Source of the DNA: a bacterium
GTDB taxonomy: Bacteria > UBP6 > UBA1177
Assembly: GCA_016290135.1 (NCBI GenBank)
Contig: JAEESW010000004.1
Location: forward strand, 40,066-104,065
DNA: 64,000 bases
Reading direction: 5' to 3'
In this document: one piece after another, positions 1 to 64,000 of the stretch
Position numbering within the stretch: position 1 is the stretch's first letter
Layout: every line of letters starts with the position of its first letter
Made by a program: the position numbers and the translations under genes
Notes under the pieces: model-generated
What the model was told of the DNA's origin: nothing
The model's input: the letters and a program-made list of their open reading frames with translations, nothing else
Databases searched by the model: none

Positions 1-2
1 AA

Positions 3-536
3 AGACTTCTTGGAAAATCCTTCGCGGCCGGTCTTATCGACGAAAAAATTTATGAAATCGAAAAGGCGAAATGTGAGCGGGTTCAGAACCTGATTTCTGA
101 AATAAACGCTTTCCCAGTTTACCCGACAGCCGAAATAAACAAAAAACTGGAAGAAGCAGGGGAGTCGCCTCTTTCAAAAGCCGGAAACCTTGCGACTTTG
201 CTTCGCAGACCTTGCGTCTCGCGCTCTCAGATAGAGGCTGTCACGGGATTTGTTTCACGTGAAACATCTGAGATCTGGGACAGGGCGGAAGTCGAAATAA
301 AATACTCATCCTTCATCGAAAGGGAAAAAGAGGAGATCAAAAAATTTGAAGGCCTCGCATCGATCGCTATCCCGGAAATTTTCGATTTCAGCAACTTGAG
401 CGGTCTCACGAACGAAGTTAAGCAGAAACTGACGAAACAAAAACCTGCCAATCTGGCAGAGGCTTCGTCGATCCCGGGAATAACTCCGGCGGCGATCTCA
501 ATTTTGATAATGCATTTGAAAAAAGGCCATGAATAG
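3..536 (+). CDS. mnmG: tRNA uridine-5-carboxymethylaminomethyl(34) synthesis enzyme MnmG, 3' part (truncated by window edge)
   Basis: Open frame from base 3. GidA C-terminal motifs (EIKY..FI.RE, LSGLTNEV.QKL...KP.NLAEAS.IPGITPAAI). Directly upstream of rsmG. Confidence 0.95.
   Translation, partial: RLLGKSFAAGLIDEKIYEIEKAKCERVQNLISEINAFPVYPTAEINKKLEEAGESPLSKAGNLATLLRRPCVSRSQIEAVTGFVSRETSEIWDRAEVEIKYSSFIEREKEEIKKFEGLASIAIPEIFDFSNLSGLTNEVKQKLTKQKPANLAEASSIPGITPAAISILIMHLKKGHE
251..266. promoter_or_regulatory. parS site (perfect), inside mnmG
   Basis: TGTTTCACGTGAAACA is the canonical ParB-binding palindrome; it encodes VSRET. Confidence 0.9.
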
Positions 537-1167
537 AGATAAAAACGGAAATGTTTCACGTGAAACATTACATCAGATATTGACAAAAAACCTTGAAAAA
601 TACGGCATTTGCGTCACTGAAGAGATGGCAGAAAGATGCTTTTTGTTCTGGGACAGACTCGTTTTCTGGAACAAGACCCACAACCTGACGACAGTGACCG
701 ATTTTCACGAAGCGGCGCTTCTGCATTTTGTCGACTCGTTCTTTCCGGCAAGTGAAAAAAGCGTCTTTTTTGACGGAGCGAAAGTCCTCGATCTCGGAAC
801 GGGCGGCGGATTTCCGGGGATTCCTCTCGCGCTTTACTTTCCGAAAGCGGACTTCAAACTTTTAGACAAAAGCAGGAAGAAGATCTCATTCATAAACCTG
901 ACGGCGGCAGAACTCGGAATAGTAAACGCCGAAGGGATCAACCAGAACTTTTTCGAGATCACGGAACTTTACGATGTCGTCGTTTCAAGAGCGGTAAGAA
1001 TCGATGACGAAATTTTTGAACACTGCAGAAAAATCATAAACCCGAACGGCCGTCTTGTCGTTTTCTACTCCTCGCAACAGGAACCGTTTCAGAACAAATC
1101 GCTTGAATACACAAAGTCTTATGATTTTGAAAAAGGGGAAAGGATTGTCGCGTTTTACAGGTTTTAA
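529..1167 (+). CDS. rsmG: 16S rRNA m7G527 methyltransferase RsmG/GidB
   Basis: WNKTHNLT, HFVDS, LDLGTGGGFPGIPLA and VSRAV motifs; follows mnmG. Confidence 0.95.
   Translation: MNRDKNGNVSRETLHQILTKNLEKYGICVTEEMAERCFLFWDRLVFWNKTHNLTTVTDFHEAALLHFVDSFFPASEKSVFFDGAKVLDLGTGGGFPGIPLALYFPKADFKLLDKSRKKISFINLTAAELGIVNAEGINQNFFEITELYDVVVSRAVRIDDEIFEHCRKIINPNGRLVVFYSSQQEPFQNKSLEYTKSYDFEKGERIVAFYRF
552..567. promoter_or_regulatory. parS site (perfect), inside rsmG 5' end
   Basis: TGTTTCACGTGAAACA, extending to a 20-bp palindrome at 550-569. Confidence 0.9.
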
Positions 1168-1189
1168 TTTTGAAAACTAATTTGAAATT

Positions 1190-2011
1190 TTAATAGCAAC
1201 GCAGGTCTTTACCCGACCAGAAACATTCAACATCGGGAACTTCTTCTTCACCTATCTCTATCGGAGCAATCGCCATTCTTTCGGTTTCTTTTCCGTCATC
1301 GTCCGTGTCAATCCATACAACAGTGGCTTCACCTTTTCCCAACTTTAAATCAGCTGTAAAATAGGCCGTTCCGTCATATCTGTAACCCTTTACAAAATCG
1401 CCGCCGTCTTTGTCCGCTCCGACATAGACGATCGGGAATTGAACATCGTTTGTCCAATAATAAACATCTGCACATGGCGCTGTGCAATCGGATTCAGGAA
1501 CAATACTGTAAATCTCGCATCCGGCCCTCCTTCCGAAATAAAAATAGTCAAGAAGAAAAACAGGGCATTTGCGCCATTCATCTTCAACCGGATAGTAACA
1601 TCTTTTAAACGGAGCATCTTCCACTAAATATAAAAAGCGAACTTCCAGATTTTCTATCTCGGAAAAATGTTTTCTTGCACTTTCTTCGCTTTCCTGCCAT
1701 GAACATCCGGGATGAAGAGCTTCGGTCATGCGCTCTATACATGAATCAGAAATGGTTTCTCTTGTAAAATTCACACCGTATCTTTCGGAAACTATGCATT
1801 TTTCATCATCGGGTTTTTCAGCAAAAACATCATCATTTTCTTCAACTTCTTCTCCCGATACTGGATCTTCGTCGTTTTCTCCAACTTCTTCTTCCGATGC
1901 TGGATCTTCGTCACTTTTTTCAACAGTTTTTTCGTTACCGCCCTTTCCGCCGCCGCAGGATATCAGAACGAGCAGACTTAAACAAACTAAAAAAATAAAA
2001 AACTTTTTCAT
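1190..2011 (-). CDS. Hypothetical Cys-rich lipoprotein with acidic linker
   Basis: MKK plus hydrophobic stretch and lipobox LISC; GGAGG RBS before ATG at 2011; acidic 13-aa repeat. Confidence 0.75.
   Translation of the reverse strand: MKKFFIFLVCLSLLVLISCGGGKGGNEKTVEKSDEDPASEEEVGENDEDPVSGEEVEENDDVFAEKPDDEKCIVSERYGVNFTRETISDSCIERMTEALHPGCSWQESEESARKHFSEIENLEVRFLYLVEDAPFKRCYYPVEDEWRKCPVFLLDYFYFGRRAGCEIYSIVPESDCTAPCADVYYWTNDVQFPIVYVGADKDGGDFVKGYRYDGTAYFTADLKLGKGEATVVWIDTDDDGKETERMAIAPIEIGEEEVPDVECFWSGKDLRCY
1833..1910. repeat. 2 x 39-bp coding tandem repeat in lipoprotein linker
   Basis: Encodes EDPASEEEVGEND / EDPVSGEEVEEND. Confidence 0.85.
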
Positions 2012-2130
2012 TTCAGCCTCCATTCAAAAAACAGACTTATTATCTTCCGCAACCGCAAATTTGCAAAATAATTTATTATTATTAAACTCTTGCGGTTTTT
2101 GGGTTTTTTAACTTTTTTTTGGAGGATAAA

Positions 2131-3423
2131 ATGTTGAATCTGAAGTACATCCCGAGTGTTGACCCGGAAGTTGCAGCCATCATCGAGAAAGAGGCTGAGA
2201 GACAGGAAGGCGGTCTTGAGCTTATCGCCAGCGAAAACTTTACGAGCAATGCTGTTATGGAAGCCCAGGGCTCGCTGCTTACGAACAAATATGCCGAAGG
2301 TTATCCGAAAAAGAGATACTACGGCGGCTGCGAAGTTGTTGACCAGGTCGAAAAACTTGCGAAAGAGAGAGCTTGCGAACTTTTCGGCGCAGAATGTGCG
2401 AACGTTCAGCCCCACAGCGGCTCCCAGGCAAATATGAGCGTTTACTTCACCGTCTGCAAACCGGGTGACACTGTTCTCGCGATGAACCTTAACCACGGCG
2501 GCCACCTCACTCACGGCAGTCCTGTAAACTTCTCCGGAAAACTTTACAATATCGTTCCTTACGGCGTTGCGAAGGAAACCGGCAGGATCGACTACGACGA
2601 AATGGAAAGACTCGCTGTCGAAAACAAGCCGAGAATGATCCTTGCAGGCGCATCTGCTTACCCGAGAATCATCGACTTCAAAAGGATCCGTGAAATATGC
2701 GACAAAGTCGGCGCGATCATGTGGGTCGATATGGCTCATATCGCCGGCCTCGTTGCTGCAGGACTTCATCCGAGTCCTGTTCCTTACTGCGATTTCGTAA
2801 CTTCTACGACTCACAAAACCCTCAGAGGCCCGAGAAGCGGTCTTGTTCTTGCGAAGAAAGAATACGAAAAAGACCTCAACTCAGCTGTTTTCCCCGGAAT
2901 GCAAGGCGGCCCGCTCATGCACGTCATCGCTGCAAAGGCTGTATGCTTCAAGGAAGCGCTTGACCCGAGCTTCAAAGTCTACATGACTCAGGTCGTCAAA
3001 AACGCAGCTGCAATGGCTGACGAATTCAACAAAATGGGCTACAACCTTGTTTCGGGCGGCACTGACAACCACCTTATGCTCATCGACCTCAGAAACAAAG
3101 GCAAAACCGGCAAAATCGTCGAGAAAGCTCTTGACAAGGCTCACATCACCGTTAACAAGAACATGGTTCCGTTCGACGATCAGTCACCTTTCATCACGAG
3201 CGGTATCCGTGTAGGAACTCCTTTCCTCACCACAAGAGGTCTCAATGAAGACGATGTCCGCCACGTTGCAAGACTTATGGACAAAGTCATCATGAACATC
3301 AAGAGCAACGAGTTCAACCCGAAAATCGGTATTGACGACAGCATCATCGACAACAAAGTTATCGAAGAAGTCCATGCTGAAGTCGTAGAACTCTGCAAAA
3401 AATACCCGCTCATCAACAGATAG
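2131..3423 (+). CDS. glyA: Serine hydroxymethyltransferase
   Basis: [21 protein letters not shown] and [10 protein letters not shown] (PLP lysine); GGAGG RBS before ATG 2131. Confidence 0.98.
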
Positions 3424-3455
3424 TCCTTTTTCATAAATTTTTTCAGAGTATCAAA

Positions 3456-3914
3456 ATGAGATGTCCATACTGCGGTTCCATTAAGGACAAAGTTATTGAT
3501 TCACGTTCCACCAAAGACGACTGCGAGATCAGAAGAAGACGCGAGTGCGAAGACTGCGGAGGAAGATTCACGACTTACGAACGGATCGAAGAGATCATGC
3601 CTGTCGTAAAAAAGAAAAACGGCGAGCGTGAACCCTACGACCGCAACAAGATCAGAAAAGGGCTCATGATCTCGTGCCAGAAGCGCCCTGTCTCAGCCGA
3701 AATGATCGATATGATGATCGACAAGATCGAAAAGGAACTTCAGGCTTACGAGAAAAAAGAGGTCGAAACGAGTTTCATCGGCGACCTCGTCATGGACGCC
3801 CTGAAAGAAGTCGACAAAGTCGCTTTCATCCGCTTCGCATCAGTCTATAAAGAGTTCGTCGATCCCAAAGACTTCATCGCCAAAGCTAACGAAGTAGGTG
3901 AAGAAAAGAAATAA
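3456..3914 (+). CDS. nrdR: Transcriptional repressor NrdR
   Basis: MRCPYC..KVIDSR, RRRREC..CG.RFTTYER, ATP cone, RFASVY; common glyA-nrdR order. Confidence 0.97.
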   Translation: MRCPYCGSIKDKVIDSRSTKDDCEIRRRRECEDCGGRFTTYERIEEIMPVVKKKNGEREPYDRNKIRKGLMISCQKRPVSAEMIDMMIDKIEKELQAYEKKEVETSFIGDLVMDALKEVDKVAFIRFASVYKEFVDPKDFIAKANEVGEEKK

Positions 3915-4054
3915 TTTTTTTCTTTTGCGTGCCGAAAAACCGTTTAAACTCTGTTTTTTCCGAAAAAAATCCGTATAATCACCCGATTTTTGATTTTTCC
4001 TTTATTCCTCCGTCATATCGGAGAGGATCAGGGTAAGGTTTTTATTGGGAGGTG

Positions 4055-5020
4055 ATGATGAAAAAATTCCTTTTGTTTACGCTGCTTTTTGTTGTTTTTC
4101 TCTTTTTAAACTCGTGTATCGCTATGAAAGACGATGTTGACATGGCGAAATCGGAGCTTCGCGCAGAGACGACCGCAAAAATGAAGATTCTTGAAGAGAA
4201 CGTGACAAAAAATGTGACTCAGTCTCTCAAGGAAGAAGTTGAAAAGCTCAATGCCCGTCTCGACGAGATAGAAAAAACGCAGCAGACTGAAAAACAGATG
4301 CAGAAAAACAAGATCGATCTTTCCTTCAACAACCTTGAAGAGCTGCGCGAGACCATCAAGGAGCTCAATCAGCGGATCGACAATGTCGATATGACGGCGC
4401 AAAAAAACTCGCTTTTCTCGGAACAGATAAGCGCTCTCGAGAAAAAGATCGCCGAAAACGAAGCAGAACTCGCCCTGCTGAAAGAAAACCTCAACTCGCA
4501 GATAGAGAACCTCAAGCCTGTCGATAAATTCACTGTGACGAAAGACGGGGCTATAAGGCTTCCCGACAGCGAATCAAAAAGCTACAACCAGCTCGTAGAA
4601 TACACAAAAAGCGGGAACTGCGACCCGGCGATCGCGAGGAAAGCTTGGGAGACTTACGCCGACAAATGGTCGGAAAGCAGAAAATGCGACGTCGATTTCT
4701 GGATCGGCGAGACATACTACATGGAAAAAAGCTACAACAAGGCCATAGAAACGCTGCAGCCAATCGAAAAGACCTATCCCGGATGTCCGAAAATCGAAAG
4801 AAGCTATCTTCATATCGCGTTTTCTCTTTATCACATCGGCAAAGTAGATGTTGCAAATGCCATTCTGGAAAGCATGAAGCAAAAATTCCCGAAACCGGCG
4901 TTTCCCGATGAAGTCAAAGAGCTCGAAAAACTCATAAACTCAAAGATGCCTAAAAAAGCTGCTCCGGCAAAGACACCTGCCAAACAGCAGACAAAAACTC
5001 CCTCAAAAACGAAAAAGTAA
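4055..5020 (+). CDS. Lipoprotein with coiled coil and TPR domain (CpoB/YbgF-like)
   Basis: Lipobox LNSC, long coiled coil, FWIGETYY..K.Y.KAI TPR motif, basic tail. Confidence 0.65.
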   Translation: MMKKFLLFTLLFVVFLFLNSCIAMKDDVDMAKSELRAETTAKMKILEENVTKNVTQSLKEEVEKLNARLDEIEKTQQTEKQMQKNKIDLSFNNLEELRETIKELNQRIDNVDMTAQKNSLFSEQISALEKKIAENEAELALLKENLNSQIENLKPVDKFTVTKDGAIRLPDSESKSYNQLVEYTKSGNCDPAIARKAWETYADKWSESRKCDVDFWIGETYYMEKSYNKAIETLQPIEKTYPGCPKIERSYLHIAFSLYHIGKVDVANAILESMKQKFPKPAFPDEVKELEKLINSKMPKKAAPAKTPAKQQTKTPSKTKK

Positions 5021-5070
5021 TTCTAAAATCTTATTTCTGGCAGGATCCTTTAGAAAAAAGGCAAAAAAAA

Positions 5071-5146
5071 TGGCTCCTCGTGACGGACTTGAACCGCCGA
5101 CCTAGTGGTTAACAGCCACCCGCTCTACCGACTGAGCTAACGAGGA
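5071..5146 (-). tRNA. tRNA-Asn(GTT)
   Basis: Minus-strand cloverleaf TCCTCGT..GCTCAGTCGGTAGAGC..GGTGG-CT-GTT-AA-CCACT..TTCAAGT..ACGAGGA-GCCA; 76 nt with encoded CCA. Confidence 0.97.
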
Positions 5147-5189
5147 ACCTTAAAAAAAGTATCGAATGTAACGAACTCAAACGGGCGGG

Positions 5190-5217
5190 AGTATACCCTT
5201 GGAAAGGCAATAGTCAA
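5190..5217 (-). promoter_or_regulatory. Putative sigma70 promoter of tRNA-Asn
   Basis: TTGACT-16-TATACT followed by a GC-rich discriminator (CCCGCCCG). Confidence 0.6.
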
Positions 5218-5313
5218 ATAAAATCTTCCATTTTTTTGCGATACATTGATTTTTATCAATAAAAACAAGTAATTACATTTGCAAAAGTCGCGTTTTCAAC
5301 AAAAATGAAGGGC

Positions 5314-5339
5314 AAAAAAAATCCCCCGTTTCCGGGGGA
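5314..5339 (-). terminator. Rho-independent terminator
   Basis: TCCCCCG-GAAA-CGGGGGA followed by a T run, downstream of the small minus-strand ORF. Confidence 0.8.
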
Positions 5340-5383
5340 CGCCGTTTGAGTATTACAACATAACCTAAGGGGGGACTAAATCA

Positions 5384-5644
5384 TCAGCTTACTTTAGCTG
5401 TTTTTTTGTGGTCTTTGAAAACCATCGGGATAAATTTGGCCGATTCTACCGTTTCTGCGATAAAGTGCATGAAATCGCTCGTCGGTTCTGTCTGCCAGAT
5501 CTTTCCGCATTCGGAACATCTGAAAACGCGTCTTTTTCCGTCGAAGAAGACCGCATCGTGATAGTTCCCGTTGTTTGCTTCATATATACTTTTTCTTATT
5601 TCGAGCGATTCTCCGCCGCCGCAGCATTCACATTTCAAACTCAT
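5384..5644 (-). CDS. Small hypothetical Zn-ribbon protein
   Basis: CECC and CSEC cysteine pairs; GGAGG RBS; followed by a terminator. Confidence 0.6.
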   Translation of the reverse strand: MSLKCECCGGGESLEIRKSIYEANNGNYHDAVFFDGKRRVFRCSECGKIWQTEPTSDFMHFIAETVESAKFIPMVFKDHKKTAKVS

Positions 5645-5867
5645 TCTTGCCTCCAAAAATCAAAAAACACGCTTATTTAGTTGCATCAGGTGCCGATTTT
5701 TCTGACTCCAAAAGGAACTTTTTTTGAAAAAAGTTGATAAGTGCTGATTTTTATTGGTGATTTTTTGTGCATTTTTTTAGGCGGAAAAACTTAAAAGAGA
5801 CCTTTCTTGACTTTTTCCCCAGTGATTATAGCGTTTCGCGTTTAATTTTTATGTTCCGGAGTGAAAG

Positions 5868-8120
5868 ATGATAAAGTTCATAAAAAACAAAATCGGTAAT
5901 GATTTAAATACCTTTTCCGATGTCAGAAGCGGTTCTCTCAACAGTCTCGACAAGTTTCTGATCATTCTCACGGTCGTTCTGTGCGCTCTGCTCTATATAC
6001 CGATGCTCGGCAACTTTTTCATGATAGATCCGTGGGAAAACCACTATTCGCATGTTGCCTGGGAAACGCTTGAAAACAACTCTTTCGCAAAACTCTGGTT
6101 CCAGCATTCAAACAAATTCTGGTCAAAACCTCCGCTTCTTTTCTGGATGCTGATGCCTTTTTACAAATTCAATATTTCAGAATTTTCAGGAAGGCTGCCG
6201 ATCGTCCTGTTCTCGATACTCACTTTAGTCGGTTTCTATATCCTTCTGACGCGCCTTATCTCGCGAAGATCGGCAATAATCTCAACATTTGTGCTTATGC
6301 TTTCTCCTCAGTATTTCATGCTTTCGCGCCAGATCATGGTAGATCTTCCGTTTGTCGCACTCAACACTGTCGCGATACTCTGCATGGCGGTTTATTACTT
6401 CGGAAGTATTGATAAAGACGAAAAAATATTCAGAAAGATTCCGCGCGGCGACTTTTATCTTTACCTTTTTTACTTTTTTGAAGGCTGGGCTTTCCTTGCA
6501 AAAGGGCTCCTTTCTATACTTATTCCCGGCATCACACTTTTTATTTTCATGGTATTTTCGCGCAATTTCCGCTGGTTTTTTGCGTGGGAACACCTCAAAA
6601 AGCATCTTATCGGCATGGTCATCTATCTCGCTGTCGTAATGCCGTGGTTCGGTTATATGTGGATAAGCGAAGGAAAAAGTTTCTTCGACACTTTCATTAT
6701 CTACCACCATTTCAAAAGAACTACCGGTGAGATCCACAAACCGAATGATCTCTATACGCTTTATGTAAGGATCTTAGGCTATGCGATGTTTCCGTGGAGT
6801 GCTTTTCTTCCGGCCGCTCTTTACAATTTTCTTACAAAAAAAGAGGAAAATACTGAAAAGATCAAAAAACTTTTCTTTTTCAGCTCGTTCATAGGGCCTT
6901 TCCTTTTCTTCTCTTTCTCATCAACTAAATTTTATCACTATATTGCTCCGGTAGTTCCTTTTCTCGCAATATTTTTAGGTATTTACATTGATAAATTGTG
7001 GAGCGTGCGCTGGACTCTCGCAGCAAAAGCTGAAGCGATCATCTCAATATTTTTAGTTGCAGCGATAGGCCGCGACATTGGTGACAAACATACTCTTTTC
7101 CTTCACCTCGTAACATTCTACAACACGAGAAAAGTTCCCGTTCCGGCTTCATGGGAACCTACTATAATTTCTGTTTTCGCTGTTTTCTGCTTCATCATTT
7201 TCCTAATGATTTTAAACAGGAATGCACAGAAAAAAGGTTTTTTCCTTCTTTTCGCGCTTAGCGCCGGATTCATGACATACTACTTTGCCGAGCCGCTTCC
7301 CGAGATCTCGAAATACTACTCTCTGAAGCCTCATGTCGATGCTTATCTCAAAGACAGTCCTGAAAGAGCTCCGATAGCCGATTACTACAAATGGTTAAGA
7401 AAATCGGCAGGTTTCTGGCTTAAAAATGAAATAACCTTTCTGCAGACGGACAAAGAAAAGAACGTTATACGGTTTTTTGACAAACCCGGCGTCCAGTACG
7501 TTATACTCCGCGACAACGACAAAAAACGCTTTGAATCGTTGATGAAAAGGATAAACAAGAGAACTCTGACTGTCTACAGCGGCGCAAAAAACACCCTTAT
7601 GAAAGTTTATGGAAAAGGTCAGGAGCGCGATATATCAAGATCAAATGCCTATATTGTAAAGGAACTTCCTGAAAATCTGATAAAAACGAACATAATTTTT
7701 GACAATGTCATAAAACTCGAAGGTTTTGTAATAAAAAGTGCCAACATAACAAAGCGTGACGGAAAATACTTTGCAAAAGAAGGCTCAAATATAGATGTGG
7801 AGCTCTATTTCAGATCCATAGCTGACAAAATAAACAAGGATTACGATGTTTTCCTGCACAACGAAGGCAACAATAAGGACAAAAGGACTAAAAGCGACGG
7901 AAATATGGCGAACGGCACTTATCCGACAGATTTCTGGAAAAAGGGAGAAATAGTCCGCCATCCGCTGAAGATAAAAATACCTGAAGGTTCCAAGAATAAC
8001 TATTATACGGCTTACACAGGGCTCTATCAGGAAGAATACAGAGCAAATGTCTCAAACAAGGAAGAAGTTGAGGAAAGTGACAACAGAGCTGAACTTTTAA
8101 AGATCTATCTCGACAGATAA
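5868..8120 (+). CDS. GT-C fold glycosyltransferase (ArnT/PMT family) with C-terminal soluble domain
   Basis: DPWE..Y, SKPPLLFW, F.GRLP, LAKG, YIAP motifs; many TM helices; C-terminal YPT.FW..GEIV domain. Confidence 0.85.
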   Translation: MIKFIKNKIGNDLNTFSDVRSGSLNSLDKFLIILTVVLCALLYIPMLGNFFMIDPWENHYSHVAWETLENNSFAKLWFQHSNKFWSKPPLLFWMLMPFYKFNISEFSGRLPIVLFSILTLVGFYILLTRLISRRSAIISTFVLMLSPQYFMLSRQIMVDLPFVALNTVAILCMAVYYFGSIDKDEKIFRKIPRGDFYLYLFYFFEGWAFLAKGLLSILIPGITLFIFMVFSRNFRWFFAWEHLKKHLIGMVIYLAVVMPWFGYMWISEGKSFFDTFIIYHHFKRTTGEIHKPNDLYTLYVRILGYAMFPWSAFLPAALYNFLTKKEENTEKIKKLFFFSSFIGPFLFFSFSSTKFYHYIAPVVPFLAIFLGIYIDKLWSVRWTLAAKAEAIISIFLVAAIGRDIGDKHTLFLHLVTFYNTRKVPVPASWEPTIISVFAVFCFIIFLMILNRNAQKKGFFLLFALSAGFMTYYFAEPLPEISKYYSLKPHVDAYLKDSPERAPIADYYKWLRKSAGFWLKNEITFLQTDKEKNVIRFFDKPGVQYVILRDNDKKRFESLMKRINKRTLTVYSGAKNTLMKVYGKGQERDISRSNAYIVKELPENLIKTNIIFDNVIKLEGFVIKSANITKRDGKYFAKEGSNIDVELYFRSIADKINKDYDVFLHNEGNNKDKRTKSDGNMANGTYPTDFWKKGEIVRHPLKIKIPEGSKNNYYTAYTGLYQEEYRANVSNKEEVEESDNRAELLKIYLDR

Positions 8121-9133
8121 AAAACTTCTATATCATTAAAATTATTAGTATTTTCTATAGAACTTGTCATCAGTATCTGGTTTTTCAAAGCCTCTGTCTC
8201 CTTAAAAAGAGTCTTTTTGGTATCATCGTCAACAAAGACAAAAATATCATCTATAAGAAATATAGGAAACTCATTTTTCTCGGCGTAAATGCTGAGTTCG
8301 GCAAGTTTTATGAGAAATGAAGTTATATAGGTTTCTCCCATTGAGATGTTGTTTTTAGCATTTCCTATTTCAGTGGTGATATTTATGTTGTCGAGATGCG
8401 GACCGTATATGGAAAAACCTTTTTCAAGCTCTTTTTCAAGCCTGCTTTCAAGTTTTTCAGCACAGTTTTCATCTGTGTTGTAAGTGAAGAAAACTTTCAT
8501 TCCTGAGAAGAGTTTTTCCAATAAAATAGAGACTTTTTTATTGATTGTTTCACATGAAACATTCCTCTTTTTCCTTATTCTGTCTATCAGCGGAGCTGCC
8601 GCAGCATTAAGATATTTCACTACTTCGGCATTCTTATCTTTAAGGGCAGCGTTCTTGTTTCTTATGAATCTTATATATTCGCTCATATCGTCAAAGTAGC
8701 TTTTATCTTCTGTAAAACATATTTTATCTATGAAATCCCTGCGGAATTTCGGACTTCCGGTCACTATGAACATGTCGTCAGGAGAATGGACTACAGGATA
8801 TGCTATACTCATAAGATCCTTTCTTGAAGAAACATTGCCGTCGATGATTATCTTTTTATTTCCCTTTCTGTCATAAGCTACAGATACTTTTCTGTCGTAA
8901 CCTTCAAAATCGTCAAAATCTGATTCAATGTAAAAATTCTGACTTTCTTTTGATATACATTCCTTTATGTCGAAAGTTTTAAAGGATCGTCCGCTCGAAA
9001 CGACAAAACAAGCTTCAAGGATGGAAGTTTTTCCAGAACCTGTTTTACCTTTTATGAGAAGTTTTTGTGGTAGATCCAGAGAAAAATCAGAGAGTGATCT
9101 GAAATTTGATATGAAAACTGAATTTATCTTCAT
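8105..9133 (-). CDS. recF: DNA replication/repair protein RecF (divergent)
   Basis: NFRSL, Walker A GKTGSGKTSILEA, G.SF.T, GSPK.RR.FID, GPH.D, PIFLIDD; directly after dnaN. Confidence 0.85.
   Translation of the reverse strand: MKINSVFISNFRSLSDFSLDLPQKLLIKGKTGSGKTSILEACFVVSSGRSFKTFDIKECISKESQNFYIESDFDDFEGYDRKVSVAYDRKGNKKIIIDGNVSSRKDLMSIAYPVVHSPDDMFIVTGSPKFRRDFIDKICFTEDKSYFDDMSEYIRFIRNKNAALKDKNAEVVKYLNAAAAPLIDRIRKKRNVSCETINKKVSILLEKLFSGMKVFFTYNTDENCAEKLESRLEKELEKGFSIYGPHLDNINITTEIGNAKNNISMGETYITSFLIKLAELSIYAEKNEFPIFLIDDIFVFVDDDTKKTLFKETEALKNQILMTSSIENTNNFNDIEVFYLSR
8546..8561. promoter_or_regulatory. parS-like site (1 mismatch), inside recF
   Basis: TGTTTCACATGAAACA. Confidence 0.7.
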
Positions 9134-9137
9134 AAAA

Positions 9138-10286
9138 TCAGATTCTGAGAGGCATTATCATGTGAACATAAAGATAATCGTCATTTTCTTCTTTTATAGT
9201 CATAGCTTTGTTTGCAGCTTCCTCAACTATGATATTCACATTGTTGTCATCTATTATACTTATAACTTCAATGAAGTATTTTGCATTGACTGCAACACCT
9301 CTTTCTGTAGAAAATCCTTTTTCAATGATTATCTCGTCTGAAGAATTTCCGCCTGAATTTGAATTTGCCGTCATTTTAAGGACATTCTCATTGAAAACAT
9401 ACTTTGAGGGCCATATTTTTTCTTCGGAATTAAGAACTATTACTCTTTTGATGGCTTCAATGAGCTCTTTTCTGTTTACAACTGCAAATTCCTTGTTGTT
9501 GAGAGTTTCATAGGTCCCTATTATAGGACGGTGCTTCGGAAATTCATTTTTGAAGAGTCTGGAAATAAATATAACATCATCTTTCTTTATAAAAATCTTT
9601 TCGTCATCTATAGCTACAAAAGCATCTTCAGTATCAGCAAAAATCTTAGCTATTTCAGTAAAATTCTTTCCTGGAATAACTATTCCCGTATCAAACTCAG
9701 TTATGTCAAGATCAAGATTTTTAAGCATAAGAACAGAAAGTCTGTGAATATCTGTCGTGACCATGTCAACAGTCTCTGTTCCGTCGTCGTTCTTTACTTT
9801 TATGATAAGAACGCCTGAATAAGCCTTGCTTATATAGTTGTCGCTCATAGAAAACTGAACTTTTTTATAGAAAGATATAAGTTTGTTTATCTTAACAGGC
9901 TTATATTCTTTTGAAGTGTCCGAAACAGCCGGAAAATCAGCTGAATCGAAGCAGGGAACTTTGTATTCCGACTTGTCAGCCTTAATATCGAGGACGTTTG
10001 AGGATTCATCATAATTAAAAACTATAACTTCTGCTCTTGAAAGACGGCATATATCGTGAATCGATCTTGCCGGAACGGCTATCTTTCCTTCAGGAACAGC
10101 ATCTTCAAGATGAACTTTTGCTATGACAGTGGTCTCAAGATTGGTGGCATTGAGAGTGCACTCTTTTTCACTGAAATTAAAAAGAATACTCGTAAGGATC
10201 ACCATCGGGTGTTTTTTCTCGATCGAAGAACTGCAGTAGTCGAGAGCCTTGAGAAGCTCGTCCTTTTTGAAGGTTAATTTAATCAT
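9138..10286 (-). CDS. dnaN: DNA polymerase III beta clamp
   Basis: ATNLE, DFP, TTDIHRLS, VIPGK, SRL..EFP, N.KY and MPLRI C-terminus; after dnaA. Confidence 0.93.
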   Translation of the reverse strand: MIKLTFKKDELLKALDYCSSSIEKKHPMVILTSILFNFSEKECTLNATNLETTVIAKVHLEDAVPEGKIAVPARSIHDICRLSRAEVIVFNYDESSNVLDIKADKSEYKVPCFDSADFPAVSDTSKEYKPVKINKLISFYKKVQFSMSDNYISKAYSGVLIIKVKNDDGTETVDMVTTDIHRLSVLMLKNLDLDITEFDTGIVIPGKNFTEIAKIFADTEDAFVAIDDEKIFIKKDDVIFISRLFKNEFPKHRPIIGTYETLNNKEFAVVNRKELIEAIKRVIVLNSEEKIWPSKYVFNENVLKMTANSNSGGNSSDEIIIEKGFSTERGVAVNAKYFIEVISIIDDNNVNIIVEEAANKAMTIKEENDDYLYVHMIMPLRI

Positions 10287-10460
10287 AATTTTCTCCTTAA
10301 ATTAAAAAACAATTATTATCAACCCTGTTATAATGTTTAATGTTCTGAAATAGTCAATAAAAACATGACTGTTACGCTGTTTTTCAGTGTTGAAAGAAAT
10401 GTTTGTTTTTTGTTGTTTTTTCATAGTTCTAAGTTTTCAACAGCAAATTTTCAACATTTG
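10287..10460. other. Probable replication origin (oriC) in dnaA-dnaN spacer
   Basis: AT-rich 174-bp spacer with DnaA-box variants TTATCAACC (10316), CTTTCAACA (rev, 10388), TTTTCAACA (10434, 10448); parS sites on both sides. Confidence 0.6.
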
Positions 10461-11786
10461 TTATAAATTTTTGTTTGAAGCCTCTATGTCGCGGCTTATT
10501 TTGTTTATAAGTTTAGCTACTTGCTCATCGTCGAGTATCATTTTTTCTATGTTGGAGATGGATGTTATAACAGTTGAATGATCTCTTCCTCCGAATTTTT
10601 CACCTATTTCTTTATAGGTCTTTGAAGTGTATTTTCTCGACAGATATATTGCTATCTGTCTTGACAGCGATATTCCTTTTGTCCTCTTTGTCGAGACTAT
10701 GTCAGAGGGTTTGACTTTTGTAGCTGCGGAAACAGTTTTTATAATACTGTCTATGTCGGCAGGTTTCTTTTTTATGATGTCTTTAAGAATCTTCTCTGCA
10801 AATTTAAGGTCTATAATAGAGTTTCCTATGAATTCTTTTGATATTTTGAGAGTTTTAAGTGCTCCTTCTATCTCTCTGACATTGTTTTTAAGGTTCATTG
10901 CTATGAAATCAACTACCTGTTCGTCTATTTTTACATCGAAAAGTTCAGATTTTTTCTTAACTATAGCAACTCTAGTTTCGTATTCAGGAGGCGTTATATC
11001 AAGAATGACACCCATACCAAAACGTGATCTCAGCCTGTCGTCTATATCGTTTATTTCATTGACATGCTTATCGGAAGTTATGACTATCTGCTTCTTTTTG
11101 TCGTAAAACTGGTTGAATATATAGAATATTTCGTTCTGAGTTCCTGTTTTTCCTGATAAAAACTGAACATCATCGACAAGAAGTACATCATTTTTTATAA
11201 TATTTTCCTTAAATTCATTGGTGCTTTTGTTTTCTATAGCTTTTACATAGTCGTTAGTAAATTCCATGGCTGTCGTGTAGTAGACCTTTTTATGCTTGTT
11301 CTGGATGATGTAGTTTTCTATAGCATGGATTATGTGAGTTTTTCCGAGTCCTGAATCACCGAATATGAAAAAAGGATTATAGCCTGTTCCGGGATTTTTG
11401 GCTATAGCTTGTGCAGCATGATATACTGTTGCGTTGGAAGGGCCTGATATGAAGTTGTCGAAGGTGTAGCTTTCATAGTTTTCGTTTTGTTCTAATAACT
11501 TATTGTTTTTGTTAGTATTTTTATTGTTTTCAAAGTTAAATTCAAGTTGGATGTCTTCATCTTTTGCAACTATGAAACAAACTTCAGTATTCTCATCAAA
11601 AAGTGCTTTGGCTATATTGTTTATTTTTTCCAAGTATTTGTTTTTATTAAGAAAATCATAGGCATATTTGCTTTGACACTTTACAGTTATCTTTTCTCGT
11701 GTTTCTTCAACAGGAGAAAGGGAATTTTTAAAGTTTTTTATTGATTTGTCTGTCTTTTCAAACTCTTTTATTATCGTATTCCACAT
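10461..11786 (-). CDS. dnaA: Chromosomal replication initiator DnaA
   Basis: YTFDNF, YNPFFIFGDSGLGKTH, DDVQFL, RLRSRF, NVREIEGAL, GGRDHSTV. Confidence 0.98.
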   Translation of the reverse strand: MWNTIIKEFEKTDKSIKNFKNSLSPVEETREKITVKCQSKYAYDFLNKNKYLEKINNIAKALFDENTEVCFIVAKDEDIQLEFNFENNKNTNKNNKLLEQNENYESYTFDNFISGPSNATVYHAAQAIAKNPGTGYNPFFIFGDSGLGKTHIIHAIENYIIQNKHKKVYYTTAMEFTNDYVKAIENKSTNEFKENIIKNDVLLVDDVQFLSGKTGTQNEIFYIFNQFYDKKKQIVITSDKHVNEINDIDDRLRSRFGMGVILDITPPEYETRVAIVKKKSELFDVKIDEQVVDFIAMNLKNNVREIEGALKTLKISKEFIGNSIIDLKFAEKILKDIIKKKPADIDSIIKTVSAATKVKPSDIVSTKRTKGISLSRQIAIYLSRKYTSKTYKEIGEKFGGRDHSTVITSISNIEKMILDDEQVAKLINKISRDIEASNKNL

Positions 11787-11867
11787 TAAGGCCTCTAAGT
11801 CTTACAAAAGTTCCCAATATTTTGCCAAACATTCGCTACTTTTCAAGAAAAAAAAATTTTTTCTGAT

Positions 11868-12563
11868 TCATCCTTTAATATAGAGGTTTTCCCTGACAGC
11901 TTTGCCGGGAAAGTCCGATATTATCCCACTCGTAAAGTCGTTTTTCAAAGTTTTCCTCATCCCGTCTGAGGTGTCTACACCCCAATATATTGCCTTGATA
12001 CTGAAAGGAATCGAAGGAATGAGTTCGTTTACTGTGAAATCAAAATTTTTGAAGTCCGGGAGGATGAAGTCGGGCCTGAGATCAATGACTCTTTCCCTCA
12101 AATTGTCTTTTGTTGAGTCATCAAACAGCAACCCTTTTTTTAACTGCTTAAAATTATTGTTTATTTTTGTTATAACACTGTCATGGAATGAAGTTATTAT
12201 AAAATCATCGGGACTGAAGACGGAAAGGGTCTTTACAGCAGTTTCTTCTGTCGTTTCAGGCTCTTTTATCTCGATATCGAGCTTTATTTTTCCTCTGCAT
12301 AATTCAAGGACATCTTCCAAAAGCGGGACTTTATAGCCCTTGCTCCTTGAAAGAGCGGTTATTTCGTCATAATCCATGTCTTTGAGGATATTTCCGTCAA
12401 TATCGGGATTGTGATGGACTATCAGCTTTTTATCCTTTGAATATCTTATATCGAACTCTATGAAGTCGGCTCCGTCCAGTATAGCGGACGAAAAACTTTC
12501 AATGGTGTTTTCATGGGCTTTTTCAGGACTTCCGCGGTGTCCTCCTATAAGTTTTTCCGACAT
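11868..12563 (-). CDS. Glycerophosphodiester phosphodiesterase
   Basis: GHRG...ENT..SF, IEFDI..SKD..IVHH, DIEIK, IISDFP; RBS GGAG before ATG 12563. Confidence 0.9.
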   Translation of the reverse strand: MSEKLIGGHRGSPEKAHENTIESFSSAILDGADFIEFDIRYSKDKKLIVHHNPDIDGNILKDMDYDEITALSRSKGYKVPLLEDVLELCRGKIKLDIEIKEPETTEETAVKTLSVFSPDDFIITSFHDSVITKINNNFKQLKKGLLFDDSTKDNLRERVIDLRPDFILPDFKNFDFTVNELIPSIPFSIKAIYWGVDTSDGMRKTLKNDFTSGIISDFPGKAVRENLYIKG

Positions 12564-12693
12564 AGCATACTCCTTTTTAAAACTATAAACGCTGCTGATT
12601 TTATGCTCCATGGAAAAATAAGCACTATTTTTTCAGTTATATTGAATAAATATCAGAAAATTATATAATATTCGGACTTTTTAGGAGGGAGAA

Positions 12694-14586
12694 ATGCTGT
12701 ATATCGGAAAAAAACTCGAACTTGTCGAATATTTCAGGTCTGTTCCGCTCGAGCAGAAAGCGCAGCTTTACAGAGGGATACGTTCCATAATGGCAATGCT
12801 CGTCAAAGTGTCGAAAATGACAGAAATCTATTCTGTGCGTGACAAGATATTTTCAGAATTTACCGAAACGATGAAGCAGAATATGGACGTTATCCATAAT
12901 CTTCTCCCTTTTGCCACTCTTTCCACGAAAAAGGTAGGTTTTTATTATCAGGAACGGAAAATCAAGCTTTTTGACGAAGGTGAGAGAAAGTTCAGAAATA
13001 TATTCCTGACCAACGAGATCAGGGAATTGTATTTCGTAAAGGGCATCACACCTCAGGAGATAGTCGACTTTTTCGCGGTCATCCAGGAGACTTTGAACTA
13101 CACTCTGCTCGACTACGATTTCAACACCAGACTTTGGGATTACGGCATAACTCATATCGGGACTATTTCCGATCCCGACATGGGCGATCCGGAACCGTGG
13201 GAGGAGAGCTGGTTCAAAAGCGATGTCGCAACAGTCACGCCTGAACAGCTTTTCTCGATGAAGCCGCAGAACGTCAACGAACTTTCTGACATAGCCAACG
13301 AGTTCAACATGCTTCCTGTCGTTGACATGGAAAAGTTCAGCAAATGGGCGGAAAACTGCGGAAAGGATGCCGTTGTCGGAAAATATCTTGAAAAAGCGGT
13401 GAGATCTGTCCTCATGAACCCTGACAGCGACTCCAACAAGAATATTGTAGGAAAAATTTGCGAATATGCTGTCAAAAACATTCAGAACGGGGATTTCATT
13501 TCAGGTTATATCTATATCGACAGTCTGATCGTGCTGGAAAAAAACATAGTTGACAAAGGCGGTGTGATATACCAAAAAATCAGCGAAGTCCTCGGCAGGA
13601 TAAGATCGGAGGATTTTCTCAATACTGTTTTTGAAGTCGCGTTCGGAATATCGGATCCGATGCAGATCGAAAGTTTCAGCAAACTTCTCAATGTCATCAG
13701 CGAAGAGCAGTTTGAAACGGCTTTCACTAAACTCTGCGAACTTGATAACAAAGCGGTGCGTCTCGCGTGTCTCGAAGGGCTTGCCAAAAACCTGAAGGAT
13801 AAGGAAGTGGTCCAGAGATTCATCGAAAATCCGGACTGGCATGTCGTAAGGAATTTCCTCTATATCCTGCGCTTTGCCTACAATCCGGAGTTCCTGCCGC
13901 AGGTCCGCGAAGTCATGAACCATCAGGTAAAGCAGATAAGGATCGAAGCAGCACACGTTCTCAGTATTTACGATGCCGACGAGAACCTCGAATACTGGGA
14001 GCGCGCGGTTTTCTGTCCTGACGAGGAAGTGCGGATCCTTGCTGTTGAGAACCTTGTGAAAGTCAAAGATATGAAGGTCAAAAGCATTTTCAACGAGATA
14101 TTCAAACCGGCGAACCGGTCGAAATTCAACCTTACAGACTACGAACGCTACATGGACCGCATCCTTGCTTCAGGGAGAAATGAATTTTTTGACCTGCCGG
14201 GTTCGATGATATTTTCGGAAAACAGGGAATTGAGGATCATCGCGTTGAAATCATTGAACAAGATCAGCAATCCTTCAATGGTCCTCATGCAGTTGAAAAG
14301 AAGGATAAAAAGTCCCGAATTTCTGTCGCTTGATAAAGAAGAGATAGAACTTATCCTCGGTCTGATGAAGGGTGAACTGATAACGCCGATGCTTGAAAAT
14401 CTCGAGTATCTTTTTACGCTTCACGGGAACTTATTTAATAAAAACAAATACTTGCCGTTAAAACAGCAGGTCTTTGGATTTGTCATGCAGAGAGCTGCCA
14501 AAAATATGGCTATGCGCAACTGGATCGAAAAGGGGAAACAGACGGGTGACAACGAAACACGTTCCGTTTTTGAGGGAAGGAGTTAG
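12694..14586 (+). CDS. HEAT-repeat protein
   Basis: WHVVRN, QIRIEAA.VL, EEVRILA HEAT units; N-terminal GIT.QEI..F motif shared with the next gene. Confidence 0.75.
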   Translation: MLYIGKKLELVEYFRSVPLEQKAQLYRGIRSIMAMLVKVSKMTEIYSVRDKIFSEFTETMKQNMDVIHNLLPFATLSTKKVGFYYQERKIKLFDEGERKFRNIFLTNEIRELYFVKGITPQEIVDFFAVIQETLNYTLLDYDFNTRLWDYGITHIGTISDPDMGDPEPWEESWFKSDVATVTPEQLFSMKPQNVNELSDIANEFNMLPVVDMEKFSKWAENCGKDAVVGKYLEKAVRSVLMNPDSDSNKNIVGKICEYAVKNIQNGDFISGYIYIDSLIVLEKNIVDKGGVIYQKISEVLGRIRSEDFLNTVFEVAFGISDPMQIESFSKLLNVISEEQFETAFTKLCELDNKAVRLACLEGLAKNLKDKEVVQRFIENPDWHVVRNFLYILRFAYNPEFLPQVREVMNHQVKQIRIEAAHVLSIYDADENLEYWERAVFCPDEEVRILAVENLVKVKDMKVKSIFNEIFKPANRSKFNLTDYERYMDRILASGRNEFFDLPGSMIFSENRELRIIALKSLNKISNPSMVLMQLKRRIKSPEFLSLDKEEIELILGLMKGELITPMLENLEYLFTLHGNLFNKNKYLPLKQQVFGFVMQRAAKNMAMRNWIEKGKQTGDNETRSVFEGRS

Positions 14587-14588
14587 TC

Positions 14589-16004
14589 ATGGATGAAAGA
14601 AGAAACAGGCCGGAATATGACAGTTCGCCTAAGAAATGGCGCTACAACTTTTCCAAATCGCTCTTCACTTTTTGGAAAAACGTCAAAATGTACGGCGACA
14701 AAAACGAAAGGATCACCGAAGAGATCACGTTTTTCAAGCAGGTCCTTGATTTTTTCTTTGCTGAAAAGGATGAACTGTCGATCCTCTTTGACGGAATAGA
14801 CATAAAAGTCGACAAAGTCAGGATCAGAGGCCAGCGCCAGGACGACAAATATTTTGAGGATATCTATGACCTCTTTCTTTCACTTTGCATGTCGGGGATA
14901 ACTTTCAAAAAAGGCGTCCGCGACGAAGAGATCCTCACGCTTCTCGGCGTCATGGGCAAGTATCCGGTTGGACGCGAGCCTAAGATCCAGGCTTACGAGC
15001 GTGTCAGAGGCGACCTTCCTCCGCTTGAGCACATCGAGATCTATCCCTACGATCCGGAAGAGTCGGGCAACCTGCCTATCTACACTCCGGAACAGTCACT
15101 GCGCAGGATATACTGTTCTCTGGCGCGCGACTTCGGAGACATCCGCAAAATGATCGATGCGGCCGAAAGCATCCCGCTCCGCATGACAGAACGCAGAGTC
15201 CAGGATCTCATAAGTATAGTTTCAAACGCAAAAAAGATAGAAACCCTTGAATTTATTATGTTTTTGGCTTCAGTTCCTTCTTTTGAAGGGTCAAGTGAAA
15301 GCGCTTTCGCCGTTTCGATGGTCATCTGGTCGGTCCTGATCGCAAAAAAACTCAAACTCGACATACAGTCGGTAAAAAGGGTCGCTGTGTCTGCATATTT
15401 TCAGTATTTTTCCAAGGATAAAGAGAAAGGCTATACTGCACTCTCAAGAATGGACGAGTTCAACTACGACCGCATCGAAGCAGCGCTCAACGCATCATCC
15501 AGGATAAGCGATTTTTCAGAACAGGCGCTTCTCTCAGACAAAACGGCATCAAGCGGGACGGTTTCGGGCGAAATACTAAAGGTCGCGGCATATTTTTCAG
15601 CAGTCACAAGAAAATGGTCCGCAGATTCATTCTACAAAGGACCGCTTATGACAAGACCGCAGGCTGTCCGTTCCGTGGTGAAACTCTGCTCGAAAGGGGT
15701 GTTCAACAAAGAGATATCTGAGGCATTCTTTTCAATGGCAGGCATCTATCCGTTGGGCAGCATCGTCAGACTTTTCGACGGAAGTGTCTGTGTGGTCGTC
15801 AAAAAATTCAAGAACTTCTTTGAAAACTCGGAAGTCCTTCTTCTTGACAAGGATCTTTCCATCGGTGAAAGAAGAAGCGTGACAGCCGAGAACGTTTTGG
15901 ATATTCCTGACGCTGCAGGAGTCGTTCTTCCCGAAAAGACGACAGTTCAGATCCTCAACACGTTCCTTGACGAAAGAGAAATTTCAAATGAAAAACAGCA
16001 ATAA
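14589..16004 (+). CDS. Degenerate HD-GYP-like protein
   Basis: C-terminal GIYPLGSIVRL.DG.V.VV and ILKVA..F.A.T..(R)..YK resemble HD-GYP tails; no HD dyad or GYP visible. Confidence 0.6.
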   Translation: MDERRNRPEYDSSPKKWRYNFSKSLFTFWKNVKMYGDKNERITEEITFFKQVLDFFFAEKDELSILFDGIDIKVDKVRIRGQRQDDKYFEDIYDLFLSLCMSGITFKKGVRDEEILTLLGVMGKYPVGREPKIQAYERVRGDLPPLEHIEIYPYDPEESGNLPIYTPEQSLRRIYCSLARDFGDIRKMIDAAESIPLRMTERRVQDLISIVSNAKKIETLEFIMFLASVPSFEGSSESAFAVSMVIWSVLIAKKLKLDIQSVKRVAVSAYFQYFSKDKEKGYTALSRMDEFNYDRIEAALNASSRISDFSEQALLSDKTASSGTVSGEILKVAAYFSAVTRKWSADSFYKGPLMTRPQAVRSVVKLCSKGVFNKEISEAFFSMAGIYPLGSIVRLFDGSVCVVVKKFKNFFENSEVLLLDKDLSIGERRSVTAENVLDIPDAAGVVLPEKTTVQILNTFLDEREISNEKQQ

Positions 16005-17178
16005 GACAGTCACACTTGAAAAAGGGCGTGAAAGACTGGCAAAAAACCACAATCCGTGGGTCTATTCAAAAGCGCTGAAACATATTTCAGAAGGGATCTC
16101 GGACGGTGACACCGTTGCAGTCCTTGATTATGCCGGAGACTTTGTGGCTTGGGCGCATTACAACGGGAGATCTGGCATCGCGCTCCGTCTTTTGGAGTGG
16201 GAGAAGGCGAAATATCCCGATGAAAACTGGCTGAAAGAGAAAATTTCAAGGGCGGTTGCTCTAAGAAAAAGGATAATTCCTGAAAACACGGGCATTTACA
16301 GGCTGATCTTTTCGGAATCGGACATGCTTCCGGGAATAGTCTGCGATGTTTTTGAGAAAACGGGGGTTCTGCAGATCTCGACTCCTGCGTTTGACAGAAT
16401 AAAAGAGCAGGTTGCCGTGATCATTGCCGGAGCGGCAGGACTTGAGGCAGTCTATGAAAAAAGCGACGGCGACGGAAGAAAGATCGAAGGTTTGCCGGAA
16501 AGTGCAGGATTTCTTTACGGAAAACAAGAACTTACAAAAATTGTTTCACGTGAAAACAATCTTTTTTTCGAAGCGGATCTTGAAGGGCAGAAGACAGGTT
16601 TTTATGCTGATCAGCGGGATAACCGCAGATTTTTCGGAGAGGCCGCGAAAGGGGAGGTCCTCGATATCTGCGCGTTTTCAGGCGCATTTTCGGTCTATGC
16701 TCTGAAAAACGGAGCCGAACACGCGACTTTATTGGATATTTCGAAAGAATCCGAGGCGCTTGTCAGGCGGAACATGGAACTCAATTCGATCGATCCCTCG
16801 CGCTACACTTTCATAAAAGGCGATGTTTTCGAACTTCTGCGCAAATTTGCTGCGGAAGGAAGGATCTTTGATTCGGTAGTGCTCGATCCGCCGAAGCTGG
16901 TCCCTTCGAACAAATACATTGAAAAAGGTCTGCGTGCTTATAAAGATCTGAATTTCAATGCTCTCAGACTTGTAAAAAAGGGAGGAGTTTTTGCGACATT
17001 TTCCTGCTCCGGAGCTGTAACACTCGCCGATTTCAGAAGTGCTGTCGCCTTTGCTGCACACGATGCCGGGCGCGAACTCAAGATCCTCCGGCAGCTCCAC
17101 CAGGCTCCCGACCATCCGATACGCGTGAATGCGCCGGAAACCGAATATCTGAAAGGGATCCTGGCTGAAGCGGAATAA
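15988..17178 (+). CDS. rlmI: Class I SAM-dependent rRNA methyltransferase (RlmI-like)
   Basis: PWVYS PUA domain, ESD.LPG, GQKTGFY.DQRDNR, LDPPK, FSCSG, DHP...PETEYLKG. Confidence 0.88.
   Translation: MKNSNKTVTLEKGRERLAKNHNPWVYSKALKHISEGISDGDTVAVLDYAGDFVAWAHYNGRSGIALRLLEWEKAKYPDENWLKEKISRAVALRKRIIPENTGIYRLIFSESDMLPGIVCDVFEKTGVLQISTPAFDRIKEQVAVIIAGAAGLEAVYEKSDGDGRKIEGLPESAGFLYGKQELTKIVSRENNLFFEADLEGQKTGFYADQRDNRRFFGEAAKGEVLDICAFSGAFSVYALKNGAEHATLLDISKESEALVRRNMELNSIDPSRYTFIKGDVFELLRKFAAEGRIFDSVVLDPPKLVPSNKYIEKGLRAYKDLNFNALRLVKKGGVFATFSCSGAVTLADFRSAVAFAAHDAGRELKILRQLHQAPDHPIRVNAPETEYLKGILAEAE
16542..16557. promoter_or_regulatory. parS-like site (degenerate), inside rlmI
   Basis: TGTTTCACGTGAAAAC; first 14 bases match the consensus. 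Confidence 0.55.
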
Positions 17179-17181
17179 AAA

Positions 17182-17931
17182 TCACAGGATCTCTTTCGAC
17201 GGCTTTTTCAGCAGAAAATCGGGTTTTTGATTGTATAAAGCCTTGAAAATATTGTTCTTTGCCGTTTTGTCGTGTTTGACGACTTCTTCTATGAGCGAGC
17301 GGATGTATGCCCGTTCCGAAACTTTTCCGAAAGGGCAGCCGGAATCGAAAATTTTGAGGCCGGTATTTTCTGCTTCTGCTTTGACGGAACTTTCTTTGAT
17401 GTAGAGCATCGGCCGGATTATGCGGTATTTCCCTTTGAAAAACGGATTGACGGGCTTCATCGCCTCAAGCGAACCGTTGAAAAAGAGGTTCATGAGAAAC
17501 GTCTGGACAAAGTCGTCGCGGTGATGCCCGAAAGCTATCACGCTTGCGCCGATCTCGTCGGCAAGATCAAAAAGAGCAAGCCTTCTCGTCCTTGAGCAGA
17601 GGTAGCACGGCTGCTTTTTTTCTGCTGCCATGGTCTTTTCGAGCGATCTTTCGATCTCAAAAAATTTTACGCCGTTTTCTTCGCTGAAATTGCGGAGATA
17701 TCCGGAGATCTCGTCGTCGTTTTTAAAACCCATTTTCACGAAGACCGATGAAATTTTGAAATCGTTGGTCGTCTGGATCTTTTTTCTTGCCAAAAGTCTG
17801 AGCAGCATAGAACTGTCCTTTCCGCCCGAAAGACCGACCAAAATATGATCGCCGGGATTGATCATCTGATAGTCAAAAATCGCCGTTTCCAGCAGTTTGT
17901 GCATGCTCAGAAAACATTTGCTTTCGCCCAT
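17182..17931 (-). CDS. ttcA: tRNA 2-thiocytidine biosynthesis protein TtcA-like
   Basis: PP-loop SGGKDS, PCYLCSRTRR, GHHRDD, IIRPM; GGAGG RBS before 17931. Confidence 0.82.
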   Translation of the reverse strand: MGESKCFLSMHKLLETAIFDYQMINPGDHILVGLSGGKDSSMLLRLLARKKIQTTNDFKISSVFVKMGFKNDDEISGYLRNFSEENGVKFFEIERSLEKTMAAEKKQPCYLCSRTRRLALFDLADEIGASVIAFGHHRDDFVQTFLMNLFFNGSLEAMKPVNPFFKGKYRIIRPMLYIKESSVKAEAENTGLKIFDSGCPFGKVSERAYIRSLIEEVVKHDKTAKNNIFKALYNQKPDFLLKKPSKEIL

Positions 17932-18041
17932 GAAACCTCCTAAAAGCGGAAAATCATACTGAAAAATCGGAAAAAAGCGAGAAACCGTTGACAATCTTGT
18001 TTTTACACTTAGAATCGCGCGTGTGAATTTTTGAGGGTGCT

Positions 18042-19031
18042 ATGCAGGTTACTTCAGCTCAAAAAAGGCGCGTGGCGGTATTTTTCATTTTCGGGATATT
18101 TGTGCTTGTCGGTCTTGCTGCTCTTCTTGTAGGCAACCGTCTGCTCAAACGCGAGGACTGCTACTTCACCCGTTTCGAGGATATTTCGGTCGCAGGTCTT
18201 TCGGAAGGTTCGACTGTAAAATTCCAGGGTATGAACATCGGAACGGTCTCGAAAATTTCAGTCGACAAGGAAAATACGGCGGTTGTCGAAGTCGCTTTCT
18301 GCCTTAAACCCGGCGTTCCGATCAAAGAGGGAACAAAGACGCAGCTCGGGACTATCGGCATCACCGGTCTTAAATTCCTCGAACTCAAAGGGGGCGGTCA
18401 AGGCGCGAACATCCCTGTCGGCGGCGAGATCCCTTCAGAAAAAAGCGGATGGGACGAGATCACAGGAAAGGCTTCGGTCATCGCCGAAAAGCTCGAATCG
18501 ATACTCAACCAGTTCAACGAGGCTCTGAAAGGAGTGCAGAAAGATGATGTTGAAAAGATCGTCAAAAACGTGAACGGCATTTCAACTTCGCTTGATGAGC
18601 TTCTTGCAAAAAACAAAAACGAGATCAGCGGCGTCATAAAAGAAGCGAATGTTTTTATGAAAGAGCTCAACGGAAATATGGACAATGTCAAAGCGATCAC
18701 CACAAACGTCCGCGAACTCACCTCGAAGGAAGGCTCGCTTGCAAAGACGCTTTCGATGATGGAGGCTGCTGTCTCCGATTTCAGGGAGGATTACAAAGAG
18801 GCGAACGTTCAGGACAAGGTCGACAGAATGTTCGGCCTCGTCGAATCGACGCAGAGGACAGTCGACACGCTTCAGCTCACATTTGAAAGAAGCACCGAAA
18901 AGATCGACAAGTCGCTTGACGACCTTTCGGACGCGATGAGCAACTTCAGCGAATTTACGAGAATAATCATGGAAAATCCGTCGGCTCTTTTCGGCGGCGG
19001 CAACTCGGATGCACAAGAGGATAAAAAATGA
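18042..19031 (+). CDS. MCE/MlaD family protein
   Basis: N-terminal TM, VAGL.EGS.VKFQG..IG.V, GITGLKFLEL.GG, helical tail ending ENPSALF. Confidence 0.9.
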   Translation: MQVTSAQKRRVAVFFIFGIFVLVGLAALLVGNRLLKREDCYFTRFEDISVAGLSEGSTVKFQGMNIGTVSKISVDKENTAVVEVAFCLKPGVPIKEGTKTQLGTIGITGLKFLELKGGGQGANIPVGGEIPSEKSGWDEITGKASVIAEKLESILNQFNEALKGVQKDDVEKIVKNVNGISTSLDELLAKNKNEISGVIKEANVFMKELNGNMDNVKAITTNVRELTSKEGSLAKTLSMMEAAVSDFREDYKEANVQDKVDRMFGLVESTQRTVDTLQLTFERSTEKIDKSLDDLSDAMSNFSEFTRIIMENPSALFGGGNSDAQEDKK

Positions 19032-19630
19032 AAAAAACCGCTATTTTGATCGTTTGCTTTATAGCTCTTTTCGCACTTTCTTCCTGTTCCCTCTTCTCTT
19101 CCAAAGCGCCTCTCAAACACTATTATCAGGTCTACTATCAGCCGCAGGTCGGCTCCGAGCAGCCGATAAAGGCGACACTCAGGATAAAGACTTTCAGCGC
19201 CGACAAGGCTTACAAGAAATACAATCTGGTCTACAGGACTTCCTACGAGGAGATGTTCTACTACAACACCCATTTTTGGGCTTCAAGACCGGATGATATG
19301 ATCACTGACCTTGTTGCGAACCATTTCGCAAAGCAGCGGGTGTTTTCCGACATCATAATCACGATGGATAAAAAACCGGACTACGTTCTGAGCGGCAGGA
19401 TCTTGGCGCTGGACGAAGTTGTCGAAGATGAAAAAAGTTACGCCAGAGTCGCTATAATTTTTGAACTTAAAGACTATAAGACCACGGAGGTCGTAGTCGC
19501 TCACTCTTTTGACACAAAGCTTGAAGCAAAAGGTCGCAAGCCGGTGGATGTGGTACGTGCGATGGGGGAAATAATAAATTCCGAGACAGAGCTCTTTATC
19601 TCAAAAATTTATGAGACCGCCGAACATTAA
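19028..19630 (+). CDS. ABC-type transport auxiliary lipoprotein (PqiC-like)
   Basis: Lipobox LSSC, YYQ, LVYR..YY..HFWA..P; 4-bp overlap with the MCE gene. Confidence 0.82.
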   Translation: MKKTAILIVCFIALFALSSCSLFSSKAPLKHYYQVYYQPQVGSEQPIKATLRIKTFSADKAYKKYNLVYRTSYEEMFYYNTHFWASRPDDMITDLVANHFAKQRVFSDIIITMDKKPDYVLSGRILALDEVVEDEKSYARVAIIFELKDYKTTEVVVAHSFDTKLEAKGRKPVDVVRAMGEIINSETELFISKIYETAEH

Positions 19631-19697
19631 CGCTTGTTGATTGACAAAAGATCTTTTTGATATCTGATATTTAACCAATAAAATGAGAGGTTTGTAG

Positions 19698-22151
19698 GTG
19701 AACAGCAAAATAAAACTGATATTTCTGATGCTTTCTTCGGGCATCTTTTTCGTTCTGCCGCCGTTCCTTCTCGGCGGAGTCTATTACCACATCGGTACGA
19801 ACCTCGTCATCATGTTCATCGGTGCTTTCGCGATGTTCTGCTATTCGGTCTATCTGCTCGCGACGAAAAAATCTTTTGCAATTTCTTCGGTGATCTTTCC
19901 GCTCGCCGCTATAGTCTTTTTTGCACTGTTTCAGCTCATCCCGCTGCCGCTGCCTCTGCTCAAAATACTTTCTCCGCAGGGATATTTCTTTCATACTCTC
20001 GAAGGAAGCGGCGCACATCCTCTCACGATGTCGGTAAACGATACTGTTTATTCGATATTCCGCGTCCTGACGCTGATCTTCCTTTCCTGCATCCTTGCGC
20101 GCAACATATTTCTCGGCAACAAAAAGTGGAAGCAGAACACTATCGACACGGTGATCCTGATCTCGACTGTAGCCATAATCCTTTCAATCGCGCTGAGGTT
20201 CCTGCAGTCCGATGCTTGGCTTTACGGCAGGCTGCGCCATGGTGGATTTTTCATGGAGTCGATACTTATCAACACGAACAATGCGGCAGGATACTTCGGG
20301 ATCTCGGGTCTTCTCGCCCTCACTTCGATATATACGAGTAATTTTCAGCGGAAAAAGATCTTTTATGCTTCTCTTTTCTTCCTTCATTCGGCAGCCGTTG
20401 CGGCGACGCTTTCGAGAGGCGGCATCGCGGCTTATGTTGCAGCCTTGATACTTTTCTTTTTTATCAATAGAAAATCTGTAAAAAATTCAACTGGTTATAA
20501 GTTTTATCTGCCGGTTGCCGCACTTGTCCTGGCACTTGTTTTAGTCTATCAGACAGGACTGAAGCTCCTTGAACACGAGTTCGATTTTGGCAGGGAAGAT
20601 TATTTTAATAAGATCAGCGATATAGCCCGTGCGAAAGACTATTTTTACGATTTCCTCTTCACCGGTTCGGGTCTCGGCAGCTTTTCGAAAGTTTTCTCAT
20701 ACTATCAGTCGAATCTCTGGATCTATGCCCGCGAACTTGAGAACGAGCCGATACAGTTCATCCTTGAGACCGGCATAATTTTTGCCCTTTTTATATTTGG
20801 ATTTTTCATCTGGCTCGTCATCTTCGGGAAACGCGAAACCAAGCGGAAAAACGGACTCATGGCGATACTCTTTTTCATAGTGATGCACAATACTTTCGAT
20901 TTCAACCTGCACAATTTTTCGACGCTTTTCCCAATCATCCTTGTGCTCGTGCTTCTCGTAAAACCGATGGAACTGCGCGGAAACAAAAAAGTCGTTTCGC
21001 TCGCATCCCTTGCCGTTCTCTCTCTGGCAACAATGCTGTTCACCGCGACGGAAGGAGGGCAGAAACTTTTAGGTTATCAGCCCGATGATGCTCCGGCGGT
21101 CCCCTACGAAGAGGCGGTCTATCTTGAACCTGCAAATTTCAAGATCCCGCTGAATGCCGGTGTCGGCAAGCTCAATTCGGGAGACCAGGAACAAGTCATT
21201 TCGGCCGGAGCGGAACTCTCTTCGGCGCTTGCAAAGGCTCCGAAATACTACTACACCCACTATATCAACGGCGTTTACATGCTTCGTCTCGGCGCTTACG
21301 AACAGGCTCTCGTCCTCTTCAAACAGGCGCTTGACCTTTCGGGAAAAAAATATGCAAAAGTGCTTGAAACGGTCTACGACAGGATGTCGCGCTACGGTTT
21401 GCAGGAACGGATAACGGAGATAATCTCGCTGAATGAGAACAACAAAACCGAACTCGAAAGGTTTATTTTCAAAATTTCGGACTCAAACGATGCCGCGCTC
21501 GATTTTGCCAATAAAAATCAGGATGTTTTCTTCATTTCTGTCATCAGGAACATGCTGAAGGAGAAGCGTTATGACGAGGCTCTCGAGATGATAAGGAGGA
21601 TCCAGAGCGAAAGAAAGGATCTCACTGATTTCGAGCGCGGACAGTTATTGATCTACAACGGCAGAATTCTTGAAAAAGACAAACTTTACAAAGAAGCATT
21701 CGACCTTTATATGCGCGGTGCCGACCTCACTGAAAAGTTCAGCGACTATCTCACCGCGGCTTACTGCTCGCTCAAACTTGAAAAAGAGTCGCAGGATCTT
21801 GTTGAAAGCAGTCTCAAAAACATGACTTTGAGGACTTCCGGGAATCTCGGGAGCTACTACCGCTGGCTTTCGACGCGTGAATTTGCAGCGAAAAATCAAG
21901 CGGCGGGCTTCAAATATCTGGAAAGAGCGGCCGAAGTCGCGCACAATCCGTACTGGCAGCTTGAAGTCGCGAATATGTACGCAAAACGCGGGATGCACTA
22001 CTTTGCGGCGCAGACGTTCCTGAAAATCACAAGAGATTACCCGAAATTCAAGCCTGAAGAGATGAAAAAGCGCTACGAAGACGAAAAGCAGAAAATGGAG
22101 CGCGACGAAGAGAAAAATCTCAAAGAACTGATGTTCAGAGAGAAGAAATAA
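19698..22151 (+). CDS. O-antigen ligase-like (Wzy_C) membrane protein with TPR tail
   Basis: N.NN.AGY, TLSRGG, TGSGLGSF..VF, ENEP.Q...ETG, H..FDFNL; C-terminal TPRs. Confidence 0.75.
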   Translation: MNSKIKLIFLMLSSGIFFVLPPFLLGGVYYHIGTNLVIMFIGAFAMFCYSVYLLATKKSFAISSVIFPLAAIVFFALFQLIPLPLPLLKILSPQGYFFHTLEGSGAHPLTMSVNDTVYSIFRVLTLIFLSCILARNIFLGNKKWKQNTIDTVILISTVAIILSIALRFLQSDAWLYGRLRHGGFFMESILINTNNAAGYFGISGLLALTSIYTSNFQRKKIFYASLFFLHSAAVAATLSRGGIAAYVAALILFFFINRKSVKNSTGYKFYLPVAALVLALVLVYQTGLKLLEHEFDFGREDYFNKISDIARAKDYFYDFLFTGSGLGSFSKVFSYYQSNLWIYARELENEPIQFILETGIIFALFIFGFFIWLVIFGKRETKRKNGLMAILFFIVMHNTFDFNLHNFSTLFPIILVLVLLVKPMELRGNKKVVSLASLAVLSLATMLFTATEGGQKLLGYQPDDAPAVPYEEAVYLEPANFKIPLNAGVGKLNSGDQEQVISAGAELSSALAKAPKYYYTHYINGVYMLRLGAYEQALVLFKQALDLSGKKYAKVLETVYDRMSRYGLQERITEIISLNENNKTELERFIFKISDSNDAALDFANKNQDVFFISVIRNMLKEKRYDEALEMIRRIQSERKDLTDFERGQLLIYNGRILEKDKLYKEAFDLYMRGADLTEKFSDYLTAAYCSLKLEKESQDLVESSLKNMTLRTSGNLGSYYRWLSTREFAAKNQAAGFKYLERAAEVAHNPYWQLEVANMYAKRGMHYFAAQTFLKITRDYPKFKPEEMKKRYEDEKQKMERDEEKNLKELMFREKK

Positions 22152-22239
22152 TCTGAAAAACGCGTCAAAAAATTTCTTGCAGAAAAGGCAAAAATCGGTA
22201 TTTTTCAGCGGTTGTTTGAATAACTCTCGGAGGTAAAAA

Positions 22240-23268
22240 ATGAGTGCGGATCGCGGTCAGCTTGGTATTGTTGCCTGCAATTCAGGCAAAGTTTTTGCGG
22301 ATGCAATGGTCGAATATCTGAAGGAAAAGTACAAAAAGGAGCACTTGGAAGAGCGGTTCCGCTATATCCAGAGCACTGAAACGCACTTCGCGAACGGTGA
22401 GATAAAGACTTCAATAGATGAGCCTATCCGCGGCATGGATGTTTATGTCGTTCAGCTCATGGACGATCCTCTTTCTCCTTATTCGGTAAACGACAACCTT
22501 ATGGCGCTCGCGACGGCTCTGAATGCGGTCCACAACAGCGACGCGGCTTCTATCACGGCAGTCATTCCGCAGTTCCCGAACGCCCGTCAGGAGCGCAGAA
22601 AAGGGCGTGAAAGCGTGACGGCTTCGATGGTGGCATCATTTATCGAGGCGAGCGGTGCTTCGAGAGTCCTCACGATCGATATCCACGCTGAGGCGATCTC
22701 CGGTTTCTTCCATATTGCAAGACTCGACAACCTTCATGCATCGAAACAGCTGATGAATTCGATGAACAGAAGAAATCTTATCACCGAAAATACCGTCGTT
22801 GTCGCTCCCGATGTCGGTTCAGCCGAGACCGCAAGATACTATTCCCGTGCGCTGGAAACAGATATGGCTCTCATCGTCAAGGAACGTGACTACTCCAAGG
22901 CTTCCACAGTTGTTGATACCAAATTGGTAGGAAGCGTTGACGGAAGAGATGTCGTCATCGTCGACGACATGATCGCAACGGGCGGAACTTTGATCGCGGC
23001 ATGCCAGAAACTCCATGAATTCGGCGCAAAAAATATAGATGTTTTCTGCACTTTCCCGTTCTTCAACGGCGAGGCTGTGGCAAAACTCGACAAGGCTTAT
23101 GCCGACGGTTTTGTCCGGAGCGTCACCGGAACGAACGCAGTCATCCGCGGGGAAGAGTTCAAAAAAGCGCATCCGTGGTACAACGAAGTCGATGTCGCAA
23201 GATTCTTCGCGAAAGTCGTCTACAGCATAAACCACATGGAATCGATCTCGAACATCCTTGAATCATAG
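22240..23268 (+). CDS. prs: Ribose-phosphate pyrophosphokinase
   Basis: FANGE, ARQER, TIDIHA, VAPDVG, IVDDMIATGGTL. Confidence 0.95.
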   Translation: MSADRGQLGIVACNSGKVFADAMVEYLKEKYKKEHLEERFRYIQSTETHFANGEIKTSIDEPIRGMDVYVVQLMDDPLSPYSVNDNLMALATALNAVHNSDAASITAVIPQFPNARQERRKGRESVTASMVASFIEASGASRVLTIDIHAEAISGFFHIARLDNLHASKQLMNSMNRRNLITENTVVVAPDVGSAETARYYSRALETDMALIVKERDYSKASTVVDTKLVGSVDGRDVVIVDDMIATGGTLIAACQKLHEFGAKNIDVFCTFPFFNGEAVAKLDKAYADGFVRSVTGTNAVIRGEEFKKAHPWYNEVDVARFFAKVVYSINHMESISNILES

Positions 23269-23316
23269 AGCTAAGCACCTTTCCCGATATTTCTGATTTA
23301 AAAACAAGGAGTTGAA

Positions 23317-25908
23317 ATGCCAGCAAAGACCGCGATGGAAAAAGCGATGGAAACGCCGGCTATGCGCCAGTATCTTGAAATGAAAAAGCGCTACAGTGAT
23401 GCCATCCTCTTTTTCCGCATGGGGGACTTTTACGAAATGTTTTTCGACGATGCTGTCGAAGCTTCCGAGATCCTTGGAATAACGCTCACGAGCCGTCACA
23501 AAGACGCCGACATCCCTCTTGCGGGCGTGCCGTGGCATGCAGCGGATTTCTATATCAAAAAGCTCCTCGAAGCGGGGAAAAAAGTCGCGGTATGCGAGCA
23601 GGGCGACACCATGGACAGCACGAAAAAGACGATGGAACGCAGCGTCGTCCGCATCATGACGCCGGGGACTGTCGTTGAGGAAAGTTCGCTCAACGAAAAC
23701 AGGAACAACTGGCTGATGTCGGTCTTTTTCAAAAAGAAGGACGCTTTTTTCTGCTGGGTGGATGTAAGCTGCGGAAACGTGTTTTACGCTGTTTCGACCG
23801 AAGTTTCGGCTTCTGACATCATAGATCTGGTCGATCCGAGGGAGACTATTCTTTCGGAAGCTTCTTCTTTTGTCAAAGGCGAAGTGCTCGATCTCGAAAA
23901 ATTTGACGACTGGGTTCCGTCGGCAACAGCGGCCGAATACCTTGAAAGCCTTTTGGGATGCACCTTTGACAAGAATGTTTTTGCAGCTTTGAAGCAGCTT
24001 CTTTTCTATCTCGATTCGCTCTATTTCGGCAACTTTCCGCCGCTCAGACTTCCGGTTGAATGGAAAAACAGCGACACAGCATCGCTTGACTACAACACCG
24101 TTTCCAACCTTGAGCTTGAAAAAACGCTCATCGGAGGAGAAAGGGCAGGGTCTCTCCTCTGGGCGATAGACAGGACGCAGACCCCCATGGGAAAAAGGCT
24201 GCTTTCGGAAGTCATAAAAAATCCGCTGAAAAGCCGCGATAAGATCATTCTCAGACAGTGCTGTGTCGCTGCTTTGTCCGAAGATCCTGTGCTTTTGCGT
24301 GAAATAAGAAATCTTCTCGGAGAGATCAGAGATTTTGAGAGGATACTCAGCAGGATCCTTGTCAGAAGGGGAGGTCCGCGCGAAATATCCATGCTTGCGG
24401 CATCGCTGCTTCAGGCGGTGAAACTTCGTTCTTACATCATGAGCATGCCTGAAAAAATGCCCTTTTTTGCTTCAGACGAGCCTTTGGAACTCAGTGAAGA
24501 GCAGATCGTTTCTTGGCAGAAGCGTTTTCTGGAGGATGCTCCGCTTCTCTACAGGGAAGGCGGTTTCGTGAATGCCGATTTTTCCCCCGAAGTTTTTGAA
24601 CTTTCCGATTTTATCCACAATTCGCGCTCCCATATCGTTGCGCTTGAGACAAGAGAGCGCGAAAAAACGAAGATCCCCACGTTGAAAGTGGGTTTTACCA
24701 AAGTTTTCGGATACTATTTCGAGATCAGCAAGCGTTTTGAAAAGCAGGTTCCCGACTATTTCATCAGAAAGCAGACAACGGTCAACACGGAACGCTATTT
24801 TACGGCGGAACTCAAGGAACTTGAGGAAAAGATATCATCGGCAAAAGACCGTCTGACAGCGCTTGAACTCAAGATCCTCGACGATACGGTGAGTGAGATC
24901 GCCTCGTTCAAAAACGACATCCTTTCAGTCGCAAAGTTTGTTGCCTGGGCCGATCTTTTCGGCGGACTCGCGAAACTTGCGGTCGAGAAAAACTACTGTC
25001 GCCCCGAGATAAAGGACGAAGAAGGGATCGAGATAGTCGACGGCAGACATCCCGTTGTCGAAGCGTGCCTCAAAGACGCGAGATATGTTCCGGCAAGCGT
25101 TTCGATAGGTTCGGGAAACAGGCGTTTCTGCCTTGTCACCGGTCCCAACATGGGCGGTAAATCGACTTTGATGCGAATGACTGCGCTCATCGTTTTGCTT
25201 GCGCAGACCGGCAGTTTCGTTCCCGCTGAAAGCGCGAAAATAGGGATCGTTGACGCGATTTTTACCCGTGTCGGGGCGAGCGACAACCTTTCAAAGGGGG
25301 AATCGACTTTCCTTGTTGAAATGAAGGAGACAGCGTCGATCCTCAATGCCGCGACCGAAAGATCGCTCATAATCCTTGACGAGATAGGGCGCGGAACGGG
25401 AACTTACGACGGCATCAGCCTTGCCCGCGCGATCGCTGAATACATCATAACCAGGATCAACGCGACGACCCTTTTCGCAACGCATTACCACATCCTGACC
25501 GAGCTTGCCGAAGACTTTGAGCAGGTGGCGAATTTCCACATGACAGTCAGAGAATACGCCGGAAAGATGCGCTTCCTCTATCAGATGGAGGAGGGCGGCA
25601 GCAGCAGGAGTTTCGGCGTCGAAGTGGCAAAACTCACCGACATGCCGAAAGAAGTCATCAAAAACGCCGAAAAGATCCTCAAAAAAATGGAGGGTTTTGA
25701 CCGCAGGATGCGATTCGAAAACGGCTCGATGCTTCAGACCGACATTTTTTCGATGGCGGAGGAGCAGAATAAAAGTGTTGTTCCGGAATATCTTCGCGAG
25801 ATCGAGAAAACTTTAAGGCGTATCGATCCAGAAAAGATAAATCCTCGTGAAGCGATGAATGTGGTTTTTCAATTATTTGATATCATTAAGGAAAACGATG
25901 ATGAATAG
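23317..25908 (+). CDS. mutS: DNA mismatch repair protein MutS
   Basis: TPAMRQY, FFRMGDFYEMF, GRHPVVE, TGPNMGGKST, STFLVEM, DEIGRGT, FATHYH. Confidence 0.98.
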   Translation: MPAKTAMEKAMETPAMRQYLEMKKRYSDAILFFRMGDFYEMFFDDAVEASEILGITLTSRHKDADIPLAGVPWHAADFYIKKLLEAGKKVAVCEQGDTMDSTKKTMERSVVRIMTPGTVVEESSLNENRNNWLMSVFFKKKDAFFCWVDVSCGNVFYAVSTEVSASDIIDLVDPRETILSEASSFVKGEVLDLEKFDDWVPSATAAEYLESLLGCTFDKNVFAALKQLLFYLDSLYFGNFPPLRLPVEWKNSDTASLDYNTVSNLELEKTLIGGERAGSLLWAIDRTQTPMGKRLLSEVIKNPLKSRDKIILRQCCVAALSEDPVLLREIRNLLGEIRDFERILSRILVRRGGPREISMLAASLLQAVKLRSYIMSMPEKMPFFASDEPLELSEEQIVSWQKRFLEDAPLLYREGGFVNADFSPEVFELSDFIHNSRSHIVALETREREKTKIPTLKVGFTKVFGYYFEISKRFEKQVPDYFIRKQTTVNTERYFTAELKELEEKISSAKDRLTALELKILDDTVSEIASFKNDILSVAKFVAWADLFGGLAKLAVEKNYCRPEIKDEEGIEIVDGRHPVVEACLKDARYVPASVSIGSGNRRFCLVTGPNMGGKSTLMRMTALIVLLAQTGSFVPAESAKIGIVDAIFTRVGASDNLSKGESTFLVEMKETASILNAATERSLIILDEIGRGTGTYDGISLARAIAEYIITRINATTLFATHYHILTELAEDFEQVANFHMTVREYAGKMRFLYQMEEGGSSRSFGVEVAKLTDMPKEVIKNAEKILKKMEGFDRRMRFENGSMLQTDIFSMAEEQNKSVVPEYLREIEKTLRRIDPEKINPREAMNVVFQLFDIIKENDDE

Positions 25909-25928
25909 TTTGCGGCAGGATCCGTTTT

Positions 25929-28430
25929 TCAGCCGATAAACTTATATCCGTTTTCTTCTATCACTTTGCGGACAGCAGCTTCGTCAAATTCTCCCGAAAG
26001 GGTAAGAACGGCTTCTCCTTTTTCGTGGCTCGTTGTTGCGCTTTGGATGAATGGAAGCTCTTCGAGCACTTTTTTGACTCTCGCTTCGCAGTGTTTGCAC
26101 ATCATTCCTTCGATCTTTACTGTCTTTTCCATTTTTTCACTCCTTTTTTTACCAAAGTTTTCAGATATTTCCCGATTTAGTTCGTCCATAGAAAATCCTT
26201 CTGTTTTCAGACGTTTATCGTGATTGGTGCTGTATATTTTGAAAAGATTTATTCTGAGGGCGTTCATACAGACGGTAAAACTTGAAAGGCTCATCGCCGC
26301 GGCACCTATCATGGGGTTCATTTTCCAAGAGAAAAGCCCTGCTGCAAGCGGGATGCAGATCACATTGTAAAAAAATGCCCAAAAAAGATTTTCATGAATA
26401 TTTTTAAGGGTCTTTCTGCTTAAACGAATGGCTGCGGCGGCATCTGCGAGAGAGCTGTTCATCAAAACGATGGACGCACTTTCTATCGCAATGTCTGTCC
26501 CCGCGCCTATCGCAATGCCTGTATCAGCCTTTGTGAGTGCGGGGGAATCGTTGATCCCGTCACCTATGAAAGCCACTTTTCCGTATTTCTGCATCATAAC
26601 GACCGCCTCGGCTTTTTCTTCGGGGAGGACTCCCGCAATGATCCCGTCAACTCCCGCTTCTCTGCCTATCGCAAGAGCAGTGCGTTCGTTGTCGCCTGTG
26701 AGCATTACTACTTTGAGTCCCATTTTGTGAAACTGGGAGACAGCGTCCGCAGAATCATGTTTTATAGAGTCTGCCGCTGCGATGACACCTAAAAGATTTC
26801 CGTTTTCGGCAAAGTAGAGCGGCGTTTTGCCTTCAACGGCCAATTTTTTGCCAAAAGCATCAATGTTTTCAGAAGTTTTTACAAAATCAGAGATATATTT
26901 TCCGCTTCCGCCGCGAAAGATGCTCTCTCCGATCCGTGCTTCGACGCCGTTTCCCGGAAGAGTGCGGAAACCGGTCGTTTCAAGAGCCTTTATTCCCAAG
27001 GATCCAGCCTTTTTTATTATTGCTTTTGCCAAGGGATGCTCGCTTTTTCCTTCAAGCGAGAAGGCTTTCTGCAAAAGGTCGTTTTCAGTGATCCCTCCGT
27101 TCGGGACAATGTCCGTGACTACAGGTTCTCCCGAAGTTATAGTCCCCGTTTTGTCGAGTGCGACGATCGCCGTTTTTCCTGCTGATTCAAGAGCTTCGCC
27201 GCTTTTGAAAAGGATCCCGTTTTTGGCACCCGCACCGCTTCCGACCATTATTGCGACAGGTGTTGCCAGGCCTAAAGCACAGGGGCACGAAATTACGAGG
27301 ACAGATATTGCCCTTGCTAGAGAAAACGCGATAGTTTCTCCGGCAATGAGCCAGCCTGCGCACACGATCAGAGCGATTATGATTACGGCCGGAACGAACC
27401 AAGCCGAAACTTTGTCCGCGATCCTCGCTATAGGAGCTTTCGTTGCGGCGGCATCCGAAACAAGGCGGATGATGCGTGCCAAAGCGGTGTCTTCGCCGAC
27501 TTTTGTCGCCCGGCAGGTGAGATGCCCTGTCTGATTTATGGTCGCTGCACTCACATTCGAGCCTTCGCTTTTGTCGACAGGGACCGATTCTCCAGTCAGA
27601 GCCGATTCATCGACTGAACTTGCGCCTGAAATGACGACTCCGTCGACCGGGATCTTTTCACCAGGACGGACGATAAAAATGTCTCCGACCTTCACTTCCT
27701 CGGCTTTTACTTCTGTTTCAGCGCCGTTTTTAACGAGTGTCGCTTTGACCGGAGCGAGTTTGATGAGCCCTTTGAGAGCATTCGTCGTTTTCCCTTTCGA
27801 TATCGCTTCAAGCATCTTTCCGACCGTGATCAATGCCGGGATCATAGCCGCAGATTCGAAATAGAGCTGGTCGTGATAAAGTTCAGCACATTCAGGATGG
27901 TCTGCGAAAATCAGGCAGAGCACATAAAAACTCCAGCCGAAAGAGACACTTGATCCGAGCGCAACAAGAGTATCCATATTCGGCGCGCCGTGGAAGACCG
28001 AGCGGAAACCGCTTGTGAAAAATTTCTGGTTTATAACCATGACGATTGCCGCGAGGATCATCTGGATCAAGGCAAGGTGTTTGTGCGAAAGCTCCTCGGG
28101 AAGCGGCAGACCCAGCATGTGGTGCCCCATCGTGATGTACATTAAAACAATGAGAAAAATCACGGATGAGAGTAGTCTTTTTTTGAGTTTCGGCGTTTCG
28201 GTATCTTTCAGAATATTGTCGTCCGGATCATTTCCTTTCGGTTTCGCGCTGTATCCCGCATCAACGACTGCTTTGATGACCGCTTCATCAGAAGCCGAGC
28301 CTTCGACCCCCATCGAATTCGTGAGGAGACTCACGCTTACAGATTCAACTCCTTCAACTTTTGACACAGCCTTTTCGACACGCGCCTGACACGCCGCGCA
28401 GCTCATTCCTGTAACAGTATAGTGTTTCAT
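25929..28430 (-). CDS. copA: Cu(I)-type P1B ATPase with N- and C-terminal HMA domains
   Basis: [51 protein letters not shown]. Confidence 0.93.
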
Positions 28431-28762
28431 GAAGACCTCTTTTTTTTCAAATTCTTCAAAACATCAGGATTGTTCGCGGTAATGACTCCGAGAGTTTGGC
28501 ATTCTTCCATTTCCCGGCAGTCGCCGCATGTCGTAAAACCTTTTTGTATAGCGCATTTGCGGACAGCGCAGAGATTTTCACAGTAAAAGGTTTTGATCCC
28601 TTCGGTGCGGCATCCTGTGCAGTTGATGTGCTCTGGGAGAATTGTGGCGTGATTCAGTTCGCTCCAGAGTTTCGCCGTTTTCTCGCGCAATGAATCATCG
28701 TTGTTTTTTGTCGCGATATATGCGTCGCACTTTTCGCAGTCAAGGCCGCAGTAACCGATCAT
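28427..28762 (-). CDS. DUF3795 Cys-rich protein
   Basis: GYCGLDC..C, C.GCR, C.VR.CA..KG..TCG.C pattern. Confidence 0.8.
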
Positions 28763-29582
28763 GGATTTTTCCCTCTTTAAACATCTTCATCATTTCGTTG
28801 GTTAAGCTGATACTGTCCGGCTGCAGCTCGATCTCATCGCGTTTGAGCCACTGCGCGGACTTCAGTTCGTTTTCATCAAGGCGGATCTTGTTATCGCCGT
28901 CGGCTTCGCAGAAAAAACCGACTAAAATATCCTGCGCGATTCCCCACGGCTGCGATTTGTAGTAGCGGATATTTTTAACTTTTATGCCGGTCTCTTCCAT
29001 CACTTCGCGGGCCACGGTCTGCTCAAAAGTTTCGCCGATCTCGGTGAATCCGGCGACGAGAGCGTTGTGGTTGTATCCGTTGCGATATCTCGTGACCAGA
29101 AGGGAGTCGCTTTTTGTGACTGCCACGATGACGGCCGGATTTATGCGGGGATAGACGGTGTTTCCGCATTTTTTACAGACAAGAGCGCGTTCGGTTTCGG
29201 AAAATGAAAGTTCTGCCGCGCACCTTCCGCAGAAGCGGTTGTCCGTGTACCAGCGCCACAAGTGATACGCCGTAAATGCGACAAGAAGATCGGCATTTCC
29301 GCAGGTTCCGCGCAGCTCACGCAAGCCCTGATAGCAAAAACCTGCGAGCGAAATTTCATCCTGAGTTAAGTCTAAAAAATAGCGTTTTTCGTCCACGGAA
29401 AAGAGGTAAATTATTTTTTCTGTTGCCGGCGAATTTTTTGCAGTTGGAAACAAAAGAGAGTCGCCTTCCGCTTTGACGAGGATCTCACCGTTTTTGTTGA
29501 AATACAGAATAAAATCAGTCTCTTGAGGCTTGAGATTTTTAAAGGCGATATCGAATTTACTCGGACCAATGTCCTGGATCAT
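28740..29582 (-). CDS. nudC: NAD(H) diphosphatase NudC
   Basis: RFCG.C, C..CG...YPRI.PAVI, Nudix box AGF.EIGE.....AREVMEETG, SQPW. Confidence 0.92.
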   Translation of the reverse strand: MIQDIGPSKFDIAFKNLKPQETDFILYFNKNGEILVKAEGDSLLFPTAKNSPATEKIIYLFSVDEKRYFLDLTQDEISLAGFCYQGLRELRGTCGNADLLVAFTAYHLWRWYTDNRFCGRCAAELSFSETERALVCKKCGNTVYPRINPAVIVAVTKSDSLLVTRYRNGYNHNALVAGFTEIGETFEQTVAREVMEETGIKVKNIRYYKSQPWGIAQDILVGFFCEADGDNKIRLDENELKSAQWLKRDEIELQPDSISLTNEMMKMFKEGKIHDRLLRP

Positions 29583-30208
29583 GATTTTATCCTCAAACCT
29601 TCTATCTCTTTCTGCAGCTGTTCAAGAAATCTTGCCGCGTCCCCGCCGTCCATCTGGACATGGTGGAACTGGAAAGAGACCGGCAGCGTGGTTTTGAAGA
29701 AGCCTTTCCGGTATCTTCCCCACATCACCATCGGATTGCTGAATTTATCGGTGTATTGATTTATGATGTAGTCGAGTTCCGTCTGTATCATCGCCGATGT
29801 TCCGATGATCATACACCCTTCAAGATAACTGCTTCTGCACTCGTCAGCAGTTTTGACTGTAAGTTTAAGATAGTCGCTGTTAAACTGCCGCAGATCATCC
29901 GAAAACGGAATGTCGCAGGAGTTGATTCCGCCTTTGACGTTTCTTACGACGACATTGACTGCGAGCGTGTCATACCGGAAGAGTTTTCCTCTTTCCGGCA
30001 GCGTGTAGAATTCCTTCATTCCGCTTGCAGCTCTGACTATGCACCAGCACATCAGCGTATTGAACTTTATACCGCTTCTGCCGCTCACTTTGAGCAGGCG
30101 GCTCACATCCATCGTTTTTACCAAAGTCACCATCGGCACAGGTGCCGTCATCCAGAGCCTGAAGGCTTCGGAACGGCTGCTTTCCTTGGGATCTATTTCT
30201 GTTTTCAT
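29579..30208 (-). CDS. CatA-like O-acetyltransferase (chloramphenicol acetyltransferase family)
   Basis: R.EAF..W, P.V.WGRY, LPVS.QFHH.QMDG catalytic motif. Confidence 0.8.
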   Translation of the reverse strand: MKTEIDPKESSRSEAFRLWMTAPVPMVTLVKTMDVSRLLKVSGRSGIKFNTLMCWCIVRAASGMKEFYTLPERGKLFRYDTLAVNVVVRNVKGGINSCDIPFSDDLRQFNSDYLKLTVKTADECRSSYLEGCMIIGTSAMIQTELDYIINQYTDKFSNPMVMWGRYRKGFFKTTLPVSFQFHHVQMDGGDAARFLEQLQKEIEGLRIKS

Positions 30209-30303
30209 TGGAACCCCTGAATAAAACATCCGAAAAACGACCGATATTTTAACGATTTTTCAGTTGATTGGAATATTTCCCTGCGGCTTGTGTACGAACT
30301 AAT

Positions 30304-31875
30304 TTATTCTATAAAGTATTGCTGCTCTGCTTTAGATTTAGATGATTCTTGAATTGACCGGATTCTTTCTTTTGTTTCTTCCGACAGATTGTCGCAGCCA
30401 TAGAATGCAAAATCACCGATTTTTTTAACAGAATCCGGAATGACGACAGAAACAAGACTGCTGCAACCAGAAAATGCACTTTCATCGATTTCCGTAACAG
30501 ATTCAGGAATAACTAGGGAAACAAGGCCGGAGCACTCTCCAAATGCGCTGGAACCGATTCTTTTTACGGAATTCGGAATAACTATGGAAGTAAGAGAAGT
30601 CTGACCATGAAATGCAAGCCAATCGATCACCTTAACGGAATCCGGTATTACTGTGTTCGCGCAGCCGCAGATCAGTTTGTTGGTTTTTGTTTCAATTATA
30701 GCATTACAGTTGTTTCTGGAATCGTATTTCGGATTGTTTTTGTCTACAATTATAGAAGTCAGTTTTCTGCAATTACAAAATGGGTCGGGACCGATTTTCG
30801 TAACGGAATCGGGAATAACTATGGATGTGAGGCTGCAGCCTAAAAAAGCATAACCATTAATTCTCTTAACGGAATTCGGGATAACTATTGAAGTGAGGTT
30901 TGTACAGTTGCTAAATGCACTCCAATCGATTTCCGTAACGGAATTTGAGATATTTACCGAGGTAAGACTTGTGCACCCCCAAAATGCATTTTCACCGATT
31001 TTCGTAACGGAGTTTGGAATAACTATTGAAGTGAGTCCGGAACATTTAACGAATGCATTATCACCGATTTTTTTAACTGAATCCGGTATGACAGTGCCTG
31101 CGCAACCGCAGATCAATTTTTTGCTTTTTGTTTCAATTACTGCATTACAGTTGTCTCTGGAATCATATTTCGGGTTATTTTTATCTACGGTGATCGATGT
31201 CAGGTTTACACAATTGCTGAAAGCATCTTCGCCGATTTCTGTAACGGAATCAGAAAATACAACAGAGGTGAGACTAGTACAGCCGGAAAAAGCATACTCG
31301 CCAATCTCCTTAACTGATTCCGGGATAACTACGGAAGTGAGACTTGTGCAGCCCATAAATGCATAGTTACCGATTTTTGTTGCACACTTCGAAATAACAA
31401 CGGAAGCAAGAGTTGTGCTGTCCTTAAAGGCCGAATCATCAATTATCTTTACGGAATCGGGAATAACTATTGAAGTAAGCCCGATGCAGTCACCGAATGC
31501 TCTGGAACCGATTTCTGTAACGGAATTAGGGATATCTATGGAAGTGAGTCTAGCACAGCCTGTAAATGCAAAATCGTTGATTTTCTTAACGGATTTTGGA
31601 ATAACGACGGATGAGAGTGTTTTACACAAAGTAAATGCACGTTCTCCGATTTCTGTTAAAGAATCAGGAAGAACGATTGAAGTGAGTGTTTCGCTGTCGC
31701 GAAAACCATTTTTATCAATAATTCTTTCCACTGGTTTTTTTAGTTTTATAACTCCTTTGCCGTCCGCAAAATCGTGGGAAAAGGCTTCTTTCGCAATCCA
31801 ATTGTTAAATTTTTTATTGGATAATTTTTTGGAACTTTCATAACAAATAGTTATCGACAATGTTTCTGTTTCCAT
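30304..31875 (-). CDS. BspA/TpLRR (LRR_5) leucine-rich-repeat protein
   Basis: Many LTSIVIP.SV..IG..AF.GC repeats; two copies of VDKNNPKYDSR.NCNA.IETK; no signal peptide seen. Confidence 0.92.
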   Translation of the reverse strand: METETLSITICYESSKKLSNKKFNNWIAKEAFSHDFADGKGVIKLKKPVERIIDKNGFRDSETLTSIVLPDSLTEIGERAFTLCKTLSSVVIPKSVKKINDFAFTGCARLTSIDIPNSVTEIGSRAFGDCIGLTSIVIPDSVKIIDDSAFKDSTTLASVVISKCATKIGNYAFMGCTSLTSVVIPESVKEIGEYAFSGCTSLTSVVFSDSVTEIGEDAFSNCVNLTSITVDKNNPKYDSRDNCNAVIETKSKKLICGCAGTVIPDSVKKIGDNAFVKCSGLTSIVIPNSVTKIGENAFWGCTSLTSVNISNSVTEIDWSAFSNCTNLTSIVIPNSVKRINGYAFLGCSLTSIVIPDSVTKIGPDPFCNCRKLTSIIVDKNNPKYDSRNNCNAIIETKTNKLICGCANTVIPDSVKVIDWLAFHGQTSLTSIVIPNSVKRIGSSAFGECSGLVSLVIPESVTEIDESAFSGCSSLVSVVIPDSVKKIGDFAFYGCDNLSEETKERIRSIQESSKSKAEQQYFIE

Positions 31876-32258
31876 TCTGATCTCCTAAAAAATTAAAAAT
31901 AAAAAGGCTTTTTTTCTGTTTTTCTACCATTTTTTACATAGCGGAAGCATCGTAGTAAAATTTTAGAAAAAGTCCAGAAAATCAGATGAGTTGGTTTCAG
32001 CAGATTGCGTTTTTTGCAGTAACCGCGCTTGCTTCGACCAAGATTGGCAACCAATATAACAAATGCAGAATTCTTATGCTGTGATTTTAAAATAAGAAGC
32101 ACTTTTTATCTTTTAAGCTATAATAATTTCTTCTATAATTTTATTTTTAATTTCAAAAATCTTTATTATAATATTTGCCGTTCCTTTGTTGATTGCAAAT
32201 AGAATAGAAACCGACGTTTTTGCGACAAGTAAAAACTGTTGGGGGTAAAAAAGCGACT

Positions 32259-32304
32259 GCCACGGTCCCTGGCACTGCCGAAACAGGAGAAGGGATACCG
32301 TGGC
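32259..32304 (+). ncRNA. Candidate structured RNA upstream of Abi-like gene
   Basis: GC-rich stem GCCACGG-TCCCT...AGGGA-TA-CCGTGGC with inner CTG-CCGAAA-CAG, in an AT-rich intergenic region, no U-tract. Confidence 0.4.
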
Positions 32305-32352
32305 TTACAAGGAGAATGTTATAAGAAATTTTTTGTAAGTCAAGGATAAATT

Positions 32353-33024
32353 ATGGATAAATCAACATTTGCAAACATAGAAAAATCAATTTCACCGGAA
32401 CGTCTCGCTATCTACAAAACGGACGGTGCAAATAACGAGGTGGCGCTTTCGAGGTATATTTACAACATAGAATTGTGTAAGAACCTTTATCCGCTCATAA
32501 ATATTTTTGAAGTGACATTGCGAAATTCAATAGACTGTGCTCTTACAGAATTTTTCGATGTGCCGGATTGGAACGATGTAATCCCGCTCATGCAGACAGA
32601 ACAGATAATGGTCAACGAAGTAAAAAACAAAATTAAAAAGAAAGGCAAAGAATACTCTCACCCTCGTCTTGTCTCTGAACTTACACTTGGATTCTGGGTC
32701 GCTCTCATGGGGAAAAAATACAACTCTCAGAAATTCAGATCTTTCATGATAAAAAATATGTTTTATGATTGCCCTTCAGAACAGAAAAGTTCCGCTGTAT
32801 TACAGAAAAATCTTGCTGAAATACGGTTTCTGCGAAACAGGATTGCTCACCATGAGCGCATATCGCACTGGAAGGATTTGAATCAAAAACATGATTTGAT
32901 TCTGGATTTTATCCGTTGGATGTCGCAGGATATGCACAAAATAGCGGTAAACAATGACACATTCGAAGCAGTTTACAAAAACGGGATCGCTCCCTTTGAA
33001 CGATTTGTGAAGGAAAAACTGTAA
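32353..33024 (+). CDS. Abi-like (Abi_2/AbiD-AbiF type) HEPN protein
   Basis: IS.ERL..Y, Y.YNI.L, FEV.LRN.I, LVSELTLGFW and HEPN RxxxxH motif RNRIAH. Confidence 0.8.
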   Translation: MDKSTFANIEKSISPERLAIYKTDGANNEVALSRYIYNIELCKNLYPLINIFEVTLRNSIDCALTEFFDVPDWNDVIPLMQTEQIMVNEVKNKIKKKGKEYSHPRLVSELTLGFWVALMGKKYNSQKFRSFMIKNMFYDCPSEQKSSAVLQKNLAEIRFLRNRIAHHERISHWKDLNQKHDLILDFIRWMSQDMHKIAVNNDTFEAVYKNGIAPFERFVKEKL

Positions 33025-33065
33025 AAACTTTATGCCAATAAAACCGACTTGGGTTGAAAGATTTC

Positions 33066-33899
33066 TTAAAACTTCACCGTGAAACTTAATCCGTTTCCTG
33101 TCACGGCTACGCTCATGTCGCTTTTGGTATTTAAAGTGTGCAGGAAAGGGACTAAAAATCCGACTGCGCTTCCGATTGCAGCACCGGCAAGAACATCGCT
33201 TAAAAAGTGCTTTCCGCTGGAAACTCTCAAGACTGCAACACCGGTGGCAAGTGCGTAACTGCCGATGGAAACCGGAATCCGCCACGGTGAATTGCGGAAG
33301 TATCTGCAGAAAGTGTAGGTGAGAAATGTTGCGCTTGCGAAGGCTATGGTCGTGTGGCCGGAAGGAAAGGATTTCGCCCAGTCGCCGCTGTTTAGTTCAC
33401 TTTCGGGCATAGTCTCGCGGTCGGAATACATATAAGGCCTGGGGCGGTTGACGGCAAGTTTCAGCGTCTCTTTCAAGCCGTTTGCGACAAGCAGTGTTTC
33501 GATGTACATCACGCCGTTCGTAAACCATTCCTCTTTGTCAGTGGAAAGCAGTGCAACAGGCGTTACGGCAGATGCAATGAGCAGAAAATCTGCAGCTCCG
33601 TCGTGGATTTCCGAATAAGGGCGCATAAGTTTGCGGTCGAAAGCGTTCACATCGCTTTTGGAATATACTGTTTCGTCGTATTTTCTGCGGTTGATCTCCA
33701 TCATGTCGCTAAGGATCAGGTTCCCGCCTGTGAGCAGAATGCCCGTTCCGAGCAGAAGCCCGTCGGTCAGCGGGTCAAGTGAGAAAAATTTCCCGCTTCC
33801 CCGGATGTTGAATTTTTCACCGCTTTTGGCGGTATTTTCTTCGGCAAACAAAGGAAGTGTCATCAAAATCAGAAGAAATATGCAGAGGATTTTTTTCAT
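33066..33899 (-). CDS. PAP2-family phosphatase, secreted/membrane
   Basis: K...NRPRP, SFPSGH, R..SGKHF.SDV..G; signal peptide. Confidence 0.9.
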   Translation of the reverse strand: MKKILCIFLLILMTLPLFAEENTAKSGEKFNIRGSGKFFSLDPLTDGLLLGTGILLTGGNLILSDMMEINRRKYDETVYSKSDVNAFDRKLMRPYSEIHDGAADFLLIASAVTPVALLSTDKEEWFTNGVMYIETLLVANGLKETLKLAVNRPRPYMYSDRETMPESELNSGDWAKSFPSGHTTIAFASATFLTYTFCRYFRNSPWRIPVSIGSYALATGVAVLRVSSGKHFLSDVLAGAAIGSAVGFLVPFLHTLNTKSDMSVAVTGNGLSFTVKF

Positions 33900-34114
33900 T
33901 TCTCCACCAATCCGTGAAAAACAAAAACGCCGGAATTATAGCGGAAATCTCTCTGATTGGAAGATATATCTGCGGAAAACATTTTTTGAAAAGCACAAGA
34001 ACTTCGACCAAAATGACATCGCGATGTTGATTTGGTCGAGGTTTATTCAGAAGCAAGTAATTTGAGAAAAATCTCTCTTTAAATAAAATTGCCTGTTTTT
34101 TTGAGGAGGTTCAA

Positions 34115-36610
34115 ATGCAGAACGAGGGAAAAATCGCGATTCTGGATGTGAGTTCATATATTTTCAGGGCTTTTCACGCGCTGCCGCCGATGACATCGCC
34201 TGACGGAAGGCCGGTGAATGCGATATACGGCTTCATCAACATGTTTTTGAGGACGATGTCGAAGTTCAAAGGTTTTGCGGCGGTCGCGGCGCTTGACAGC
34301 AAGACGGAGACTTTCAGGAAAAAGGCGTATCCTGAGTACAAGGCTAACAGAAAGGAGGTCGATCCTGACCTGAAATCACAGTTCGAGCTCATCACGCCGA
34401 TGCTTGAGGCGCTCAATATTCCGGTTTTTGCCTCCGACGGCTTCGAGGCGGATGACATCATTGCTTCGATCGTAGCCAACAATCCGGATAAAGAGATAAT
34501 CATCATCTCTTCCGACAAGGACTTGATGCAGCTCGTAGGCGGGAACGTCCTCATGTACGACAGCATGAAGGATAAGGTCATCGATCCTGCGGCTGTGCAG
34601 GAAAAATACGGCGTTATGCCGGCTCAGATGCTCGATTTTCTCGCTCTTTTGGGCGACAGCTCCGACAATGTTCCCGGAATGCCGAAAGTGGGGCTTAAAA
34701 CCGCAGCGGAACTTCTCAACAAATACGGCTCCGCTGATAATATTTACCAGAATCTGAGTGCTCTGAAACCTGCATTGCAAAAGGGTTTTACAGAAAATAA
34801 GGAACAGTTTGAGTTCTCGAAATTTCTTATAAAACTTGATTCTTCAGTAAAACTGGACGGCTGCAAAAAATGCTTCGATCCTTGGGAAAATCCCGATACC
34901 GAAAAAATCGTGAAACTCTGCTCCGAATTAGGTTTTGCGTCGATTCTGAAAAAGATTGGAAGTGATTCTTCGGCAAAAAAGGAACCGGCTCCCGAACCGA
35001 AGAAAACGATCGAGCTTCACGAAAAATGGGAAGCCGGCGAATTTGATGTAAAAAGCGGTGAAACCCTTTACGGAAGCACCTTTTACGGCAGTTTTTATGT
35101 CGCAAAAGAGGGCAGATTCATGCCGCTTGGGATTGCAGACCTGCCTCAGGATTCGACAGTTTATTCATTTGAAGTGAAAGAGTTCCTTGATGCGCCTTTT
35201 CCGAAAGGAATAAAATTCATCGACTTGCAGATCTACTATTTCTGTCACGACAGCGGAAGACACGGTTATTCGCCGGAAGAGATCGCGGAGGCCCTGGGTC
35301 TAGGCGAGGTCAGCAAAGATTCTCCCGAGCAGTTCTTTGCATTTTTAGAAAAACTTCGCGCAAAGATCGAGGAAAAGCACGAAGACAAGTCGTTCCTTCT
35401 GAACGGGATAGAAATGCCGCACCTTGAGGTCGTCCGCGCGATGGAGCAGAACGGGATAAAAGTCGATCTTGACGAAACGAACAGGCTGAGGACTGAATTT
35501 TTAAGCAAGATCAATGACTTGACGAAGCAGATCTATGAGGCTGCAGGAACGGTTTTCAATCCCAATTCACCGAAACAGCTTGCCGAAATTTTGTTTGACA
35601 AACTTCAGCTCAAAGGCGGCAAAAAGACAAAAACCGGCTACAGCACAGGCCACGAGGTCCTTGAAAATGTTGCAGAGGAAAACGATCATCCGCTCCCCAA
35701 ACTCATAATCGAGAACAGAAAATACTCGAAGCTTGTTTCGACTTACCTTGAGCCGATCGCTGCAAAGACCGCTTCCGACGGCAGGCTTCACACTTCCTAC
35801 ATCGTGACTTACGCCGCGACGGGCAGACTCGCGAGCAGGGAACCGAACCTGCAGAATATCCCGACGAGGACCGAGGACGGGCAGAAGATCAGAGGTCTTT
35901 TCGTTGCCGAAAAAGGGTTCAAGCTTCTCTCTCTCGATTACAGCCAGATCGAACTCAGAATTTTGGCTGCACTCAGCAAAGAGCCTGAATTTATTGACGC
36001 TTTCAAGAACGGCGAAGACATCCACAGACGCACGGCCGCAGCGATCTTCGGCACTCTTCCTGAATTCGTGGACAAAGAGATGCGCCGCAACGCAAAGGCG
36101 GTCAACTTCGGCATAATCTACGGGATGCAGGCATACAAACTCTCGGTCGATACAGGGGTCGATATCGCTTTTGCGAAAAAATACATCGACAACTACTTCG
36201 CGTGCTACCCGAAGATCAAGCAGTTCATCGACGGCACGATACGCGAGGCGAGAGAAAACGGATATGTCGAAACTTTTTACGGGCGCAGGCGCTACATTCC
36301 CGAGATCGCGAACACCAACAAAAATATCGCGAAATCGGGCGAAAGAATGGCGGTGAACACTGTGATCCAGGGAACCGCAGCCGATGTTATCAAGCAGGGA
36401 ACGGTTTTAGTTTACAAAATGCTGCAAGAGGAATGCCCCGAAGCGCGGATTCTGCTACAGATTCACGACGAACTTATCATAGAGATCCCCGAAAACAGAC
36501 TTGATATTGCCGAAAAATGCGCTGAAAAAATGCGGGAAGCAGGCAAAGATTTCGAAGTGCCGCTCGATGTCAACTACTCTGTCGGCGGCAACTGGGCTGA
36601 ACTCAAGTAG
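34115..36610 (+). CDS. polA: DNA polymerase I
   Basis: 5'-3' exonuclease (FRAFHA, YKANR, EADD, GD.SDN) plus polymerase motifs DYSQIELR, AKAVNFGIIYG, QIHDEL; proofreading domain looks degenerate. Confidence 0.98.
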   Translation: MQNEGKIAILDVSSYIFRAFHALPPMTSPDGRPVNAIYGFINMFLRTMSKFKGFAAVAALDSKTETFRKKAYPEYKANRKEVDPDLKSQFELITPMLEALNIPVFASDGFEADDIIASIVANNPDKEIIIISSDKDLMQLVGGNVLMYDSMKDKVIDPAAVQEKYGVMPAQMLDFLALLGDSSDNVPGMPKVGLKTAAELLNKYGSADNIYQNLSALKPALQKGFTENKEQFEFSKFLIKLDSSVKLDGCKKCFDPWENPDTEKIVKLCSELGFASILKKIGSDSSAKKEPAPEPKKTIELHEKWEAGEFDVKSGETLYGSTFYGSFYVAKEGRFMPLGIADLPQDSTVYSFEVKEFLDAPFPKGIKFIDLQIYYFCHDSGRHGYSPEEIAEALGLGEVSKDSPEQFFAFLEKLRAKIEEKHEDKSFLLNGIEMPHLEVVRAMEQNGIKVDLDETNRLRTEFLSKINDLTKQIYEAAGTVFNPNSPKQLAEILFDKLQLKGGKKTKTGYSTGHEVLENVAEENDHPLPKLIIENRKYSKLVSTYLEPIAAKTASDGRLHTSYIVTYAATGRLASREPNLQNIPTRTEDGQKIRGLFVAEKGFKLLSLDYSQIELRILAALSKEPEFIDAFKNGEDIHRRTAAAIFGTLPEFVDKEMRRNAKAVNFGIIYGMQAYKLSVDTGVDIAFAKKYIDNYFACYPKIKQFIDGTIREARENGYVETFYGRRRYIPEIANTNKNIAKSGERMAVNTVIQGTAADVIKQGTVLVYKMLQEECPEARILLQIHDELIIEIPENRLDIAEKCAEKMREAGKDFEVPLDVNYSVGGNWAELK

Positions 36611-36619
36611 GAGGAAAGC

Positions 36620-37909
36620 ATGAAAACCAACACACTGATTTTAGGTGCCGGGCTCACCGGCTTGTCTGCCGCGTATCACGCAAAAGGGAAGGATTTTCTT
36701 GTCGTTGAGAAAAGTGATCATGTCGGCGGGATCTGCACGAGCGAGAAGAAAAACGGCTTCATTTTTGACCAGACCGGGCATTGGTTTCACGTGAAAACAT
36801 CCGAGGTTCGTTCACTGATGACGCGGCTTTTCGGGCAAAATACAGTTGAAATAGAACGCAAAACTTTTGTCTTTTCGCACAATGTTTTTACGCAGTATCC
36901 TTTTCAGTCTAACACTTTCGGCTTGCCGCCTCAGGTGATAAAAGAGTGCGTTTTGGGCTTTGTCAAAGCATACTACGAAAACGACAAGTCTAAGGCGCAT
37001 GAAAACTTCTACGAATGGTGCATGGCCTATCTCGGAGAGGGGATCTCAAAGCATTTCATGATCCCTTACAACACCAAGATCTATACCGTCCACCCGAAGG
37101 ACTACGCGAGCCACTGGTGCGACTACTATGTGCCGAAACCCACGCTGGAACAGGTGATAGAGGGTGCCGTGACTGCGCCTGAGCAGAAAAATATCGGATA
37201 TAACGCGAAGTTTTTCTATCCGAAGGAAAACGGCATCGGGGAGTTGCCGGAACGCCTCTTTGACCTCTGTGAAAAAGAGAAATTCATCTTCAACGCAGAG
37301 CCTGTTTCGATAGATGCGGCGCAGAAAAAGGTGAAATTAAGCAACGGAATGGAAATCGTTTATGAAAAACTCATAAATACGATCCCGCTCAACAAATTTC
37401 TGAAACTTCTTACCAATTTGGCAGAGTTCCCGGCGCATGAAATTGCAGACAGATTGAAAATCGCGCACGTCAGCTATTTCAACGCCGCTTTCAAGAAGCC
37501 GTGCGGACACACGGGGCACTGGTTCTATATTCCGGAAGAAAAGTTCATGCCTTACAGAGTCGGATCTTTCTCCAATATTTACAGTAAGTTGGCTCCTATG
37601 GGTAAAGGAAGTGCCTACATCGAGTTTACCCATCAGGAAGAAAATATCGATACGGAACTTTTCTACAAAAAAAGCGTCGAACTTCTTCTTGCAATGGGAC
37701 TGATCAGTTCTGAAAACGACATCGAATTCATGGATTACCGCAAAATTGACGCCGGATATGTCATCTACCACAAAGAATATTTCGACGACATGGCACTCAT
37801 CGAGAAGTGGTGCGAAAAGAACTCCGTGAAACTTGCCGGAAGATACGGAAAGTGGACCTATTCCGCGATGGAAGACGCCATTTTGGACGGAATGAAAGCG
37901 ATAAAATAG
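36620..37909 (+). CDS. FAD-dependent oxidoreductase (protoporphyrinogen oxidase/UDP-Galp mutase-like)
   Basis: ILGAGLTGL, E....VGG, FD.TGH, PYNTK, F.YP..GIG, GRYG.W.Y..ME. Confidence 0.8.
   Translation: MKTNTLILGAGLTGLSAAYHAKGKDFLVVEKSDHVGGICTSEKKNGFIFDQTGHWFHVKTSEVRSLMTRLFGQNTVEIERKTFVFSHNVFTQYPFQSNTFGLPPQVIKECVLGFVKAYYENDKSKAHENFYEWCMAYLGEGISKHFMIPYNTKIYTVHPKDYASHWCDYYVPKPTLEQVIEGAVTAPEQKNIGYNAKFFYPKENGIGELPERLFDLCEKEKFIFNAEPVSIDAAQKKVKLSNGMEIVYEKLINTIPLNKFLKLLTNLAEFPAHEIADRLKIAHVSYFNAAFKKPCGHTGHWFYIPEEKFMPYRVGSFSNIYSKLAPMGKGSAYIEFTHQEENIDTELFYKKSVELLLAMGLISSENDIEFMDYRKIDAGYVIYHKEYFDDMALIEKWCEKNSVKLAGRYGKWTYSAMEDAILDGMKAIK
36783..36798. promoter_or_regulatory. parS-like site (degenerate)
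   Basis: GGTTTCACGTGAAAAC; core TTTCACGTGAAA intact. Confidence 0.4.
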
Positions 37910-37913
37910 AACC

Positions 37914-38030
37914 AAAATATTGAAAAATTGCCATTTTTGCCTTGAAAATATATTGAAAAGTTGGTTTTTTTGATCCGAAAAGATATTGAAAAGTAGTCTT
38001 TTTTAGTCCGAAAATATATTGAAAAGTCGG
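37914..38030 (+). repeat. Orphan 4 x 33-bp periodic direct-repeat array
   Basis: ATATTGAAAA core starts at 37917, 37950, 37983 and 38016 (exact 33-bp period), between convergent genes. Confidence 0.85.
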
Positions 38031-38063
38031 AAAACGTCTATTTCGTGATGTTTTTTTGAGGGG

Positions 38064-38984
38064 CTATTTGTTGATCTTGTAGCGGAGGAGTTCTTTCAGG
38101 AAGCGGCGCAGCTTATCCTTGAAAGTGTATCTGTATCTCGCAATAAAAAGTTTGTTCATTTCTTCATCAAATTCCAGAGTATCGGGGAGGACGACCTTTT
38201 CGCCGTTTTGGGCTATAATCGGTTTGTTCGGCGCTTTGCCTGCGTTTCCGCAGTGGATGCCGCTTCCGTCGAAGCCGATATTTTCAACAAGAGAATATGT
38301 CGGAAAAACGGTGAAACGGTTTTTAGAATAGTTGTTATAATACCAGCGTATAGCCCAGGAATTCATTGTTCCGTTCATCTGTGCTCTGAGGATATAGGGC
38401 AGGTCGTCTCCGCCGCGCCTGAAAAGTTTGTTTTTGGTTTTATCGGTGAATATTTCCTGCCAGCCGAGCACGTCCCAGTCCGCTTCGTTCCAACGGTCTT
38501 TCCAAGTTCCCCATCCCCAACTTGAATAGCGGTAAGTCAGAAAAACAGGGGAATTCCAATTCTCCGGAATCTGCATCGGAACGTTGTATCCCGAAATCGA
38601 GAAAATTCTTTCGTCGTTTTCGTATTTTTCCAGAGCTTCATTCATGAATTCGAGAAAATTCGGAGCTGTGAGAATGTCATCCTCAATGATTATAGCTTTT
38701 CCGTGCTCGTTTATGACCTTGGTGATACCTGAAATTATGGAATCGGCGCACCCGATGTTGGTTTCGGCCTCGGTGACGACAACTTCTTTAAAACCATCAA
38801 TTTTATTAATTATTTCGCGAACACGGTTCACATTTTCAAAGTCTTTTTCCTTCTTTGCCGCATCGGAAAAAACATAAAGAATCGAATCTTTGGCCAAAGT
38901 GTTTTTTTTCAATGCGTTCAGCACCATTTCGGTGTGTTTCGGTCGGTTGTAGACGAATAAAATTATCGGGGCGAAGTCAGTCAT
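38064..38984 (-). CDS. Glycosyltransferase (GT-A fold)
   Basis: API.LFVYNRP.H, IIIEDD, SWGWGTW, SWAIRW, NIGFDGSG.HC. Confidence 0.88.
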   Translation of the reverse strand: MTDFAPIILFVYNRPKHTEMVLNALKKNTLAKDSILYVFSDAAKKEKDFENVNRVREIINKIDGFKEVVVTEAETNIGCADSIISGITKVINEHGKAIIIEDDILTAPNFLEFMNEALEKYENDERIFSISGYNVPMQIPENWNSPVFLTYRYSSWGWGTWKDRWNEADWDVLGWQEIFTDKTKNKLFRRGGDDLPYILRAQMNGTMNSWAIRWYYNNYSKNRFTVFPTYSLVENIGFDGSGIHCGNAGKAPNKPIIAQNGEKVVLPDTLEFDEEMNKLFIARYRYTFKDKLRRFLKELLRYKINK

Positions 38985-39558
38985 TTGAGTTCTCCAAAGA
39001 ACTATAATTTTTGTTACTGCAATATTTTTGTTTTGGACTGTTCGGTTTGTCCGGAATTAGAGGAAATATTTTTTTAAGGGATATTAGAGGCACAAGGATT
39101 TTAGTTCTGAAGTAATCACGAGATTTGATGCCACAGAATAGTTGCATTTCCTCTCTGGTGCGAGGAGTAAAGCAATAGTCCAGCAACTGATTCAGTCGCG
39201 TGACGTCAAGCGATATTGTGAGAGGTTGACCATCAACTTGACCACTATCTTGCGTACCAGCTTGCGTACTGACTTGCGTATCAGCTTGACCACTAGCGAT
39301 AGTTTTTGCTGAAATTGAAAGCGGAATTATAGTTTTAAAAACATCACCTTCAATAAATTCGGGATTTGCACCGCTGTAAAGACGTGTGAACTTATAGCTG
39401 TTGCGCATACCGGAACCGAGTTCGTCCGCATAGCCTATTTCCCTGAATACTCTGGAAATTGCCGGATTTTTCGGGATTTCGTTTTTCGCTTCTTTGTATT
39501 CTATCTGATAATTTTCGCCATGACGGATAAGTTTGAGAAGTTCATCAGGTAAATTCAT
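38977..39558 (-). pseudogene. Internally deleted AlbA_2/HATPase_c_4/wHTH (RecG-like ATP-binding regulator) gene
   Basis: AlbA N-terminus GE...IEYKEA joined after about 30 aa to KNPAI..VF..IGY.DELGSG; C-terminal PDKPNSPKQKY wHTH. Confidence 0.7.
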
Positions 39559-39586
39559 TTATATTTTCCTCCACATTATTACAAAA

Positions 39587-39625
39587 CCCTCCTCTCAAGG
39601 GAATGCTGCAAAGCGGCTGAGGGAC
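39587..39625 (-). repeat. Degenerate copy of the DUF559-associated REP
   Basis: Reverse complement TCCCTCAGCCGCTTTGCAGCA matches CCCCTCAGCCGCTTTGCGGCA at 50339. Confidence 0.55.
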
Positions 39626-39903
39626 CCAACACACGCCCCCGTCGCCAAAGCAGCACCCCCTCTAACTTAGATTGGGACTAGAAACTGCTGTATTATACTG
39701 AATTTTTCAGAAAATCCATCAAAAACAGAGATGCACAGCGGCACATTTCCGCCGAAGTCGATCTGCGAAAAATGTTATTTGCAACAAAAAAAGTAAATTT
39801 TGCGAGAAAGATTTTCTGACAAATCCGGCGAGCCTCGAGTTTTAATAAACTACCTAAGTCTTGAAATGCGAGAAGAAAAAACGATCGGAGCGAGGTCAGT
39901 CAT

Positions 39904-40818
39904 TTATTTGCTCCCCAGTTTTTTATCCATTTCAAAATATCCTTTCCGGTATGCGATTTTTTCTTTCAACAGAACGGATTTTGTTGAGATCTTTTTTGAA
40001 AAAATATTCATAAAAAAATCTGCAAAAATCATTGCAGAATAAGTCAAATATTTGAAATAATGGCTGAAAAATGGCAGCCTTCCTAAAACGAATCTTGCGG
40101 TCATGCCGGTTCTCTTTGCTTTTAGTTTCCGTTTTTCAATATTATAATTGTTTTCATTCATCCGGTGATAGATCTTGATTTCAGGATCGTAAAATAATTT
40201 AAATCCGGCATTTTTTGCCCTATGACAGATATCGGTATCTTCGCCCATCATCAGAAAACCATCTTTTGTGTTGAAATTATTGGAAAATCCATTAAGTTTT
40301 TCCAGTACTTCTTTTTTTAAAGCAATATTTCCGCAACCGAGAAAGCAGTCTTTTCGTTGATTCAAAATACCTTTTTGTCGGTTTTTGTTGGTTCCCCCCA
40401 TTGATTCAATAAACCAACCCGGAGGATCAGCATCGTATTTCAGCATGCATATTCCACCGACGATATCTGGTTTTTCTTCTATTTGAAAAGCCTTTTCAAT
40501 GCTTTCAAGCCAGTCCGGTGCTGCGATCTCATCATCATCAATATATGCGATAATGTCGCCGGAAGCATTTTTCCAACCGCAGTTTCGTGGTGCGGAATAT
40601 CCGATAATTGATTCTTTAAAATATTTGATATTGTTGTGATTTTTTACCAATTCTTTTGCAGTTTCTTCGGTGTTATCAGTCGAATTATTATCTACGATTA
40701 TTATTTCAAAACGGTTTTTATCTACAGTTTGGTTAAGCAGAGAATCAACGCAGTCGGCCAGAAGAGCAGCACGATTGTGGGTGCAGACAACAACTGATAT
40801 TTCAGGTTTTTCTGTCAT
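39904..40818 (-). CDS. Glycosyltransferase family 2
   Basis: ISVVVCTHNR, VDNNSTD, YIDDD, GEDTD. Confidence 0.92.
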   Translation of the reverse strand: MTEKPEISVVVCTHNRAALLADCVDSLLNQTVDKNRFEIIIVDNNSTDNTEETAKELVKNHNNIKYFKESIIGYSAPRNCGWKNASGDIIAYIDDDEIAAPDWLESIEKAFQIEEKPDIVGGICMLKYDADPPGWFIESMGGTNKNRQKGILNQRKDCFLGCGNIALKKEVLEKLNGFSNNFNTKDGFLMMGEDTDICHRAKNAGFKLFYDPEIKIYHRMNENNYNIEKRKLKAKRTGMTARFVLGRLPFFSHYFKYLTYSAMIFADFFMNIFSKKISTKSVLLKEKIAYRKGYFEMDKKLGSK

Positions 40819-40824
40819 TTTTCC

Positions 40825-41838
40825 TCAAAATTTGATCAAAGCACGGACAAAAAGCCTGCAATTATCCCGCAAAGAGAGTTTTTTGCAAAATAGTGCGGAT
40901 CTAAAGAAAATATTTAATATTTTCAATCCGTTATGCGTTGACTTGCGGCATATTTCAAACCAGTATTTTTGGATGACTTCGTTAACTGCCGTTTTTTCAA
41001 AACGATCATTTTTTAATAACATATCTTTCAATAAAATCAGCGAGTTTTCAATTTCTGCAATTTCTTCGAAAGCGATTTTTGATGCGGTTTTAGGTTTTCT
41101 TAAGTGTTTGATCGTGTTTTCTTCGAGTTTTATTCCAAGTCTTTCCGCATGTTCTTTTATGACCTGAACGGAAAGCTGTTCCATTTTTTCGGTGTTGCTT
41201 TTTGAAAGTCCCTTTGAATTTATTCTGTATTTTACCAAAAATTCCGGGATGTTAGCCGCCTCCGAATGTTCTGAAATTTTGGAATAGAGATCAAAATCTT
41301 CTGACACGGGAAATCTGGGATCATAGAAATTCTGCGGCAGACAGCTTTTTCTTATCATAACTGAAGAACTTAAAAACGGAGAATGGAAAAACAGCTCGAT
41401 CTTCAGTTTCTGCGGGTCGGTTTCAAAGAGCCATTTTCCTGTTTCTTTGCCGTTTTCATCAATTATTATTGCATCCGTGCCGACCAATCCGATTTCAGGA
41501 TGGTTTTCCAAAAATCTTATCTGCTCTTCAAATCTGTTTTCAAGTGCAATGTCATCGCTGTCGATCCACGCTATATATCTGCCTTTTGAAAGGTTAATGA
41601 GTTTGTTGCGCGATTCAACGACCCCGAGATTCTTTTCATTTTGGAAAGCTTTTATACGAGGATCTAGTTTCTTAAAATCTTTAATGATTTCAAGGCTTTT
41701 ATCTTTTGAACAATCGTCAAGGATCAGAAATTCAAAATCTTTAAAACTTTGTTTCAGAATGCTCTTTATCGCATCTGACACAAATTGTTCGGAGTTGAAG
41801 ACTGGCATTAAAACTGAGAGAATAGGAGTGTCAGCCAT
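40825..41838 (-). CDS. Glycosyltransferase family 2
   Basis: SVLMPVFN, DDCSKD, IDSDD, SEDFDL. Confidence 0.92.
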   Translation of the reverse strand: MADTPILSVLMPVFNSEQFVSDAIKSILKQSFKDFEFLILDDCSKDKSLEIIKDFKKLDPRIKAFQNEKNLGVVESRNKLINLSKGRYIAWIDSDDIALENRFEEQIRFLENHPEIGLVGTDAIIIDENGKETGKWLFETDPQKLKIELFFHSPFLSSSVMIRKSCLPQNFYDPRFPVSEDFDLYSKISEHSEAANIPEFLVKYRINSKGLSKSNTEKMEQLSVQVIKEHAERLGIKLEENTIKHLRKPKTASKIAFEEIAEIENSLILLKDMLLKNDRFEKTAVNEVIQKYWFEICRKSTHNGLKILNIFFRSALFCKKLSLRDNCRLFVRALIKF

Positions 41839-42760
41839 GCAACAATTTCTTTAAAGTTTTTCTTATTGAACGCCATATTGAAAAATATTTCTTTTGTAAC
41901 AAAAGCAACGGGTCAAGATTTTTTATGTCAATATCGGGGTTCGCACCGTAAAGTGATATGTTGAAATCTATTTGGTCTGCCAAAAATTTATAAAGGAAAT
42001 GTTTTTTGTTGATTTTGTTTTCTGTAACGAATTTATCCAATGATTCCATACACTCGATAACGCAATCCAATTTTTTCTGTGTGATCGGAGTTTGCATTGT
42101 TGAGGTCGGATTCGTTCTGTAAAAATAAGCAGTATGGGGGATGTAACAGAATGAATTTACGGATGCTAATAAAATCGTAGTGAAATCAGTGTCTTCAAAA
42201 AACACCCCTTCCCTAAATCTGAAATTTTGGAGAACGCTTGTCTTTGCTAAATACATACATGCAGAAACATTCAAATTGGAAAACTTGAGCTCTTTCCAAT
42301 TGGTTTTTGGATGATAAATTTTGTTTATCTGAACTCCTTGATGGTAATATTTATCATAAATAAATCGGCGCTTTTTATCTTCGTCAACAAATTTAAGTGC
42401 ACTGAAGCAAAGTATATCAACATCAAATTCTTTTATCGCGTCGTATAGTATCTGGCAGGCTTTTGTGTCGATATAGTCATCGCTGTCAACAAACCAGACA
42501 TATTCTCCTGTTGCATTGGTCAAACCGGTGTTACGAGCTGTCCCCAAGTTTTTATTTTCTTCATGACGAAATATCCTGATTCTCGAATCTTTTTGCTGAT
42601 ATTCTTCAAGAATTTTTATCGAATTGTCGGGAGAAGCATCATCAACGCAGATTATTTCAATATCTTCAAGAGTTTGATTCACACAAGAATCAAGACATTC
42701 TCTCAGATATTTTTCAACATTGTAAACAGGGATTATTATTGAAATCTTTGGATGATTCAT
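41831..42760 (-). CDS. Glycosyltransferase family 2
   Basis: ISIIIPVYNVEKYL, ARNTG, FVDSDD, FED. Confidence 0.92.
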   Translation of the reverse strand: MNHPKISIIIPVYNVEKYLRECLDSCVNQTLEDIEIICVDDASPDNSIKILEEYQQKDSRIRIFRHEENKNLGTARNTGLTNATGEYVWFVDSDDYIDTKACQILYDAIKEFDVDILCFSALKFVDEDKKRRFIYDKYYHQGVQINKIYHPKTNWKELKFSNLNVSACMYLAKTSVLQNFRFREGVFFEDTDFTTILLASVNSFCYIPHTAYFYRTNPTSTMQTPITQKKLDCVIECMESLDKFVTENKINKKHFLYKFLADQIDFNISLYGANPDIDIKNLDPLLLLQKKYFSIWRSIRKTLKKLLHG

Positions 42761-43380
42761 CAGTTGATTCCTCTATTAAACCAATTTACATAATCAAAAT
42801 CATCATAATATCTTTTAAGCGAAAAACGCCCCTTGTAATCCATACACATGCCCACTGAATCATTTTGTTCAAAACCTCTGATATAAACAGCAGATTTGAT
42901 ATCAGGGTGAGGTTTGTGTACAAATACAGCCTTGTTGCTATATTTGAGATTGTCAAAATCAATTAGATCCTGTTTCGTACAACCGTCTCTATCAGTAAAA
43001 AGAATGAAAATATTGTCATAATTTATTCTTTGTTTTCTTTCATTCCACTTATATTCAGCTTCTTTATCTGTTTTGTAGTGCTGAAAATAAATCTTGATAT
43101 CTTTAAGAATTCCGACTGGATAATCAATTCCTTTTTCACTAGTGAATTGAAGATCTGAGTTCATGTAATCACTTAAATTTTGGCACATTTTTATAAAATC
43201 TTGCGGTTTTATCCACAAATCAACAAAAGGACTGTTAAATCTCATATTCAAATCATGCAAGATCATTGCGCCATTGCAATTGCTGGCAATCAATGAGAAA
43301 TCTTTGTTTTTTAACTTGAGTTGCTTTAATTTTTTGCAAAATTTTCTCAATTTGTCTATTAATCTATCCATTTTTGACAT
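42760..43380 (-). CDS. DUF1919 polysaccharide biosynthesis protein
   Basis: SLIASNCNG...HDL...FNSPFV.L, YPVG.L.DI.I.F.HY, KW.ERK.RIN. Confidence 0.85.
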   Translation of the reverse strand: MSKMDRLIDKLRKFCKKLKQLKLKNKDFSLIASNCNGAMILHDLNMRFNSPFVDLWIKPQDFIKMCQNLSDYMNSDLQFTSEKGIDYPVGILKDIKIYFQHYKTDKEAEYKWNERKQRINYDNIFILFTDRDGCTKQDLIDFDNLKYSNKAVFVHKPHPDIKSAVYIRGFEQNDSVGMCMDYKGRFSLKRYYDDFDYVNWFNRGIN

Positions 43381-44374
43381 ACAATAAATTCCTCAAACAA
43401 TGATACATATAACGCAAATTGGCTCTCGGAGAGTCAAAGAACCCCATTTTTCTAAAAGTTGTAAAATATAACTTCAAGGATGTAACGCTGTTTTTTATAC
43501 CAAAATCGGTTGCTTTTCTTTGAAATAATTTGATAAGTTCCTGAAATTTTTCACCGTGACCGTATTTTTTCCCGGCAATAGATATTTTTTCGAAGATATT
43601 TACAGCATTCACAACTTCTTCAATGTTTTGTGGAATAAGTTGTTCCGCAAAGAAATCATTATAAATTCGAAGTTCCTCATCACTCAAGTGTAATCCGATG
43701 TTTTCGAGGTTTCTTAAGCGTATAAGATTTGAATCCTGATTTTGTGTTGTTTTTTTTGCCTTTCCGACTTGATTGCTGTGGATCCTATAATGCAGCAAAA
43801 CTTTTGGGATATTGGCAAATTTTAACTCATTTATTTTTCTGCACCATAGATCATAATCCTCTGCTCTTGGAAAATCTGACGAATATTGAAGATTTAAATT
43901 CTTTTTGAATATCAGTGTCGGATGGAGCATGGGACAAGAAAAAAATAATTCGTCTTTAATATCATCATATTTTTCAGGCACTTTTATGATGCGTTGATTG
44001 TCCCCGAATGTTTCTATCCAACTTCCGCAAATATCAATTTCAGGATTTTGTTCCATAAAGTCGAATTGTGTTTGAAGTCTGTGTGGTAAAGAAATATCGT
44101 CGGCATCCATTCGAGCAATGTGTTTGCCTTTAGCTTCTGCAATTCCGATATTCAATGAATTGGCAACACCTTGATTTTGTTCGTTGTTTATCAGTTTGAT
44201 TCGTGGATCTTGGAATGATCCTATGATTTCTTTTGTAGAGTCGGTTGAAGCGTCGTTGATTATTATGAATTCAAAATCGGTAAAAGTCTGAGAAAGAATG
44301 CTGTTTATGGCTTCTGTAATATATTTTTCCGCATTGTATGCCGGCATAACGACTGAAATCTGCGGATTTTTCAT
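43364..44374 (-). CDS. Glycosyltransferase family 2
   Basis: ISVVMPAYN, RMDADD, HPT, AEDYDLW; start ATG overlaps the stop of the upstream GT11. Confidence 0.92.
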   Translation of the reverse strand: MKNPQISVVMPAYNAEKYITEAINSILSQTFTDFEFIIINDASTDSTKEIIGSFQDPRIKLINNEQNQGVANSLNIGIAEAKGKHIARMDADDISLPHRLQTQFDFMEQNPEIDICGSWIETFGDNQRIIKVPEKYDDIKDELFFSCPMLHPTLIFKKNLNLQYSSDFPRAEDYDLWCRKINELKFANIPKVLLHYRIHSNQVGKAKKTTQNQDSNLIRLRNLENIGLHLSDEELRIYNDFFAEQLIPQNIEEVVNAVNIFEKISIAGKKYGHGEKFQELIKLFQRKATDFGIKNSVTSLKLYFTTFRKMGFFDSPRANLRYMYHCLRNLLYVKNG

Positions 44375-45240
44375 ATTCTCACCCAATTTTCGGGAACAAT
44401 CTTGCACTTTTTGTCTGCTTCAACATTATTGAACCATTTTGGCGGAGCAATAACGATTTTTTCTGGATTTTGGCTCAGCCATGCTCCCCACCATGAAAAA
44501 GAGCTGTTTGCAATTATAAAATGTTTGCACAAATGCATAAGATTCAGTTCGTCAATATCTGATCTGGTAGAATTGGAAACAACAGTGGCATTTGATAGAA
44601 ATCCAAAATTGTTTTTTACAAACTCGGGATCATCGGTGAAAAGAAAAAATTTTGCATTGGGAAATTTGGAAACAATGTATTCTGCTGCTTTTTGGTAATA
44701 CTCAAAAGAACAGGTTCCGTGAAATTGGTTGATTGCAGGGTTGTTGATATAGTCTCCGCGGCGAATATGCACGGCAACGCTTTCGCAAGTTGCAATTTGA
44801 TCATGCAAGTCGGCATCTTCCGGATTTTTAAGTTCAGGAAATGAAAAATCCTTTAAAATAGTTTCTCTTATTCCTTCAAAATATTGAGGATTTTGCCAGT
44901 AGCCCTCAAAATAATAGTCGTTTTTATCCTTTATTTGATCCAATACAAAAGTTTCTTCATTAACTTTTATATACTTAGGCTCAAGGCTTATGGCTTGTTT
45001 CAGAAATTTGATCAACCGACCGATTTTGCCTTTAAAAATCGGTTTTTTATATTTGATATATTGAAGAGAAAGTTCAAATTCATTCAATTTAAGTTCTCTT
45101 GGCGTAGTTCCGGCGAAATTCTGATAAAACCAGGATCTGTCATAAAAAACCTTGTAGTTTAAGCATGTTTCCAATGCTTTGCCGAATGCATGCTGAAACA
45201 TTTGATTGCCTAATCCTCCCTTGAGTTTAACGACAATCAT
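44371..45240 (-). CDS. Alpha-1,2-fucosyltransferase (GT11)
   Basis: GGLGNQMFQ, GYWQ, HIRRGDY, FTDD, ANSSFSWWGAWL. Confidence 0.92.
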   Translation of the reverse strand: MIVVKLKGGLGNQMFQHAFGKALETCLNYKVFYDRSWFYQNFAGTTPRELKLNEFELSLQYIKYKKPIFKGKIGRLIKFLKQAISLEPKYIKVNEETFVLDQIKDKNDYYFEGYWQNPQYFEGIRETILKDFSFPELKNPEDADLHDQIATCESVAVHIRRGDYINNPAINQFHGTCSFEYYQKAAEYIVSKFPNAKFFLFTDDPEFVKNNFGFLSNATVVSNSTRSDIDELNLMHLCKHFIIANSSFSWWGAWLSQNPEKIVIAPPKWFNNVEADKKCKIVPENWVRI

Positions 45241-45246
45241 GTTGTT

Positions 45247-46251
45247 TTATCTCCAGATATTCTTCAAACAATGATAAAGATACCGCAAGTTTGCTCTCGG
45301 AGTTTCAAAAATTTTCCATTTTCTGAAGGTGGTAAAATAGAGCTTCAATGATGTGACCTTGTTTTGAATTCCTTTTTCTGCAATATTTTTAATAAAGTTT
45401 TTTATAATTTCTTGAAATTTTTTTCCATAACCAGAATTGTTCCCGGCAATAGATATTTTTTCAAAAATTTTTGTTAAGCAGATTATCTCATTAATGTTTT
45501 GAGGAATAAATTGTTCGGCAAAAAAATCACAGTAAATTCTTGATTCGTAATCTGTTAGAGTGAGTCCAAGGCCTTTAAGATTTTGAAGCCGACTTTTGTT
45601 TGCATCAATAGTCTGTTCTTTTTTCTTTGCGGTGCTGGTTTGATTATTATGAGTTCTACAAAGAAGCAGTATTGCTGGAATGTTTGCAAATTTTAATTTA
45701 TTTATGGTTCTGCACCACAATTCGTAATCTTCAGCATCATTAAAATCAACAGGGTATTCAATGTTTAAATTTGTTCGATATATAGCGGTGCCATTTGTTA
45801 TAGCGCAACCAAAAAATGTTTGATCTCGAATGTCGTCGTGGGTTGTCGGTAATTTTGTGATATTATTGCTTATTCCAAAAATTTTTGACCAACTTCCGCA
45901 AATATCAATTCCAGGATTTTTTTCCATAAAGTCGAATTGAGTTTGAAGTCTTTCCAGTAAAGAAATGTCATCAGAATCCATTACGGCTATATATTTTCCT
46001 TTTGCTAACCTGTTCCCGCAGTTTCTGGCAAAAGGACATCCTTTTTTGCCGGTGTTTTTAACTGCAACAATTCTTGAATCTTTGTTGGCATATTCTTGAA
46101 TTATTGACCATGAAGAATCTGTTGATTGATCATCAACAATAATAAATTCAAAATCAGTGAAAGTCTGATCCAAGATACTTTCTATTGATTCTTTTAAATA
46201 TTGTTCACGGTTATAAACGGGCATTACGACTGAAATTTTTGGTTCAGACAT
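45247..46251 (-). CDS. Glycosyltransferase family 2
   Basis: ISVVMPVYN, VMDSDD, AEDYELW. Confidence 0.92.
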   Translation of the reverse strand: MSEPKISVVMPVYNREQYLKESIESILDQTFTDFEFIIVDDQSTDSSWSIIQEYANKDSRIVAVKNTGKKGCPFARNCGNRLAKGKYIAVMDSDDISLLERLQTQFDFMEKNPGIDICGSWSKIFGISNNITKLPTTHDDIRDQTFFGCAITNGTAIYRTNLNIEYPVDFNDAEDYELWCRTINKLKFANIPAILLLCRTHNNQTSTAKKKEQTIDANKSRLQNLKGLGLTLTDYESRIYCDFFAEQFIPQNINEIICLTKIFEKISIAGNNSGYGKKFQEIIKNFIKNIAEKGIQNKVTSLKLYFTTFRKWKIFETPRANLRYLYHCLKNIWR

Positions 46252-47251
46252 GCAGCAGATTCCTTAAACAATGATAAATATATCTCAAATTGGCTCTTGG
46301 AGTTTCAAATATTTTCCATTTTCTAAAAGCAGTAAAATATAATTTTAGGGATGTCACTTTGTTTTGGATAGCGGATTCAGCAATATTTCTTATAAAATTT
46401 TTAAGTAGATGCTGAAAATGTTGTTTGTAACCAAGTTTTTCTCCAACGACAGATATATTTTCTAACATTTTTATAGAAATGAAGAGTTCAAATTTATTTT
46501 TCGGAGAAAATTTCCAATCGATAATATCTAAATATATTTGTTTTTCTTGTTCTGTTAGGTTTATTCCAATAGTTGATAGGTTATTTATTCTCACAAGGTT
46601 TGCATTGTTATCCTGTTCTGCTTTTTTTGCTGAACCAATTTGTTCATTATGGACTCGATAAAGTAATAACACTTCAGGAATATTGGCGAATTTCAACTTG
46701 TCAATCATTCTTGACCACAAATCATAATCCTGTGCAGAAGAACGATTCTCTGAATAAAGAATTAGATTCTTATTTCTAAAAATAACAGAAGGATGAATCA
46801 TAGAGCAATAGAAAAAATTAAAATCTCTAATTTCTTCATGATTTTGAAGCGTTTGCATGATTTCATCTTTGTCTCCGAACATTTTTGCCCAGCTCCCACA
46901 AATTCCAATTTCTGGATTTTGTTCCATAAAGTCAAACTGTGTTTGAAGTCTGTGTGGCAAGGAGATATCATCAGAATCCATGACGGCAATGTATTTACTT
47001 TTTGCCAGTCTATTTCCGCAATTTCTGGCAGAATAGCAGCCCTTTTTTTCTGTATTTTTAACTGCAATAATTCTTGAATCATTGTTGGCATATTCTTGAA
47101 TTATTGACCATGAAGAATCTGTTGATTGATCATCAACGATGATAAATTCAAAATCAGTGAAAGTCTGATTCAAGATACTTTCTACTGATTCTTTTAAATA
47201 TTGTTCACGGTTGTAAACCGGCATAACAACTGAAATTCGTGGTTCAGTCAT
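46244..47251 (-). CDS. Glycosyltransferase family 2
   Basis: MTEPRISVVMPVYN (start at 47251), VMDSDD, HPS, QDYDLW. Confidence 0.92.
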   Translation of the reverse strand: MTEPRISVVMPVYNREQYLKESVESILNQTFTDFEFIIVDDQSTDSSWSIIQEYANNDSRIIAVKNTEKKGCYSARNCGNRLAKSKYIAVMDSDDISLPHRLQTQFDFMEQNPEIGICGSWAKMFGDKDEIMQTLQNHEEIRDFNFFYCSMIHPSVIFRNKNLILYSENRSSAQDYDLWSRMIDKLKFANIPEVLLLYRVHNEQIGSAKKAEQDNNANLVRINNLSTIGINLTEQEKQIYLDIIDWKFSPKNKFELFISIKMLENISVVGEKLGYKQHFQHLLKNFIRNIAESAIQNKVTSLKLYFTAFRKWKIFETPRANLRYIYHCLRNLLHV

Positions 47252-48123
47252 AATCTCACCCAATTTTCGGGAACAATTCTGCATCTTTCGTTTGCTTCCG
47301 GATTTTTGTACCATTGTTTGGGCGCAATAACGATTTTTTCTGGATTTTGGCTCAGCCATGCTCCCCACCATGAAAAAGAGCTGTTTGCAATTATAAAATG
47401 CTTGCACAAATGCATAAGATTCAGTTCGTCAATATCTGATCTGGTAGAATTGGAAACAACTGTGGCGTTTGAGATAAATCCGAAATTGTTTTTTACAAAC
47501 TCGGGATCATCTGTGAAAAGAAAAAATTTTGCATTGGGAAGTTTGGAGACAATAAGTTCAGCTGCTTTTTTATAATATTCAAAGGAGCAGATTCCGTGAT
47601 GCTGGTTGGTTGTCGGATTATTGATATAATCTCCTCGGCGAATATGCACGGCTACACTTTTTGAAGTGGAAATTTGATCATGCAAGTCGGCATCTTCCGG
47701 ATTTTTAAGTTCAGGAAATGAAAAATCTTTTAGGATGTTTTCTTTTATTCTTTCAAAATATTGAGGATTTTGCCAATATCCTTCAAGGTAAAGATTGCTT
47801 TTTGTTTTTAGCTGTTCAAGGGAAAAAGATTTTTCATATATTTTGTTGCATACGATTTTCCTTTTAAGTCTTTGCTTGAGAATTGTCAGCCAAGAATGTT
47901 GTTTGTTCCTGAAAAATAAGCCGGTTGGGTCAATATAATTCAAAGACAAACTAAAAGTTGCCAATTCAAAATTTCGTGGAGTCATATTAGCCTTGGCAAA
48001 ATCCAGATAAAACCATGATTTGTCATAAAGAACTTTCTGCTTTAAGTTTGTTTCCAAGACTTTACCAAAAGCATATTGGAACATTTGATTGCCTAATCCG
48101 CCCATAAGTTTGACAATGATCAT
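47248..48123 (-). CDS. Alpha-1,2-fucosyltransferase (GT11), paralog
   Basis: GGLGNQMFQY, GYWQ, HIRRGDY, NSSFSWWGAWL. Confidence 0.92.
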   Translation of the reverse strand: MIIVKLMGGLGNQMFQYAFGKVLETNLKQKVLYDKSWFYLDFAKANMTPRNFELATFSLSLNYIDPTGLFFRNKQHSWLTILKQRLKRKIVCNKIYEKSFSLEQLKTKSNLYLEGYWQNPQYFERIKENILKDFSFPELKNPEDADLHDQISTSKSVAVHIRRGDYINNPTTNQHHGICSFEYYKKAAELIVSKLPNAKFFLFTDDPEFVKNNFGFISNATVVSNSTRSDIDELNLMHLCKHFIIANSSFSWWGAWLSQNPEKIVIAPKQWYKNPEANERCRIVPENWVRL

Positions 48124-48129
48124 ACGTTT

Positions 48130-48825
48130 TTACTTCCAGAGCACGTCGCCTTTAAAAAATATTGTTGTCTTATGAAATGAAAAAAATCTGGGAGGAATTC
48201 CTTCTATAGAAAAATGATTGAAACCAGTTTCTTTAAGAAAATCAAAAGCTTCTTTATATCGTTCTCTCCCAGAGTCATCTAAAATAATTATGCCGCCTGT
48301 ATTTAACGAAAAAGCAGATTCTTTTACACAATTTACTCTGTCTCTACCATCGACAAAAATTATATCAAAAGTCTCGTTCAGTTTTTTCAATGTTTTACAA
48401 TAATCTCCGCCATATTCTAATTCTTGGAAAATCATCTCAACATTTTTTGGCATCAAAGATAAAGCTCGATCATACCATTTTTTATCATGTTCAATAGAAA
48501 CAACTCTTTTTACCCGTTCTGCAAAAAACAATGTCGAATTTCCGGAGCCAAATTCAAAAATTGTCATGTTTTTATCTAAATAATGCTCTAAAAAATGAAT
48601 CATGGGATAAGATAACCATGGTAAAGGATTGTCATTTTTGTCAACGGGCATTTTTTTATTAAAAGAATTTGTCCACCCTATTTCATATAAAAAACCATTT
48701 TCTAAAGATTGATTCGCATAGCGTTGAATGTCAGACGACAAAGAATAGTGTATTTCTTTTTCAAGAGAAAATAATTTGATAAATTTTATTAAAAAGTTTT
48801 TTGTCCATCGTCTTATTTTTTTCAT
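48130..48825 (-). CDS. SAM-dependent methyltransferase (FkbM-like) in glycan locus
   Basis: PLPWL.YP, FEFGSGNST, SIEHD..W, FDIIFVDGRDR, IILDDS.R. Confidence 0.82.
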   Translation of the reverse strand: MKKIRRWTKNFLIKFIKLFSLEKEIHYSLSSDIQRYANQSLENGFLYEIGWTNSFNKKMPVDKNDNPLPWLSYPMIHFLEHYLDKNMTIFEFGSGNSTLFFAERVKRVVSIEHDKKWYDRALSLMPKNVEMIFQELEYGGDYCKTLKKLNETFDIIFVDGRDRVNCVKESAFSLNTGGIIILDDSGRERYKEAFDFLKETGFNHFSIEGIPPRFFSFHKTTIFFKGDVLWK

Positions 48826-50108
48826 TTGTTCTCCGTAAACTCATAATTAAGTAACAGATTCCCTTGATTTCTCGGCGGAAGTATATTTGTTTTATAAAAA
48901 TCACCATAAGCTACTTCCAAACAAAATGCTTTAGCAAGCCAATCTGAAACGAGACCATCTGAATAAACACAAAATGTTCCGAAGTATTTGCCTGGATAAA
49001 GAGGGATAGATTTAATTATAAAATCAAAACTTCCGATTTTCTTGGAATTTAAAAGTTTTTTTGAATCAATTCCCAAAGTTTTGGTCGAAAGATGAGCGAT
49101 TCTAATATCAAGTTCATTATCTATCCCAATATCAAAAGTTACAGATTTTAGAGAGTCGGAAAATTGATCATAAGAAATCCTTATTACGACATCATCACCG
49201 GAATGTATTGTTGAATCGCCATTGAGATTAAAAATTTCAATTTTAGAAATTCGAATATTTCCATTTCCTTTGCGGTCTGGTCTTTCGGAAAATTTAAGCG
49301 AGGCTTGTTTTGTTGTCATATAATTCAGATATTCTGCAATTTGAGTCTCTACCGAGCCTTTTTCAGAAGCAAATCCGTTCTGTAAAGTGATACATGAATC
49401 GCATAACTGTCTCACAGCCGCCATATTGTGACTGACGAAAAGCACAGTTCTTCCTTCTTTCTTGCTGACATCGCCCATTTTTCCGAGGCATTTTTTCTGG
49501 AATTCGGCATCTCCGACGGCCAAAACTTCGTCAACAACGAGAATTTCTGGGTCAAGGTGCGCTGCGACTGCGAATGCGAGGCGGACATACATTCCGCTGG
49601 AATAGCGTTTTACTGGCGTATCGATGAATTTTTCAACTCCTGAAAAGTCAATGATTTCATCGAGTTTTCTGTCGATCTCGTGTTTTCTCATGCCGAGGAT
49701 GGCACCGTTGAGATAGATATTCTCTCTGCCGGTGAGTTCGGGATGGAAGCCTGTTCCGACTTCAAGGAGGGATCCGATGCGCCCTTTGATCTTGATGCAG
49801 CCGCTGGTGGGGGAGGTGACACGCGACAAAATTTTGAGCAGTGTCGATTTTCCGGCACCGTTTGCACCGATGATGCCCAAAACTTCGCCCTGCCTGACAT
49901 CGAAAGAGACATCTTTCAGGGCGTAGATAAAATCTGTGTCGGCATTGGCATTTTTGTTTGAAGCCATGGATATGCGAGAGTTGGGATCGTCCTTTCCGCG
50001 GATCTTTGCCCACCACGCTTGCAGATCTTTGGCGAGAGTGCCGTGGTTGATAAGACCCAGCTGATAAAACTTTGAGATGTTTTCAACTTTGATGACTGTT
50101 TCGCTCAT
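48822..50108 (-). CDS. wzt: Polysaccharide ABC transporter ATPase with Wzt C-terminal domain
   Basis: GANGAGKSTL, GFHPELTGRENI, PVKRYSSGM, DEVLAVGD..FQKKC, C-terminal beta domain; start MSETVI at 50108. Confidence 0.92.
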   Translation of the reverse strand: MSETVIKVENISKFYQLGLINHGTLAKDLQAWWAKIRGKDDPNSRISMASNKNANADTDFIYALKDVSFDVRQGEVLGIIGANGAGKSTLLKILSRVTSPTSGCIKIKGRIGSLLEVGTGFHPELTGRENIYLNGAILGMRKHEIDRKLDEIIDFSGVEKFIDTPVKRYSSGMYVRLAFAVAAHLDPEILVVDEVLAVGDAEFQKKCLGKMGDVSKKEGRTVLFVSHNMAAVRQLCDSCITLQNGFASEKGSVETQIAEYLNYMTTKQASLKFSERPDRKGNGNIRISKIEIFNLNGDSTIHSGDDVVIRISYDQFSDSLKSVTFDIGIDNELDIRIAHLSTKTLGIDSKKLLNSKKIGSFDFIIKSIPLYPGKYFGTFCVYSDGLVSDWLAKAFCLEVAYGDFYKTNILPPRNQGNLLLNYEFTENK

Positions 50109-50201
50109 GAGCCTCAACACACAAAACAAAAACAGTGTAAAATCCCACAAAGTGCGGTAAATGTCAATAGAAAAGGGGAAAGAGGTGGTTTTTGTGCCGC
50201 C

Positions 50202-50403
50202 AACCCCTCAGCCGCTGCTTCGACGAGCTCAGCAACCGGCAGCTCCCCTAATTTAGGGGCGCCTTTCTAACATTAGCAAGCCTCCACTGAGTCAGGGGAG
50301 GTGTCACGCAGTGACGGTGGGGTCTGTAAAGCCGCCAACCCCTCAGCCGCTTTGCGGCAGCTCCCCTGATTTCAGGGGCGCCTTGACGGGGCGCCTATCT
50401 AAC
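50202..50403. repeat. REP-like cluster (A, inverted B, A) downstream of DUF559 gene
   Basis: A = ACCCCTCAGYC..GGCAGCTCCCCT..AGGGGCGCCT at 50202 and 50337; inverted copy AAGCCTCCACTGAGTCAGGGGAGGTGTCACGCAGTGACGGTGGGGT at 50278. Confidence 0.9.
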
Positions 50404-50770
50404 GTTGCGTAGGATCTGCACATATTCTTTGTTGGATAATGTCATCAATTTTTGTGCAGACAGATGAAAAATCGGAGTCTATTTCTTTATTTGGAAAACG
50501 CAGGACCATAAAGCCTAATGCATTTAAAATATTGGTTCTTTCGGCATCGTGAGCTAATCCGTCTTCTGTGTAGTGCTGGCTTCCGTCAAGTTCTATGATT
50601 AATTTTGCTTTTGCACAGCAAAAATCAACAACAAATTTGTTTATGATTTTCTGCCTACATATTTTTATAGGATAATGCCGCAAAAAATCGAACCATAAAT
50701 GCTTTTCCTGAGGAGTCATTTCTTTGCGCAACATTCGCGCTGCTTCTATCAGAAGCCGATTCTTTCTCAT
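50399..50770 (-). CDS. DUF559 (Vsr-like) endonuclease domain protein
   Basis: AR.LRK.MT..E..LW, RQ..I..FVVDF.C....LIIELDGSQH, D..R...L...GF.VLRF.N. Confidence 0.9.
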   Translation of the reverse strand: MRKNRLLIEAARMLRKEMTPQEKHLWFDFLRHYPIKICRQKIINKFVVDFCCAKAKLIIELDGSQHYTEDGLAHDAERTNILNALGFMVLRFPNKEIDSDFSSVCTKIDDIIQQRICADPTQR

Positions 50771-50850
50771 AAATTCAATAAAATGAAAAACATAGTAAAC
50801 ATATACAAAATAGAAATTCCAAGTATTTTGTCAAATTTTTAAAAAGCTGC

Positions 50851-50959
50851 AACCCCTCAGTCAACCTTTGGTTGGCAGCTCCCCTAATTTAGGGGCGCCT
50901 ATCTAACATTAGCAAGCCTCCACTGAGTCGGGGGAGGTGTCACGCAGTGACGGAGAGGT
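50851..50959. repeat. REP-like inverted doublet upstream of DUF559 gene
   Basis: A (50851-50900), TCTAACATTAGC spacer, B (50914-50959); near-identical to 50238-50323. Confidence 0.9.
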
Positions 50960-51043
50960 CAGGATCCTGATTCGGTTTTTCTAGCGATTTCCGGGGATTT
51001 CATATTTTTTGCTTTTTCAACCTGCTTTTTGTGCAAAATTGTC

Positions 51044-51162
51044 AAAAAATCTTGATTTGGTGTGAAAGTAACCCATAAAAAATCTTGATTTGGTGTGAAA
51101 GTAACCCATAAAAAATCTTGATTTGGTGTAAAAAATGCCGTATAAAAATCTTGATTTGGTGT
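51044..51162 (+). repeat. 4 x 33-bp direct-repeat array overlapping promoter of ATPase 1
   Basis: 20-bp core (A/T)AAAAATCTTGATTTGGTGT at 51044, 51077, 51110 and 51143 with 13-bp spacers; contains TTGATT-17-TATAAA (51118-51146). Confidence 0.92.
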
Positions 51163-51185
51163 AATTCGCACTCTGGAGGGATATC

Positions 51186-52538
51186 GTGAGAAGAAAAATC
51201 CTTGAAAAAATAGCGGAATGGAAGAGGACTGGCAACGGAAAAACAGCCTTACTCATTGATGGTGCCCGGCGTGTCGGAAAAAGTTATGTCGCGGAAGAAT
51301 TTGCCAAGAATAATTATAAATCATACCTTTTGATTGATTTCAACGAAGCCGGGCAGGAAATTAAAGATCTTTTCGAGCAGAATCTCAGGGATTTGGATCA
51401 TTTGTTCACTTTTTTGTCTGCAGTATACAGAGTAAAGCTTTACGAAAGAGAATCTCTGATTATTTTTGATGAAGTCCAGTTATGTCCCAGAGCTCGCGCC
51501 GCAATAAAATTTTTAGTGGCAGACGGCAGATACGACTACATCGAAACAGGTTCGCTCGTCTCTATCCGCAAAAATGTGAAGGATATAGTAATTCCTTCCG
51601 AAGAGCGTCATTTGAAAATGTATCCCATGGATTTCGAGGAGTTTTTGTGGGCTTTAGGCGAAGATGCTTTGTGGCAGGTTATCAAAACCTGTTTTGAAAA
51701 AAAGCAACCTCTTGCTCAGGCACTTCACCGAAAGGCGATGACGCTTTTTCGTGAATATCTTATCATCGGCGGAATGCCTCAGGCGGTAAGCGAATACCTG
51801 TCATCAAAAGATTTTCAAACCGTTGACGCTGTAAAAAGGGATATTCTTTCGTTGTACCGCGACGATATTATCAAACATGCTTCAGGTTATGAGCGTAAAG
51901 TCACCGGAATTTTTGATGAAATACCTTCACAACTTTCAAAACATGAAAAGAAGTTTTCTCTCTCCGCATTGGGCAAAGGGATAAGGTCAAGAGATTATGA
52001 GAGCGCATTTCTTTGGCTTGAAGATTCAATGATTGTCAATATTTGCTACAATTCAACAGAACCGAATATCGGCCTTAAACTCAACCGTGACAACTCGTCA
52101 ATGAAGATTTACATGGGTGATACCGGCCTTTTGATAAGCCATGCATTTGATGAAAACGGAATAGTAACCAATGAAATTTACAAAAAACTTCTGTTTGGAA
52201 AACTTGAAGTCAACGAGGGAATGCTTTTTGAGAATATTGTGGCGCAGATGCTCACTGCCAACGGTCACAAACTTTATTTTTATTCAAACGCGGCAAGAAA
52301 CGACAGAACTTCCAGAATGGAAATTGATTTCCTTATCGCGAAATCAAAAATTACCGACCGGCACAATATTTCTCCTCTGGAAGTTAAGTCAGGCAAGAAC
52401 TACACTCTTTCTTCAATAAACAAATTTTGCAATAAATTCAGAGAACAACTTAACACCCCGGTTGTGCTTCACACCGAAAACCTGTTTAAGAAAGACGAGG
52501 TTGTCTGCCTTCCCGTTTACATGACGATGTTTTTGTAA
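51186..52538 (+). CDS. AAA_14 ATPase + DUF4143 (PD-(D/E)XK-like C-terminus) protein 1
   Basis: GARRVGKS, FDEVQ, TGS, PMDFEEFL, GGMP, K.YM.DTGLL, G.LFEN, EIDF...PLEVKS. Confidence 0.9.
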   Translation: MRRKILEKIAEWKRTGNGKTALLIDGARRVGKSYVAEEFAKNNYKSYLLIDFNEAGQEIKDLFEQNLRDLDHLFTFLSAVYRVKLYERESLIIFDEVQLCPRARAAIKFLVADGRYDYIETGSLVSIRKNVKDIVIPSEERHLKMYPMDFEEFLWALGEDALWQVIKTCFEKKQPLAQALHRKAMTLFREYLIIGGMPQAVSEYLSSKDFQTVDAVKRDILSLYRDDIIKHASGYERKVTGIFDEIPSQLSKHEKKFSLSALGKGIRSRDYESAFLWLEDSMIVNICYNSTEPNIGLKLNRDNSSMKIYMGDTGLLISHAFDENGIVTNEIYKKLLFGKLEVNEGMLFENIVAQMLTANGHKLYFYSNAARNDRTSRMEIDFLIAKSKITDRHNISPLEVKSGKNYTLSSINKFCNKFREQLNTPVVLHTENLFKKDEVVCLPVYMTMFL

Positions 52539-52565
52539 TTCAACCTGCTTTTTCGTGCGAAATCC

Positions 52566-52589
52566 GGAGACGTATCCCTATACGTCTCC
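52566..52589. repeat. GTAG-family-like REP palindrome
   Basis: GGAGACGTAT-CCCT-ATACGTCTCC. Confidence 0.6.
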
Positions 52590-52639
52590 TTTTCAAGGCA
52601 CCCTATTGAAAATTTTTGCGGATTTCCGCATTTTTCTTC

Positions 52640-52683
52640 ACTGAAAACTTTTACCAAAACCCGAAAAAGTTTTCAGTAGCGAC
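52640..52683 (+). repeat. 44-bp hairpin repeat, copy 1
   Basis: ACTGAAAACTTTT..AAAAGTTTTCAGTAG; 41/44 identical to 55847-55890. Confidence 0.85.
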
Positions 52684-52742
52684 AGAAAAATTGTCAGTGT
52701 ATTGGGAAAAATGTCGATGTGGCGACTAAATTTTCAATAGAC

Positions 52743-52771
52743 TTGACTGTTCACGGCAATTCAGTTAAAAT
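52743..52771 (+). promoter_or_regulatory. Putative sigma70 promoter of ATPase 2
   Basis: TTGACT-17-TAAAAT. Confidence 0.55.
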
Positions 52772-52854
52772 TATCATAACTCTAAAAGTTGTTTTTAGAG
52801 TATGTTATTGAAATTTTGGTCGACAATGCCGAACTTTTTTCAGTAGGTGTTTTT

Positions 52855-54093
52855 ATGAAAAGAGATTTATACACCCGCCAACTTGTTAGAAAGATGCATA
52901 ACGGTATGATTAAAGTTGTGACTGGGATCCGCAGATGCGGCAAGTCATATCTTTTATTCAACCTTTTCCGCAACCATCTTGTCAGTGAAAATGTTCCTGA
53001 AGATCATATTCTTGAAATGGCGTTTGATCTTTACGAGAACAAGAAATTTCAGAATCCTGAAGTTTTTTATCCGCATATAAAGTCGCAGATCAAAGACGGC
53101 GGCATGTATTATGTCTTGTTGGATGAGGTTCAACTTCTCGGCGATTTTGAAGCGATACTCAATAGTTTGTTGAGAATGCAGAATGTGGATGTTTATGTGA
53201 CCGGAAGCAATGCAAAGTTTTTGTCGAAAGATGTGATCACAGAGTTTAGGGGGCGTGGAGACCAGATCCACCTCTATCCCCTGTCATTTGCTGAATTTCT
53301 GCAAGCTTATAAAGGAAGCAGCATCGAGGCATGGAGGGAATATTCCATGTACGGCGGATTACCGAAACTCCTGGATATTTCTGATGATCGCGATAAGGCT
53401 GTTTATCTTGAATCCATTTTTTCAGAAACGTATTTAAAGGACATTTTGGAAAGAAACGATGTCCGCAATACAAATGAAATTTCTGAACTGTTTGATTTTA
53501 TTGCATCTTCTGTCGGAGGGCTTTCCAATCCAAAAAAACTCTCGGATACTTTCAAATCTGTAAAAAATGTTTCGATTCACCCCGACACAATAAAAACCTA
53601 TCTGGATTATTTTGAGGAATCTTTTTTAATAAGCCGCGCAGTCCGCTATGACATTAAAGGAAAAAAATATATCAATACTCCTAGTAAATATTACTTCACG
53701 GATATGGGGTTAAGGAACGCCCGTTTGCATTTCAGGCAATATGAAGAAACCCATATTATGGAAAACATCATTTACAATGAGCTTTTGACACGCGGTTATT
53801 CCGTTGATGTCGGTGTTGTTGAAGTCACAGAACGCACTGCGGAACAGAAAAAGGTCCAAAAACAACTTGAAGTCGATTTTGTGTGCAATCTCGGTTCTTC
53901 GCGATTGTATATTCAGTCAGCGCTTAGTATTTCTGATGCTCAAAAAGAAAAGCAGGAACAAAATTCCTTGGAACGCATTCCGGATTCATTTGAAAAAATT
54001 ATTATCGTCAAAGATATTCCAACGCATTATAATGATTCAGGGATACTCATCTTAAATCTGTTCGATTTTTTGATGAACACAAATCCGTTTTAA
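52855..54093 (+). CDS. AAA_14 ATPase + DUF4143 protein 2
   Basis: TGIRRCGKS, LDEVQ, TGSN, PLSFAEF, YGGLP, KYYFTDMGLRN, MENI, EVDFV...YIQS; likely start MKRDLY. Confidence 0.9.
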   Translation: MKRDLYTRQLVRKMHNGMIKVVTGIRRCGKSYLLFNLFRNHLVSENVPEDHILEMAFDLYENKKFQNPEVFYPHIKSQIKDGGMYYVLLDEVQLLGDFEAILNSLLRMQNVDVYVTGSNAKFLSKDVITEFRGRGDQIHLYPLSFAEFLQAYKGSSIEAWREYSMYGGLPKLLDISDDRDKAVYLESIFSETYLKDILERNDVRNTNEISELFDFIASSVGGLSNPKKLSDTFKSVKNVSIHPDTIKTYLDYFEESFLISRAVRYDIKGKKYINTPSKYYFTDMGLRNARLHFRQYEETHIMENIIYNELLTRGYSVDVGVVEVTERTAEQKKVQKQLEVDFVCNLGSSRLYIQSALSISDAQKEKQEQNSLERIPDSFEKIIIVKDIPTHYNDSGILILNLFDFLMNTNPF

Positions 54094-54228
54094 CACGAAT
54101 ATCTGACGGAATTTCAGAAAAAATACTCAAAAACAGTAAAAGAAACAATAGTTTTTTCGCAGAAAGACCGTTTTGACGAAAATGGAATCAAAATCCTGCC
54201 GTTTTATCTCTTGCCGTTCGTAGTGTAA
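54094..54228 (+). pseudogene. C-terminal remnant of a fourth DUF4143 ATPase
   Basis: Open frame HEYLTEFQKKYSKTVKETIVFSQKDRFDENGIKILPFYLLPFVV* resembles the tails of the neighbouring paralogs (VCLPVYM, ILNVPLYL); no start codon. Confidence 0.6.
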
Positions 54229-54277
54229 GAATTTCGTGCAAAAATCATCTGAAAACACCGGAAAAAGTGATTTTTTT

Positions 54278-54336
54278 CGTCATCTTGAACGAATGTGAAA
54301 GATCTACAGGGATTCTTCGCTGCGTTCAGAATGACG
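54278..54336. repeat. CGTC-family REP doublet
   Basis: CGTCATCTTGAACGAATGTGAAAGATCT..GGATTCTTCGCTGCGTTCAGAATGACG; CGTC/GACG termini. Confidence 0.75.
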
Positions 54337-54362
54337 TGGAAAACTTTGAAGAACTGCACTTT

Positions 54363-55682
54363 TTAGGCAATTTTCATAGCGATTTCAATGAGTTTGCCGA
54401 GTTCGTCGGTCAGATAAAGCGGAACATTCAGGATCTTTCCATCGAAAGAAAGATTTTTTAGTGAAAAACGGATCGCCAAAGGTGTTATTTTACTGAAATC
54501 GTTGAGATATTTCTTGATGCTTGCCGCATGGACATTTATTCCGGCCTTTACTTCGACAGGGAGAATGTCGTTTCCTTTCTGAATGACAAAATCGACTTCA
54601 TGAGCGGTATCAGACCAATAATAAGGTTTTGTATCGAAGTGGCGAAGAAGAGTCTGAAAAACGAAATTTTCGGTCAAAGCACCCTTAAATTCGGTGAAAA
54701 GCCTGTTTCCTTCGCTAAAAGCGGAAGTCGCAAGCCTTGAATGCCTGCGCAGAAGTCCCACATCCCCCATATAGATTTTGAACGCCCCGATATCCTCGTA
54801 AGCACTCATCGGAAGTCCCGGTTTTGTTATACGCGGTACGCATCCGACAACATTTGCATTTTTAAGCCACTCGAGAGCGTTTTCGTATTCTCTCGCGCGA
54901 GCCCCTTCTTTAACTGCAGAATAGAGGAACTTTTTATTTTCACGGGCGAGTTGCGACGGAAGCGATGTCCATATCCTTCTGATCTTAGGCACATCGAAAT
55001 TGGGTGCATGCTTTCCGAAATCGCTTTCGTAGGAATCAAGGATCGCGCTCAAGATCTTGTCAACTTCGGAAATGTCGGCCTCTTCGCTCCATATTTTGAC
55101 CGGTTCCGGCATTCCGCCGATCGTAAGATAGATTTTAAGTTTTTCGGTCAACGGGTTTGCGAAAGCGTCGGGAATCGTCTCGATAGAGTCGATATTTTTC
55201 ATGTATTTAAGCAGATTTTCATCTCCGCAGGCAAGCAGGAACTCGCTGAAAGTCATAGGTCCCATATCGAGGAAATCGACTTTGCCTACAGGAAAACCGT
55301 CTGACAGAGTGAGCCCGAGAAGCGATCCTGCGCTTGCGATATAATATTCCGATGCGTCTTCGCAAAAATATTTGAGTGAATTGAGTGCAGCGGGACAAGC
55401 TTGAATCTCATCAAAAATCACAAGAGTCTGCGGTGTGATCTTTTTTCCGGTCGAAACAGCCAGATTTTGGAGAATGCGCCGGACATCTTTTGTAGTTTCG
55501 AAAAATTGGGCATGCTCGGGATTCTTATCGAAATTTATGCTTACAAAGCCGTTCTCAAACTCTTTACCGAACTCTTCAAGGATCCAAGTTTTGCCGACCT
55601 GTCTCGCACCGCGGAGTATCAAAGGCTTTCTGTGTTTCGAATCTTTCCACTTTCTTAAATCATCAATAATGAACCGCTTCAT
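54363..55682 (-). CDS. AAA_14 ATPase + DUF4143 protein 3
   Basis: GARQVGKT, FDEIQ, AGSLLG, PMTFSEFL, GGMPE, KIYM.DVGLL, GALTEN, EVDF...PVEVKA. Confidence 0.9.
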   Translation of the reverse strand: MKRFIIDDLRKWKDSKHRKPLILRGARQVGKTWILEEFGKEFENGFVSINFDKNPEHAQFFETTKDVRRILQNLAVSTGKKITPQTLVIFDEIQACPAALNSLKYFCEDASEYYIASAGSLLGLTLSDGFPVGKVDFLDMGPMTFSEFLLACGDENLLKYMKNIDSIETIPDAFANPLTEKLKIYLTIGGMPEPVKIWSEEADISEVDKILSAILDSYESDFGKHAPNFDVPKIRRIWTSLPSQLARENKKFLYSAVKEGARAREYENALEWLKNANVVGCVPRITKPGLPMSAYEDIGAFKIYMGDVGLLRRHSRLATSAFSEGNRLFTEFKGALTENFVFQTLLRHFDTKPYYWSDTAHEVDFVIQKGNDILPVEVKAGINVHAASIKKYLNDFSKITPLAIRFSLKNLSFDGKILNVPLYLTDELGKLIEIAMKIA

Positions 55683-55764
55683 GGCAATCTCCCTTAAAAA
55701 ATCGCTTGATTATTATTCCAAATCACTTTCAAATCAACAAAAATCACACATTTTTTAAAAATTA

Positions 55765-55780
55765 TGTGATTCCAATCACA
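55765..55780. promoter_or_regulatory. Palindromic operator-like site upstream of ATPase 3
   Basis: TGTGATT-CC-AATCACA; AATCACAC repeated at 55742 and 55774. Confidence 0.5.
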
Positions 55781-55846
55781 CTTTTTGCAGAAATTTTGTG
55801 CAAAAATTATCCGGAAATACCCGGAAAAAGTGGCAGATTTCCACAA

Positions 55847-55890
55847 ACTGAAAACTTTTGCCAAAACCTGAAAAAGTTTTCAGTAGAGAC
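55847..55890 (+). repeat. 44-bp hairpin repeat, copy 2
   Basis: Direct repeat of 52640-52683. Confidence 0.85.
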
Positions 55891-55942
55891 TATGACACAA
55901 ATGCCGTCTATCTGCAGCCTGACGTTGTCTATGTCGCACCGC

Positions 55943-57013
55943 TCACGGTTTTGAAGGGGTAAAATAGCGAGCTTCTATCCGATCCAGAATTTTGGAGATG
56001 TATTTTTCAAAAGGCTTGCGGCAAAGTTCCACGATTATTCCGGCAAGCATCAAAGATACAACAGAGAATAAAATTCTTGCAAAAAGAAAAGGACTGCTTT
56101 CATACATTGGGAATACAAATAATTTGCGATATATATTCCAGCAAAAAGGTCCGGTATGTAAAAGGTATATTCCCAAAGTGCATGTGGCTATGCTATTGAT
56201 TTTTGGATGATAACTGATGCTTAAATGCTGAAAAAATGAAAAAAGTGAGATGCTTAGAATTACCTGAAACAGCGAGTTGTTTCCCCAAAACATGGTTGCT
56301 GCTTCGGTATCTTTGAAGAAAAATTCAATCAAAAAGATATATGAAAAAAGCAGAGCCACAGTGATTGCAAAAACAACCAAACTTCTTTTTGCGGTATTGA
56401 GAACGGGCAATCCGTAAATTTTTATATATGCACCGACAAAATATAACAAAATCATCCAAATATAACGATTATAAAATACCATGGATTCTGTTGATTTGAT
56501 TTGTATAGCAAATAATATGGTTGGAAAGACGCTCCAAATCACAAATTGTGAACAAATCAGAAATTCGAACTCTTTTTTGTTCATCGCAGCAATAAGTTTC
56601 TGTAAAAACGGAGTTAGTGTATAGACAAAAATATATGCTGAAATAAACCACCATTGGCCCTGTAGCACAGGGAAAAACCAACTAGAAAGGTCGTAAGCGT
56701 CAATCGGAGCTTTTGTGAACATTATTGTTGCGCTTCGGCAAATATAAAAATAAAAATAGGCCTGTAAAATTAGCAAAAACAGTTTTTTCCATTTGAAAGT
56801 AGTTGTTGGTAGAAAATATCCGCTAATTAAAATAAAACAGTTGACCCCCAATTCTCCTCCGTAATACAGGATATCATGTAGCAATTTGTTGATAGAAAAG
56901 TCTTTAGTAAAATAAAACTCGCCGCTGCATAATATGGAATGAGAAGCAACAATTGTCGCAATGGATAATATTCTAAGAATTTCAAAATTGCTTTGTCTTA
57001 TTTGTTTTTCCAT
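55943..57013 (-). CDS. Acyltransferase family 3 (membrane O-acyltransferase)
   Basis: RQSNFEILRI, GVNCFILISGYF, WWFISAY, TLGIYLLH; start MEKQ at 57013. Confidence 0.88.
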   Translation of the reverse strand: MEKQIRQSNFEILRILSIATIVASHSILCSGEFYFTKDFSINKLLHDILYYGGELGVNCFILISGYFLPTTTFKWKKLFLLILQAYFYFYICRSATIMFTKAPIDAYDLSSWFFPVLQGQWWFISAYIFVYTLTPFLQKLIAAMNKKEFEFLICSQFVIWSVFPTILFAIQIKSTESMVFYNRYIWMILLYFVGAYIKIYGLPVLNTAKRSLVVFAITVALLFSYIFLIEFFFKDTEAATMFWGNNSLFQVILSISLFSFFQHLSISYHPKINSIATCTLGIYLLHTGPFCWNIYRKLFVFPMYESSPFLFARILFSVVSLMLAGIIVELCRKPFEKYISKILDRIEARYFTPSKP

Positions 57014-57173
57014 GTTTAAGCCCAACATAGAATTCAAAAAACATCTGTAAAATCCCACAAGTTGCTAAAGATGTCAAGAATGAAAAAGCTTATTTTATTG
57101 CAAATATCTGTGGTTCGGATAATAAATTCGTTTGGTGAGAGAAGCTCTTTTATGTGAAAAGGCAAAAAGTATA

Positions 57174-58037
57174 ATGATTGTAGGAATTAATTACTCAGAT
57201 AATAAATTCAAAAAAGCGCAGCACTTAAATACTTGGTCAATGTATCATAAAGGTAAGATCGATAAAGTCATAGAATATACTCCCGATGATTTAGATTCTG
57301 AATTCGTGAAAGAAAATAAGGAAATTCTTACCCAGCGTAAAGGGGCTGGATATTGGTTGTGGAAGCCGTATATTATAAAAAAAACTTTTGATCTACTTCG
57401 ACTAGATGATTATTTGTTTTACTGCGATGCCGGAGCTGTCATTTTGAAACCTGTTCAATTTCTAATAGATGCAATGGAAAAAGCTAATATGAACGTGATG
57501 TGTTTCCAATTACCGTTCAAAGAGCGCGCATATTCCAAAAGAGATGCTTTCATTTTGTTGGATTGCGACAGTGATGAATATGTGGATACCCAGCAAAGAT
57601 TAGGCGGATACATTATCATAAAAAAAACGAATGCCTCAAATATGCAAAATAATTTTGTTGATGTGGACAAATTATTGAGTAGCTATCTTTCTTTTTGCAA
57701 AGATCCTCGGATCATTTTGGGGGGAGAAAATGTCATGGGGTTGCCGAACTATGAAGGTTTTGTTGAAAACAGGCATGATCAGACAGTTTGGAGTTTACTT
57801 ACAAAAAAATATGGGATAGTTGCATTCAGAGATCCGTCTCAATGGGGAAAAAATAAAAATTTATTTCCTGAATCAACTCAAAAAAGGAGTGAATATCCTG
57901 TTGTAATTGATAGTGTTAGAAGAAATGACTTGGATAATTGGAGTGATTATTGTTTGCTTCGGAAATTTCCCACAATATTTATTTTACGCAGGATCTGTCG
58001 AAAAATCAGCAATAGAATATTTGGGGGTTTGAAATGA
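57174..58037 (+). CDS. Putative glycosyltransferase
   Basis: GAGYWLWKPYII, YCDAG, ENRHDQ motifs typical of glycan-locus GT-A-like proteins. Confidence 0.65.
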   Translation: MIVGINYSDNKFKKAQHLNTWSMYHKGKIDKVIEYTPDDLDSEFVKENKEILTQRKGAGYWLWKPYIIKKTFDLLRLDDYLFYCDAGAVILKPVQFLIDAMEKANMNVMCFQLPFKERAYSKRDAFILLDCDSDEYVDTQQRLGGYIIIKKTNASNMQNNFVDVDKLLSSYLSFCKDPRIILGGENVMGLPNYEGFVENRHDQTVWSLLTKKYGIVAFRDPSQWGKNKNLFPESTQKRSEYPVVIDSVRRNDLDNWSDYCLLRKFPTIFILRRICRKISNRIFGGLK

Positions 58038-58092
58038 TGGTATGTCTATTACACAAACTATATTATTCGATTTTTGTATTCAGGGATAGGAA

Positions 58093-59589
58093 TTGGTGTT
58101 AGATAAAAAAAGTACTGTTATTTCTTATCATTCAGATCATTTCTTGCGTTTTGCCGCAGTATTTTATGCTGTTGTATTGTTTTCTCTGAATTTTATCAGG
58201 ATTTTTGATAACAACTTTTGGCTTGACGAAGCCTTTTCAATAAATCTGGCAAAAATGGATTTGACCGGCATGATCAATGCGACAGCTGCAGATGTTCACC
58301 CGCCGCTTTATTATGCGATATTGATGTTAATGTATCGTCTCTTCGGAGATCACGGATGGGTCTTTCATCTGACATCGATAATTCCGTATGCAATCACTAT
58401 GCTTTTCGCGCTTTCGATAATATGGAAGAAGTTCGGCAAAGGGAGTGCTTTTCTTATGATCACATTCATATCGGTCATGCGAAGTGCCGTGCTCTATAAT
58501 GTCGAAGTTAGAATGTATTCTTGGGCTGCATTGTTTGTGCTGCTGGTCTATTACGCATGTTATATGATAATAGCTGACGACAGGCGGTCAGGATATATTT
58601 TGTTCGCTGTTTTTGCCCTTCTTGCGGCATACACACATTATTACACAATTATTCCTATAGCGATATTGACACTTTCGGTTTTTGTATTTTTGTTTGTGAA
58701 AAAGAGAAGTTTTTTGAAATTTGTTACCGCCATATCTGTTTCTATAATCCTCTATTTGCCTTGGATAAACACTGTGATTCGGCAGTTTCAGCGGACTACC
58801 GGCAGTTTTTTAAGAGAAAATCCCGGTTTGGCAAAAGGTTTGTGCTATTTTTTCTGGCAAGGTAATGCCGCGAATTCAGGAATTATGCTTGTATTTAATG
58901 TTTTGTATTCCGGGCTTTTTCTCGTATTTGCTACAGGTTTAATATTTTGGTTGATATGGAGCACTATAAAGAAAATGTGTGAAAACCCAGAAAACATTTC
59001 TGAGGTTGCAGATTTTACAGAAGCATATTGGATGTTTTCGGGTTATGCGGCATCAATAGTGACATTGCTTGCGTTGGAGTTGATTTCAATTTTATTTACC
59101 CCGGCATTGGCATATAAATATTTGCATCCGGTTGTCGGACTTATGTGGCTTGCTTTCAGCGTTGCCGTTTCAAAGCTTAAAAATAGAAATTTTATTGCCG
59201 GAATCCTGACCGTTGCTACGTTGTTGCTCGGTATGCCGATGTATATAGAAACTTACAAATCAGATGTCGAAGCAGATAAGCGATGCATGGCAACCCGTCA
59301 GATGATGATTAAAACGATAAGTAAGTATGATGTGATGTTGACAAATATTGAACATCTTGAGTGGGCTGTTTTACAATACTATTTGCCGAGTACAACTCAC
59401 AAATATGTTTCAGATATTTCGGAGATAAAAAAACTTGAATCAGTAAGACAATATTGGATTCTGTGGTCTGATTCTTTAAGCGAAATTGATCTCAACAATA
59501 TCAAAGATATGAATCTTAAAGTAGTTGAAGAATGCCGGAACTGTGAGCTGGGAAGTACAGTTTTTCATTTATATCGGCTTGTAAAGTGA
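58093..59589 (+). CDS. GT-C fold glycosyltransferase (PMT_2/GT39-like)
   Basis: [32 protein letters not shown]; multi-TM. Confidence 0.85.
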
Positions 59590-59597
59590 TTCTCTAT

Positions 59598-59613
59598 TGG
59601 CACAAATTTTGCA
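59598..59613 (+). promoter_or_regulatory. Sigma54 (-24/-12) promoter of pilin 1
   Basis: TGGCAC-AAATT-TTGCA. Confidence 0.8.
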
Positions 59614-59663
59614 TATTTCGGGTGTTTTTGTGTTGTTTTGTATGTTTTGTAGGATTTGAAATT

Positions 59664-60152
59664 ATGATTTCACGCGCGTTTACCTTAATAGAATTGATGA
59701 TCGTTATCGCAGTAATTGGAATTTTGACCGCAATTGCAATACCTATGTATCAGAGCTATTCGGCACGTGCAAAGGCATCGGAAGTGCCGATAATTCTTAA
59801 AGATATTGTTAAATTCCAATTCATCCATAGAGAATATCCTGCTAGCAATGGTCAATATGCGAATGGTCTAAAAACGATTGGAGTTAAGACAAATCTTGGC
59901 AAATTTGCAGCGAATCCAGAAGATTGTCCTTCAGCCACTGCCACCGAAAGTGATGAAACAAATATTTATGGGTGTAGCAAATATTACGGTTTTTCCACAA
60001 GTAAAGCGAGCGGTGGAGTCACATGTGCTGCAAACGGGATCGGTAATTTTTCATGGGCAAAAGCTATTAGCGAAGATGAATTGTTGCACAATGATCTTGC
60101 CGGATGCATGACAGAAGATTTTTATTATAAGCACGGCTCGGGCGGCAATTAG
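59664..60152 (+). CDS. Type IVa pilin 1
   Basis: MISRA|[22 protein letters not shown] prepilin motif; start at 59664 lies downstream of the sigma54 site. Confidence 0.9.
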
Positions 60153-60155
60153 TTT

Positions 60156-60171
60156 TGGCACGCTTTTTGCA
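60156..60171 (+). promoter_or_regulatory. Sigma54 (-24/-12) promoter of pilin 2
   Basis: TGGCACGCTTTTTGCA, consensus match. Confidence 0.85.
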
Positions 60172-60245
60172 ATATGAATTTTGTGAATTTGTTGTTTGAT
60201 AGTCAGACGACGTTATTTTATTAATTTCATCAAAGGGAGAGAAAG

Positions 60246-60761
60246 ATGAAAAAAGGTTTTACACTTATCGAGCTCATGATCGTTATCGCGATTATCGGTA
60301 TTCTTGCAGCAGTTGCTATTCCTATGTACAGCGACTACACCAAAAAATCGAGAACCTCTGAGGTTGCTTCCAACCTTTCGGAAATTGCAAAGATGCAGCT
60401 TATCTACAAAGAGGATCCGTATGGCGGTTCTCAGAACGGTAAATTTGCACAGAATTTCCTTACACTTGGTTTCAAAACAAATGTTGGAACATTTACTGCT
60501 TCAGTAACCAACACAACAACAAAACAAACATGCCAAGAAAGTGATACTGTTGCTGCTACAGCTGGTAGCTATGCATGCGGTAAATTCTTTGCTTACAAAC
60601 TTACGGTTCCTGCAGATGGATTCGCTCTTTCGGCACTGAACACATGTGCAGATACCGAAGGTATGGCAAAAGCTATTCCGTTGCTTGTATCGGAAGTTCC
60701 GACTGATTGGGCAAAATCTTGCATTGATGCTTCACTTAATTTGAAACATTTGGCTGACTAA
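60246..60761 (+). CDS. pilA: Type IVa major pilin PilA-like
   Basis: MKKG|[23 protein letters not shown]; strong RBS; own sigma54 promoter and terminator. Confidence 0.88.
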
Positions 60762-60783
60762 TCTGAGTGTTGCATGATTTTTC

Positions 60784-60809
60784 AAACCCCGCTTCGGCGG
60801 GGTTTTTTT
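60784..60809 (+). terminator. Rho-independent terminator after pilin 2
   Basis: AAACCCCGC-TTCG-GCGGGGTTTTTTT. Confidence 0.9.
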
Positions 60810-60819
60810 GTATCTGGGG

Positions 60820-60972
60820 ACCTCTCAGCCTCACGGCAGCTCCCCTACCTCAGGGGAGCCTTGGCTGGCGGGGCACCTCACCTGTCGGCTCGAATTTACT
60901 CAGACAATTAGAATCAAAACGAAGTTGAGCCTCCCCTGAAGTAGGGGAGGTGGCACGCAGTGACGGAGAGGT
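60820..60972. repeat. REP-like inverted doublet (DUF559-associated family), gene-free
   Basis: A ACCTCTCAGCC..GGCAGCTCCCCT..AGGGGAGCCTT (60820-60862); B AGCCTCCCCTGAAGTAGGGGAGGTGGCACGCAGTGACGGAGAGGT (60928-60972). Confidence 0.85.
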
Positions 60973-60995
60973 CAGAGACGCACCACGGCACATCT

Positions 60996-62027
60996 CTACA
61001 TTATTCTCACACCTTCTTTTGTGCGTTCAAACACGAACGGGTTATAGTTTGCATTTCCGGGATCGGTTTTGATAATGAAATCAACGATATCGTGCAGAGT
61101 TTTTGTCGAAGGTGAGCGGTGATCGCCCGATCTGACAAAAATCGTCGACGAAAAAAGGTATGAAAATGCGGTGAGCCAGAAGTCGCAACTTTTTGATTTT
61201 ATTGTGTCTCTCGGAATGAAAATCGCGTTTTCGGCATTTCCTGCCTTAAGGTCCTGCCAAAAATCGTCCATAAGTTCGCGCATGATTTCGCTTTCACGTG
61301 CGGCGTTCTCGGCGAGGCGCCCCAGGTTTTCTTTGTATGGAACATCGGGAAGAAGCGCATCAAGTGCGGGAATGATTTTGTGGCGGTAGTAGTTGCGGCG
61401 GTATTTTGTGTCAAAATTTGAGGTGTCTGACAAAAATTGTCGCTCAGCCATGAAGCCGTATATCTCATTTTTGGCGATATTGAGCATCGGACGAATGACA
61501 AAAAAAGTGCTGTTTTCGGTGTTCGATAAAAAATCGCTGTTTGAATTTATTGGTTTTATGCCGCTTAAACCTTTGATCCCGGTGCCGCGGTCAAAGAGGC
61601 GCATGAGGAGCGTCTCGACTTGGTCGTCAAGGTGGTGTGCTGTTGACAACATGCTGAAATTGTTGCGTTTTACTAGATCGAACAAAAGCTCGTAGCGCTT
61701 CATTCTTGCGCGCTCTTCTGTATTGTTTTTTTCGTTCTGCCAGAAATTTTCCTCAAATTCGAGCGGAAAAAAGGGGATCCCGAGGTTTTGACAAATTTTG
61801 TCAACAAATTTTGCTTCATCCCCTGATTCAATGCGGAGCTTGTGATCTACGTATGCGGCAGAGAGCGTGAAACCGAGCTCTTCCCGGAGTCCGTTCAGCA
61901 GAAACAGCATTGCAAGGGAGTCCGCGCCGCCGGAACATGCGGCCAAAACAGAAAAATTTTTCCCCGAAAAACCGGTTTCTTCAAGGATCTCTCTGAAATT
62001 TGCCCGAAATTTTTCTTTTAAATCCAT
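60996..62027 (-). CDS. tilS: tRNA(Ile)-lysidine synthetase
   Basis: SGGADS, VDHKLR, EERAR..RY, TAHH.DDQ.ET, RG.G..GL.GI, IRPML, D.SN....Y.RN..R. Confidence 0.93.
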   Translation of the reverse strand: MDLKEKFRANFREILEETGFSGKNFSVLAACSGGADSLAMLFLLNGLREELGFTLSAAYVDHKLRIESGDEAKFVDKICQNLGIPFFPLEFEENFWQNEKNNTEERARMKRYELLFDLVKRNNFSMLSTAHHLDDQVETLLMRLFDRGTGIKGLSGIKPINSNSDFLSNTENSTFFVIRPMLNIAKNEIYGFMAERQFLSDTSNFDTKYRRNYYRHKIIPALDALLPDVPYKENLGRLAENAARESEIMRELMDDFWQDLKAGNAENAIFIPRDTIKSKSCDFWLTAFSYLFSSTIFVRSGDHRSPSTKTLHDIVDFIIKTDPGNANYNPFVFERTKEGVRIM

Positions 62028-62123
62028 AATTCACTCCAAAAAAACGTGAATTTTTAATATTTGCGGCAAAAAAGGCAAATATTTAGTGTTTTCGGGTTGT
62101 TTTTTCTCTTTCGGGAAATATAT

Positions 62124-62256
62124 AACCTCTCAGTCGCTGCGAGTGTTCTGACCCCTCAGTCTGCTTCGCAGCCAGCTCCCCTAATTTAGGGGCGCCTTTC
62201 TAACATTAGCAAGCCTCCACTGAGGCAGGGGAGGTGCCACAAAGTGGCGGAGGGGT
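62124..62256. repeat. REP-like inverted doublet (DUF559-associated family), gene-free
   Basis: Partial A at 62124, A at 62151-62197, TCTAACATTAGC spacer, B at 62211-62256. Confidence 0.9.
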
Positions 62257-62277
62257 GAGGTTTTTAGGAGGTTTTTC

Positions 62278-63123
62278 ATGCTCAACATCATCAAAAGCGG
62301 ATTTTTGATCATTCTTATGTCGGTTTTTCTTGTTTTCATCGGTTATCTCACCGGCGGGCCGGACGGCGCCATGATGTGCTTTTTTCTTTCGCTGATATTC
62401 AATTTTTTCAGCTATTTTTTCAGTGATAAGATCGTTCTTGCGGCTTACCGCGCGCAGCCTGCCGACCCGAATGCGCATGCGTGGCTTTTTGACGCTCTTA
62501 CCAAACTGGCAACTGCGGCTGAACTTCCGGTAGTTCCCAAACTTTACGTCATTCCGATTGCGGAACCGAATGCTTTTGCGACCGGCAGAAACCCGAAACA
62601 TGCAGTCGTTGCTGTGACTCAGGGACTTTTGAACACGCTTTCGCACGATGAAGTTGCGGCCGTGATCGCGCACGAACTCGGACATGTGAAGCATTACGAT
62701 ATTCTTATCCAGACTATCGTTGCAGCGATGGCTTCGGCGATCATGTGGATAGCTTCGATGACGCGCTGGTTCGGGATCATTGGCGGCGGCCGTGACAGAC
62801 GCGACGGTAATGCGATCGGCTGGTTGTTCGTTGCGCTTCTTTCCCCGATCGCGGCGATGCTGATCCAGGCCGCGATAAGCCGATCAAGAGAATATTTAGC
62901 CGATGACTACAGCAGAAAACTTATGGGAAGCGGAGAATATTTAGTCAGTGCGCTCAACAGGATCTCGGGCAGGGAAGAACAGATCGTCGAAGCCCAGGGA
63001 GGCAGCGCGATCTCCGATTCGACAGCCCACATGTTCATTTATTCGCCGAAAGCAAGTTTCGTTGCAAAACTTTTCTCGACTCACCCAAGCCTTGAAGAAA
63101 GGATCAACAATCTGAGAAAATAA
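62278..63123 (+). CDS. htpX: Zinc metalloprotease HtpX
   Basis: PNAFATGRNP, AHELGH, ISRSREY.AD, FSTHP..EERI. Confidence 0.95.
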   Translation: MLNIIKSGFLIILMSVFLVFIGYLTGGPDGAMMCFFLSLIFNFFSYFFSDKIVLAAYRAQPADPNAHAWLFDALTKLATAAELPVVPKLYVIPIAEPNAFATGRNPKHAVVAVTQGLLNTLSHDEVAAVIAHELGHVKHYDILIQTIVAAMASAIMWIASMTRWFGIIGGGRDRRDGNAIGWLFVALLSPIAAMLIQAAISRSREYLADDYSRKLMGSGEYLVSALNRISGREEQIVEAQGGSAISDSTAHMFIYSPKASFVAKLFSTHPSLEERINNLRK

Positions 63124-63128
63124 ATTTT

Positions 63129-63216
63129 GTGGAGACACGCCGTGGTGAGTCTCATTTATGGAAAAATCACGTTCGGTAGAGACATTCCATGGAGACGTTT
63201 CATGAAACGTCTCTAC
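63129..63216. repeat. GTAG-family REP-like palindromes between convergent htpX and ppdK
   Basis: GTGGAGACACGCCGTGGTGAGTCTC and GTAGAGAC..GAGACGTTTCATGAAACGTCTCTAC. Confidence 0.7.
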
Positions 63217-63242
63217 ATAGAATGCCAATGAAATCAGAGGTT

Positions 63243-64000
63243 TTAGTCTTTTTTGAATTTATCTTTGATGTCGTTGAAGATCTTTTTTGCCCCTTCAACG
63301 CCTTTTTTGAGTTCTTCGCTGTTTTCTAAGGTCTCCTTAAGGTTCTTGAGACCGCTTTCAGCCTTTGAATAAGCGTCTTTTGCAACTGTTCCCGCTTTGG
63401 CATAGACATCTTTCGCTGTGCTTTCAGCCTTTGAATAAGCGTCTTCGGCAGTCTGTTTGATCTGGCGGACGACATCGTTGTTGATTGCAGCCTGAGCCGC
63501 AGCGAGACGCGCTATCGGAACTCTGTATGGAGAGCAGCTGACATACTGGAGACCGCATCTGTGGAAGAAGTCGATAGACGCCGGATCGCCGCCGTGTTCG
63601 CCGCATACGCCGAGTTTGATGTTCGGGCGCGCTTTTTTGCCGCGTCTTGCTGCGATCTCGACAAGCTGGCCGACACCGGTCTGGTCGATCGAACGGAACG
63701 GGTTCTTCTCCAGAATTCCTTTGTCGATGTAGTCGTAGATGAACTTGTTGGCGTCGTCACGGCTGTATCCGAGGCACATCTGGGTGAGGTCGTTCGTTCC
63801 GAATGAGAAGAATTCCGCGTGTTCCGCGATCTCATCGGCTGTAAGTGCGCCTCTCGGGACTTCGATCATCGTTCCGACCAAGAATTCTACGTTGATGCCT
63901 TTCTCTTCGAAGACTTTCGCAGCGGTTTCGCGGATGATCTTTTCCTGATATTTGAACTCCTGAACGTTTCCTACGAGCGGGACCATGATCTCGGGGAATA
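63243..64000 (-). CDS. ppdK: Pyruvate phosphate dikinase, 3' part (truncated by window edge), with C-terminal extension
   Basis: [51 protein letters not shown]. Confidence 0.95.

Follow-up and report, generated by a model that had tools for sequence, protein, structure and literature searches.

The 64,000-nucleotide stretch of bacterial DNA analysed here (the window) raises the question of whether a small nuclease gene lying among palindromic repeats is the enzyme that partners those repeats, or merely their neighbour. DUF559 is a widespread bacterial nuclease domain without assigned function, and a physical link to a repeat family gives it a testable one. Several families of short palindromic or triplex-type repeats are described without a known enzyme partner in the accounts of Di Nocera et al. 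and Holder et al. 2015 (PMC4666352), and the link to DUF559 supplies these repeats with a candidate enzyme. The initial annotation had proposed that the nuclease occupies the position of a RAYT transposase within its own REP/REPIN family. As a whole, this interpretation is partly supported by our data.

A DUF559 gene among two-hairpin units

The gene lies on the minus strand at 50399..50770, coordinates that include the stop codon, and encodes a protein of 123 aa. Residues 9-111 match the DUF559 profile PF04480 with E=1e-30 and 106.2 bits (cut-off 20.6), and this is the sole PF04480 match in the whole 2.47-Mb, 98%-complete assembly. By profile comparison the protein also matches the PDB entries 3hrl (E=5e-31) and 3r3p, the catalytic domain of I-Bth0305I (E=6e-5). 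A Foldseek search with an AF2 model of the protein (pLDDT 88.2, pTM 0.81) gave 3hrl and 3r3p (rank 2-3) as the best matches, then PvuRts1I and Vsr (1vsr, 1cw0), with TM-scores to 3r3p of 0.65-0.67 when query-normalised and 0.80-0.82 when target-normalised. On the evidence of this model, the protein is predicted to have a restriction-endonuclease-like fold. Residues D49, E60, D62 and H66 are invariant across 12 DUF559 sequences of 36-80% identity and are the putative active-site residues, with a catalytic role that we infer from the family. Values of dN/dS between the window gene and the copies in its genus are 0.04-0.10, indicating that the gene is under purifying selection.

The predicted fold superfamily is shared with Vsr and with Caulobacter VsrA, which is described as having a DUF559 domain (PMC12907096). 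Unlike Vsr, the window protein gave no match to the PF03852 (Vsr) profile, and no cytosine-5 methylase was found beside its gene, which has a Wzt-type ABC ATPase gene and an AAA ATPase gene (for an AAA_14/DUF4143 protein) as neighbours. A separate true Vsr homologue is encoded on contig C22 of the same genome. PADLOC gave weak matches only, among them a methyl-directed restriction enzyme with E=5e-6. Between the start codon and the upstream repeat unit, and within the cassette described below, there is a promoter-like site on the minus strand (TTGACA, 16 nt, TATTTT; 50807..50834) that is a consensus match only, at 10/12 positions. A TTGACA-like box is found at the equivalent place in the cassettes of sister species.

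The annotation described a lone gene flanked on both sides by two-hairpin units, and we indeed see five units within 200 bp of it. The outermost downstream unit (50200-50265, plus strand) is of type A with a long first hairpin; it was identified by a covariance model (54 bits), nhmmer and cassette alignment, and is the one common to the cassette of the related genome G012. It forms an inverted doublet with a type B unit (50278-50326, minus strand; covariance model, 60 bits). A further type A unit (50335-50384, plus strand; covariance model, 63 bits) adjoins the gene's 3' end, and next to it a partial unit tail and spacer, GGGGCGCCTATCTAAC, can be read directly in the sequence (50387-50403, plus strand). 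With the exception of its last base, this 17-mer is the unit tail and spacer of 50889-50905. It contains the complement of the gene's TAG stop codon at 50399-50401, as had been claimed, and the doublet spacer and the gene's 3' end have about 9 nt in common. Upstream of the gene, a type A unit (50849-50901, plus strand; covariance model, 54 bits) and a type B unit (50914-50962, minus strand; covariance model, 60 bits) form another inverted doublet.

Gene-less doublets had been placed at 60820-60972 and 62124-62256. The covariance model and repeat comparison locate the former as a type A unit at 60817-60862 (plus strand) and a type B unit at 60927-60975 (minus strand). The latter comprises a type A unit at 62148-62198 (plus strand) and a type B unit at 62211-62259 (minus strand), preceded by a partial head at 62124-62143. 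The doublet in 62124-62259 and the one next to the gene show 91% identity over 87 nt, and no repeat is present at the matching site of the sister species G014. The near-identical core that had been noted in three places of the window is an 87-nt core of 91-95% identity. The proposed decayed copy at about 39590 did not hold up: it was missed by nhmmer and is absent among 15 of the 19 covariance-model matches. Judged by eye, the palindrome there is a member of another but related family, as is one on contig C61.

Genome-wide, the covariance model and nhmmer placed 19 units in about 12 sites, with inverted doublets as a frequent arrangement; since the assembly consists of 66 contigs, the unit numbers should be read as minima. 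No Rfam family was matched by the units. A chance meeting of a small orphan gene with common repeats in one junk-rich intergenic region could draw on the fact that 9/19 of the units fall within one repeat-rich 12-kb stretch (50.2 to 62.3 kb of the window), where a housekeeping-like gene at 61000-62030 is likewise bracketed by doublets. However, the expectation for a single gene is about 0.007 units within 300 bp, whereas five are seen (Poisson P ~2e-13), five of the 19 lying within 200 bp of the DUF559 gene. The association is moreover replicated in the genus, in Clostridia and in E. coli, and the comparison with control genes given below yields P = 7e-30. As far as computation goes, these enrichment tests refute chance, to which we assign a negligible probability.

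Both hairpins of the unit are backed by covariation, and the order of elements is ACCCCTCAG, hairpin 1, CAGCTCCCCT, loop, AGGGGAGCC. Across 133 distinct units, head and hairpin 2 5' arm correspond as mirror images with a mean identity of 0.79, and the summed MI in this mirror register is 2.27 bits, compared with at most 0.41 bits at shifted registers. As the head is a co-varying mirror repeat of the 5' arm of the second hairpin, the units appear to go beyond REP-like hairpins and to be mirror-repeat, triplex-type motifs. The units were also compared with published families. The CGTC REP families were rejected, having AT-started stems of 8-9 bp. The units also depart from the TMECO consensus, given as CCCTCNCCC N3-6 GGGNGAGGG N3 GGGNGAGGG in Holder et al. 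(PMC4666352): the architecture is common to both, but a hairpin replaces the 3-nt loop and the sequence differs.

Movement and turnover of the cassette

Within the genus, 11/12 small DUF559 genes have units within 300 bp, compared with 0/5 of the DUF559 domains that form part of large proteins. The cassettes occupy four or more different chromosomal sites. Relatives with empty and filled versions of a site, which had been suggested as a check, were found in two pairs. One site lies behind an htpX-like gene, with genomes G006 and G007 as the filled/empty pair; at the other the pair is G007 and G014. Both empty sites are without any units. These two clean empty counterparts in sister species show that what inserts is a single cassette of about 0.55 kb comprising the units, the promoter and the gene, and comparison of the sites indicates that the cassette is mobile. 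At neither pair, with flanks that are only about 80% alike, was it possible to delimit a target-site duplication. The motif TAGACC(C/T) is present in both empty sites and resembles the unit head. The G006, G007 and G014 copies are bounded by inverted units, and a terminal inverted repeat of 66 bp surrounds the G012 copy.

The present genome and G012 carry cassettes that are identical at 425/428 positions (99.3%), whereas the wzt flank is 75-85% identical. By alignment, a 132-bp doublet present here (50275..50406) is absent from the G012 cassette; a 19-nt direct duplication at its boundaries leaves its exact placement ambiguous by 19 nt. The two genomes also differ in the arrangement of units upstream of the gene, and a contig of sequencing run X5 contains a related deletion variant that affects a 119-nt doublet (50255-50373). 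The units right beside the gene thus show high turnover. In the sequencing runs we found no contig that joins across the whole cassette with long sides. Joints of 515-657 nt were seen with sides of only 25-33 nt, and probably come from other doublets. At the wzt-upstream site no clean empty site is available because the upstream gene differs in every species.

These data bear on the possibility that DUF559 is a homing-type selfish nuclease, which would cut the repeat or doublet and be copied in by repair, the repeats being its landing pad and not its product. Some IS elements insert specifically into REPs. The profile and predicted fold of the protein resemble the catalytic domain of I-Bth0305I (3r3p), in several cassettes of the genus the gene sits exactly between two inverted units, and the 9 or so nt common to the doublet spacer and the gene's 3' end would also suit such a route. 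Against this, both empty sites are without units or doublet, which points to a joint arrival of gene and units. Many gene copies would result if homing into doublets were efficient, so the presence of one or few copies per genome alongside tens to hundreds of gene-less units counts against it as well, as does the size of the protein, 123 aa without an extra DNA-binding domain. The gene stands by itself in intergenic DNA and is not part of an intron or intein. We regard homing as improbable. I-Bth0305I, a Vsr-like homing endonuclease from a phage group I intron, remains a useful comparison in its catalytic fold and as a mobile, selfish nuclease gene, but the gene studied here differs in lying outside any intron or intein, in having no added DNA-binding domain and in being flanked by repeats.

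We also see units in genomes that have no small DUF559 gene. G003, which is 99% complete, has 36 units, the most in the genus, and G004 and G013 have 13 and 6. Counts in the genus range over 13-35 units in genomes that have the gene and 4-36 in those that lack it (one-sided P = 0.02, from related genomes that are not independent), so the gene-linked difference is weak. In G003 the unit clusters lie around a gene of ORF6N type and around an ordinary gene for a CBS-domain membrane protein, and no alternative nuclease cassette was found at them.

Other enzymes beside the units were sought. The RAYT profile (Y1_Tnp, PF01797) has 0 matches in this genome, and among 15 genomes of the genus it matches one, at a locus without units. 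Of 45 ORFs adjoining the remaining unit sites, none encodes a transposase or integrase. The repeats therefore do not flank a RAYT or an IS in this genome, an outcome in line with the original proposal. In the genus, units also adjoin other accessory genes, which are paralogues of RhuM/ORF6N type and genes of toxin-antitoxin systems. As candidates for a general enzyme, the RhuM/ORF6N-PLD paralogues were rejected, there being none in G072 and the G061 copy not being near units.

DUF559 genes and units in other bacteria

Loci outside the genus were gathered with the single window protein as query, and the 80 loci are therefore close relatives only. The 75 outside the genus are mostly from Clostridia, with proteins 48-64% identical. 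A unit lies within 300 bp in 62/75 of these loci but only 16/170 control genes (P = 7e-30), and units are found on both sides in 19/75 and 1/170, respectively; the remaining 13/75 loci have no covariance-model match within 300 bp. Of 168 model matches at the 75 loci, 126 are no more than 300 bp away from the gene, where their density is 32.6-fold higher, and the distance between stop codon and first unit has a median of 13 bp. Together with the counts for the genus, this bears out the expectation that DUF559 homologues are enriched for flanking repeats. Among more distant homologues, 22/23 have GC-rich homopurine/homopyrimidine hairpins within 200 bp. The association between DUF559 and repeats is kept across phyla.

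Faecalibacterium prausnitzii UT1 has one DUF559 gene and at least 146 units, seven of them within 700 bp of the gene. Across 61 genomes of the F. prausnitzii family, units are present in 6/7 of those with a small DUF559 gene and 5/54 of those without (Fisher P = 5e-5, again from related genomes that are not independent). Exceptions occur in both directions. In G072 there are 41 units but the DUF559 gene is missing; in G118 a small DUF559 gene is present, with 0 units under stricter filters. Unit-rich genomes without the small gene (G003 and G072) indicate that the gene is not needed for units to persist.

The same genomes lend some weight to an explanation in which DUF559 is cargo caught between two units and carried along with them, serving some separate purpose, for instance restriction-like defence or repair, and the units are moved or recombined by another trans-acting enzyme or simply by recombination and replication slippage from repeat to repeat. 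Such cargo would fit with the other accessory genes that adjoin units in the genus and with the weak PADLOC match to a restriction enzyme, and we know of no way in which a nuclease of about 115 aa could join strands. What it does not account for is that one gene family holds one position across phyla and unit variants, at a median of 13 bp from stop codon to first unit. Random cargo would not give the identical gene family in 62/75 loci, and no other candidate enzyme emerged from the searches for RAYTs, transposases, integrases and RhuM-type genes. We consider that DUF559 is unlikely to be a mere passenger.

A host role in repair or structure processing was also weighed, in which a Vsr-like enzyme would remove or repair hairpin, triplex or mismatch structures and be linked to the repeats only through shared variable regions. 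Caulobacter VsrA is reported to give an SOS response without a partner methylase, and its authors propose a repair nuclease (PMC12907096). TMECO motifs are reported as instability sites by a mechanism that Holder et al. call unclear (PMC4666352). The purifying selection on the DUF559 gene would fit a host function too. Conversely, the window gene has ATPase genes and not a cytosine methylase beside it, and a trans-acting enzyme need not sit 13 bp from a unit in most genomes, nor travel with the units as a cassette. In our estimation this role is quite improbable.

A candidate repeat nuclease and its known counterparts

Judged from association in genome sequences, the reading that we favour, at roughly even probability, takes DUF559 as the nuclease cognate to these repeats, a counterpart of RAYT in its relation to REPINs. 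The protein may bind and cut the units and thereby drive their spread. The mobile cassette of about 0.55 kb consists of a unit, the gene's own promoter, the nuclease gene and an inverted unit, and the dispersed gene-less doublets would be its non-autonomous relatives. The protein, a Vsr-like PD-(D/E)XK nuclease of about 115 aa, would be a RAYT analogue built on an unrelated nuclease fold. In a single-stranded or extruded unit, the head may fold back on the second hairpin to give a mirror-repeat, triplex-type structure, which the protein would recognise, nicking or cutting at or beside the folded structure. Host repair or replication would then copy, delete or move units, preferentially near the gene; given the lack of any strand-joining route known to us for so small a nuclease, any spread must lean on host functions. 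If this reading is true, the pairing of a single gene with numerous hairpin repeats has had more than one origin, and the nuclease folds involved differ. No paper linking DUF559 to these repeats was found in a literature search.

REP/REPIN systems are characterised by dispersed palindromes, inverted doublets, a flanked gene in few copies and persistence in genomes that lack the gene. The repeats described here are alike in each respect: short palindromic units are scattered between genes, frequently paired as inverted doublets; units flank a gene of which there are one or a few copies, with gene-less copies numbering tens to hundreds; and repeat populations remain in genomes without the gene. 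They are unlike REP/REPIN-RAYT in that the gene encodes a Vsr-like PD-(D/E)XK nuclease and not an HUH Y1 transposase, and in that the units comprise two hairpins plus a mirror-repeat head. In addition, the gene here appears to move between sites and species together with its units, whereas RAYTs are described as vertically inherited. As PF01797 has no match in the genome, we treat the system as an analogue of REPIN-RAYT and not a member.

IS200/IS605-type elements and MITEs offer a further comparison, with a tiny enzyme gene, hairpins at the ends and gene-less derivatives. The cassette resembles them in its very small enzyme gene, the hairpins at both ends, the short gene-less derivatives and, as far as the two filled/empty pairs go, in showing no clear target duplication. 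It differs in having no HUH or other known transposase and in ends that are true inverted repeats, 66 bp long in G012. For BoxC/PIT/TMECO, the intrastrand-triplex motifs known from E. coli and other bacteria, as described in Holder et al. (PMC4666352), the likeness lies in GC-rich homopyrimidine/homopurine blocks arranged as a hairpin plus mirror repeat, in an intergenic location, often as inverted pairs, and in variability between strains. The units studied here differ in sequence and have a variable hairpin where TMECO has a 3-nt loop.

A broader reading, which we put forward tentatively and think rather less probable than the narrower one, is that the DUF559/YcjD family is the missing partner nuclease of BoxC/PIT/TMECO-type and related mirror-repeat palindromes, each clade travelling with, and acting on, its own variant. 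If true, this would explain the spread of the repeats between phyla and their unstable surroundings, and would add a second, mechanistically unrelated partnership of REP and enzyme to that of RAYT/REPIN. In the account of Holder et al. 2015 (PMC4666352), transposases and integrases were 'never found' near TMECO motifs and no mobility gene was nearby; ycjD has 0 occurrences in the main text of that paper. In E. coli K-12, ycjD is the only DUF559 gene. Its end sits inside such a palindrome, and the gene is 168 bp away from one of the 23 MG1655 motifs, TMECO no. 9 in Table 1 of Holder et al. 2015 (PMC4666352). In a 60-row sample of complete genomes, the median number of other TMECO-like places is 21 in ycjD-positive and 8.5 in ycjD-negative chromosomes, a contrast that follows phylogroups and is therefore confounded by descent; ycjD is reported to replace the eef operon in phylogroups A, B1 and C (PMC12817139), and ST69 and ST182 are lineages that carry ycjD independently (PMC12817139). 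Records of O157:H7 are without ycjD, yet have 14 TMECO-like places.

The DUF559 gene and its repeat unit

The DUF559 gene lies at 50399-50770 on the minus strand and encodes 123 aa (ORF call; Pfam DUF559, E=1e-30). Among solved structures, its product matches the DUF559 protein 3hrl at E=5e-31; a weaker match (E=6e-5) is to 3r3p, the catalytic domain of the homing endonuclease I-Bth0305I. An AlphaFold model of the protein (pLDDT 88) has the same two structures as its first Foldseek neighbours, followed by PvuRts1I, Vsr and the R2 retrotransposon nuclease, and residues D49, E60, D62 and H66 are invariant in 12 homologues. The gene is the single DUF559 gene in the source genome, G000 (2.47-Mb assembly, 98% complete), and purifying selection acts on it, as seen from a dN/dS of 0.04-0.10 among copies in the genus.

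A true Vsr homologue (PF03852, E=5e-14) is found on G000 contig C22 (locus L162:2746-3144, minus strand), ~1.1 kb from a unit pair, so a classical Vsr and the DUF559 gene occur together in this genome. DUF559-like domains also occur in mitochondrial ribosome proteins of Tetrahymena and Toxoplasma (Foldseek ranks 4-7 and 11; TM ~0.6 to the model), and thus the fold has been recruited into organelle ribosomes.

The repeat is a two-hairpin palindromic unit of ~46-65 nt, of types A and B that pair as inverted doublets. Its head reads ACCCCTCAG or ACCYCTCCG; behind it come a first hairpin that varies and a second one that is conserved (GCTCCCCT, loop, AGGGGAGC). Covariation backs both hairpins: across 15 units 92.7% of cells are paired and 0/500 shuffles attain the covariation score of the real alignment, and for 133 distinct units of other bacteria, in an alignment fitted to the model, the value is 95.7%, with 268 cells changed on both sides. 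No Rfam family was found on the units. The genome-wide count proposed in the initial annotation was made with a covariance model and gave 19 units in G000, with nine in the window at 50.2-62.3 kb and five around the DUF559 gene. That the TAG stop lies inside the repeat is borne out, because the sequence around the stop is found again elsewhere as the tail of a unit together with the spacer. A supposed decayed copy near 39590 was matched neither by nhmmer nor among the covariance-model matches listed, and looks like a member of another palindrome family.

Intrastrand-triplex motifs are defined by mirror repeats adjoining a hairpin. The unit head forms a mirror repeat with the 5' arm of hairpin 2, and the two co-vary: in the mirror register they average 0.79 identity and their mutual information sums to 2.27 bits, compared with at most 0.41 bits in six shifted registers. 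As this places a mirror repeat beside a hairpin, the units are BoxC/TMECO-like in architecture, although TMECO triplex motifs have a 3-nt loop where these units have the variable first hairpin. A second dispersed repeat of ~60 nt (CGTCATGTTGAG...GAAACATCTC...) often directly adjoins a type-B unit, giving composite modules; it was seen on G000 contigs C22, C49, C26 and C30 and in the sister species G003 and G006.

A mobile cassette within the genus

The covariance model finds units in 15/15 genomes of the genus, at 4-36 each. For eight genomes of other genera of the family, six had no units, one had two weak matches and one lay outside the searched sample. Flanking enrichment, another check named in the initial annotation, is pronounced: 11/12 small DUF559 genes of the genus have units within 300 bp, compared with 0/5 DUF559 domains inside large proteins. 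The small genes occupy at least four different chromosomal places, namely the region upstream of wzt in G000, G012 and G014, the position behind an htpX-like gene in G006, a separate site in G007, and the neighbourhood of a restriction-type gene in G002 and G009. The recurring layout consists of a repeat unit, ~75 bp with a TTGACA-type promoter box, the gene, and an inverted unit touching or overlapping the stop codon; the cassette ends of the G012 copy form a 66-bp inverted repeat.

Comparison of empty and filled sites gave two clean pairs, G006 filled with G007 empty and G007 filled with G014 empty. Both empty sites lack units, and so the units and gene came in together: the cassette is mobile. 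No target duplication could be defined at either pair. TAGACC(C/T), which resembles the unit head TGACCCCTCAG, is present at both empty sites (L065 in G007, L069 in G014) and may be a target motif, with n=2 sites only.

The G000 and G012 cassettes point to recent transfer: across promoter and gene they agree at 425/428 positions, the G012 copy having a nonsense codon, while the wzt region next to them is 75-85% identical and the flanks on the other side are unrelated. Yet the units beside these two genes are not the same, their upstream arrangement included. Right at the 3' end of its gene, G000 carries an additional 132-bp doublet with a 19-nt duplication at its borders. In a metagenome contig of a different study (run X5) the gene is 99% alike but one doublet is missing, with 50255-50373 skipped. 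Turnover is thus faster in the units beside the gene than in the gene. The doublet spacer and the last codons of the gene have ~9 nt in common, a sharing that fits the gene-less doublets being deletion derivatives of the cassette.

Other phyla and E. coli ycjD

The best 80 loci in species-representative genomes comprise four of the genus and otherwise mostly Clostridia. Proteins from these Clostridia-rich loci are 48-64% identical to the window protein, whereas other spirochaetes of the same family reach only 36-42%, a difference which shows that the gene has passed between phyla. After one near-duplicate was left out, 75 outside loci were scanned with the spirochaete-built model. This gave 168 units. 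The 43.5 kb lying within 300 bp of a DUF559 gene hold 126 of them and the remaining 461 kb hold 41, so density near the gene is 32.6-fold higher. Units lie within 300 bp of the DUF559 gene at 62/75 loci and on both sides at 19/75, versus 16/170 and 1/170 for control genes at least 1 kb away (P = 7e-30 and P = 4e-10, respectively). Gene-bridging inverted repeats scoring at least 20 occur at 24/77 loci versus 4/271 control genes, and the median distance from stop codon to first downstream unit is 13 bp.

In the complete genome of F. prausnitzii UT1, a single DUF559 gene is accompanied by at least 146 units, with up to 150 candidates scored, and seven of these units surround the gene. Across 61 genomes of its family, units are present in 6/7 with a small DUF559 gene versus 5/54 without (P = 5e-5, for related genomes that are not independent). 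GC-rich homopurine/homopyrimidine hairpins occur within 200 bp of 22 among 23 distant homologues from other families and phyla (31-42% identity) and lie on both sides of 12; their density there is 11.5-fold that in the rest of the loci. The association between DUF559 and the repeats is real, old and specific.

In E. coli K-12 the sole DUF559 gene is ycjD. The palindrome CCCTCTCCC...GAGCGAGGGGG contains its stop codon, and after this palindrome the last 40 nt of the gene occur a second time. TMECO no. 9 (Table 1 of Holder et al. 2015, PMC4666352) is 168 bp downstream; with 23 motifs, ~0.003 would be expected by chance within 300 bp of one gene, and with the 14 matches that a strict TMECO-like pattern gave in K-12 (0 in a reversed control), P = 0.002. 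Passages of the same paper equate TMECO with BoxC and PIT elements, count 23 in MG1655 and 3610 in 262 proteobacterial genomes, describe triplex folding in vitro and raised variability around the motifs, and report no transposase or integrase remnants near them; its main text makes no mention of ycjD (PMC4666352).

ycjD is present in 3378/5426 complete E. coli genomes. In an evenly spaced sample of 60 records, with one 0.79-Mb record dropped, other TMECO-like places number 16-32 (median 21) on the 37 chromosomes with ycjD and 2-20 (median 8.5) on the 22 without it. This contrast is suggestive only, because it follows phylogroups: according to PMC12817139, phylogroups A, B1 and C have ycjD where the eef operon would stand, and ST69 and ST182 acquired the same replacement independently. 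Divergence between JJ1886 and K-12 begins ~40 nt before the TMECO, so the motif and ycjD lie in one replaced segment.

At L158:3300-3420, downstream of ycjD in K-12, a 62-nt insert starting with the stop-codon-bearing palindrome has a copy of the last ~40 nt of ycjD at each side. The 132-bp doublet at the 3' end of the window gene, with its 19-nt duplication, is a parallel case, and both look like repeat insertions into a gene's end with unusually long duplications.

A putative cognate nuclease

PF01797, the Y1 family of REP-associated tyrosine transposases (RAYTs), had 0 matches in G000; within the genus 1/15 genomes has a match, and no units lie at that locus. No transposase or integrase was present among 45 ORFs beside the ten other unit sites of G000, these ORFs being toxin-antitoxin, RhuM/ORF6N-type and ordinary genes; a RAYT or IS element flanked by the repeats, which the initial annotation had named as contrary evidence, was thus not found at unit sites. 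The best explanation, at about even confidence, is that DUF559 would act as the cognate nuclease for the repeat family, analogous to a RAYT but built on a different fold. Counting against it, G003 (36 units), G004, G013 and the F. prausnitzii-family genome G072 (41 units) have units without a small DUF559 gene, G118 of the same family has the gene yet no model match to units, and unit counts within the genus differ only weakly with presence of the gene. Units also adjoin other accessory genes, again counting against a cognate nuclease. In the rival readings DUF559 would be a passenger gene, a homing nuclease that targets the repeats, or a repair nuclease that processes their structures.

In full-text literature, with most subscription journals outside, neither DUF559 nor Vsr occurs together with 'repetitive extragenic palindromic'. 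Among the matches listed, none on DUF559 concerns repeats by title or abstract start, none on ycjD concerns repeats, and all those on REPINs (RAYT repeat doublets), RAYT and endonuclease deal with HUH enzymes or IS elements. What appears new is a proposed partnership of repeat and enzyme in which both the enzyme class and the architecture of the repeat differ from those of the known kind.

Proteins of a ~290-aa multi-copy family share an ORF6N/RhuM-type N-terminus; one of the G000 copies also gives a weak PLD-like Pfam match at its C-terminus. Copies lie in G000 at C22:7946-8824, C49:5958-6827, C37 and C51 (loci L162, L167), with further loci on C64 (L169:1537-1989) and in G003 (L155:1432-2370). 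Members often adjoin units (2/4 full copies and one truncated copy in G000, at least three in G003); G072 has none, and the member in the F. prausnitzii genome is away from units.

Elsewhere in the window, a 33-bp tandem repeat (AAAAAATCTTGATTTGGTGT...) of three and a half copies at 51044-51162 lies just upstream of an AAA_14/DUF4143 ATPase gene (51186-52538). Metagenome contigs vary in its copy number, skipping 33-46 nt, and a similar array is present at 37914-38030. Pilin-like N-terminal coding segments at 59679-59749 and 60258-60328 are 73% alike, and several 100-300-nt segments of the polysaccharide gene region at 43388-48140 are 70-84% alike, a pattern that points to paralogous genes in a variable surface-structure locus.

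Follow-up and report, generated by a model that had tools for sequence, protein, structure and literature searches.

A probable nest of mobile single-gene PDC-S01 modules in a bacterial glycan-synthesis cluster

Within the window (the whole 64-kb stretch of DNA that was analysed), the region 51016-55890 holds an array of three intact genes, each encoding AAA_14 and DUF4143 domains, side by side with one C-terminal remnant of a further gene. The array is set in a glycan (sugar)-synthesis gene cluster, in the terminator region behind a minus-strand acyltransferase gene. Its features, and the site elsewhere in the window that was compared between genomes, are as follows.

36608-36622, plus strand: empty site, consisting of the polA stop, 9 nt and the ATG of an amine-oxidase gene
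51016-51040, plus strand: J1, left copy of a 25-nt direct repeat around module 1, with the junction motif at 51027-51038; ends 3-4 nt before iteron 1
51043-51173, plus strand: gene 1 iterons, four at 33-nt spacing with core AAAAATCTTGATTTGGTG; the first two units are 100% identical
51186-52538, plus strand: gene 1, 450 aa; AAA_14 and DUF4143; PDC-S01 (E = 8e-118)
52539-52640, plus strand: J2 (unit T_A), right copy of the 25-nt repeat directly after the gene 1 stop, then hairpins
52641-52745, plus strand: gene 2 far-upstream repeats, four to five at 20-22-nt spacing, of AAARTTKTCRRT type
52855-54093, plus strand: gene 2, 412 aa; AAA_14 and DUF4143; PDC-S01 sub-model PDLC04787 (E = 2.5e-117), which differs from the sub-models of the other genes
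54094-54228, plus strand: remnant R of a fourth DUF4143 gene, comprising its final 44 codons up to a stop and beginning right after the gene 2 stop
54229-54270, plus strand: J3, left copy of a ~41-nt direct repeat around module 3, with the motif at 54232-54243
54274-54337, no strand assigned: REP-like, lineage-specific hairpin between J3 and the gene 3 stop
54363-55682, minus strand: gene 3, 439 aa; AAA_14 and DUF4143; PDC-S01 PDLC04786 (E = 5e-167)
55683-55789, minus strand: gene 3 upstream region, with repeated boxes 32 nt apart and a perfect TGTGA-N6-TCACA palindrome at 55765-55780
55790-55846, plus strand: J4 (unit T_B), right repeat copy around module 3, with the motif at 55794-55805
55847-55890, plus strand: truncated gene-2-type repeat copy, a 93% match to the first 44 nt of the repeats at 52641-52745
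55891-55942, plus strand: tentative candidate for a second C-terminal remnant, an open frame to a stop at 55940-55942, found by reading

Both domains score above the curated Pfam cut-offs in all three genes (64-132 bits versus cut-offs of 27-28) and the PADLOC PDC-S01 models are matched end to end. For gene 2, the ATG at 52855 was chosen by us, the list of open reading frames giving 52789. Gene 1 carries a Walker A motif (GARRVGKS), a Walker B motif (DEVQ) and a D...E-V-K nuclease motif. Genes 2 and 3 also have both Walker motifs, and gene 3 shares D...E-V-K; at the E-V-K position an alignment of the three sequences, which places the residues only approximately, gives gene 2 residues that do not match. 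The genes are 24-34% identical to one another (24% for gene 2 and 34% for gene 3, each against gene 1). Remnant R shows the C-terminal L-P-x-Y signature of the family (L442, P443 and Y445 are nearly invariant in the family alignment) and aligns weakly with the C-terminus of gene 3 (34% over 38 aa, E = 0.12 in a relaxed tblastn search). The three divergent paralogues and fourth remnant that the original prediction placed in 4.9 kb are thus borne out. The candidate second remnant gave no significant match. Gene 3 lies on the strand opposite to the other two genes, a point absent from that prediction.

The predicted fold of the gene 1 product (pLDDT 86.4, pTM 0.88) has as its top PDB matches the archaeal AAA+ ATPases 2qen and 2fna, followed by Apaf-1/CED-4 and ORC/Cdc6, with TnsC and MuB lower; the matches are to generic AAA+ folds, with TM-scores of 0.2-0.4, and include Avs3. 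In this model the product looks like an ORC/Cdc6- or STAND-like AAA+ ATPase joined to a PD-(D/E)XK nuclease domain through a winged-helix-like region, and it would act as a nuclease in a conflict role, whether defensive or selfish. The literature presents PDC-S01 as a very abundant family in which an ATPase is fused to a PD-(D/E)XK domain and which is found 'embedded' in other systems (PMC12988326; 10.1101/2024.01.29.577857). PADLOC lists it as a phage-defence candidate, the defence role being putative (PMC12988326), and one representative gave no protection against T4, T5 or T7 in E. coli B (preprint 10.1101/2024.09.26.614923). A defence role for a family taken to be uncharacterised had been suggested for this locus; such a role had already been proposed, as a candidate only, and the family is not unknown. 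The consulted passages of the PDC-S01 literature do not describe upstream iterons, defined module boundaries or arrays.

Only AAA_14 and DUF4143 were found in the three genes (Pfam and PADLOC, with no NCBIfam match), and thus no transposase domain. Among the 52 open reading frames of the window, Pfam likewise detected no integrase, transposase or recombinase family, as had been anticipated from the sequence. An IstB_IS21 match in the window is an AAA cross-match that falls on DnaA.

The limits of a module were observed by comparison between genomes. Two genomes (L005 and L007) that are syntenic with positions 32-38 kb of the window, at 83-89% nucleotide identity, carry a gene-1-type module of ~1.47 kb (about 1471 extra nt) exactly at the polA/amine-oxidase junction, in place of the 9 nt found in the window. 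This insert starts 2-5 nt before the first of three iterons spaced by 33 nt and ends at its own stop codon. Presence and absence at this site between related genomes are precise and intergenic, and the polymorphism, seen in three genomes, fits insertion or precise loss alike. Among nine close gene-1 orthologues, homology begins at iteron 1 and stops 0-14 nt past the stop codon, beyond which the 3' flank shows no conservation between loci; one further locus (L038, 2063-2299) is a deletion derivative in which both module ends are kept. Module boundaries are the same in unrelated hosts. The sequence comparisons suggest that these genes are compact, discrete, horizontally moving units.

The upstream repeats are distinctive of each gene. 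A weight matrix derived exclusively from other loci ranks the four gene 1 iterons above every other site in the window. Upstream of gene-1 relatives from many phyla, at least two copies of a 14-mer occur in 73 of 77 regions and at least three in 61, compared with at least three in 12 of 315 control regions, and the spacing is 32-34 nt in 134 of 144 cases. Iterons of this type are also found in cultured strains and upstream of more distant paralogues; gene-2-type homologues are without 33-nt iterons. Each gene of the array is preceded by its own repeat region, ~110-210 nt in extent and containing promoter-like hexamers, and in Bacteroidales a promoter-like box can be read upstream of or between the iterons, which may have a role at the RNA level. 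The truncated copy at 55847-55890 is, from its sequence, probably what is left of the 5' end of a gene-2-type module that has been lost. For the boxes upstream of gene 3, the Fusobacterium homologue provides a comparison case.

Closer relatives of each gene lie outside the array. Identity is 86% between gene 1 and genes in other metagenome-assembled genomes, 54% between gene 2 and a gene on a Roseburia plasmid, and 56% between gene 3 and a gene on a Fusobacterium plasmid. Relatives of gene 1 at 52-86% identity occur, with host taxa taken from the record titles, in Spirochaetales, UBP6, Bacillota, Victivallaceae/Lentisphaerae, Bacteroidales, Tenericutes, Alphaproteobacteria, Desulfovibrio and a Methanomassiliicoccales archaeon. 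The low mutual identity of the three genes (24-34%) and their closer relatives in other phyla indicate that they were acquired separately. A second DUF4143-like stretch is found near 12 of 80 related loci, within flanks of up to 5 kb on each side.

The junctions share a motif, TTTYGTGCRAAA, with four matches in the 64 kb (51027, 52551, 54232 and 55794), all on the plus strand and only at array junctions, versus an expectation of 0.19; none of 100 shuffles reached four. The same-orientation motif reported at each junction is therefore real and enriched in the window. In related loci, it is at chance level (2/80), and the breakpoints between genomes lie at the first iteron and the stop codon and not at the motif. 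Its proposed part as a family-wide boundary or recombination site is accordingly not upheld, and on these alignments the motif is neither the recombination site of the family nor a unit boundary. It is part of a terminator-like unit, the J unit, in which the motif is followed by a CCGG hairpin or, read on the minus strand, the hairpin is followed by a T-run. J2 contains a strong hairpin at ~52563-52590 with a T-run (z = -6.1 in the J2 folding evidence) and a second, small terminator-like one at 52617-52630, and the J4 hairpin (55810-55825) with its subsequent T-run is a terminator when read on the minus strand. The J unit has no further copy in the window and none in the 80 related loci. The array contains two J-unit copies (J2 and J4), each holding a module and a duplicated start, which accounts for the four motifs in one orientation.

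The bracketing of modules 1 and 3 by direct repeats, as originally described, is confirmed. Around module 1 a 15-mer occurs exactly at both 51016 and 52539, the latter right after the stop codon; it is weak as a lone test, with 14 of 100 shuffles also giving two hits when two mismatches are allowed, and local alignment extends it to 24/25 nt with one indel and one mismatch (score 17.5 versus a 99th percentile of 14.0 in the cross-locus null). The ~42-bp repeat around module 3 contains 37 nt at 81% identity (54230-54266 and 55792-55828) and aligns over 40/41 nt with a score of 23.5, the null maximum being 12.5. Each of the two modules is inside its own copy of the terminator-like unit, 25 and ~42 nt into it respectively, and the repeats look like duplicated target DNA.

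Beyond the window, flanking direct repeats exceed the cross-locus 99th percentile at 11 of 69 loci; with tighter flanks, eight of 65 do so (0.65 expected, a roughly tenfold excess) and 16 of 65 exceed the 95th percentile. Six of the 11 positive loci represent one orthologous Bacilli context, leaving about five independent cases. Both window repeats stand out from nine other paralogue modules. No such repeat was detected at 58 of the 69 loci, at nine of 11 paralogue modules or at the cleanest insertion (L005/L007). The copies are 70-96% identical and 17 to ~100 nt long, a spread that fits no known transposition chemistry. In the window, as in the Bacilli group and at L068 and L070, 0-5 nt separate the stop codon from the beginning of the right copy. 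The repeat sequence differs by context and is therefore target-derived. The same pattern could arise through slippage, unequal crossing-over, or recombination of terminator or REP copies that were already there. Inverted flank matches above the null 99th percentile, as expected for terminal inverted repeats, occur at none of the 69 loci. A near-identical second copy of the Segatella copri module was looked for and not found, and there is thus no sign of recent within-genome transposition.

We consider the locus to be a nest of self-contained, horizontally mobile single-gene PDC-S01 modules, with a probability of about 0.55. The observed module boundaries, iterons, independent origin of the paralogues and flanking duplications are the basis of this reading. 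A module would consist of an upstream block of direct repeats (in the gene-1 type, two to four iterons 33 nt apart) followed by one open reading frame. Three distinct modules, plus one or more that have since decayed, would have been acquired separately and inserted side by side behind the acyltransferase gene; modules 1 and 3 would each have entered one J-unit copy, whose first 25 or ~41 nt are directly duplicated on the two sides of the module. The duplications would date from insertion and be long copies of target sequence that vary in length, and a preferred local target is plausible. The protein that a module encodes would bind the iterons of that module, with a part in autoregulation and perhaps in mobility.

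An account that is unlikely but keeps real weight is that ordinary, horizontally acquired defence-type genes simply pile up in a permissive, variable glycan cluster through selection together with recombination, illegitimate or homologous. The J repeats would then be terminator or REP-like sequences of the lineage, copied by slippage or unequal crossing-over and unrelated to gene arrival. The J unit does read as a terminator, and the REP-like hairpin at 54274-54337 recurs in related genomes (twice in L061, and in L002 and L004), so small repeats exist in the lineage; flanking repeats are missing at most loci, no transposase, integrase or terminal inverted repeat was found, and no recent second copy was found in S. 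copri. This account is harder to reconcile with the confinement of the motif and J unit to the array within the window, the absence of the unit from 80 related loci, the tenfold excess of flanking repeats, the right copy abutting the stop codon in several independent contexts and the boundaries shared by unrelated hosts. Much less probable is an iteron-type mini-replicon, in which the ORC/Cdc6-like ATPase would be an initiator and the iterons an origin, the modules spreading as small replicating and then integrating circles. Evenly spaced direct repeats beside such a gene would suit it, as would a 2630-bp circular Prevotella nigrescens record with a gene-2-type gene and a restriction-modification gene fragment; however, that record may be an assembly artefact, since the same protein is chromosomal in another strain, between two Eco57I-like coding sequences, the fold matches only generic AAA+ proteins, no helicase-loading partner is evident and gene-2-type homologues lack the 33-nt iterons.

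The integron analogy of the original prediction, in which the motifs would be attC-like sites served by an integrase encoded outside the window (CALIN-type), is highly improbable. The motif orientation is constant whatever the gene orientation, modules 1 and 3 are bracketed by repeats and J2 starts, by reading, with ATTCAAC, which fits RYYYAAC; this core is absent from J3 and J4, and in a regular-expression test of both strands of 50771-56000, RYYYAAC was nowhere paired with GTTRRRY at a distance of 40-150 nt. Neither an IntI integrase nor attI was found among the 52 open reading frames of the window, each gene has its own promoter-like repeat region whereas cassettes are mostly promoterless, and orthologous modules elsewhere are without the motif, two of them between housekeeping genes. 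A single ancestral gene that was duplicated locally in tandem along with its 3' flank, the copies then diverging, would explain why three paralogues and remnants adjoin with related junction sequences. This account is already contradicted and is the least probable of all: the genes are 24-34% identical but the junction repeats 81-96%, much closer relatives of every gene exist in other phyla, and the three upstream repeat systems differ.

A bolder and distinctly speculative step, rather unlikely as it stands, is that PDC-S01 is not (or not only) a defence system but a novel type of autonomous single-gene mobile element: its winged-helix ATPase would recognise its own 5' iterons, the PD-(D/E)XK domain would make widely spaced nicks at hairpin or terminator targets, and insertion would duplicate tens of nucleotides. 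If true, this would account for the abundance of the family among 'defence candidates', for its embedding in operons and other systems and for arrays with duplicated junctions such as 51016-55890.

Among known systems, the three proteins belong with PDC-S01 (COG1373) by full-length model match and by both Pfam domains. Free-standing phage homing endonuclease genes are compact nuclease genes with their own promoter, precisely inserted between intact conserved genes without terminal repeats and present or absent between close relatives. The precise intergenic presence/absence between the window and L005/L007 is of this kind, but the modules here occupy many unrelated sites and phyla and have an AAA+ ATPase, iterons and, in some cases, long flanking duplications. 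With integron cassettes and CALIN arrays the locus shares a stack of single-gene units and junction repeats in one orientation; it differs in having no attC cores or integrase in the window, own promoter regions, and a junction repeat that is local and not carried by orthologous modules. In iteron-regulated plasmid Rep genes, evenly spaced direct repeats precede the initiator gene in a typical autoregulated layout, and as in these and in archaeal Orc1/Cdc6, a predicted initiator-like AAA+/winged-helix gene here stands behind evenly spaced repeats; the differences are the C-terminal PD-(D/E)XK nuclease and the chromosomal single-copy contexts. Finally, the modelled ATPase falls among STAND/ORC-like folds, including Avs3, and like the STAND/Avs NTPase-nucleases would be coupled to a nuclease effector, but it is much smaller (~450 aa), is without a repeat-type sensor domain and has its nuclease C-terminal to the winged-helix-like region.

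The three genes of the array each encode an AAA_14 and a DUF4143 domain, both called by Pfam above the curated cut-offs, and are accompanied by a C-terminal remnant of the same family:

51186-52538, plus strand: gene 1, 450 residues, AAA_14 and DUF4143 (Pfam)
52855-54093, plus strand: gene 2, 412 residues, AAA_14 and DUF4143 (Pfam)
54094-54228, plus strand: C-terminal remnant, 44 in-frame codons to a stop, directly 3' of the gene 2 stop codon
54363-55682, minus strand: gene 3, 439 residues, AAA_14 and DUF4143 (Pfam)
55891-55942: possible second remnant, tentative

Genes 2 and 3 are 24% and 34% identical to gene 1, respectively. The fragment at 54094-54228 ends in the conserved L-P-x-Y C-terminal signature of the DUF4143 family and is therefore the remnant named in the original prediction, whose three divergent paralogues with the remains of a fourth are thus borne out. 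A relaxed tblastn search for further remnants returned mostly noise, the sole usable match being 54097-54210. Neither AAA_14 nor DUF4143 was detected by Pfam in the 44 other large ORFs of the window, and none of 52 scanned ORFs contains an integrase, transposase or recombinase domain, as had been expected from the sequence.

The window is a chromosomal segment close to the replication origin (dnaA, dnaN and recF at 8-12 kb). Over ~10 kb it is 83-89% identical at the DNA level to two contigs, L005 (deposited as an uncultured Spirochaetales bacterium) and L007 (a deer-gut MAG). The array is located in a low-GC glycan-synthesis cluster that includes glycosyltransferases, a Wzt-type ABC transporter, an acyltransferase and PMT_2. 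It is adjoined by a DUF559 gene (Vsr-like endonuclease fold; 50399-50770, minus strand), which has a weak PADLOC match to a methyl-directed restriction enzyme model (E = 5e-6) and a GC-rich stretch upstream (50830-50960). Other low-GC patches among the housekeeping genes hold a BspA-type leucine-rich-repeat gene (30304-31875), an Abi_2-like gene (32353-33024) and a gene with a Fic-like C-terminal domain (38977-39558), which are likely to be further inserts gained horizontally.

A module, here the upstream repeat block plus one ORF, is most cleanly delimited in L005 and L007, which align with the window on either side of the polA/amine-oxidase junction. Where the window has the polA stop codon, 9 nt and an ATG, both carry ~1471 extra nucleotides, which begin 2-5 nt before the first of three AAAAATCTTGATTTGGTG repeats and end with the stop codon of the orthologue itself, leaving the downstream gene its ribosome-binding site. 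Neither a target duplication nor inverted repeats were seen at this insert, and on a comparison of three genomes the difference may be either a gain or a precise loss. In alignments of nine close orthologues in different contexts, similarity ends upstream of the first repeat and 0-14 nt after the stop codon. Even against Bacilli loci of 65-68% identity, blastn homology already begins ~110 nt ahead of the start codon; gene and repeat block therefore travel together. These alignments support the genes as discrete mobile units that would span the repeat block to the stop codon. The proposal that they move as discrete units is thus supported, with boundaries set by the repeat block and the stop codon in place of the junction motif. 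A second candidate empty/filled pair (L061/L006) was set aside, its boundary being unreadable because homology to the window ends ~55 nt short of the module and the opposite flank is unmatched. No near-identical second copies of the Segatella copri module were found.

The repeats upstream of the genes are evenly spaced direct repeats (iterons). Approximate 14-mer matching in 77 upstream regions (76 loci and the window) gave four copies in ten regions, three in 51, two in 12 and one in four, and the 144 spacings were predominantly 33 nt (110), with 34 nt in 19 and 32 nt in five; among control upstream regions of the same loci, 12 of 315 contained three or more copies. The core varies by clade (TTGATTTGGTG, TTGAAAACGTG, CTCGAAAAGGTG and others), and the same layout precedes paralogues just 31-45% identical to gene 1 or gene 3. 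Cultured strains have it too (S. copri DSM 18205 and, on a plasmid, Glaesserella parasuis). Two TGTGA-N6-TCACA boxes lie ~33 nt apart on a Fusobacterium animalis plasmid, and the boxes upstream of gene 3 in the window are 32 nt apart, with a perfect match to TGTGA-N6-TCACA at 55765-55780. At a greater distance upstream, gene 2 has four to five repeats spaced 20-22 nt, its plasmid homologues having two boxes 74 nt apart instead. Upstream of gene 1, the first two 33-nt units (51044-51129) are 100% identical over 53 nt and there are four units versus two or three in the closest orthologues; thus, one unit is a recent duplicate. Each 33-nt unit can, in several hosts, also be read as a -35/-10 pair. 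We infer that the iterons are putative binding sites of the module's own protein, which would make them autoregulatory.

The junctions between modules are marked by TTTYGTGCRAAA, which occurs four times in 64 kb, always on the plus strand and always at a module junction (J1, 51016-51040; J2, 52539-52640; J3, 54229-54270; J4, 55790-55846). The expectation is 0.19 and four were reached in none of 100 shuffles, which bears out the same-orientation motif reported at each junction. Similarity extends past the 12-mer (24-25 nt between J1 and J2, 37-41 nt at ~81% between J3 and J4, and a second stretch of 44 nt at 93% further on in J2 and J4), which makes the four sites copies of a single sequence and not independent short signals. 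J2 and J4 are two copies of a ~60-100-nt unit consisting of the motif, a CCGG-containing hairpin and a GCGGATTTCCGC-like element, with J3 corresponding to its initial ~41 nt and J1 to its initial 25 nt. A T-run follows the J2 hairpin, which is strong (z = -6.1); the J4 hairpin, together with the T-rich half of the motif, scores as a minus-strand terminator and lies just downstream of the minus-strand acyltransferase gene. We read the unit as a putative bidirectional terminator region.

The motif, originally taken to delimit the modules, is not a family trait: it is present in two of 80 loci related to gene 1, in one case (L022) within an iteron and in the other elsewhere. A blastn-short search with the junctions did not find the J unit in these 80 loci, returning 14-18-nt chance matches and a REP-like hairpin, and the 3' flank of the window is in none of the orthologues. 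The motif would thus be a local, duplicated piece of a terminator-like target and not a family recombination site. It was also rejected as an iteron relic: scanned with a weight matrix derived from 138 iterons in 56 other loci, the window gave the four true iterons as its top hits, and the J motifs ranked 189th to 2162nd of ~128,000 positions, resembling at best the 3' half of an iteron. A dif/Xer-type site, with its core consensus ATAA-N6-TTAT, was set aside by eye for lack of that core. The sole Rfam hit in 50100-56100 was a sub-threshold miRNA model, meaningless here. The REP-like hairpin (54274-54337, stem ~14 nt) lies between J3 and the end of gene 3. Further copies, 86-100% identical, are present in L061 (two), L002 and L004, with a weaker match in L035, and the hairpin has the look of a small repeat dispersed in this lineage. 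Another short dispersed element appears to be the spacer that separates the DUF559 gene from the gene for the Wzt-type transporter (50204-50383), which matches L061 7537-7642 (75%) and L002 331-383 (89%).

Direct repeats flanking the module were sought between the upstream flank and the first 100 nt past the stop codon, with a cross-locus null as reference. They exceeded the 99th percentile of the null in 11 of 69 loci and, with tighter flanks, in eight of 65 (16 of 65 above the 95th). Six positive loci represent one orthologous Bacilli context, leaving the window, L002, the Bacilli group and L070 as independent cases, with L001, L004 and L068 weaker. The repeated sequence differs in each context and is therefore target-derived: the copies in the Bacilli group and L068 consist of the last part of the preceding host gene with its terminator hairpin, and those in L070 of ~100 nt that take in the beginning of the next gene. 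The right-hand copy mostly starts 0-5 nt past the module stop codon. Of 11 paralogue modules compared, only modules 1 and 3 of the window exceeded the null; both lie, oppositely oriented, in copies of one terminator-like unit. The reading that needs fewest assumptions is that modules inserted into or beside the terminator region, which would have duplicated 25-41 nt of it; the four same-orientation copies of the first part of the J unit would then be present because the same region was hit repeatedly. Slippage, or recombination between terminator copies that were already there, is a fair alternative origin for the junction repeats: flanking repeats are absent at most loci, including the cleanest insertion (L005/L007), and where present their copies are 70-96% identical and vary widely in length. 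In L002, a tRNA/tmRNA-like 3' end (...CCACCA) is found ~100 nt after the module (6190-6295); a tRNA search of L001-L003 found none and ARAGORN calls no gene in L002.

We do not class the array as an integron or a known transposon. No paired attC cores were found on either strand of the array region and no integrase in the window, and the array genes have their own promoter regions, so the integron-like cassette stack, initially one of two options, is not supported. Terminal inverted repeats exceeded the null in none of 69 loci, and Pfam and NCBIfam detect no transposase domain in genes 1-3.

A second DUF4143-like stretch is present within up to 5 kb on either side in 12 of the 80 loci. A close analogue of the window array is L038 (Bacteroidales), with a frameshifted DUF4143 gene (796-2057), an internally deleted module (2063-2299) and two intact genes. 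The deleted module retains 171 nt of its neighbour's 5' end (96%) and 71 nt of the 3' end (99%), and a stump at 55847-55890 of the window, together with the possible C-terminal remnant, resembles it. A 39-nt box starts each of the four L038 modules directly after the preceding stop codon; here the 'boundary motif' is clearly part of the 5' end of the module that comes after it.

At least 7997 relatives of gene 1 scored at E <= 1e-20. Among the matches listed, the top identity is 90%, a large cloud lies near 76% and the few named relatives belong to Eubacteriales, Oscillospiraceae, Eubacteriaceae and Lachnospiraceae; contigs shorter than 3 kb carry 57 of 120 listed relatives by our own count, which is weakly informative. 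Among 197 candidate stretches of species-representative genomes, 127 encode gene 1 relatives; the best 80, at 52-86% identity, span many bacterial phyla and include one archaeon. A Roseburia plasmid gene shares 54% identity with gene 2, and a Fusobacterium plasmid gene 56% with gene 3. The three paralogues were acquired separately: these outside relatives are far closer than genes 1-3 are to one another. Acinetobacter plasmids account for 175 of the 239 plasmid records matching gene 2. Fourteen short unannotated 'Bacteriophage sp.' records (4-24 kb, human faeces), nominally and at most putatively phage DNA, encode gene 1 relatives of up to 59.6% identity. A 2630-bp circular 'plasmid' of Prevotella nigrescens DSM 13386 (L082, NZ_CP133466.1) consists of a gene-2-type DUF4143 gene and a TaqI/Eco57I-like gene fragment; in another strain (L083, NZ_CP082843.1) an identical protein is encoded between two Eco57I-like CDS, beside an Mpi-family invertase. 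The circular record is either an excised circle or an assembly artefact.

The structure of the gene 1 protein was modelled confidently from a 35-sequence alignment (pLDDT 86.4, pTM 0.88). The model is closest to the archaeal AAA+ ATPases 2qen and 2fna, followed by Apaf-1/CED-4 and ORC/Cdc6, with TnsC and MuB lower. Residues 236-310 form three helices and a β-hairpin and may resemble a winged helix. Walker A, Walker B and D...E-V-K motifs are found in genes 1 and 3; in a three-sequence alignment, the gene 2 residues at the E-V-K position do not match. NCBIfam has no model for the three proteins and a PDB sequence search found no relatives.

All three genes match the PADLOC phage-defence candidate family PDC-S01 end to end. 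The accessible parts of the literature describe PDC-S01 as the fourth commonest 'defence' in prokaryotes, an ATPase fused to PD-(D/E)XK with validation pending (PMC12988326), as the most frequent single locus in rumen genomes (PMC13356809), and as belonging to candidates nominated by their occurrence embedded in other defence operons (10.1101/2024.01.29.577857). They also report that one representative in E. coli B did not confer resistance to T4, T5 or T7 (10.1101/2024.09.26.614923) and list DUF4143 as a PD-(D/E)XK family of unknown function (PMC3424549). The family was thus rightly called functionally uncharacterized, although it already had a name as an unvalidated defence candidate. The iterons are undescribed in the accessible literature on DUF4143, PDC-S01 and COG1373, and as far as our searches reach the same holds for the precise module boundaries and recurrent flanking duplications.

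If acquisition is only passive, this is a variable region like others and the iterons serve as an autoregulatory operator, which even so would be a new property of the family and one open to testing. If these are instead compact mobile modules with a repeat-based control region, the 33-nt iterons offer a direct experimental handle on an uncharacterized AAA+ nuclease family, and both the abundance and the 'embedding' of the family, the very criterion that nominated PDC-S01 as defence, could reflect selfish spread and not immunity. PDC-S01 is already known as an unvalidated defence candidate; the iterons, boundaries and flanking duplications point to a possible selfish spread of this very abundant family, in which case censuses of defence systems would need to be re-read.

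Follow-up and report, generated by a model that had tools for sequence, protein, structure and literature searches.

The gene of an ATPase-nuclease of the PDC-S01 family (gene 1), in the 64,000-nucleotide bacterial stretch analysed here (the window), is preceded by four direct repeats at an exact 33-bp period, and the comparison of homologous loci indicates that this array is a conserved cis-element, a family trait travelling with the PDC-S01 gene through many microbial phyla. Judging from its conservation, its position and its covariation with the protein, the array is probably a private operator, read by the winged helix of the protein encoded next to it and leading to cooperative autorepression. 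The arrays are apparently undescribed, as no paper describing them was found in the literature on PDC-S01, DUF4143 or COG1373. The array and gene 1 comprise the following features:

51044-51162, + strand: four-core array, AAAAA(A)TCTTGATTTGGTGT recurring every 33 bp exactly, with identical units 1 and 2 (13-bp spacer included)
51118-51146, + strand: putative promoter, with a -35 TTGATT in core 3, a 17-bp spacer and a -10 TATAAA in spacer 3
51174-51179, + strand: ribosome-binding site GGAGGG, from the sequence
51186-52538, + strand: gene 1, 450 aa, with AAA_14 and DUF4143 (PADLOC PDC-S01) and conserved Walker A G26-S33, D95/E96 and nuclease residues D381/E399/K401
51882-52121, + strand: codons of residues 233-312, predicted winged helix (helices 236-250, 259-262 and 272-280; wing strands 284-290 and 306-310)
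52122-52535, + strand: codons of residues 313-450, PD-(D/E)XK nuclease domain, from domain search, conservation and model

The 14-mer core TCTTGATTTGGTGT was read in the sequence at 51050, 51083, 51116 and 51149, and AAAAAATCTTGATTTGGTGT at 51044, 51077 and 51110, the fourth copy, (T)AAAAATCTTGATTTGGTGT, beginning at 51143/51144. From the end of the last core, at 51162, to the GTG at 51186 there is a gap of 23 bases (51163-51185). Tandem Repeats Finder reported 51044-51162 with a period of 33, 3.6 copies, 91% matches and a score of 187, the top score in the window; both readings bear out the four-unit array ending 23 bp before the start codon that a preliminary description of this DNA had claimed. 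A repeat search placed units 1 and 2 within a 53-nt stretch repeated at 100% identity, so that the four units found here, instead of the usual three, are accounted for by an identical recent duplicate of one unit. With up to one mismatch, the core occurred four times in the whole 2.47-Mb source genome, all of them in the array, while the same core written backwards, used as control, had no occurrences. The promoter elements named in the preliminary description are also present in the letters (TTGATT at 51118-51123, spacer at 51124-51140, TATAAA at 51141-51146); the consensus promoter scan did not call this pair because TATAAA lacks the T required at position 6. Given this putative promoter, core 4 would lie over the transcription start, and the last spacer of several same-genus orthologs keeps GTATAAAAATC. 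The GTG start is backed by same-genus orthologs, in which an ATG aligns with it and AGAAGAAAAATCCTTGAAAA follows as in gene 1. Logan contigs from sequencing runs matched only small parts of the window; four that were aligned were short pieces, with two RNA-library contigs lying inside the ORF and no usable piece over the array, and have no bearing on transcription or its start.

The PADLOC PDC-S01 models matched all three paralogs of the window end to end (E = 8e-118, 1e-117 and 5e-167; 8.4e-118 for gene 1), and Pfam PF13173 and PF13635 (AAA_14 and DUF4143) were above their cut-offs in all three, which thus share with PDC-S01/COG1373 both Pfam domains and the full-length model match. In a comparison of 53 sequences the residues G26, G31, K32, S33, D95, D381, E399 and K401 were invariant and E96 nearly so, the catalytic motifs of the ATPase and of the PD-(D/E)XK nuclease being intact in gene 1. 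The AF2 model (pLDDT 89.5) shows a predicted AAA+ ATPase with an Orc1/Cdc6-like winged helix at residues 233-312 and a PD-(D/E)XK nuclease. In the PDB its fold was matched best by two archaeal AAA+ ATPases (2qen, 2fna) and next by Orc1/Cdc6 on origin DNA (2qby_B and 2v1u_A; Foldseek E = 3e-6 to 4e-6), with which it shares a single-chain arrangement of AAA+ core, helical lid and winged helix; with low TM-scores of 0.25-0.30, the similarity is architectural only. Binding of the protein to its own array is plausible because its body is an Orc1/Cdc6-like AAA+ plus a winged helix. PDC-S01, an ATPase fused to a PD-(D/E)XK domain, is among the commonest candidate defence loci, ranks fourth by commonness among the defence candidates of prokaryotes, is the most frequent single locus in rumen genomes and still lacks validation (PMC12988326, PMC13356809), as is the case for most PDC candidates (PMC12988326). 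The accounts of PDC-S01 in these two sources deal with the protein and its abundance, and make no mention there of a mechanism, a cis-element, a DNA-binding domain or regulation (PMC12988326, PMC13356809).

The upstream regions of homologs were compared by a self-match test, which required at least 12 of 14 matching bases at lags of 15-60. The preliminary description had proposed looking for a 32-33-bp periodicity upstream of DUF4143 genes, and this was found: of 77 homologous loci from genome contigs, 73 had their best self-match at 32-34 bp (exactly 33 in 61), and of 77 from metagenome contigs, among the matches listed (80 of at least 594), 67 had it at 33-34 bp. As background, about 22 of 2044 ORF upstream regions in the source genome passed the same test; seven of the 24 ORFs listed there as passing were DUF4143 paralogs (22 paralogs tested). 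Carriers of the array were labelled as belonging to seven named bacterial phyla and one archaeal phylum, labels that can err in metagenome-assembled genomes. The direct repeats at 33 bp number from two to six, with three cores as the usual number. In the 54 loci with full flanks, 159 core matches on the gene strand were detected within 200 bp upstream (51/54 loci) and none on the other strand of the same 200 bp, each of the much longer flanks gave 6 to 19 matches, and no inverted core set was present downstream of the gene. Exactly the segment from the array to the stop codon (51077-52541) is homologous between the window and same-genus loci, the flanks being unrelated, and the most widely common flanking ORF was present in no more than 10/54 loci, indicating that the ATPase gene is the sole constant companion of the array. 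The 13-bp spacers between cores vary freely. In upstream units AAAAATCTTGA-N4-GTG is conserved and TATAAT decays to TAAAAA; what these units retain is the core, not the promoter-like part. One locus (L013, genome G008) has an array followed by a truncated homolog, a decayed copy.

A total of 23 PDC-S01 paralogs are present in the 2.47-Mb source genome, and cores unrelated in sequence but equal in phase are found upstream of paralogs there; a 59%-identical paralog on contig C41, for instance, carries 3 x 33 bp of CTTGGAATCGTG. Core sequence therefore differs between paralogs of one genome, in agreement with the earlier idea of private arrays. The neighbours of gene 1 in the window are arranged as follows:

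52566-52593, + strand: hairpin GGAGACGTAT-CCCT-ATACGTCTCC followed by TTTT, likely terminator of gene 1, read in the sequence
52617-52640, + strand: terminator-like site, TGCGGATTTCCGCA then TTTTTCTTCA, scored as hairpin plus T run; the motif earlier assigned to paralog 2
52807-52844, + strand: ATTGAAATTTTGG...CTTTTTTCAGT, an inverted-repeat element upstream of the paralog 2 ribosome-binding site and downstream of its best promoter match (52743-52771)
52855-54093, + strand: paralog 2, PDC-S01, start revised to ATG at 52855
54363-55682, - strand: paralog 3, PDC-S01, with PADLOC and Pfam matches
55742-55780, - strand: operator-like sites of paralog 3, the palindrome TGTGATT-GG-AATCACA at 55765-55780 and a second TGTGTGATT 32 bp on, at 55742-55750

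The motifs that the preliminary description had ascribed to these two paralogs fared unequally. For paralog 3, TGTGATTCCAATCACA is present at 55765-55780, and the palindrome is conserved in its family and phased at 31-32 bp. For paralog 2, TGCGGATTTCCGCA at 52617-52630 scores as a hairpin of terminator type, with a T run, downstream of gene 1 and 126 bp upstream of the -35 of the best promoter match, and no tandem period was found in 61 of the 77 loci of its family; the phased design is therefore not universal in PDC-S01. Alignments with homologs cover the longer TTG ORF of paralog 2 only from residue 23 onwards, and its start was therefore moved to 52855. Its inverted repeat was considered as a family-wide motif and rejected, the outer arms being present in only 3/77 relatives. 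The hairpin at 52566-52593, with four T only, was left out by the terminator scan.

Covariation between core bases and protein residues was analysed in 115 loci with 400 tree-aware simulations per trait. The covarying columns were chosen after the fact, and three of them lie within the predicted winged helix. Residue 265 varied with the base before the invariant GTG (Gly in 37/49 G-type and 0/46 C-type loci), residue 270 with the base after it (Glu in 16/22 A-type and 5/76 T-type loci), and the wing residue 303 with AAA or TTT in the core (Arg in 36/39 AAA-type and 8/46 TTT-type loci). For the base before GTG, four of the five best columns fell in the winged helix, a share matched by only 1/400 simulations. 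The winged-helix signal was absent for three of the five traits in this test: for AAA/TTT 241/400 simulations did as well, for the C/T base after GTG 302/400 did, and the C/T position of the core had its top column at residue 371, in the nuclease domain. In the first set of 67 loci, the observed values were reached by 7/400 simulations for base 16, 13/400 for base 20, 152/400 for AAA/TTT and 38/400 for the pooled traits. Independent pairs on well-supported branches numbered only seven, about 5.1 of them in the same direction and none in the opposite one (median p of about 0.06). Out of sample, in four more distant paralogs of the same genome, Glu270 accompanied A after GTG in 2/2 cases, while the Gly265 rule fitted one C-type case and missed two others. 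Taken as a suggestive, weak and underpowered signal, the covariation points to the winged helix. Core type also tracks the protein tree, which is expected since physical linkage alone suffices, and the plain mutual information of core bases with protein columns, dominated by variable columns and phylogeny, was discarded as evidence.

The position of the arrays relative to promoters was surveyed in 120 loci with phased cores, a -10 box being accepted when at least 5/6 positions matched. The best -10 abutted the last core in 40 loci or lay further downstream in 18 (58/120), and 30 more loci had it in the unit preceding the last core; it was therefore in the last unit or beyond in 88 of the 97 loci having a recognisable -10, which was absent in 23/120. 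The cores overlap or abut the predicted promoter in most loci.

Under the operator reading, which we regard as probable, one protomer, or one dimer, would be held on each core through the winged helix, and the 33-bp spacing, approximately three helical turns, would place the bound proteins on one face of the DNA with neighbours able to touch, so that occupancy would be cooperative. Occupied cores would shut the gene's own promoter, because the -35, the spacer or the transcription start lies beneath them, and the outcome would be a tight, switch-like autorepression of a potentially self-damaging nuclease. With its own core sequence for each paralog, such a system would account for the coexistence of 23 copies in one small genome without cross-talk. 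The proposed logic is that of the controller (C) proteins of restriction-modification systems with their C-boxes and of autoregulated toxin-antitoxin operators, where the locus of a defence or toxic nuclease has cooperative operators over its own promoter and is expressed in a low, switch-like manner in a newly entered host. Their operators, two palindromic sites, are bound by a distinct small helix-turn-helix protein, whereas the presumed reader here is a domain of a large effector and the sites are two to six direct repeats at 33 bp. Plasmid iterons are likewise phased direct repeats, private to each element and located beside the Rep gene, with autorepression through the repeats in its promoter. 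The cassette of gene 1 resembles them in having such repeats, with a 33-bp period including 13 variable bases, adjoining the gene of a presumed binding protein, but it lies in a chromosomal polysaccharide locus, without a Rep-family domain or a replicon, and nothing in it indicates a replication function. The operator model turns a bare domain annotation into a testable proposal, with a phased paralog-specific array, a winged helix inside "DUF4143" and specific residue-base pairs, and it predicts cooperative binding of the protein to a known sequence at its own promoter.

Repeats giving rise to a ToxI-like antitoxic RNA that neutralises the nuclease, in the style of a type III toxin-antitoxin system, would share with ToxIN the geometry of a toxic-looking gene immediately preceded by short tandem repeats (33 against 36 nt for toxI), and folding of the array strand was somewhat better than for shuffled sequence (z = -2.45), an unremarkable score, as is that of the GC-rich element upstream (z = -2.68). 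We consider such an RNA very improbable, and the preliminary description was right to disfavour it, since the cores overlap or abut the promoter and most or all of the repeats would be outside the mRNA given the -10 positions. There is moreover no terminator between the array and gene 1, an Rfam search with E up to 1 matched no family in the array, the spacers vary freely although an RNA fold would constrain them, and the protein, an AAA+/PD-(D/E)XK, belongs to a different family from the ToxN/AbiQ RNases; the domain search of gene 1 found no ToxN-type RNase, Rep-family or recombinase-type domain. A promoter-like composition is evident in each unit (A tract, TTGA and TAAAAT or TATAAT), some loci show TGnTATAAT in every unit (L032), and tandem duplication does occur, as in units 1 and 2 of the window, all of which would suit tandem duplication of a promoter or of an UP-element region, or binding sites of a general host factor, with no reader encoded in the cassette. 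This explanation seems improbable to us: the TTGA-type and TAAAAT-type hexamers within a unit are about 5 bp apart, too close for sigma-70, the -10-like part decays in upstream units while the core stays, one motif per genome would be expected where paralogs of the same genome have unrelated cores, and the same core family extends from Bacillota to an archaeon despite their differing transcription machineries. The resemblance of the fold to Orc1/Cdc6, and the phased direct repeats adjoining an initiator-like gene as in plasmids and archaeal origins, with repeated sites beside the gene of the presumed reader in both cases, could also suggest the origin iterons of a small integrated replicon whose initiator would resemble Orc1/Cdc6 or Rep. 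That possibility is extremely remote. The boxes of Orc1/Cdc6 origins are inverted around an AT-rich unwinding element, whereas the cores are all direct (159 on the gene strand, none on the opposite one) and overlap the promoter; unlike in Orc1/Cdc6, the winged helix is internal and followed by a C-terminal nuclease, a conserved domain that is not an initiator feature, and the 23 paralogs are all in ordinary chromosomal contexts, such as a polysaccharide locus, in units of only 1.5 kb ending at the stop codon.

The protein may instead bind the array mainly for a purpose other than gene control, using it as an assembly or parking platform (an inactive oligomer of the ATPase-nuclease, as a mark of self) or as landing or recombination sites for the insertion and exchange of cassettes, which we judge unlikely. 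This alternative draws on repeats that bracket the cassettes, those of gene 1 being:

51016-51039, + strand: direct repeat, upstream copy TTCAACCTGCTTTTTGTGCAAAAT, bracketing the array-plus-gene cassette
52539-52563, + strand: direct repeat, downstream copy TTCAACCTGCTTTTTCGTGCGAAAT, beginning at the first base after the stop codon of gene 1

This 24-25 bp repeat is itself a core-like unit, and contig C47 has two such units 33 bp apart. A 37-nt direct repeat brackets cassette 3, a 44-nt one brackets cassettes 2 and 3 together, and in 7/53 loci the flank before the array and that after the stop codon had an exact direct repeat (15 nt or longer) in common; these loci come from two lineages independent of each other, that of the window and the L056-L066 group. 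Arrays without a gene also persist in the source genome (37917-38027 and contig C47) and in relatives, so the array can outlive its gene, or may serve something else. Against a platform or landing role, the cores lie exactly over promoter elements in most loci, as regulation predicts, there are no inverted cores downstream of the gene, flanking repeats occur in only two lineages, and the domain search gave no recombinase-type domain.

A broader proposal, which we put forward as a doubtful one, is that PDC-S01 proteins are self-addressed, Orc1/Cdc6-like array readers whose polymerisation on their own 33-bp array would silence the gene and park the nuclease, the arrays serving in addition as landing places for cassettes. 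Cassette 1 would then lie between two units of an older array type, with a unit duplicated on both sides, and the orphan arrays would be the marks of lost cassettes. If true, one of the most widespread prokaryotic families of "defence candidates" would consist of semi-autonomous genes spreading by targeting operator arrays. Control of the gene and a platform or landing role for the array are mutually compatible. The array also provides a sequence handle for locating cassettes, orphan sites and insertion boundaries.

Reading of the sequence between 50700 and 51400 placed AAAAAATCTTGATTTGGTGT at 51044, 51077 and 51110, with a fourth copy, (T)AAAAATCTTGATTTGGTGT, at 51143/51144, all in front of gene 1, a member of the PADLOC phage-defence candidate family PDC-S01. 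The invariant 14-mer TCTTGATTTGGTGT (the core) begins at 51050, 51083, 51116 and 51149, at a period of exactly 33 bp, and the array ends at 51162, leaving 23 bases to the GTG at 51186, a start codon backed by the ATG that orthologs show at this position of the alignment. Tandem Repeats Finder gave this array the top score of the window (187; period 33, 3.6 copies), in agreement with the four phased cores of the preliminary description. The promoter proposed there was also found in the sequence, as TTGATT (51118-51123) and TATAAA (51141-51146) separated by 17 bp; a consensus promoter scan did not list this pair, because it requires T at the last -10 position. Searched with up to one mismatch, the 14-mer had four matches in the 2.47-Mb host genome, all of them in the gene 1 array, and the backwards control had none. 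Units 1 and 2 (core plus spacer) are identical over 53 nt, spacer included, indicating that one unit is a recent duplicate.

Gene 1 and its two neighbouring paralogs are as follows:
51186-52538, gene 1, 450 aa, Pfam AAA_14 + DUF4143, matched end to end by the PADLOC PDC-S01 models (E = 8e-118)
52855-54093, + strand, paralog 2, with the same matches as gene 1
54363-55682, - strand, paralog 3, with the same matches as gene 1

The three genes are surrounded by a polysaccharide locus, which also encodes a Wzt-type ABC ATPase, a GT11 glycosyltransferase, a methyltransferase and an acyltransferase. Directly upstream of the gene 1 cassette (array plus gene) is a DUF559 gene (Vsr-like endonuclease fold; 50399-50770, - strand), which together with the three PDC-S01 genes makes up a small nuclease-rich island within this locus. 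The whole genome has 23 DUF4143 matches.

The AlphaFold2 model of the gene 1 protein (53 homologs, pLDDT 89.5, pTM 0.90) predicts an AAA+ core (residues 1-156), a helical lid (157-232), a winged helix (233-312; helices 236-250, 259-262 and 272-280, wing strands 284-290 and 306-310) and, C-terminal to it, an alpha/beta domain with the invariant D381, E399 and K401 of the PD-(D/E)XK signature. No sequence match to this protein was found among solved structures. Foldseek against the PDB ranked the archaeal AAA+ ATPases 2qen and 2fna at the top, followed by Orc1/Cdc6 on origin DNA (2qby_B, 2v1u_A) and then by ORC subunits and STAND ATPases, with TM-scores so modest (0.25-0.5) that the likeness is one of architecture only.

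A DNA search over 61 relatives' genomes showed that the array belongs with the gene. Same-genus matches start at the array (query 307-308, which is 51077) and continue into the gene, the BLASTN homology spanning 51077 to 52540/52541, from the array to the stop codon, with unrelated flanks; these loci have two to four cores of the form AAAAATC(TT/GC)GATTTGGTG in 33-bp phase, with free spacers. The survey of DUF4143 upstream regions suggested in the preliminary description was made on 80 related loci listed from genome_contigs (52-86% protein identity), 77 of which had an intact N terminus and upstream DNA, by taking the best 14-nt self-match within 200 bp upstream at lags of 15-60, with at least 12/14 bases required. 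Among these listed matches the expected periodicity was present in 73/77 loci (32 bp in 3, 33 bp in 61 and 34 bp in 9), and three of the four loci under the threshold peak at 33 or 34 bp with 11/14. The 77 metagenome_contigs loci among the matches listed gave 33-34 bp in 67 (33 bp in 56, 34 bp in 11), 35 bp in one and no period in nine. As background, about 22 of all 2044 host-genome ORFs that reach 200 aa passed at 32-34 bp; seven of the 22 DUF4143 paralogs examined are among the 24 ORFs listed in this test, and the 12 of the remaining 17 that were put through a Pfam scan are all unrelated genes. By record title, where metagenome-bin labels may be wrong, the carriers belong to Bacillota (42/45), Lentisphaerota (5/5), Bacteroidota (5/5), Spirochaetota (4/4), Mycoplasmatota (4/4), Pseudomonadota (1/1), Thermodesulfobacteriota (1/1), the archaeal Thermoplasmatota (1/1) and unnamed bacteria (10/11).

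An iterated weight matrix gave the family unit as nnAAAAATCTTGA-WWW-S-GTG-TAAAAT followed by about seven variable bases, and at least two matrix cores at 31-35 bp spacing were found in 120 of 155 upstream regions (two cores in 23 loci, three in 75, four in 16, five in 4 and six in 2). Placement was counted with strong matrix matches in 54 loci with full 1.5-kb flanks: the 200 bp upstream of the gene held 159 matches on the gene strand (51/54 loci) and 0 on the opposite strand, and gene-strand/opposite-strand counts elsewhere were 19/3 in the 1300 bp further upstream, 4/2 within the gene and 11/6 in the 1500 bp downstream. The cores are thus strictly upstream and direct, which is not the arrangement seen at the inverted ends of transposons. 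Among the ORFs in the flanks, none recurs in over 10 of these 54 loci, and the 10 in question form one group of close relatives; the only constant partners across loci are the array and the ATPase gene.

The position of the -10 box (at least 5/6 positions, with A at 2 and T at 6) relative to the last core was determined in the 120 loci.

Where the -10 box lies with respect to the last core
Abutting the last core (0-3 nt after its GTG, as in ...TTGATTTCGTG-TATAAT): 40 loci
Further downstream of the last core: 18 loci
In the unit preceding the last core, which is the arrangement of the window: 30 loci
Only further upstream: 9 loci
Not found: 23 loci, including the window, where TATAAA breaks the T rule

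In numerous loci from Bacillota and Mycoplasmatota, TTGAAA and TATAAT stand 16-17 bp apart with the last core taking up the whole interval, and only about 14 nt of leader follow. With the -10 box at or after the last core and so short a leader, the array would be mostly or wholly untranscribed, which argues against the repeats being a ToxI-like RNA. This alternative, disfavoured from the outset, is unlikely also because no terminator was found between the array and gene 1 in the sequence or by the scan, the array has no Rfam match, and the protein, with AAA_14 and DUF4143 by Pfam, is not a ToxN-type RNase. A reading of the units as plain tandem promoters was also rejected, since only about 5 bp separate the TTGA-type and TAAAAT-type hexamers of a unit, and since in upstream units the -10-like part decays and the core stays.

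A general host factor reading the cores is improbable, because paralogs of the same genome have unrelated cores at the same phase:

Cores of gene 1 paralogs on other contigs of the host genome
Contig C15: AAAAACTCGCTTGAAAAAGTG, 3 copies at 33 bp
Contig C36: GGAATTTTGTGA, 4 copies at 32 bp
Contig C29: TGGAGATTTTGTGA, 3 copies at 33 bp
Contig C52: GTCCAAAAATATGCAAA, 3 copies at 33 bp
Contig C41, closest to gene 1 (59% identity): CTTGGAATCGTG, 3 copies at 33 bp

The period tracks the protein subfamily, since host-genome paralogs alignable with gene 1 have arrays of 32-33 bp, whereas DUF4143 subfamilies not alignable by BLASTP have periods of 23 bp or 40-42 bp, or palindromes. As the sole constant neighbour of the array, and with its winged helix, the ATPase is the natural candidate reader of the cores. 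Covariation between core and protein, anticipated in the preliminary description, was sought in 115 loci with columns picked after the fact: the base before the GTG of the unit went with residue 265 (Gly in 37/49 G-type, 0/46 C-type), the base after it with residue 270 (Glu in 16/22 A-type, 5/76 T-type), and AAA or TTT in the core with residue 303 (Arg in 36/39 AAA-type, 8/46 TTT-type). The model places residues 265 and 270 in the turn preceding helix 272-280 and residue 303 in the wing; the turn before such a helix and the wing are the parts of winged helices that usually touch DNA, and may do so here. Four of the five best columns for the base before GTG fall in the winged helix, a share reached by 1 of 400 tree-simulated traits. 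Such enrichment in the winged helix was absent for the AAA/TTT and C/T traits (equalled by 241/400 and 302/400 simulations), and the best column for one core position was residue 371, which belongs to the nuclease domain. The covariation is no more than suggestive: only seven independent pairs lie on supported branches, with 5.1 the same way and 0 the other (median p about 0.06). Agreement between core types and the protein tree proves nothing, because array and gene are linked.

We consider it reasonably probable that the gene 1 array is a private set of phased operators, whose cores would be read by the gene's own winged helix, and whose occupancy would lead to cooperative autorepression of the gene. 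Such control would work much as autoregulation does in iteron-Rep and C-box systems, but the gene 1 system is a member of neither; Orc1/Cdc6 with its boxes looks similar, and gene 1 does not belong there either. The data establish that the array is conserved, where it sits and that its core is private, and from these we infer binding and cooperativity. Phased-operator control would here belong to a gene family that is among the most abundant uncharacterised ones of prokaryotes. The available portions of published work cover the abundance of PDC-S01, its make-up of ATPase plus PD-(D/E)XK and its pending validation (PMC12988326, PMC13356809), list DUF4143 as PD-(D/E)XK of unknown function (PMC3424549) and, in a 2026 preprint, mention a DUF4143-related REase. 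No description of the upstream repeats was found in the full-text literature covered on DUF4143, PDC-S01 and COG1373, and the paper that defined the PDC candidates may bear on their novelty.

The preliminary description had assigned a private array to each of the three paralogs, which stood for gene 1 and paralog 3 but is not established for paralog 2. Paralog 3 has the palindrome TGTGATT-NN-AATCACA at 55765-55780 and, 32 bp beyond it, another TGTGTGATT; at least two half-sites occur within 200 bp upstream in 22/26 loci of its family (mean 2.35 vs 0.17 in shuffles), and successive half-sites that face the same way are spaced 31-32 bp in 19/20 cases. The motif named for paralog 2 at 52617, TGCGGATTTCCGCA with TTTTTCTTCA after it, was scored terminator-like and stands 126 bp before the -35 of that gene's best promoter match (52743-52771); reading of the sequence also showed a stronger hairpin, with TTTT, at 52566-52593. 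No tandem period was found in 61/77 loci of this family, with scattered values in the rest, and the arms of an inverted repeat at 52807-52844 are common to only 3/77 relatives.

The gene 1 cassette is bracketed by a direct repeat of 24-25 bp (TTCAACCTGCTTTTTGTGCAAAAT at 51016-51039, TTCAACCTGCTTTTTCGTGCGAAAT at 52539-52563), the downstream copy beginning at the first base past the stop codon. It is a unit of the array type in its own right, because contig C47 of the host genome (locus L302, 330-385) has two such units in 33-bp phase, between convergent genes and with no DUF4143 gene. A 37-nt direct repeat (81% identity; 54230-54266 and 55792-55828) brackets cassette 3 alone and a 44-nt one (93% identity; 52640-52683 and 55847-55890) brackets cassettes 2 and 3 together, a pattern resembling cassettes inserted one within another, with their flanks duplicated. 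In 7/53 family loci an exact repeat of 15 nt or more links the flank before the array to the one after the stop codon; these represent two lineages, since they comprise the window and six loci of one closely related group. In that group (L056-L066, labelled Bacilli or Mycoplasmatota) a 17-30 nt exact repeat flanks the cassette; it consists of the 3' end of the gene upstream with its terminator hairpin and recurs right after the cassette stop codon.

A second 33-bp array of the window (37917-38027, 3.4 units, core ATATTGAAAAGT) lies between convergent amine oxidase-like and glycosyltransferase-like genes, with no ATPase gene behind it. In a relative's genome (G010, locus L297) a ATATTGAAAAGT array with four cores precedes a PDC-S01-type gene, the last core about 20 bp before the ATG, while the host genome and that of another relative (G001) have the ATATTGAAAAGT array at the same syntenic place and lack the gene. 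Most likely this array is an orphan set of operators whose cassette has been lost, and the bracketing repeats and orphan arrays fit cassette turnover at arrays. Another relative (G008, locus L013) has a decaying cassette, with an intact three-core array, about 200 bp of unrelated sequence and then an N-terminally truncated homolog. A GC-rich structured element of about 110 nt at 50852-50963 (predicted fold -48.8 kcal/mol, z = -2.68; no Rfam match) also occurs at 50238-50324 and 62151-62260, and many copies are dispersed through the genome and the genus, the commonest piece being the 3' ~30-45 nt.
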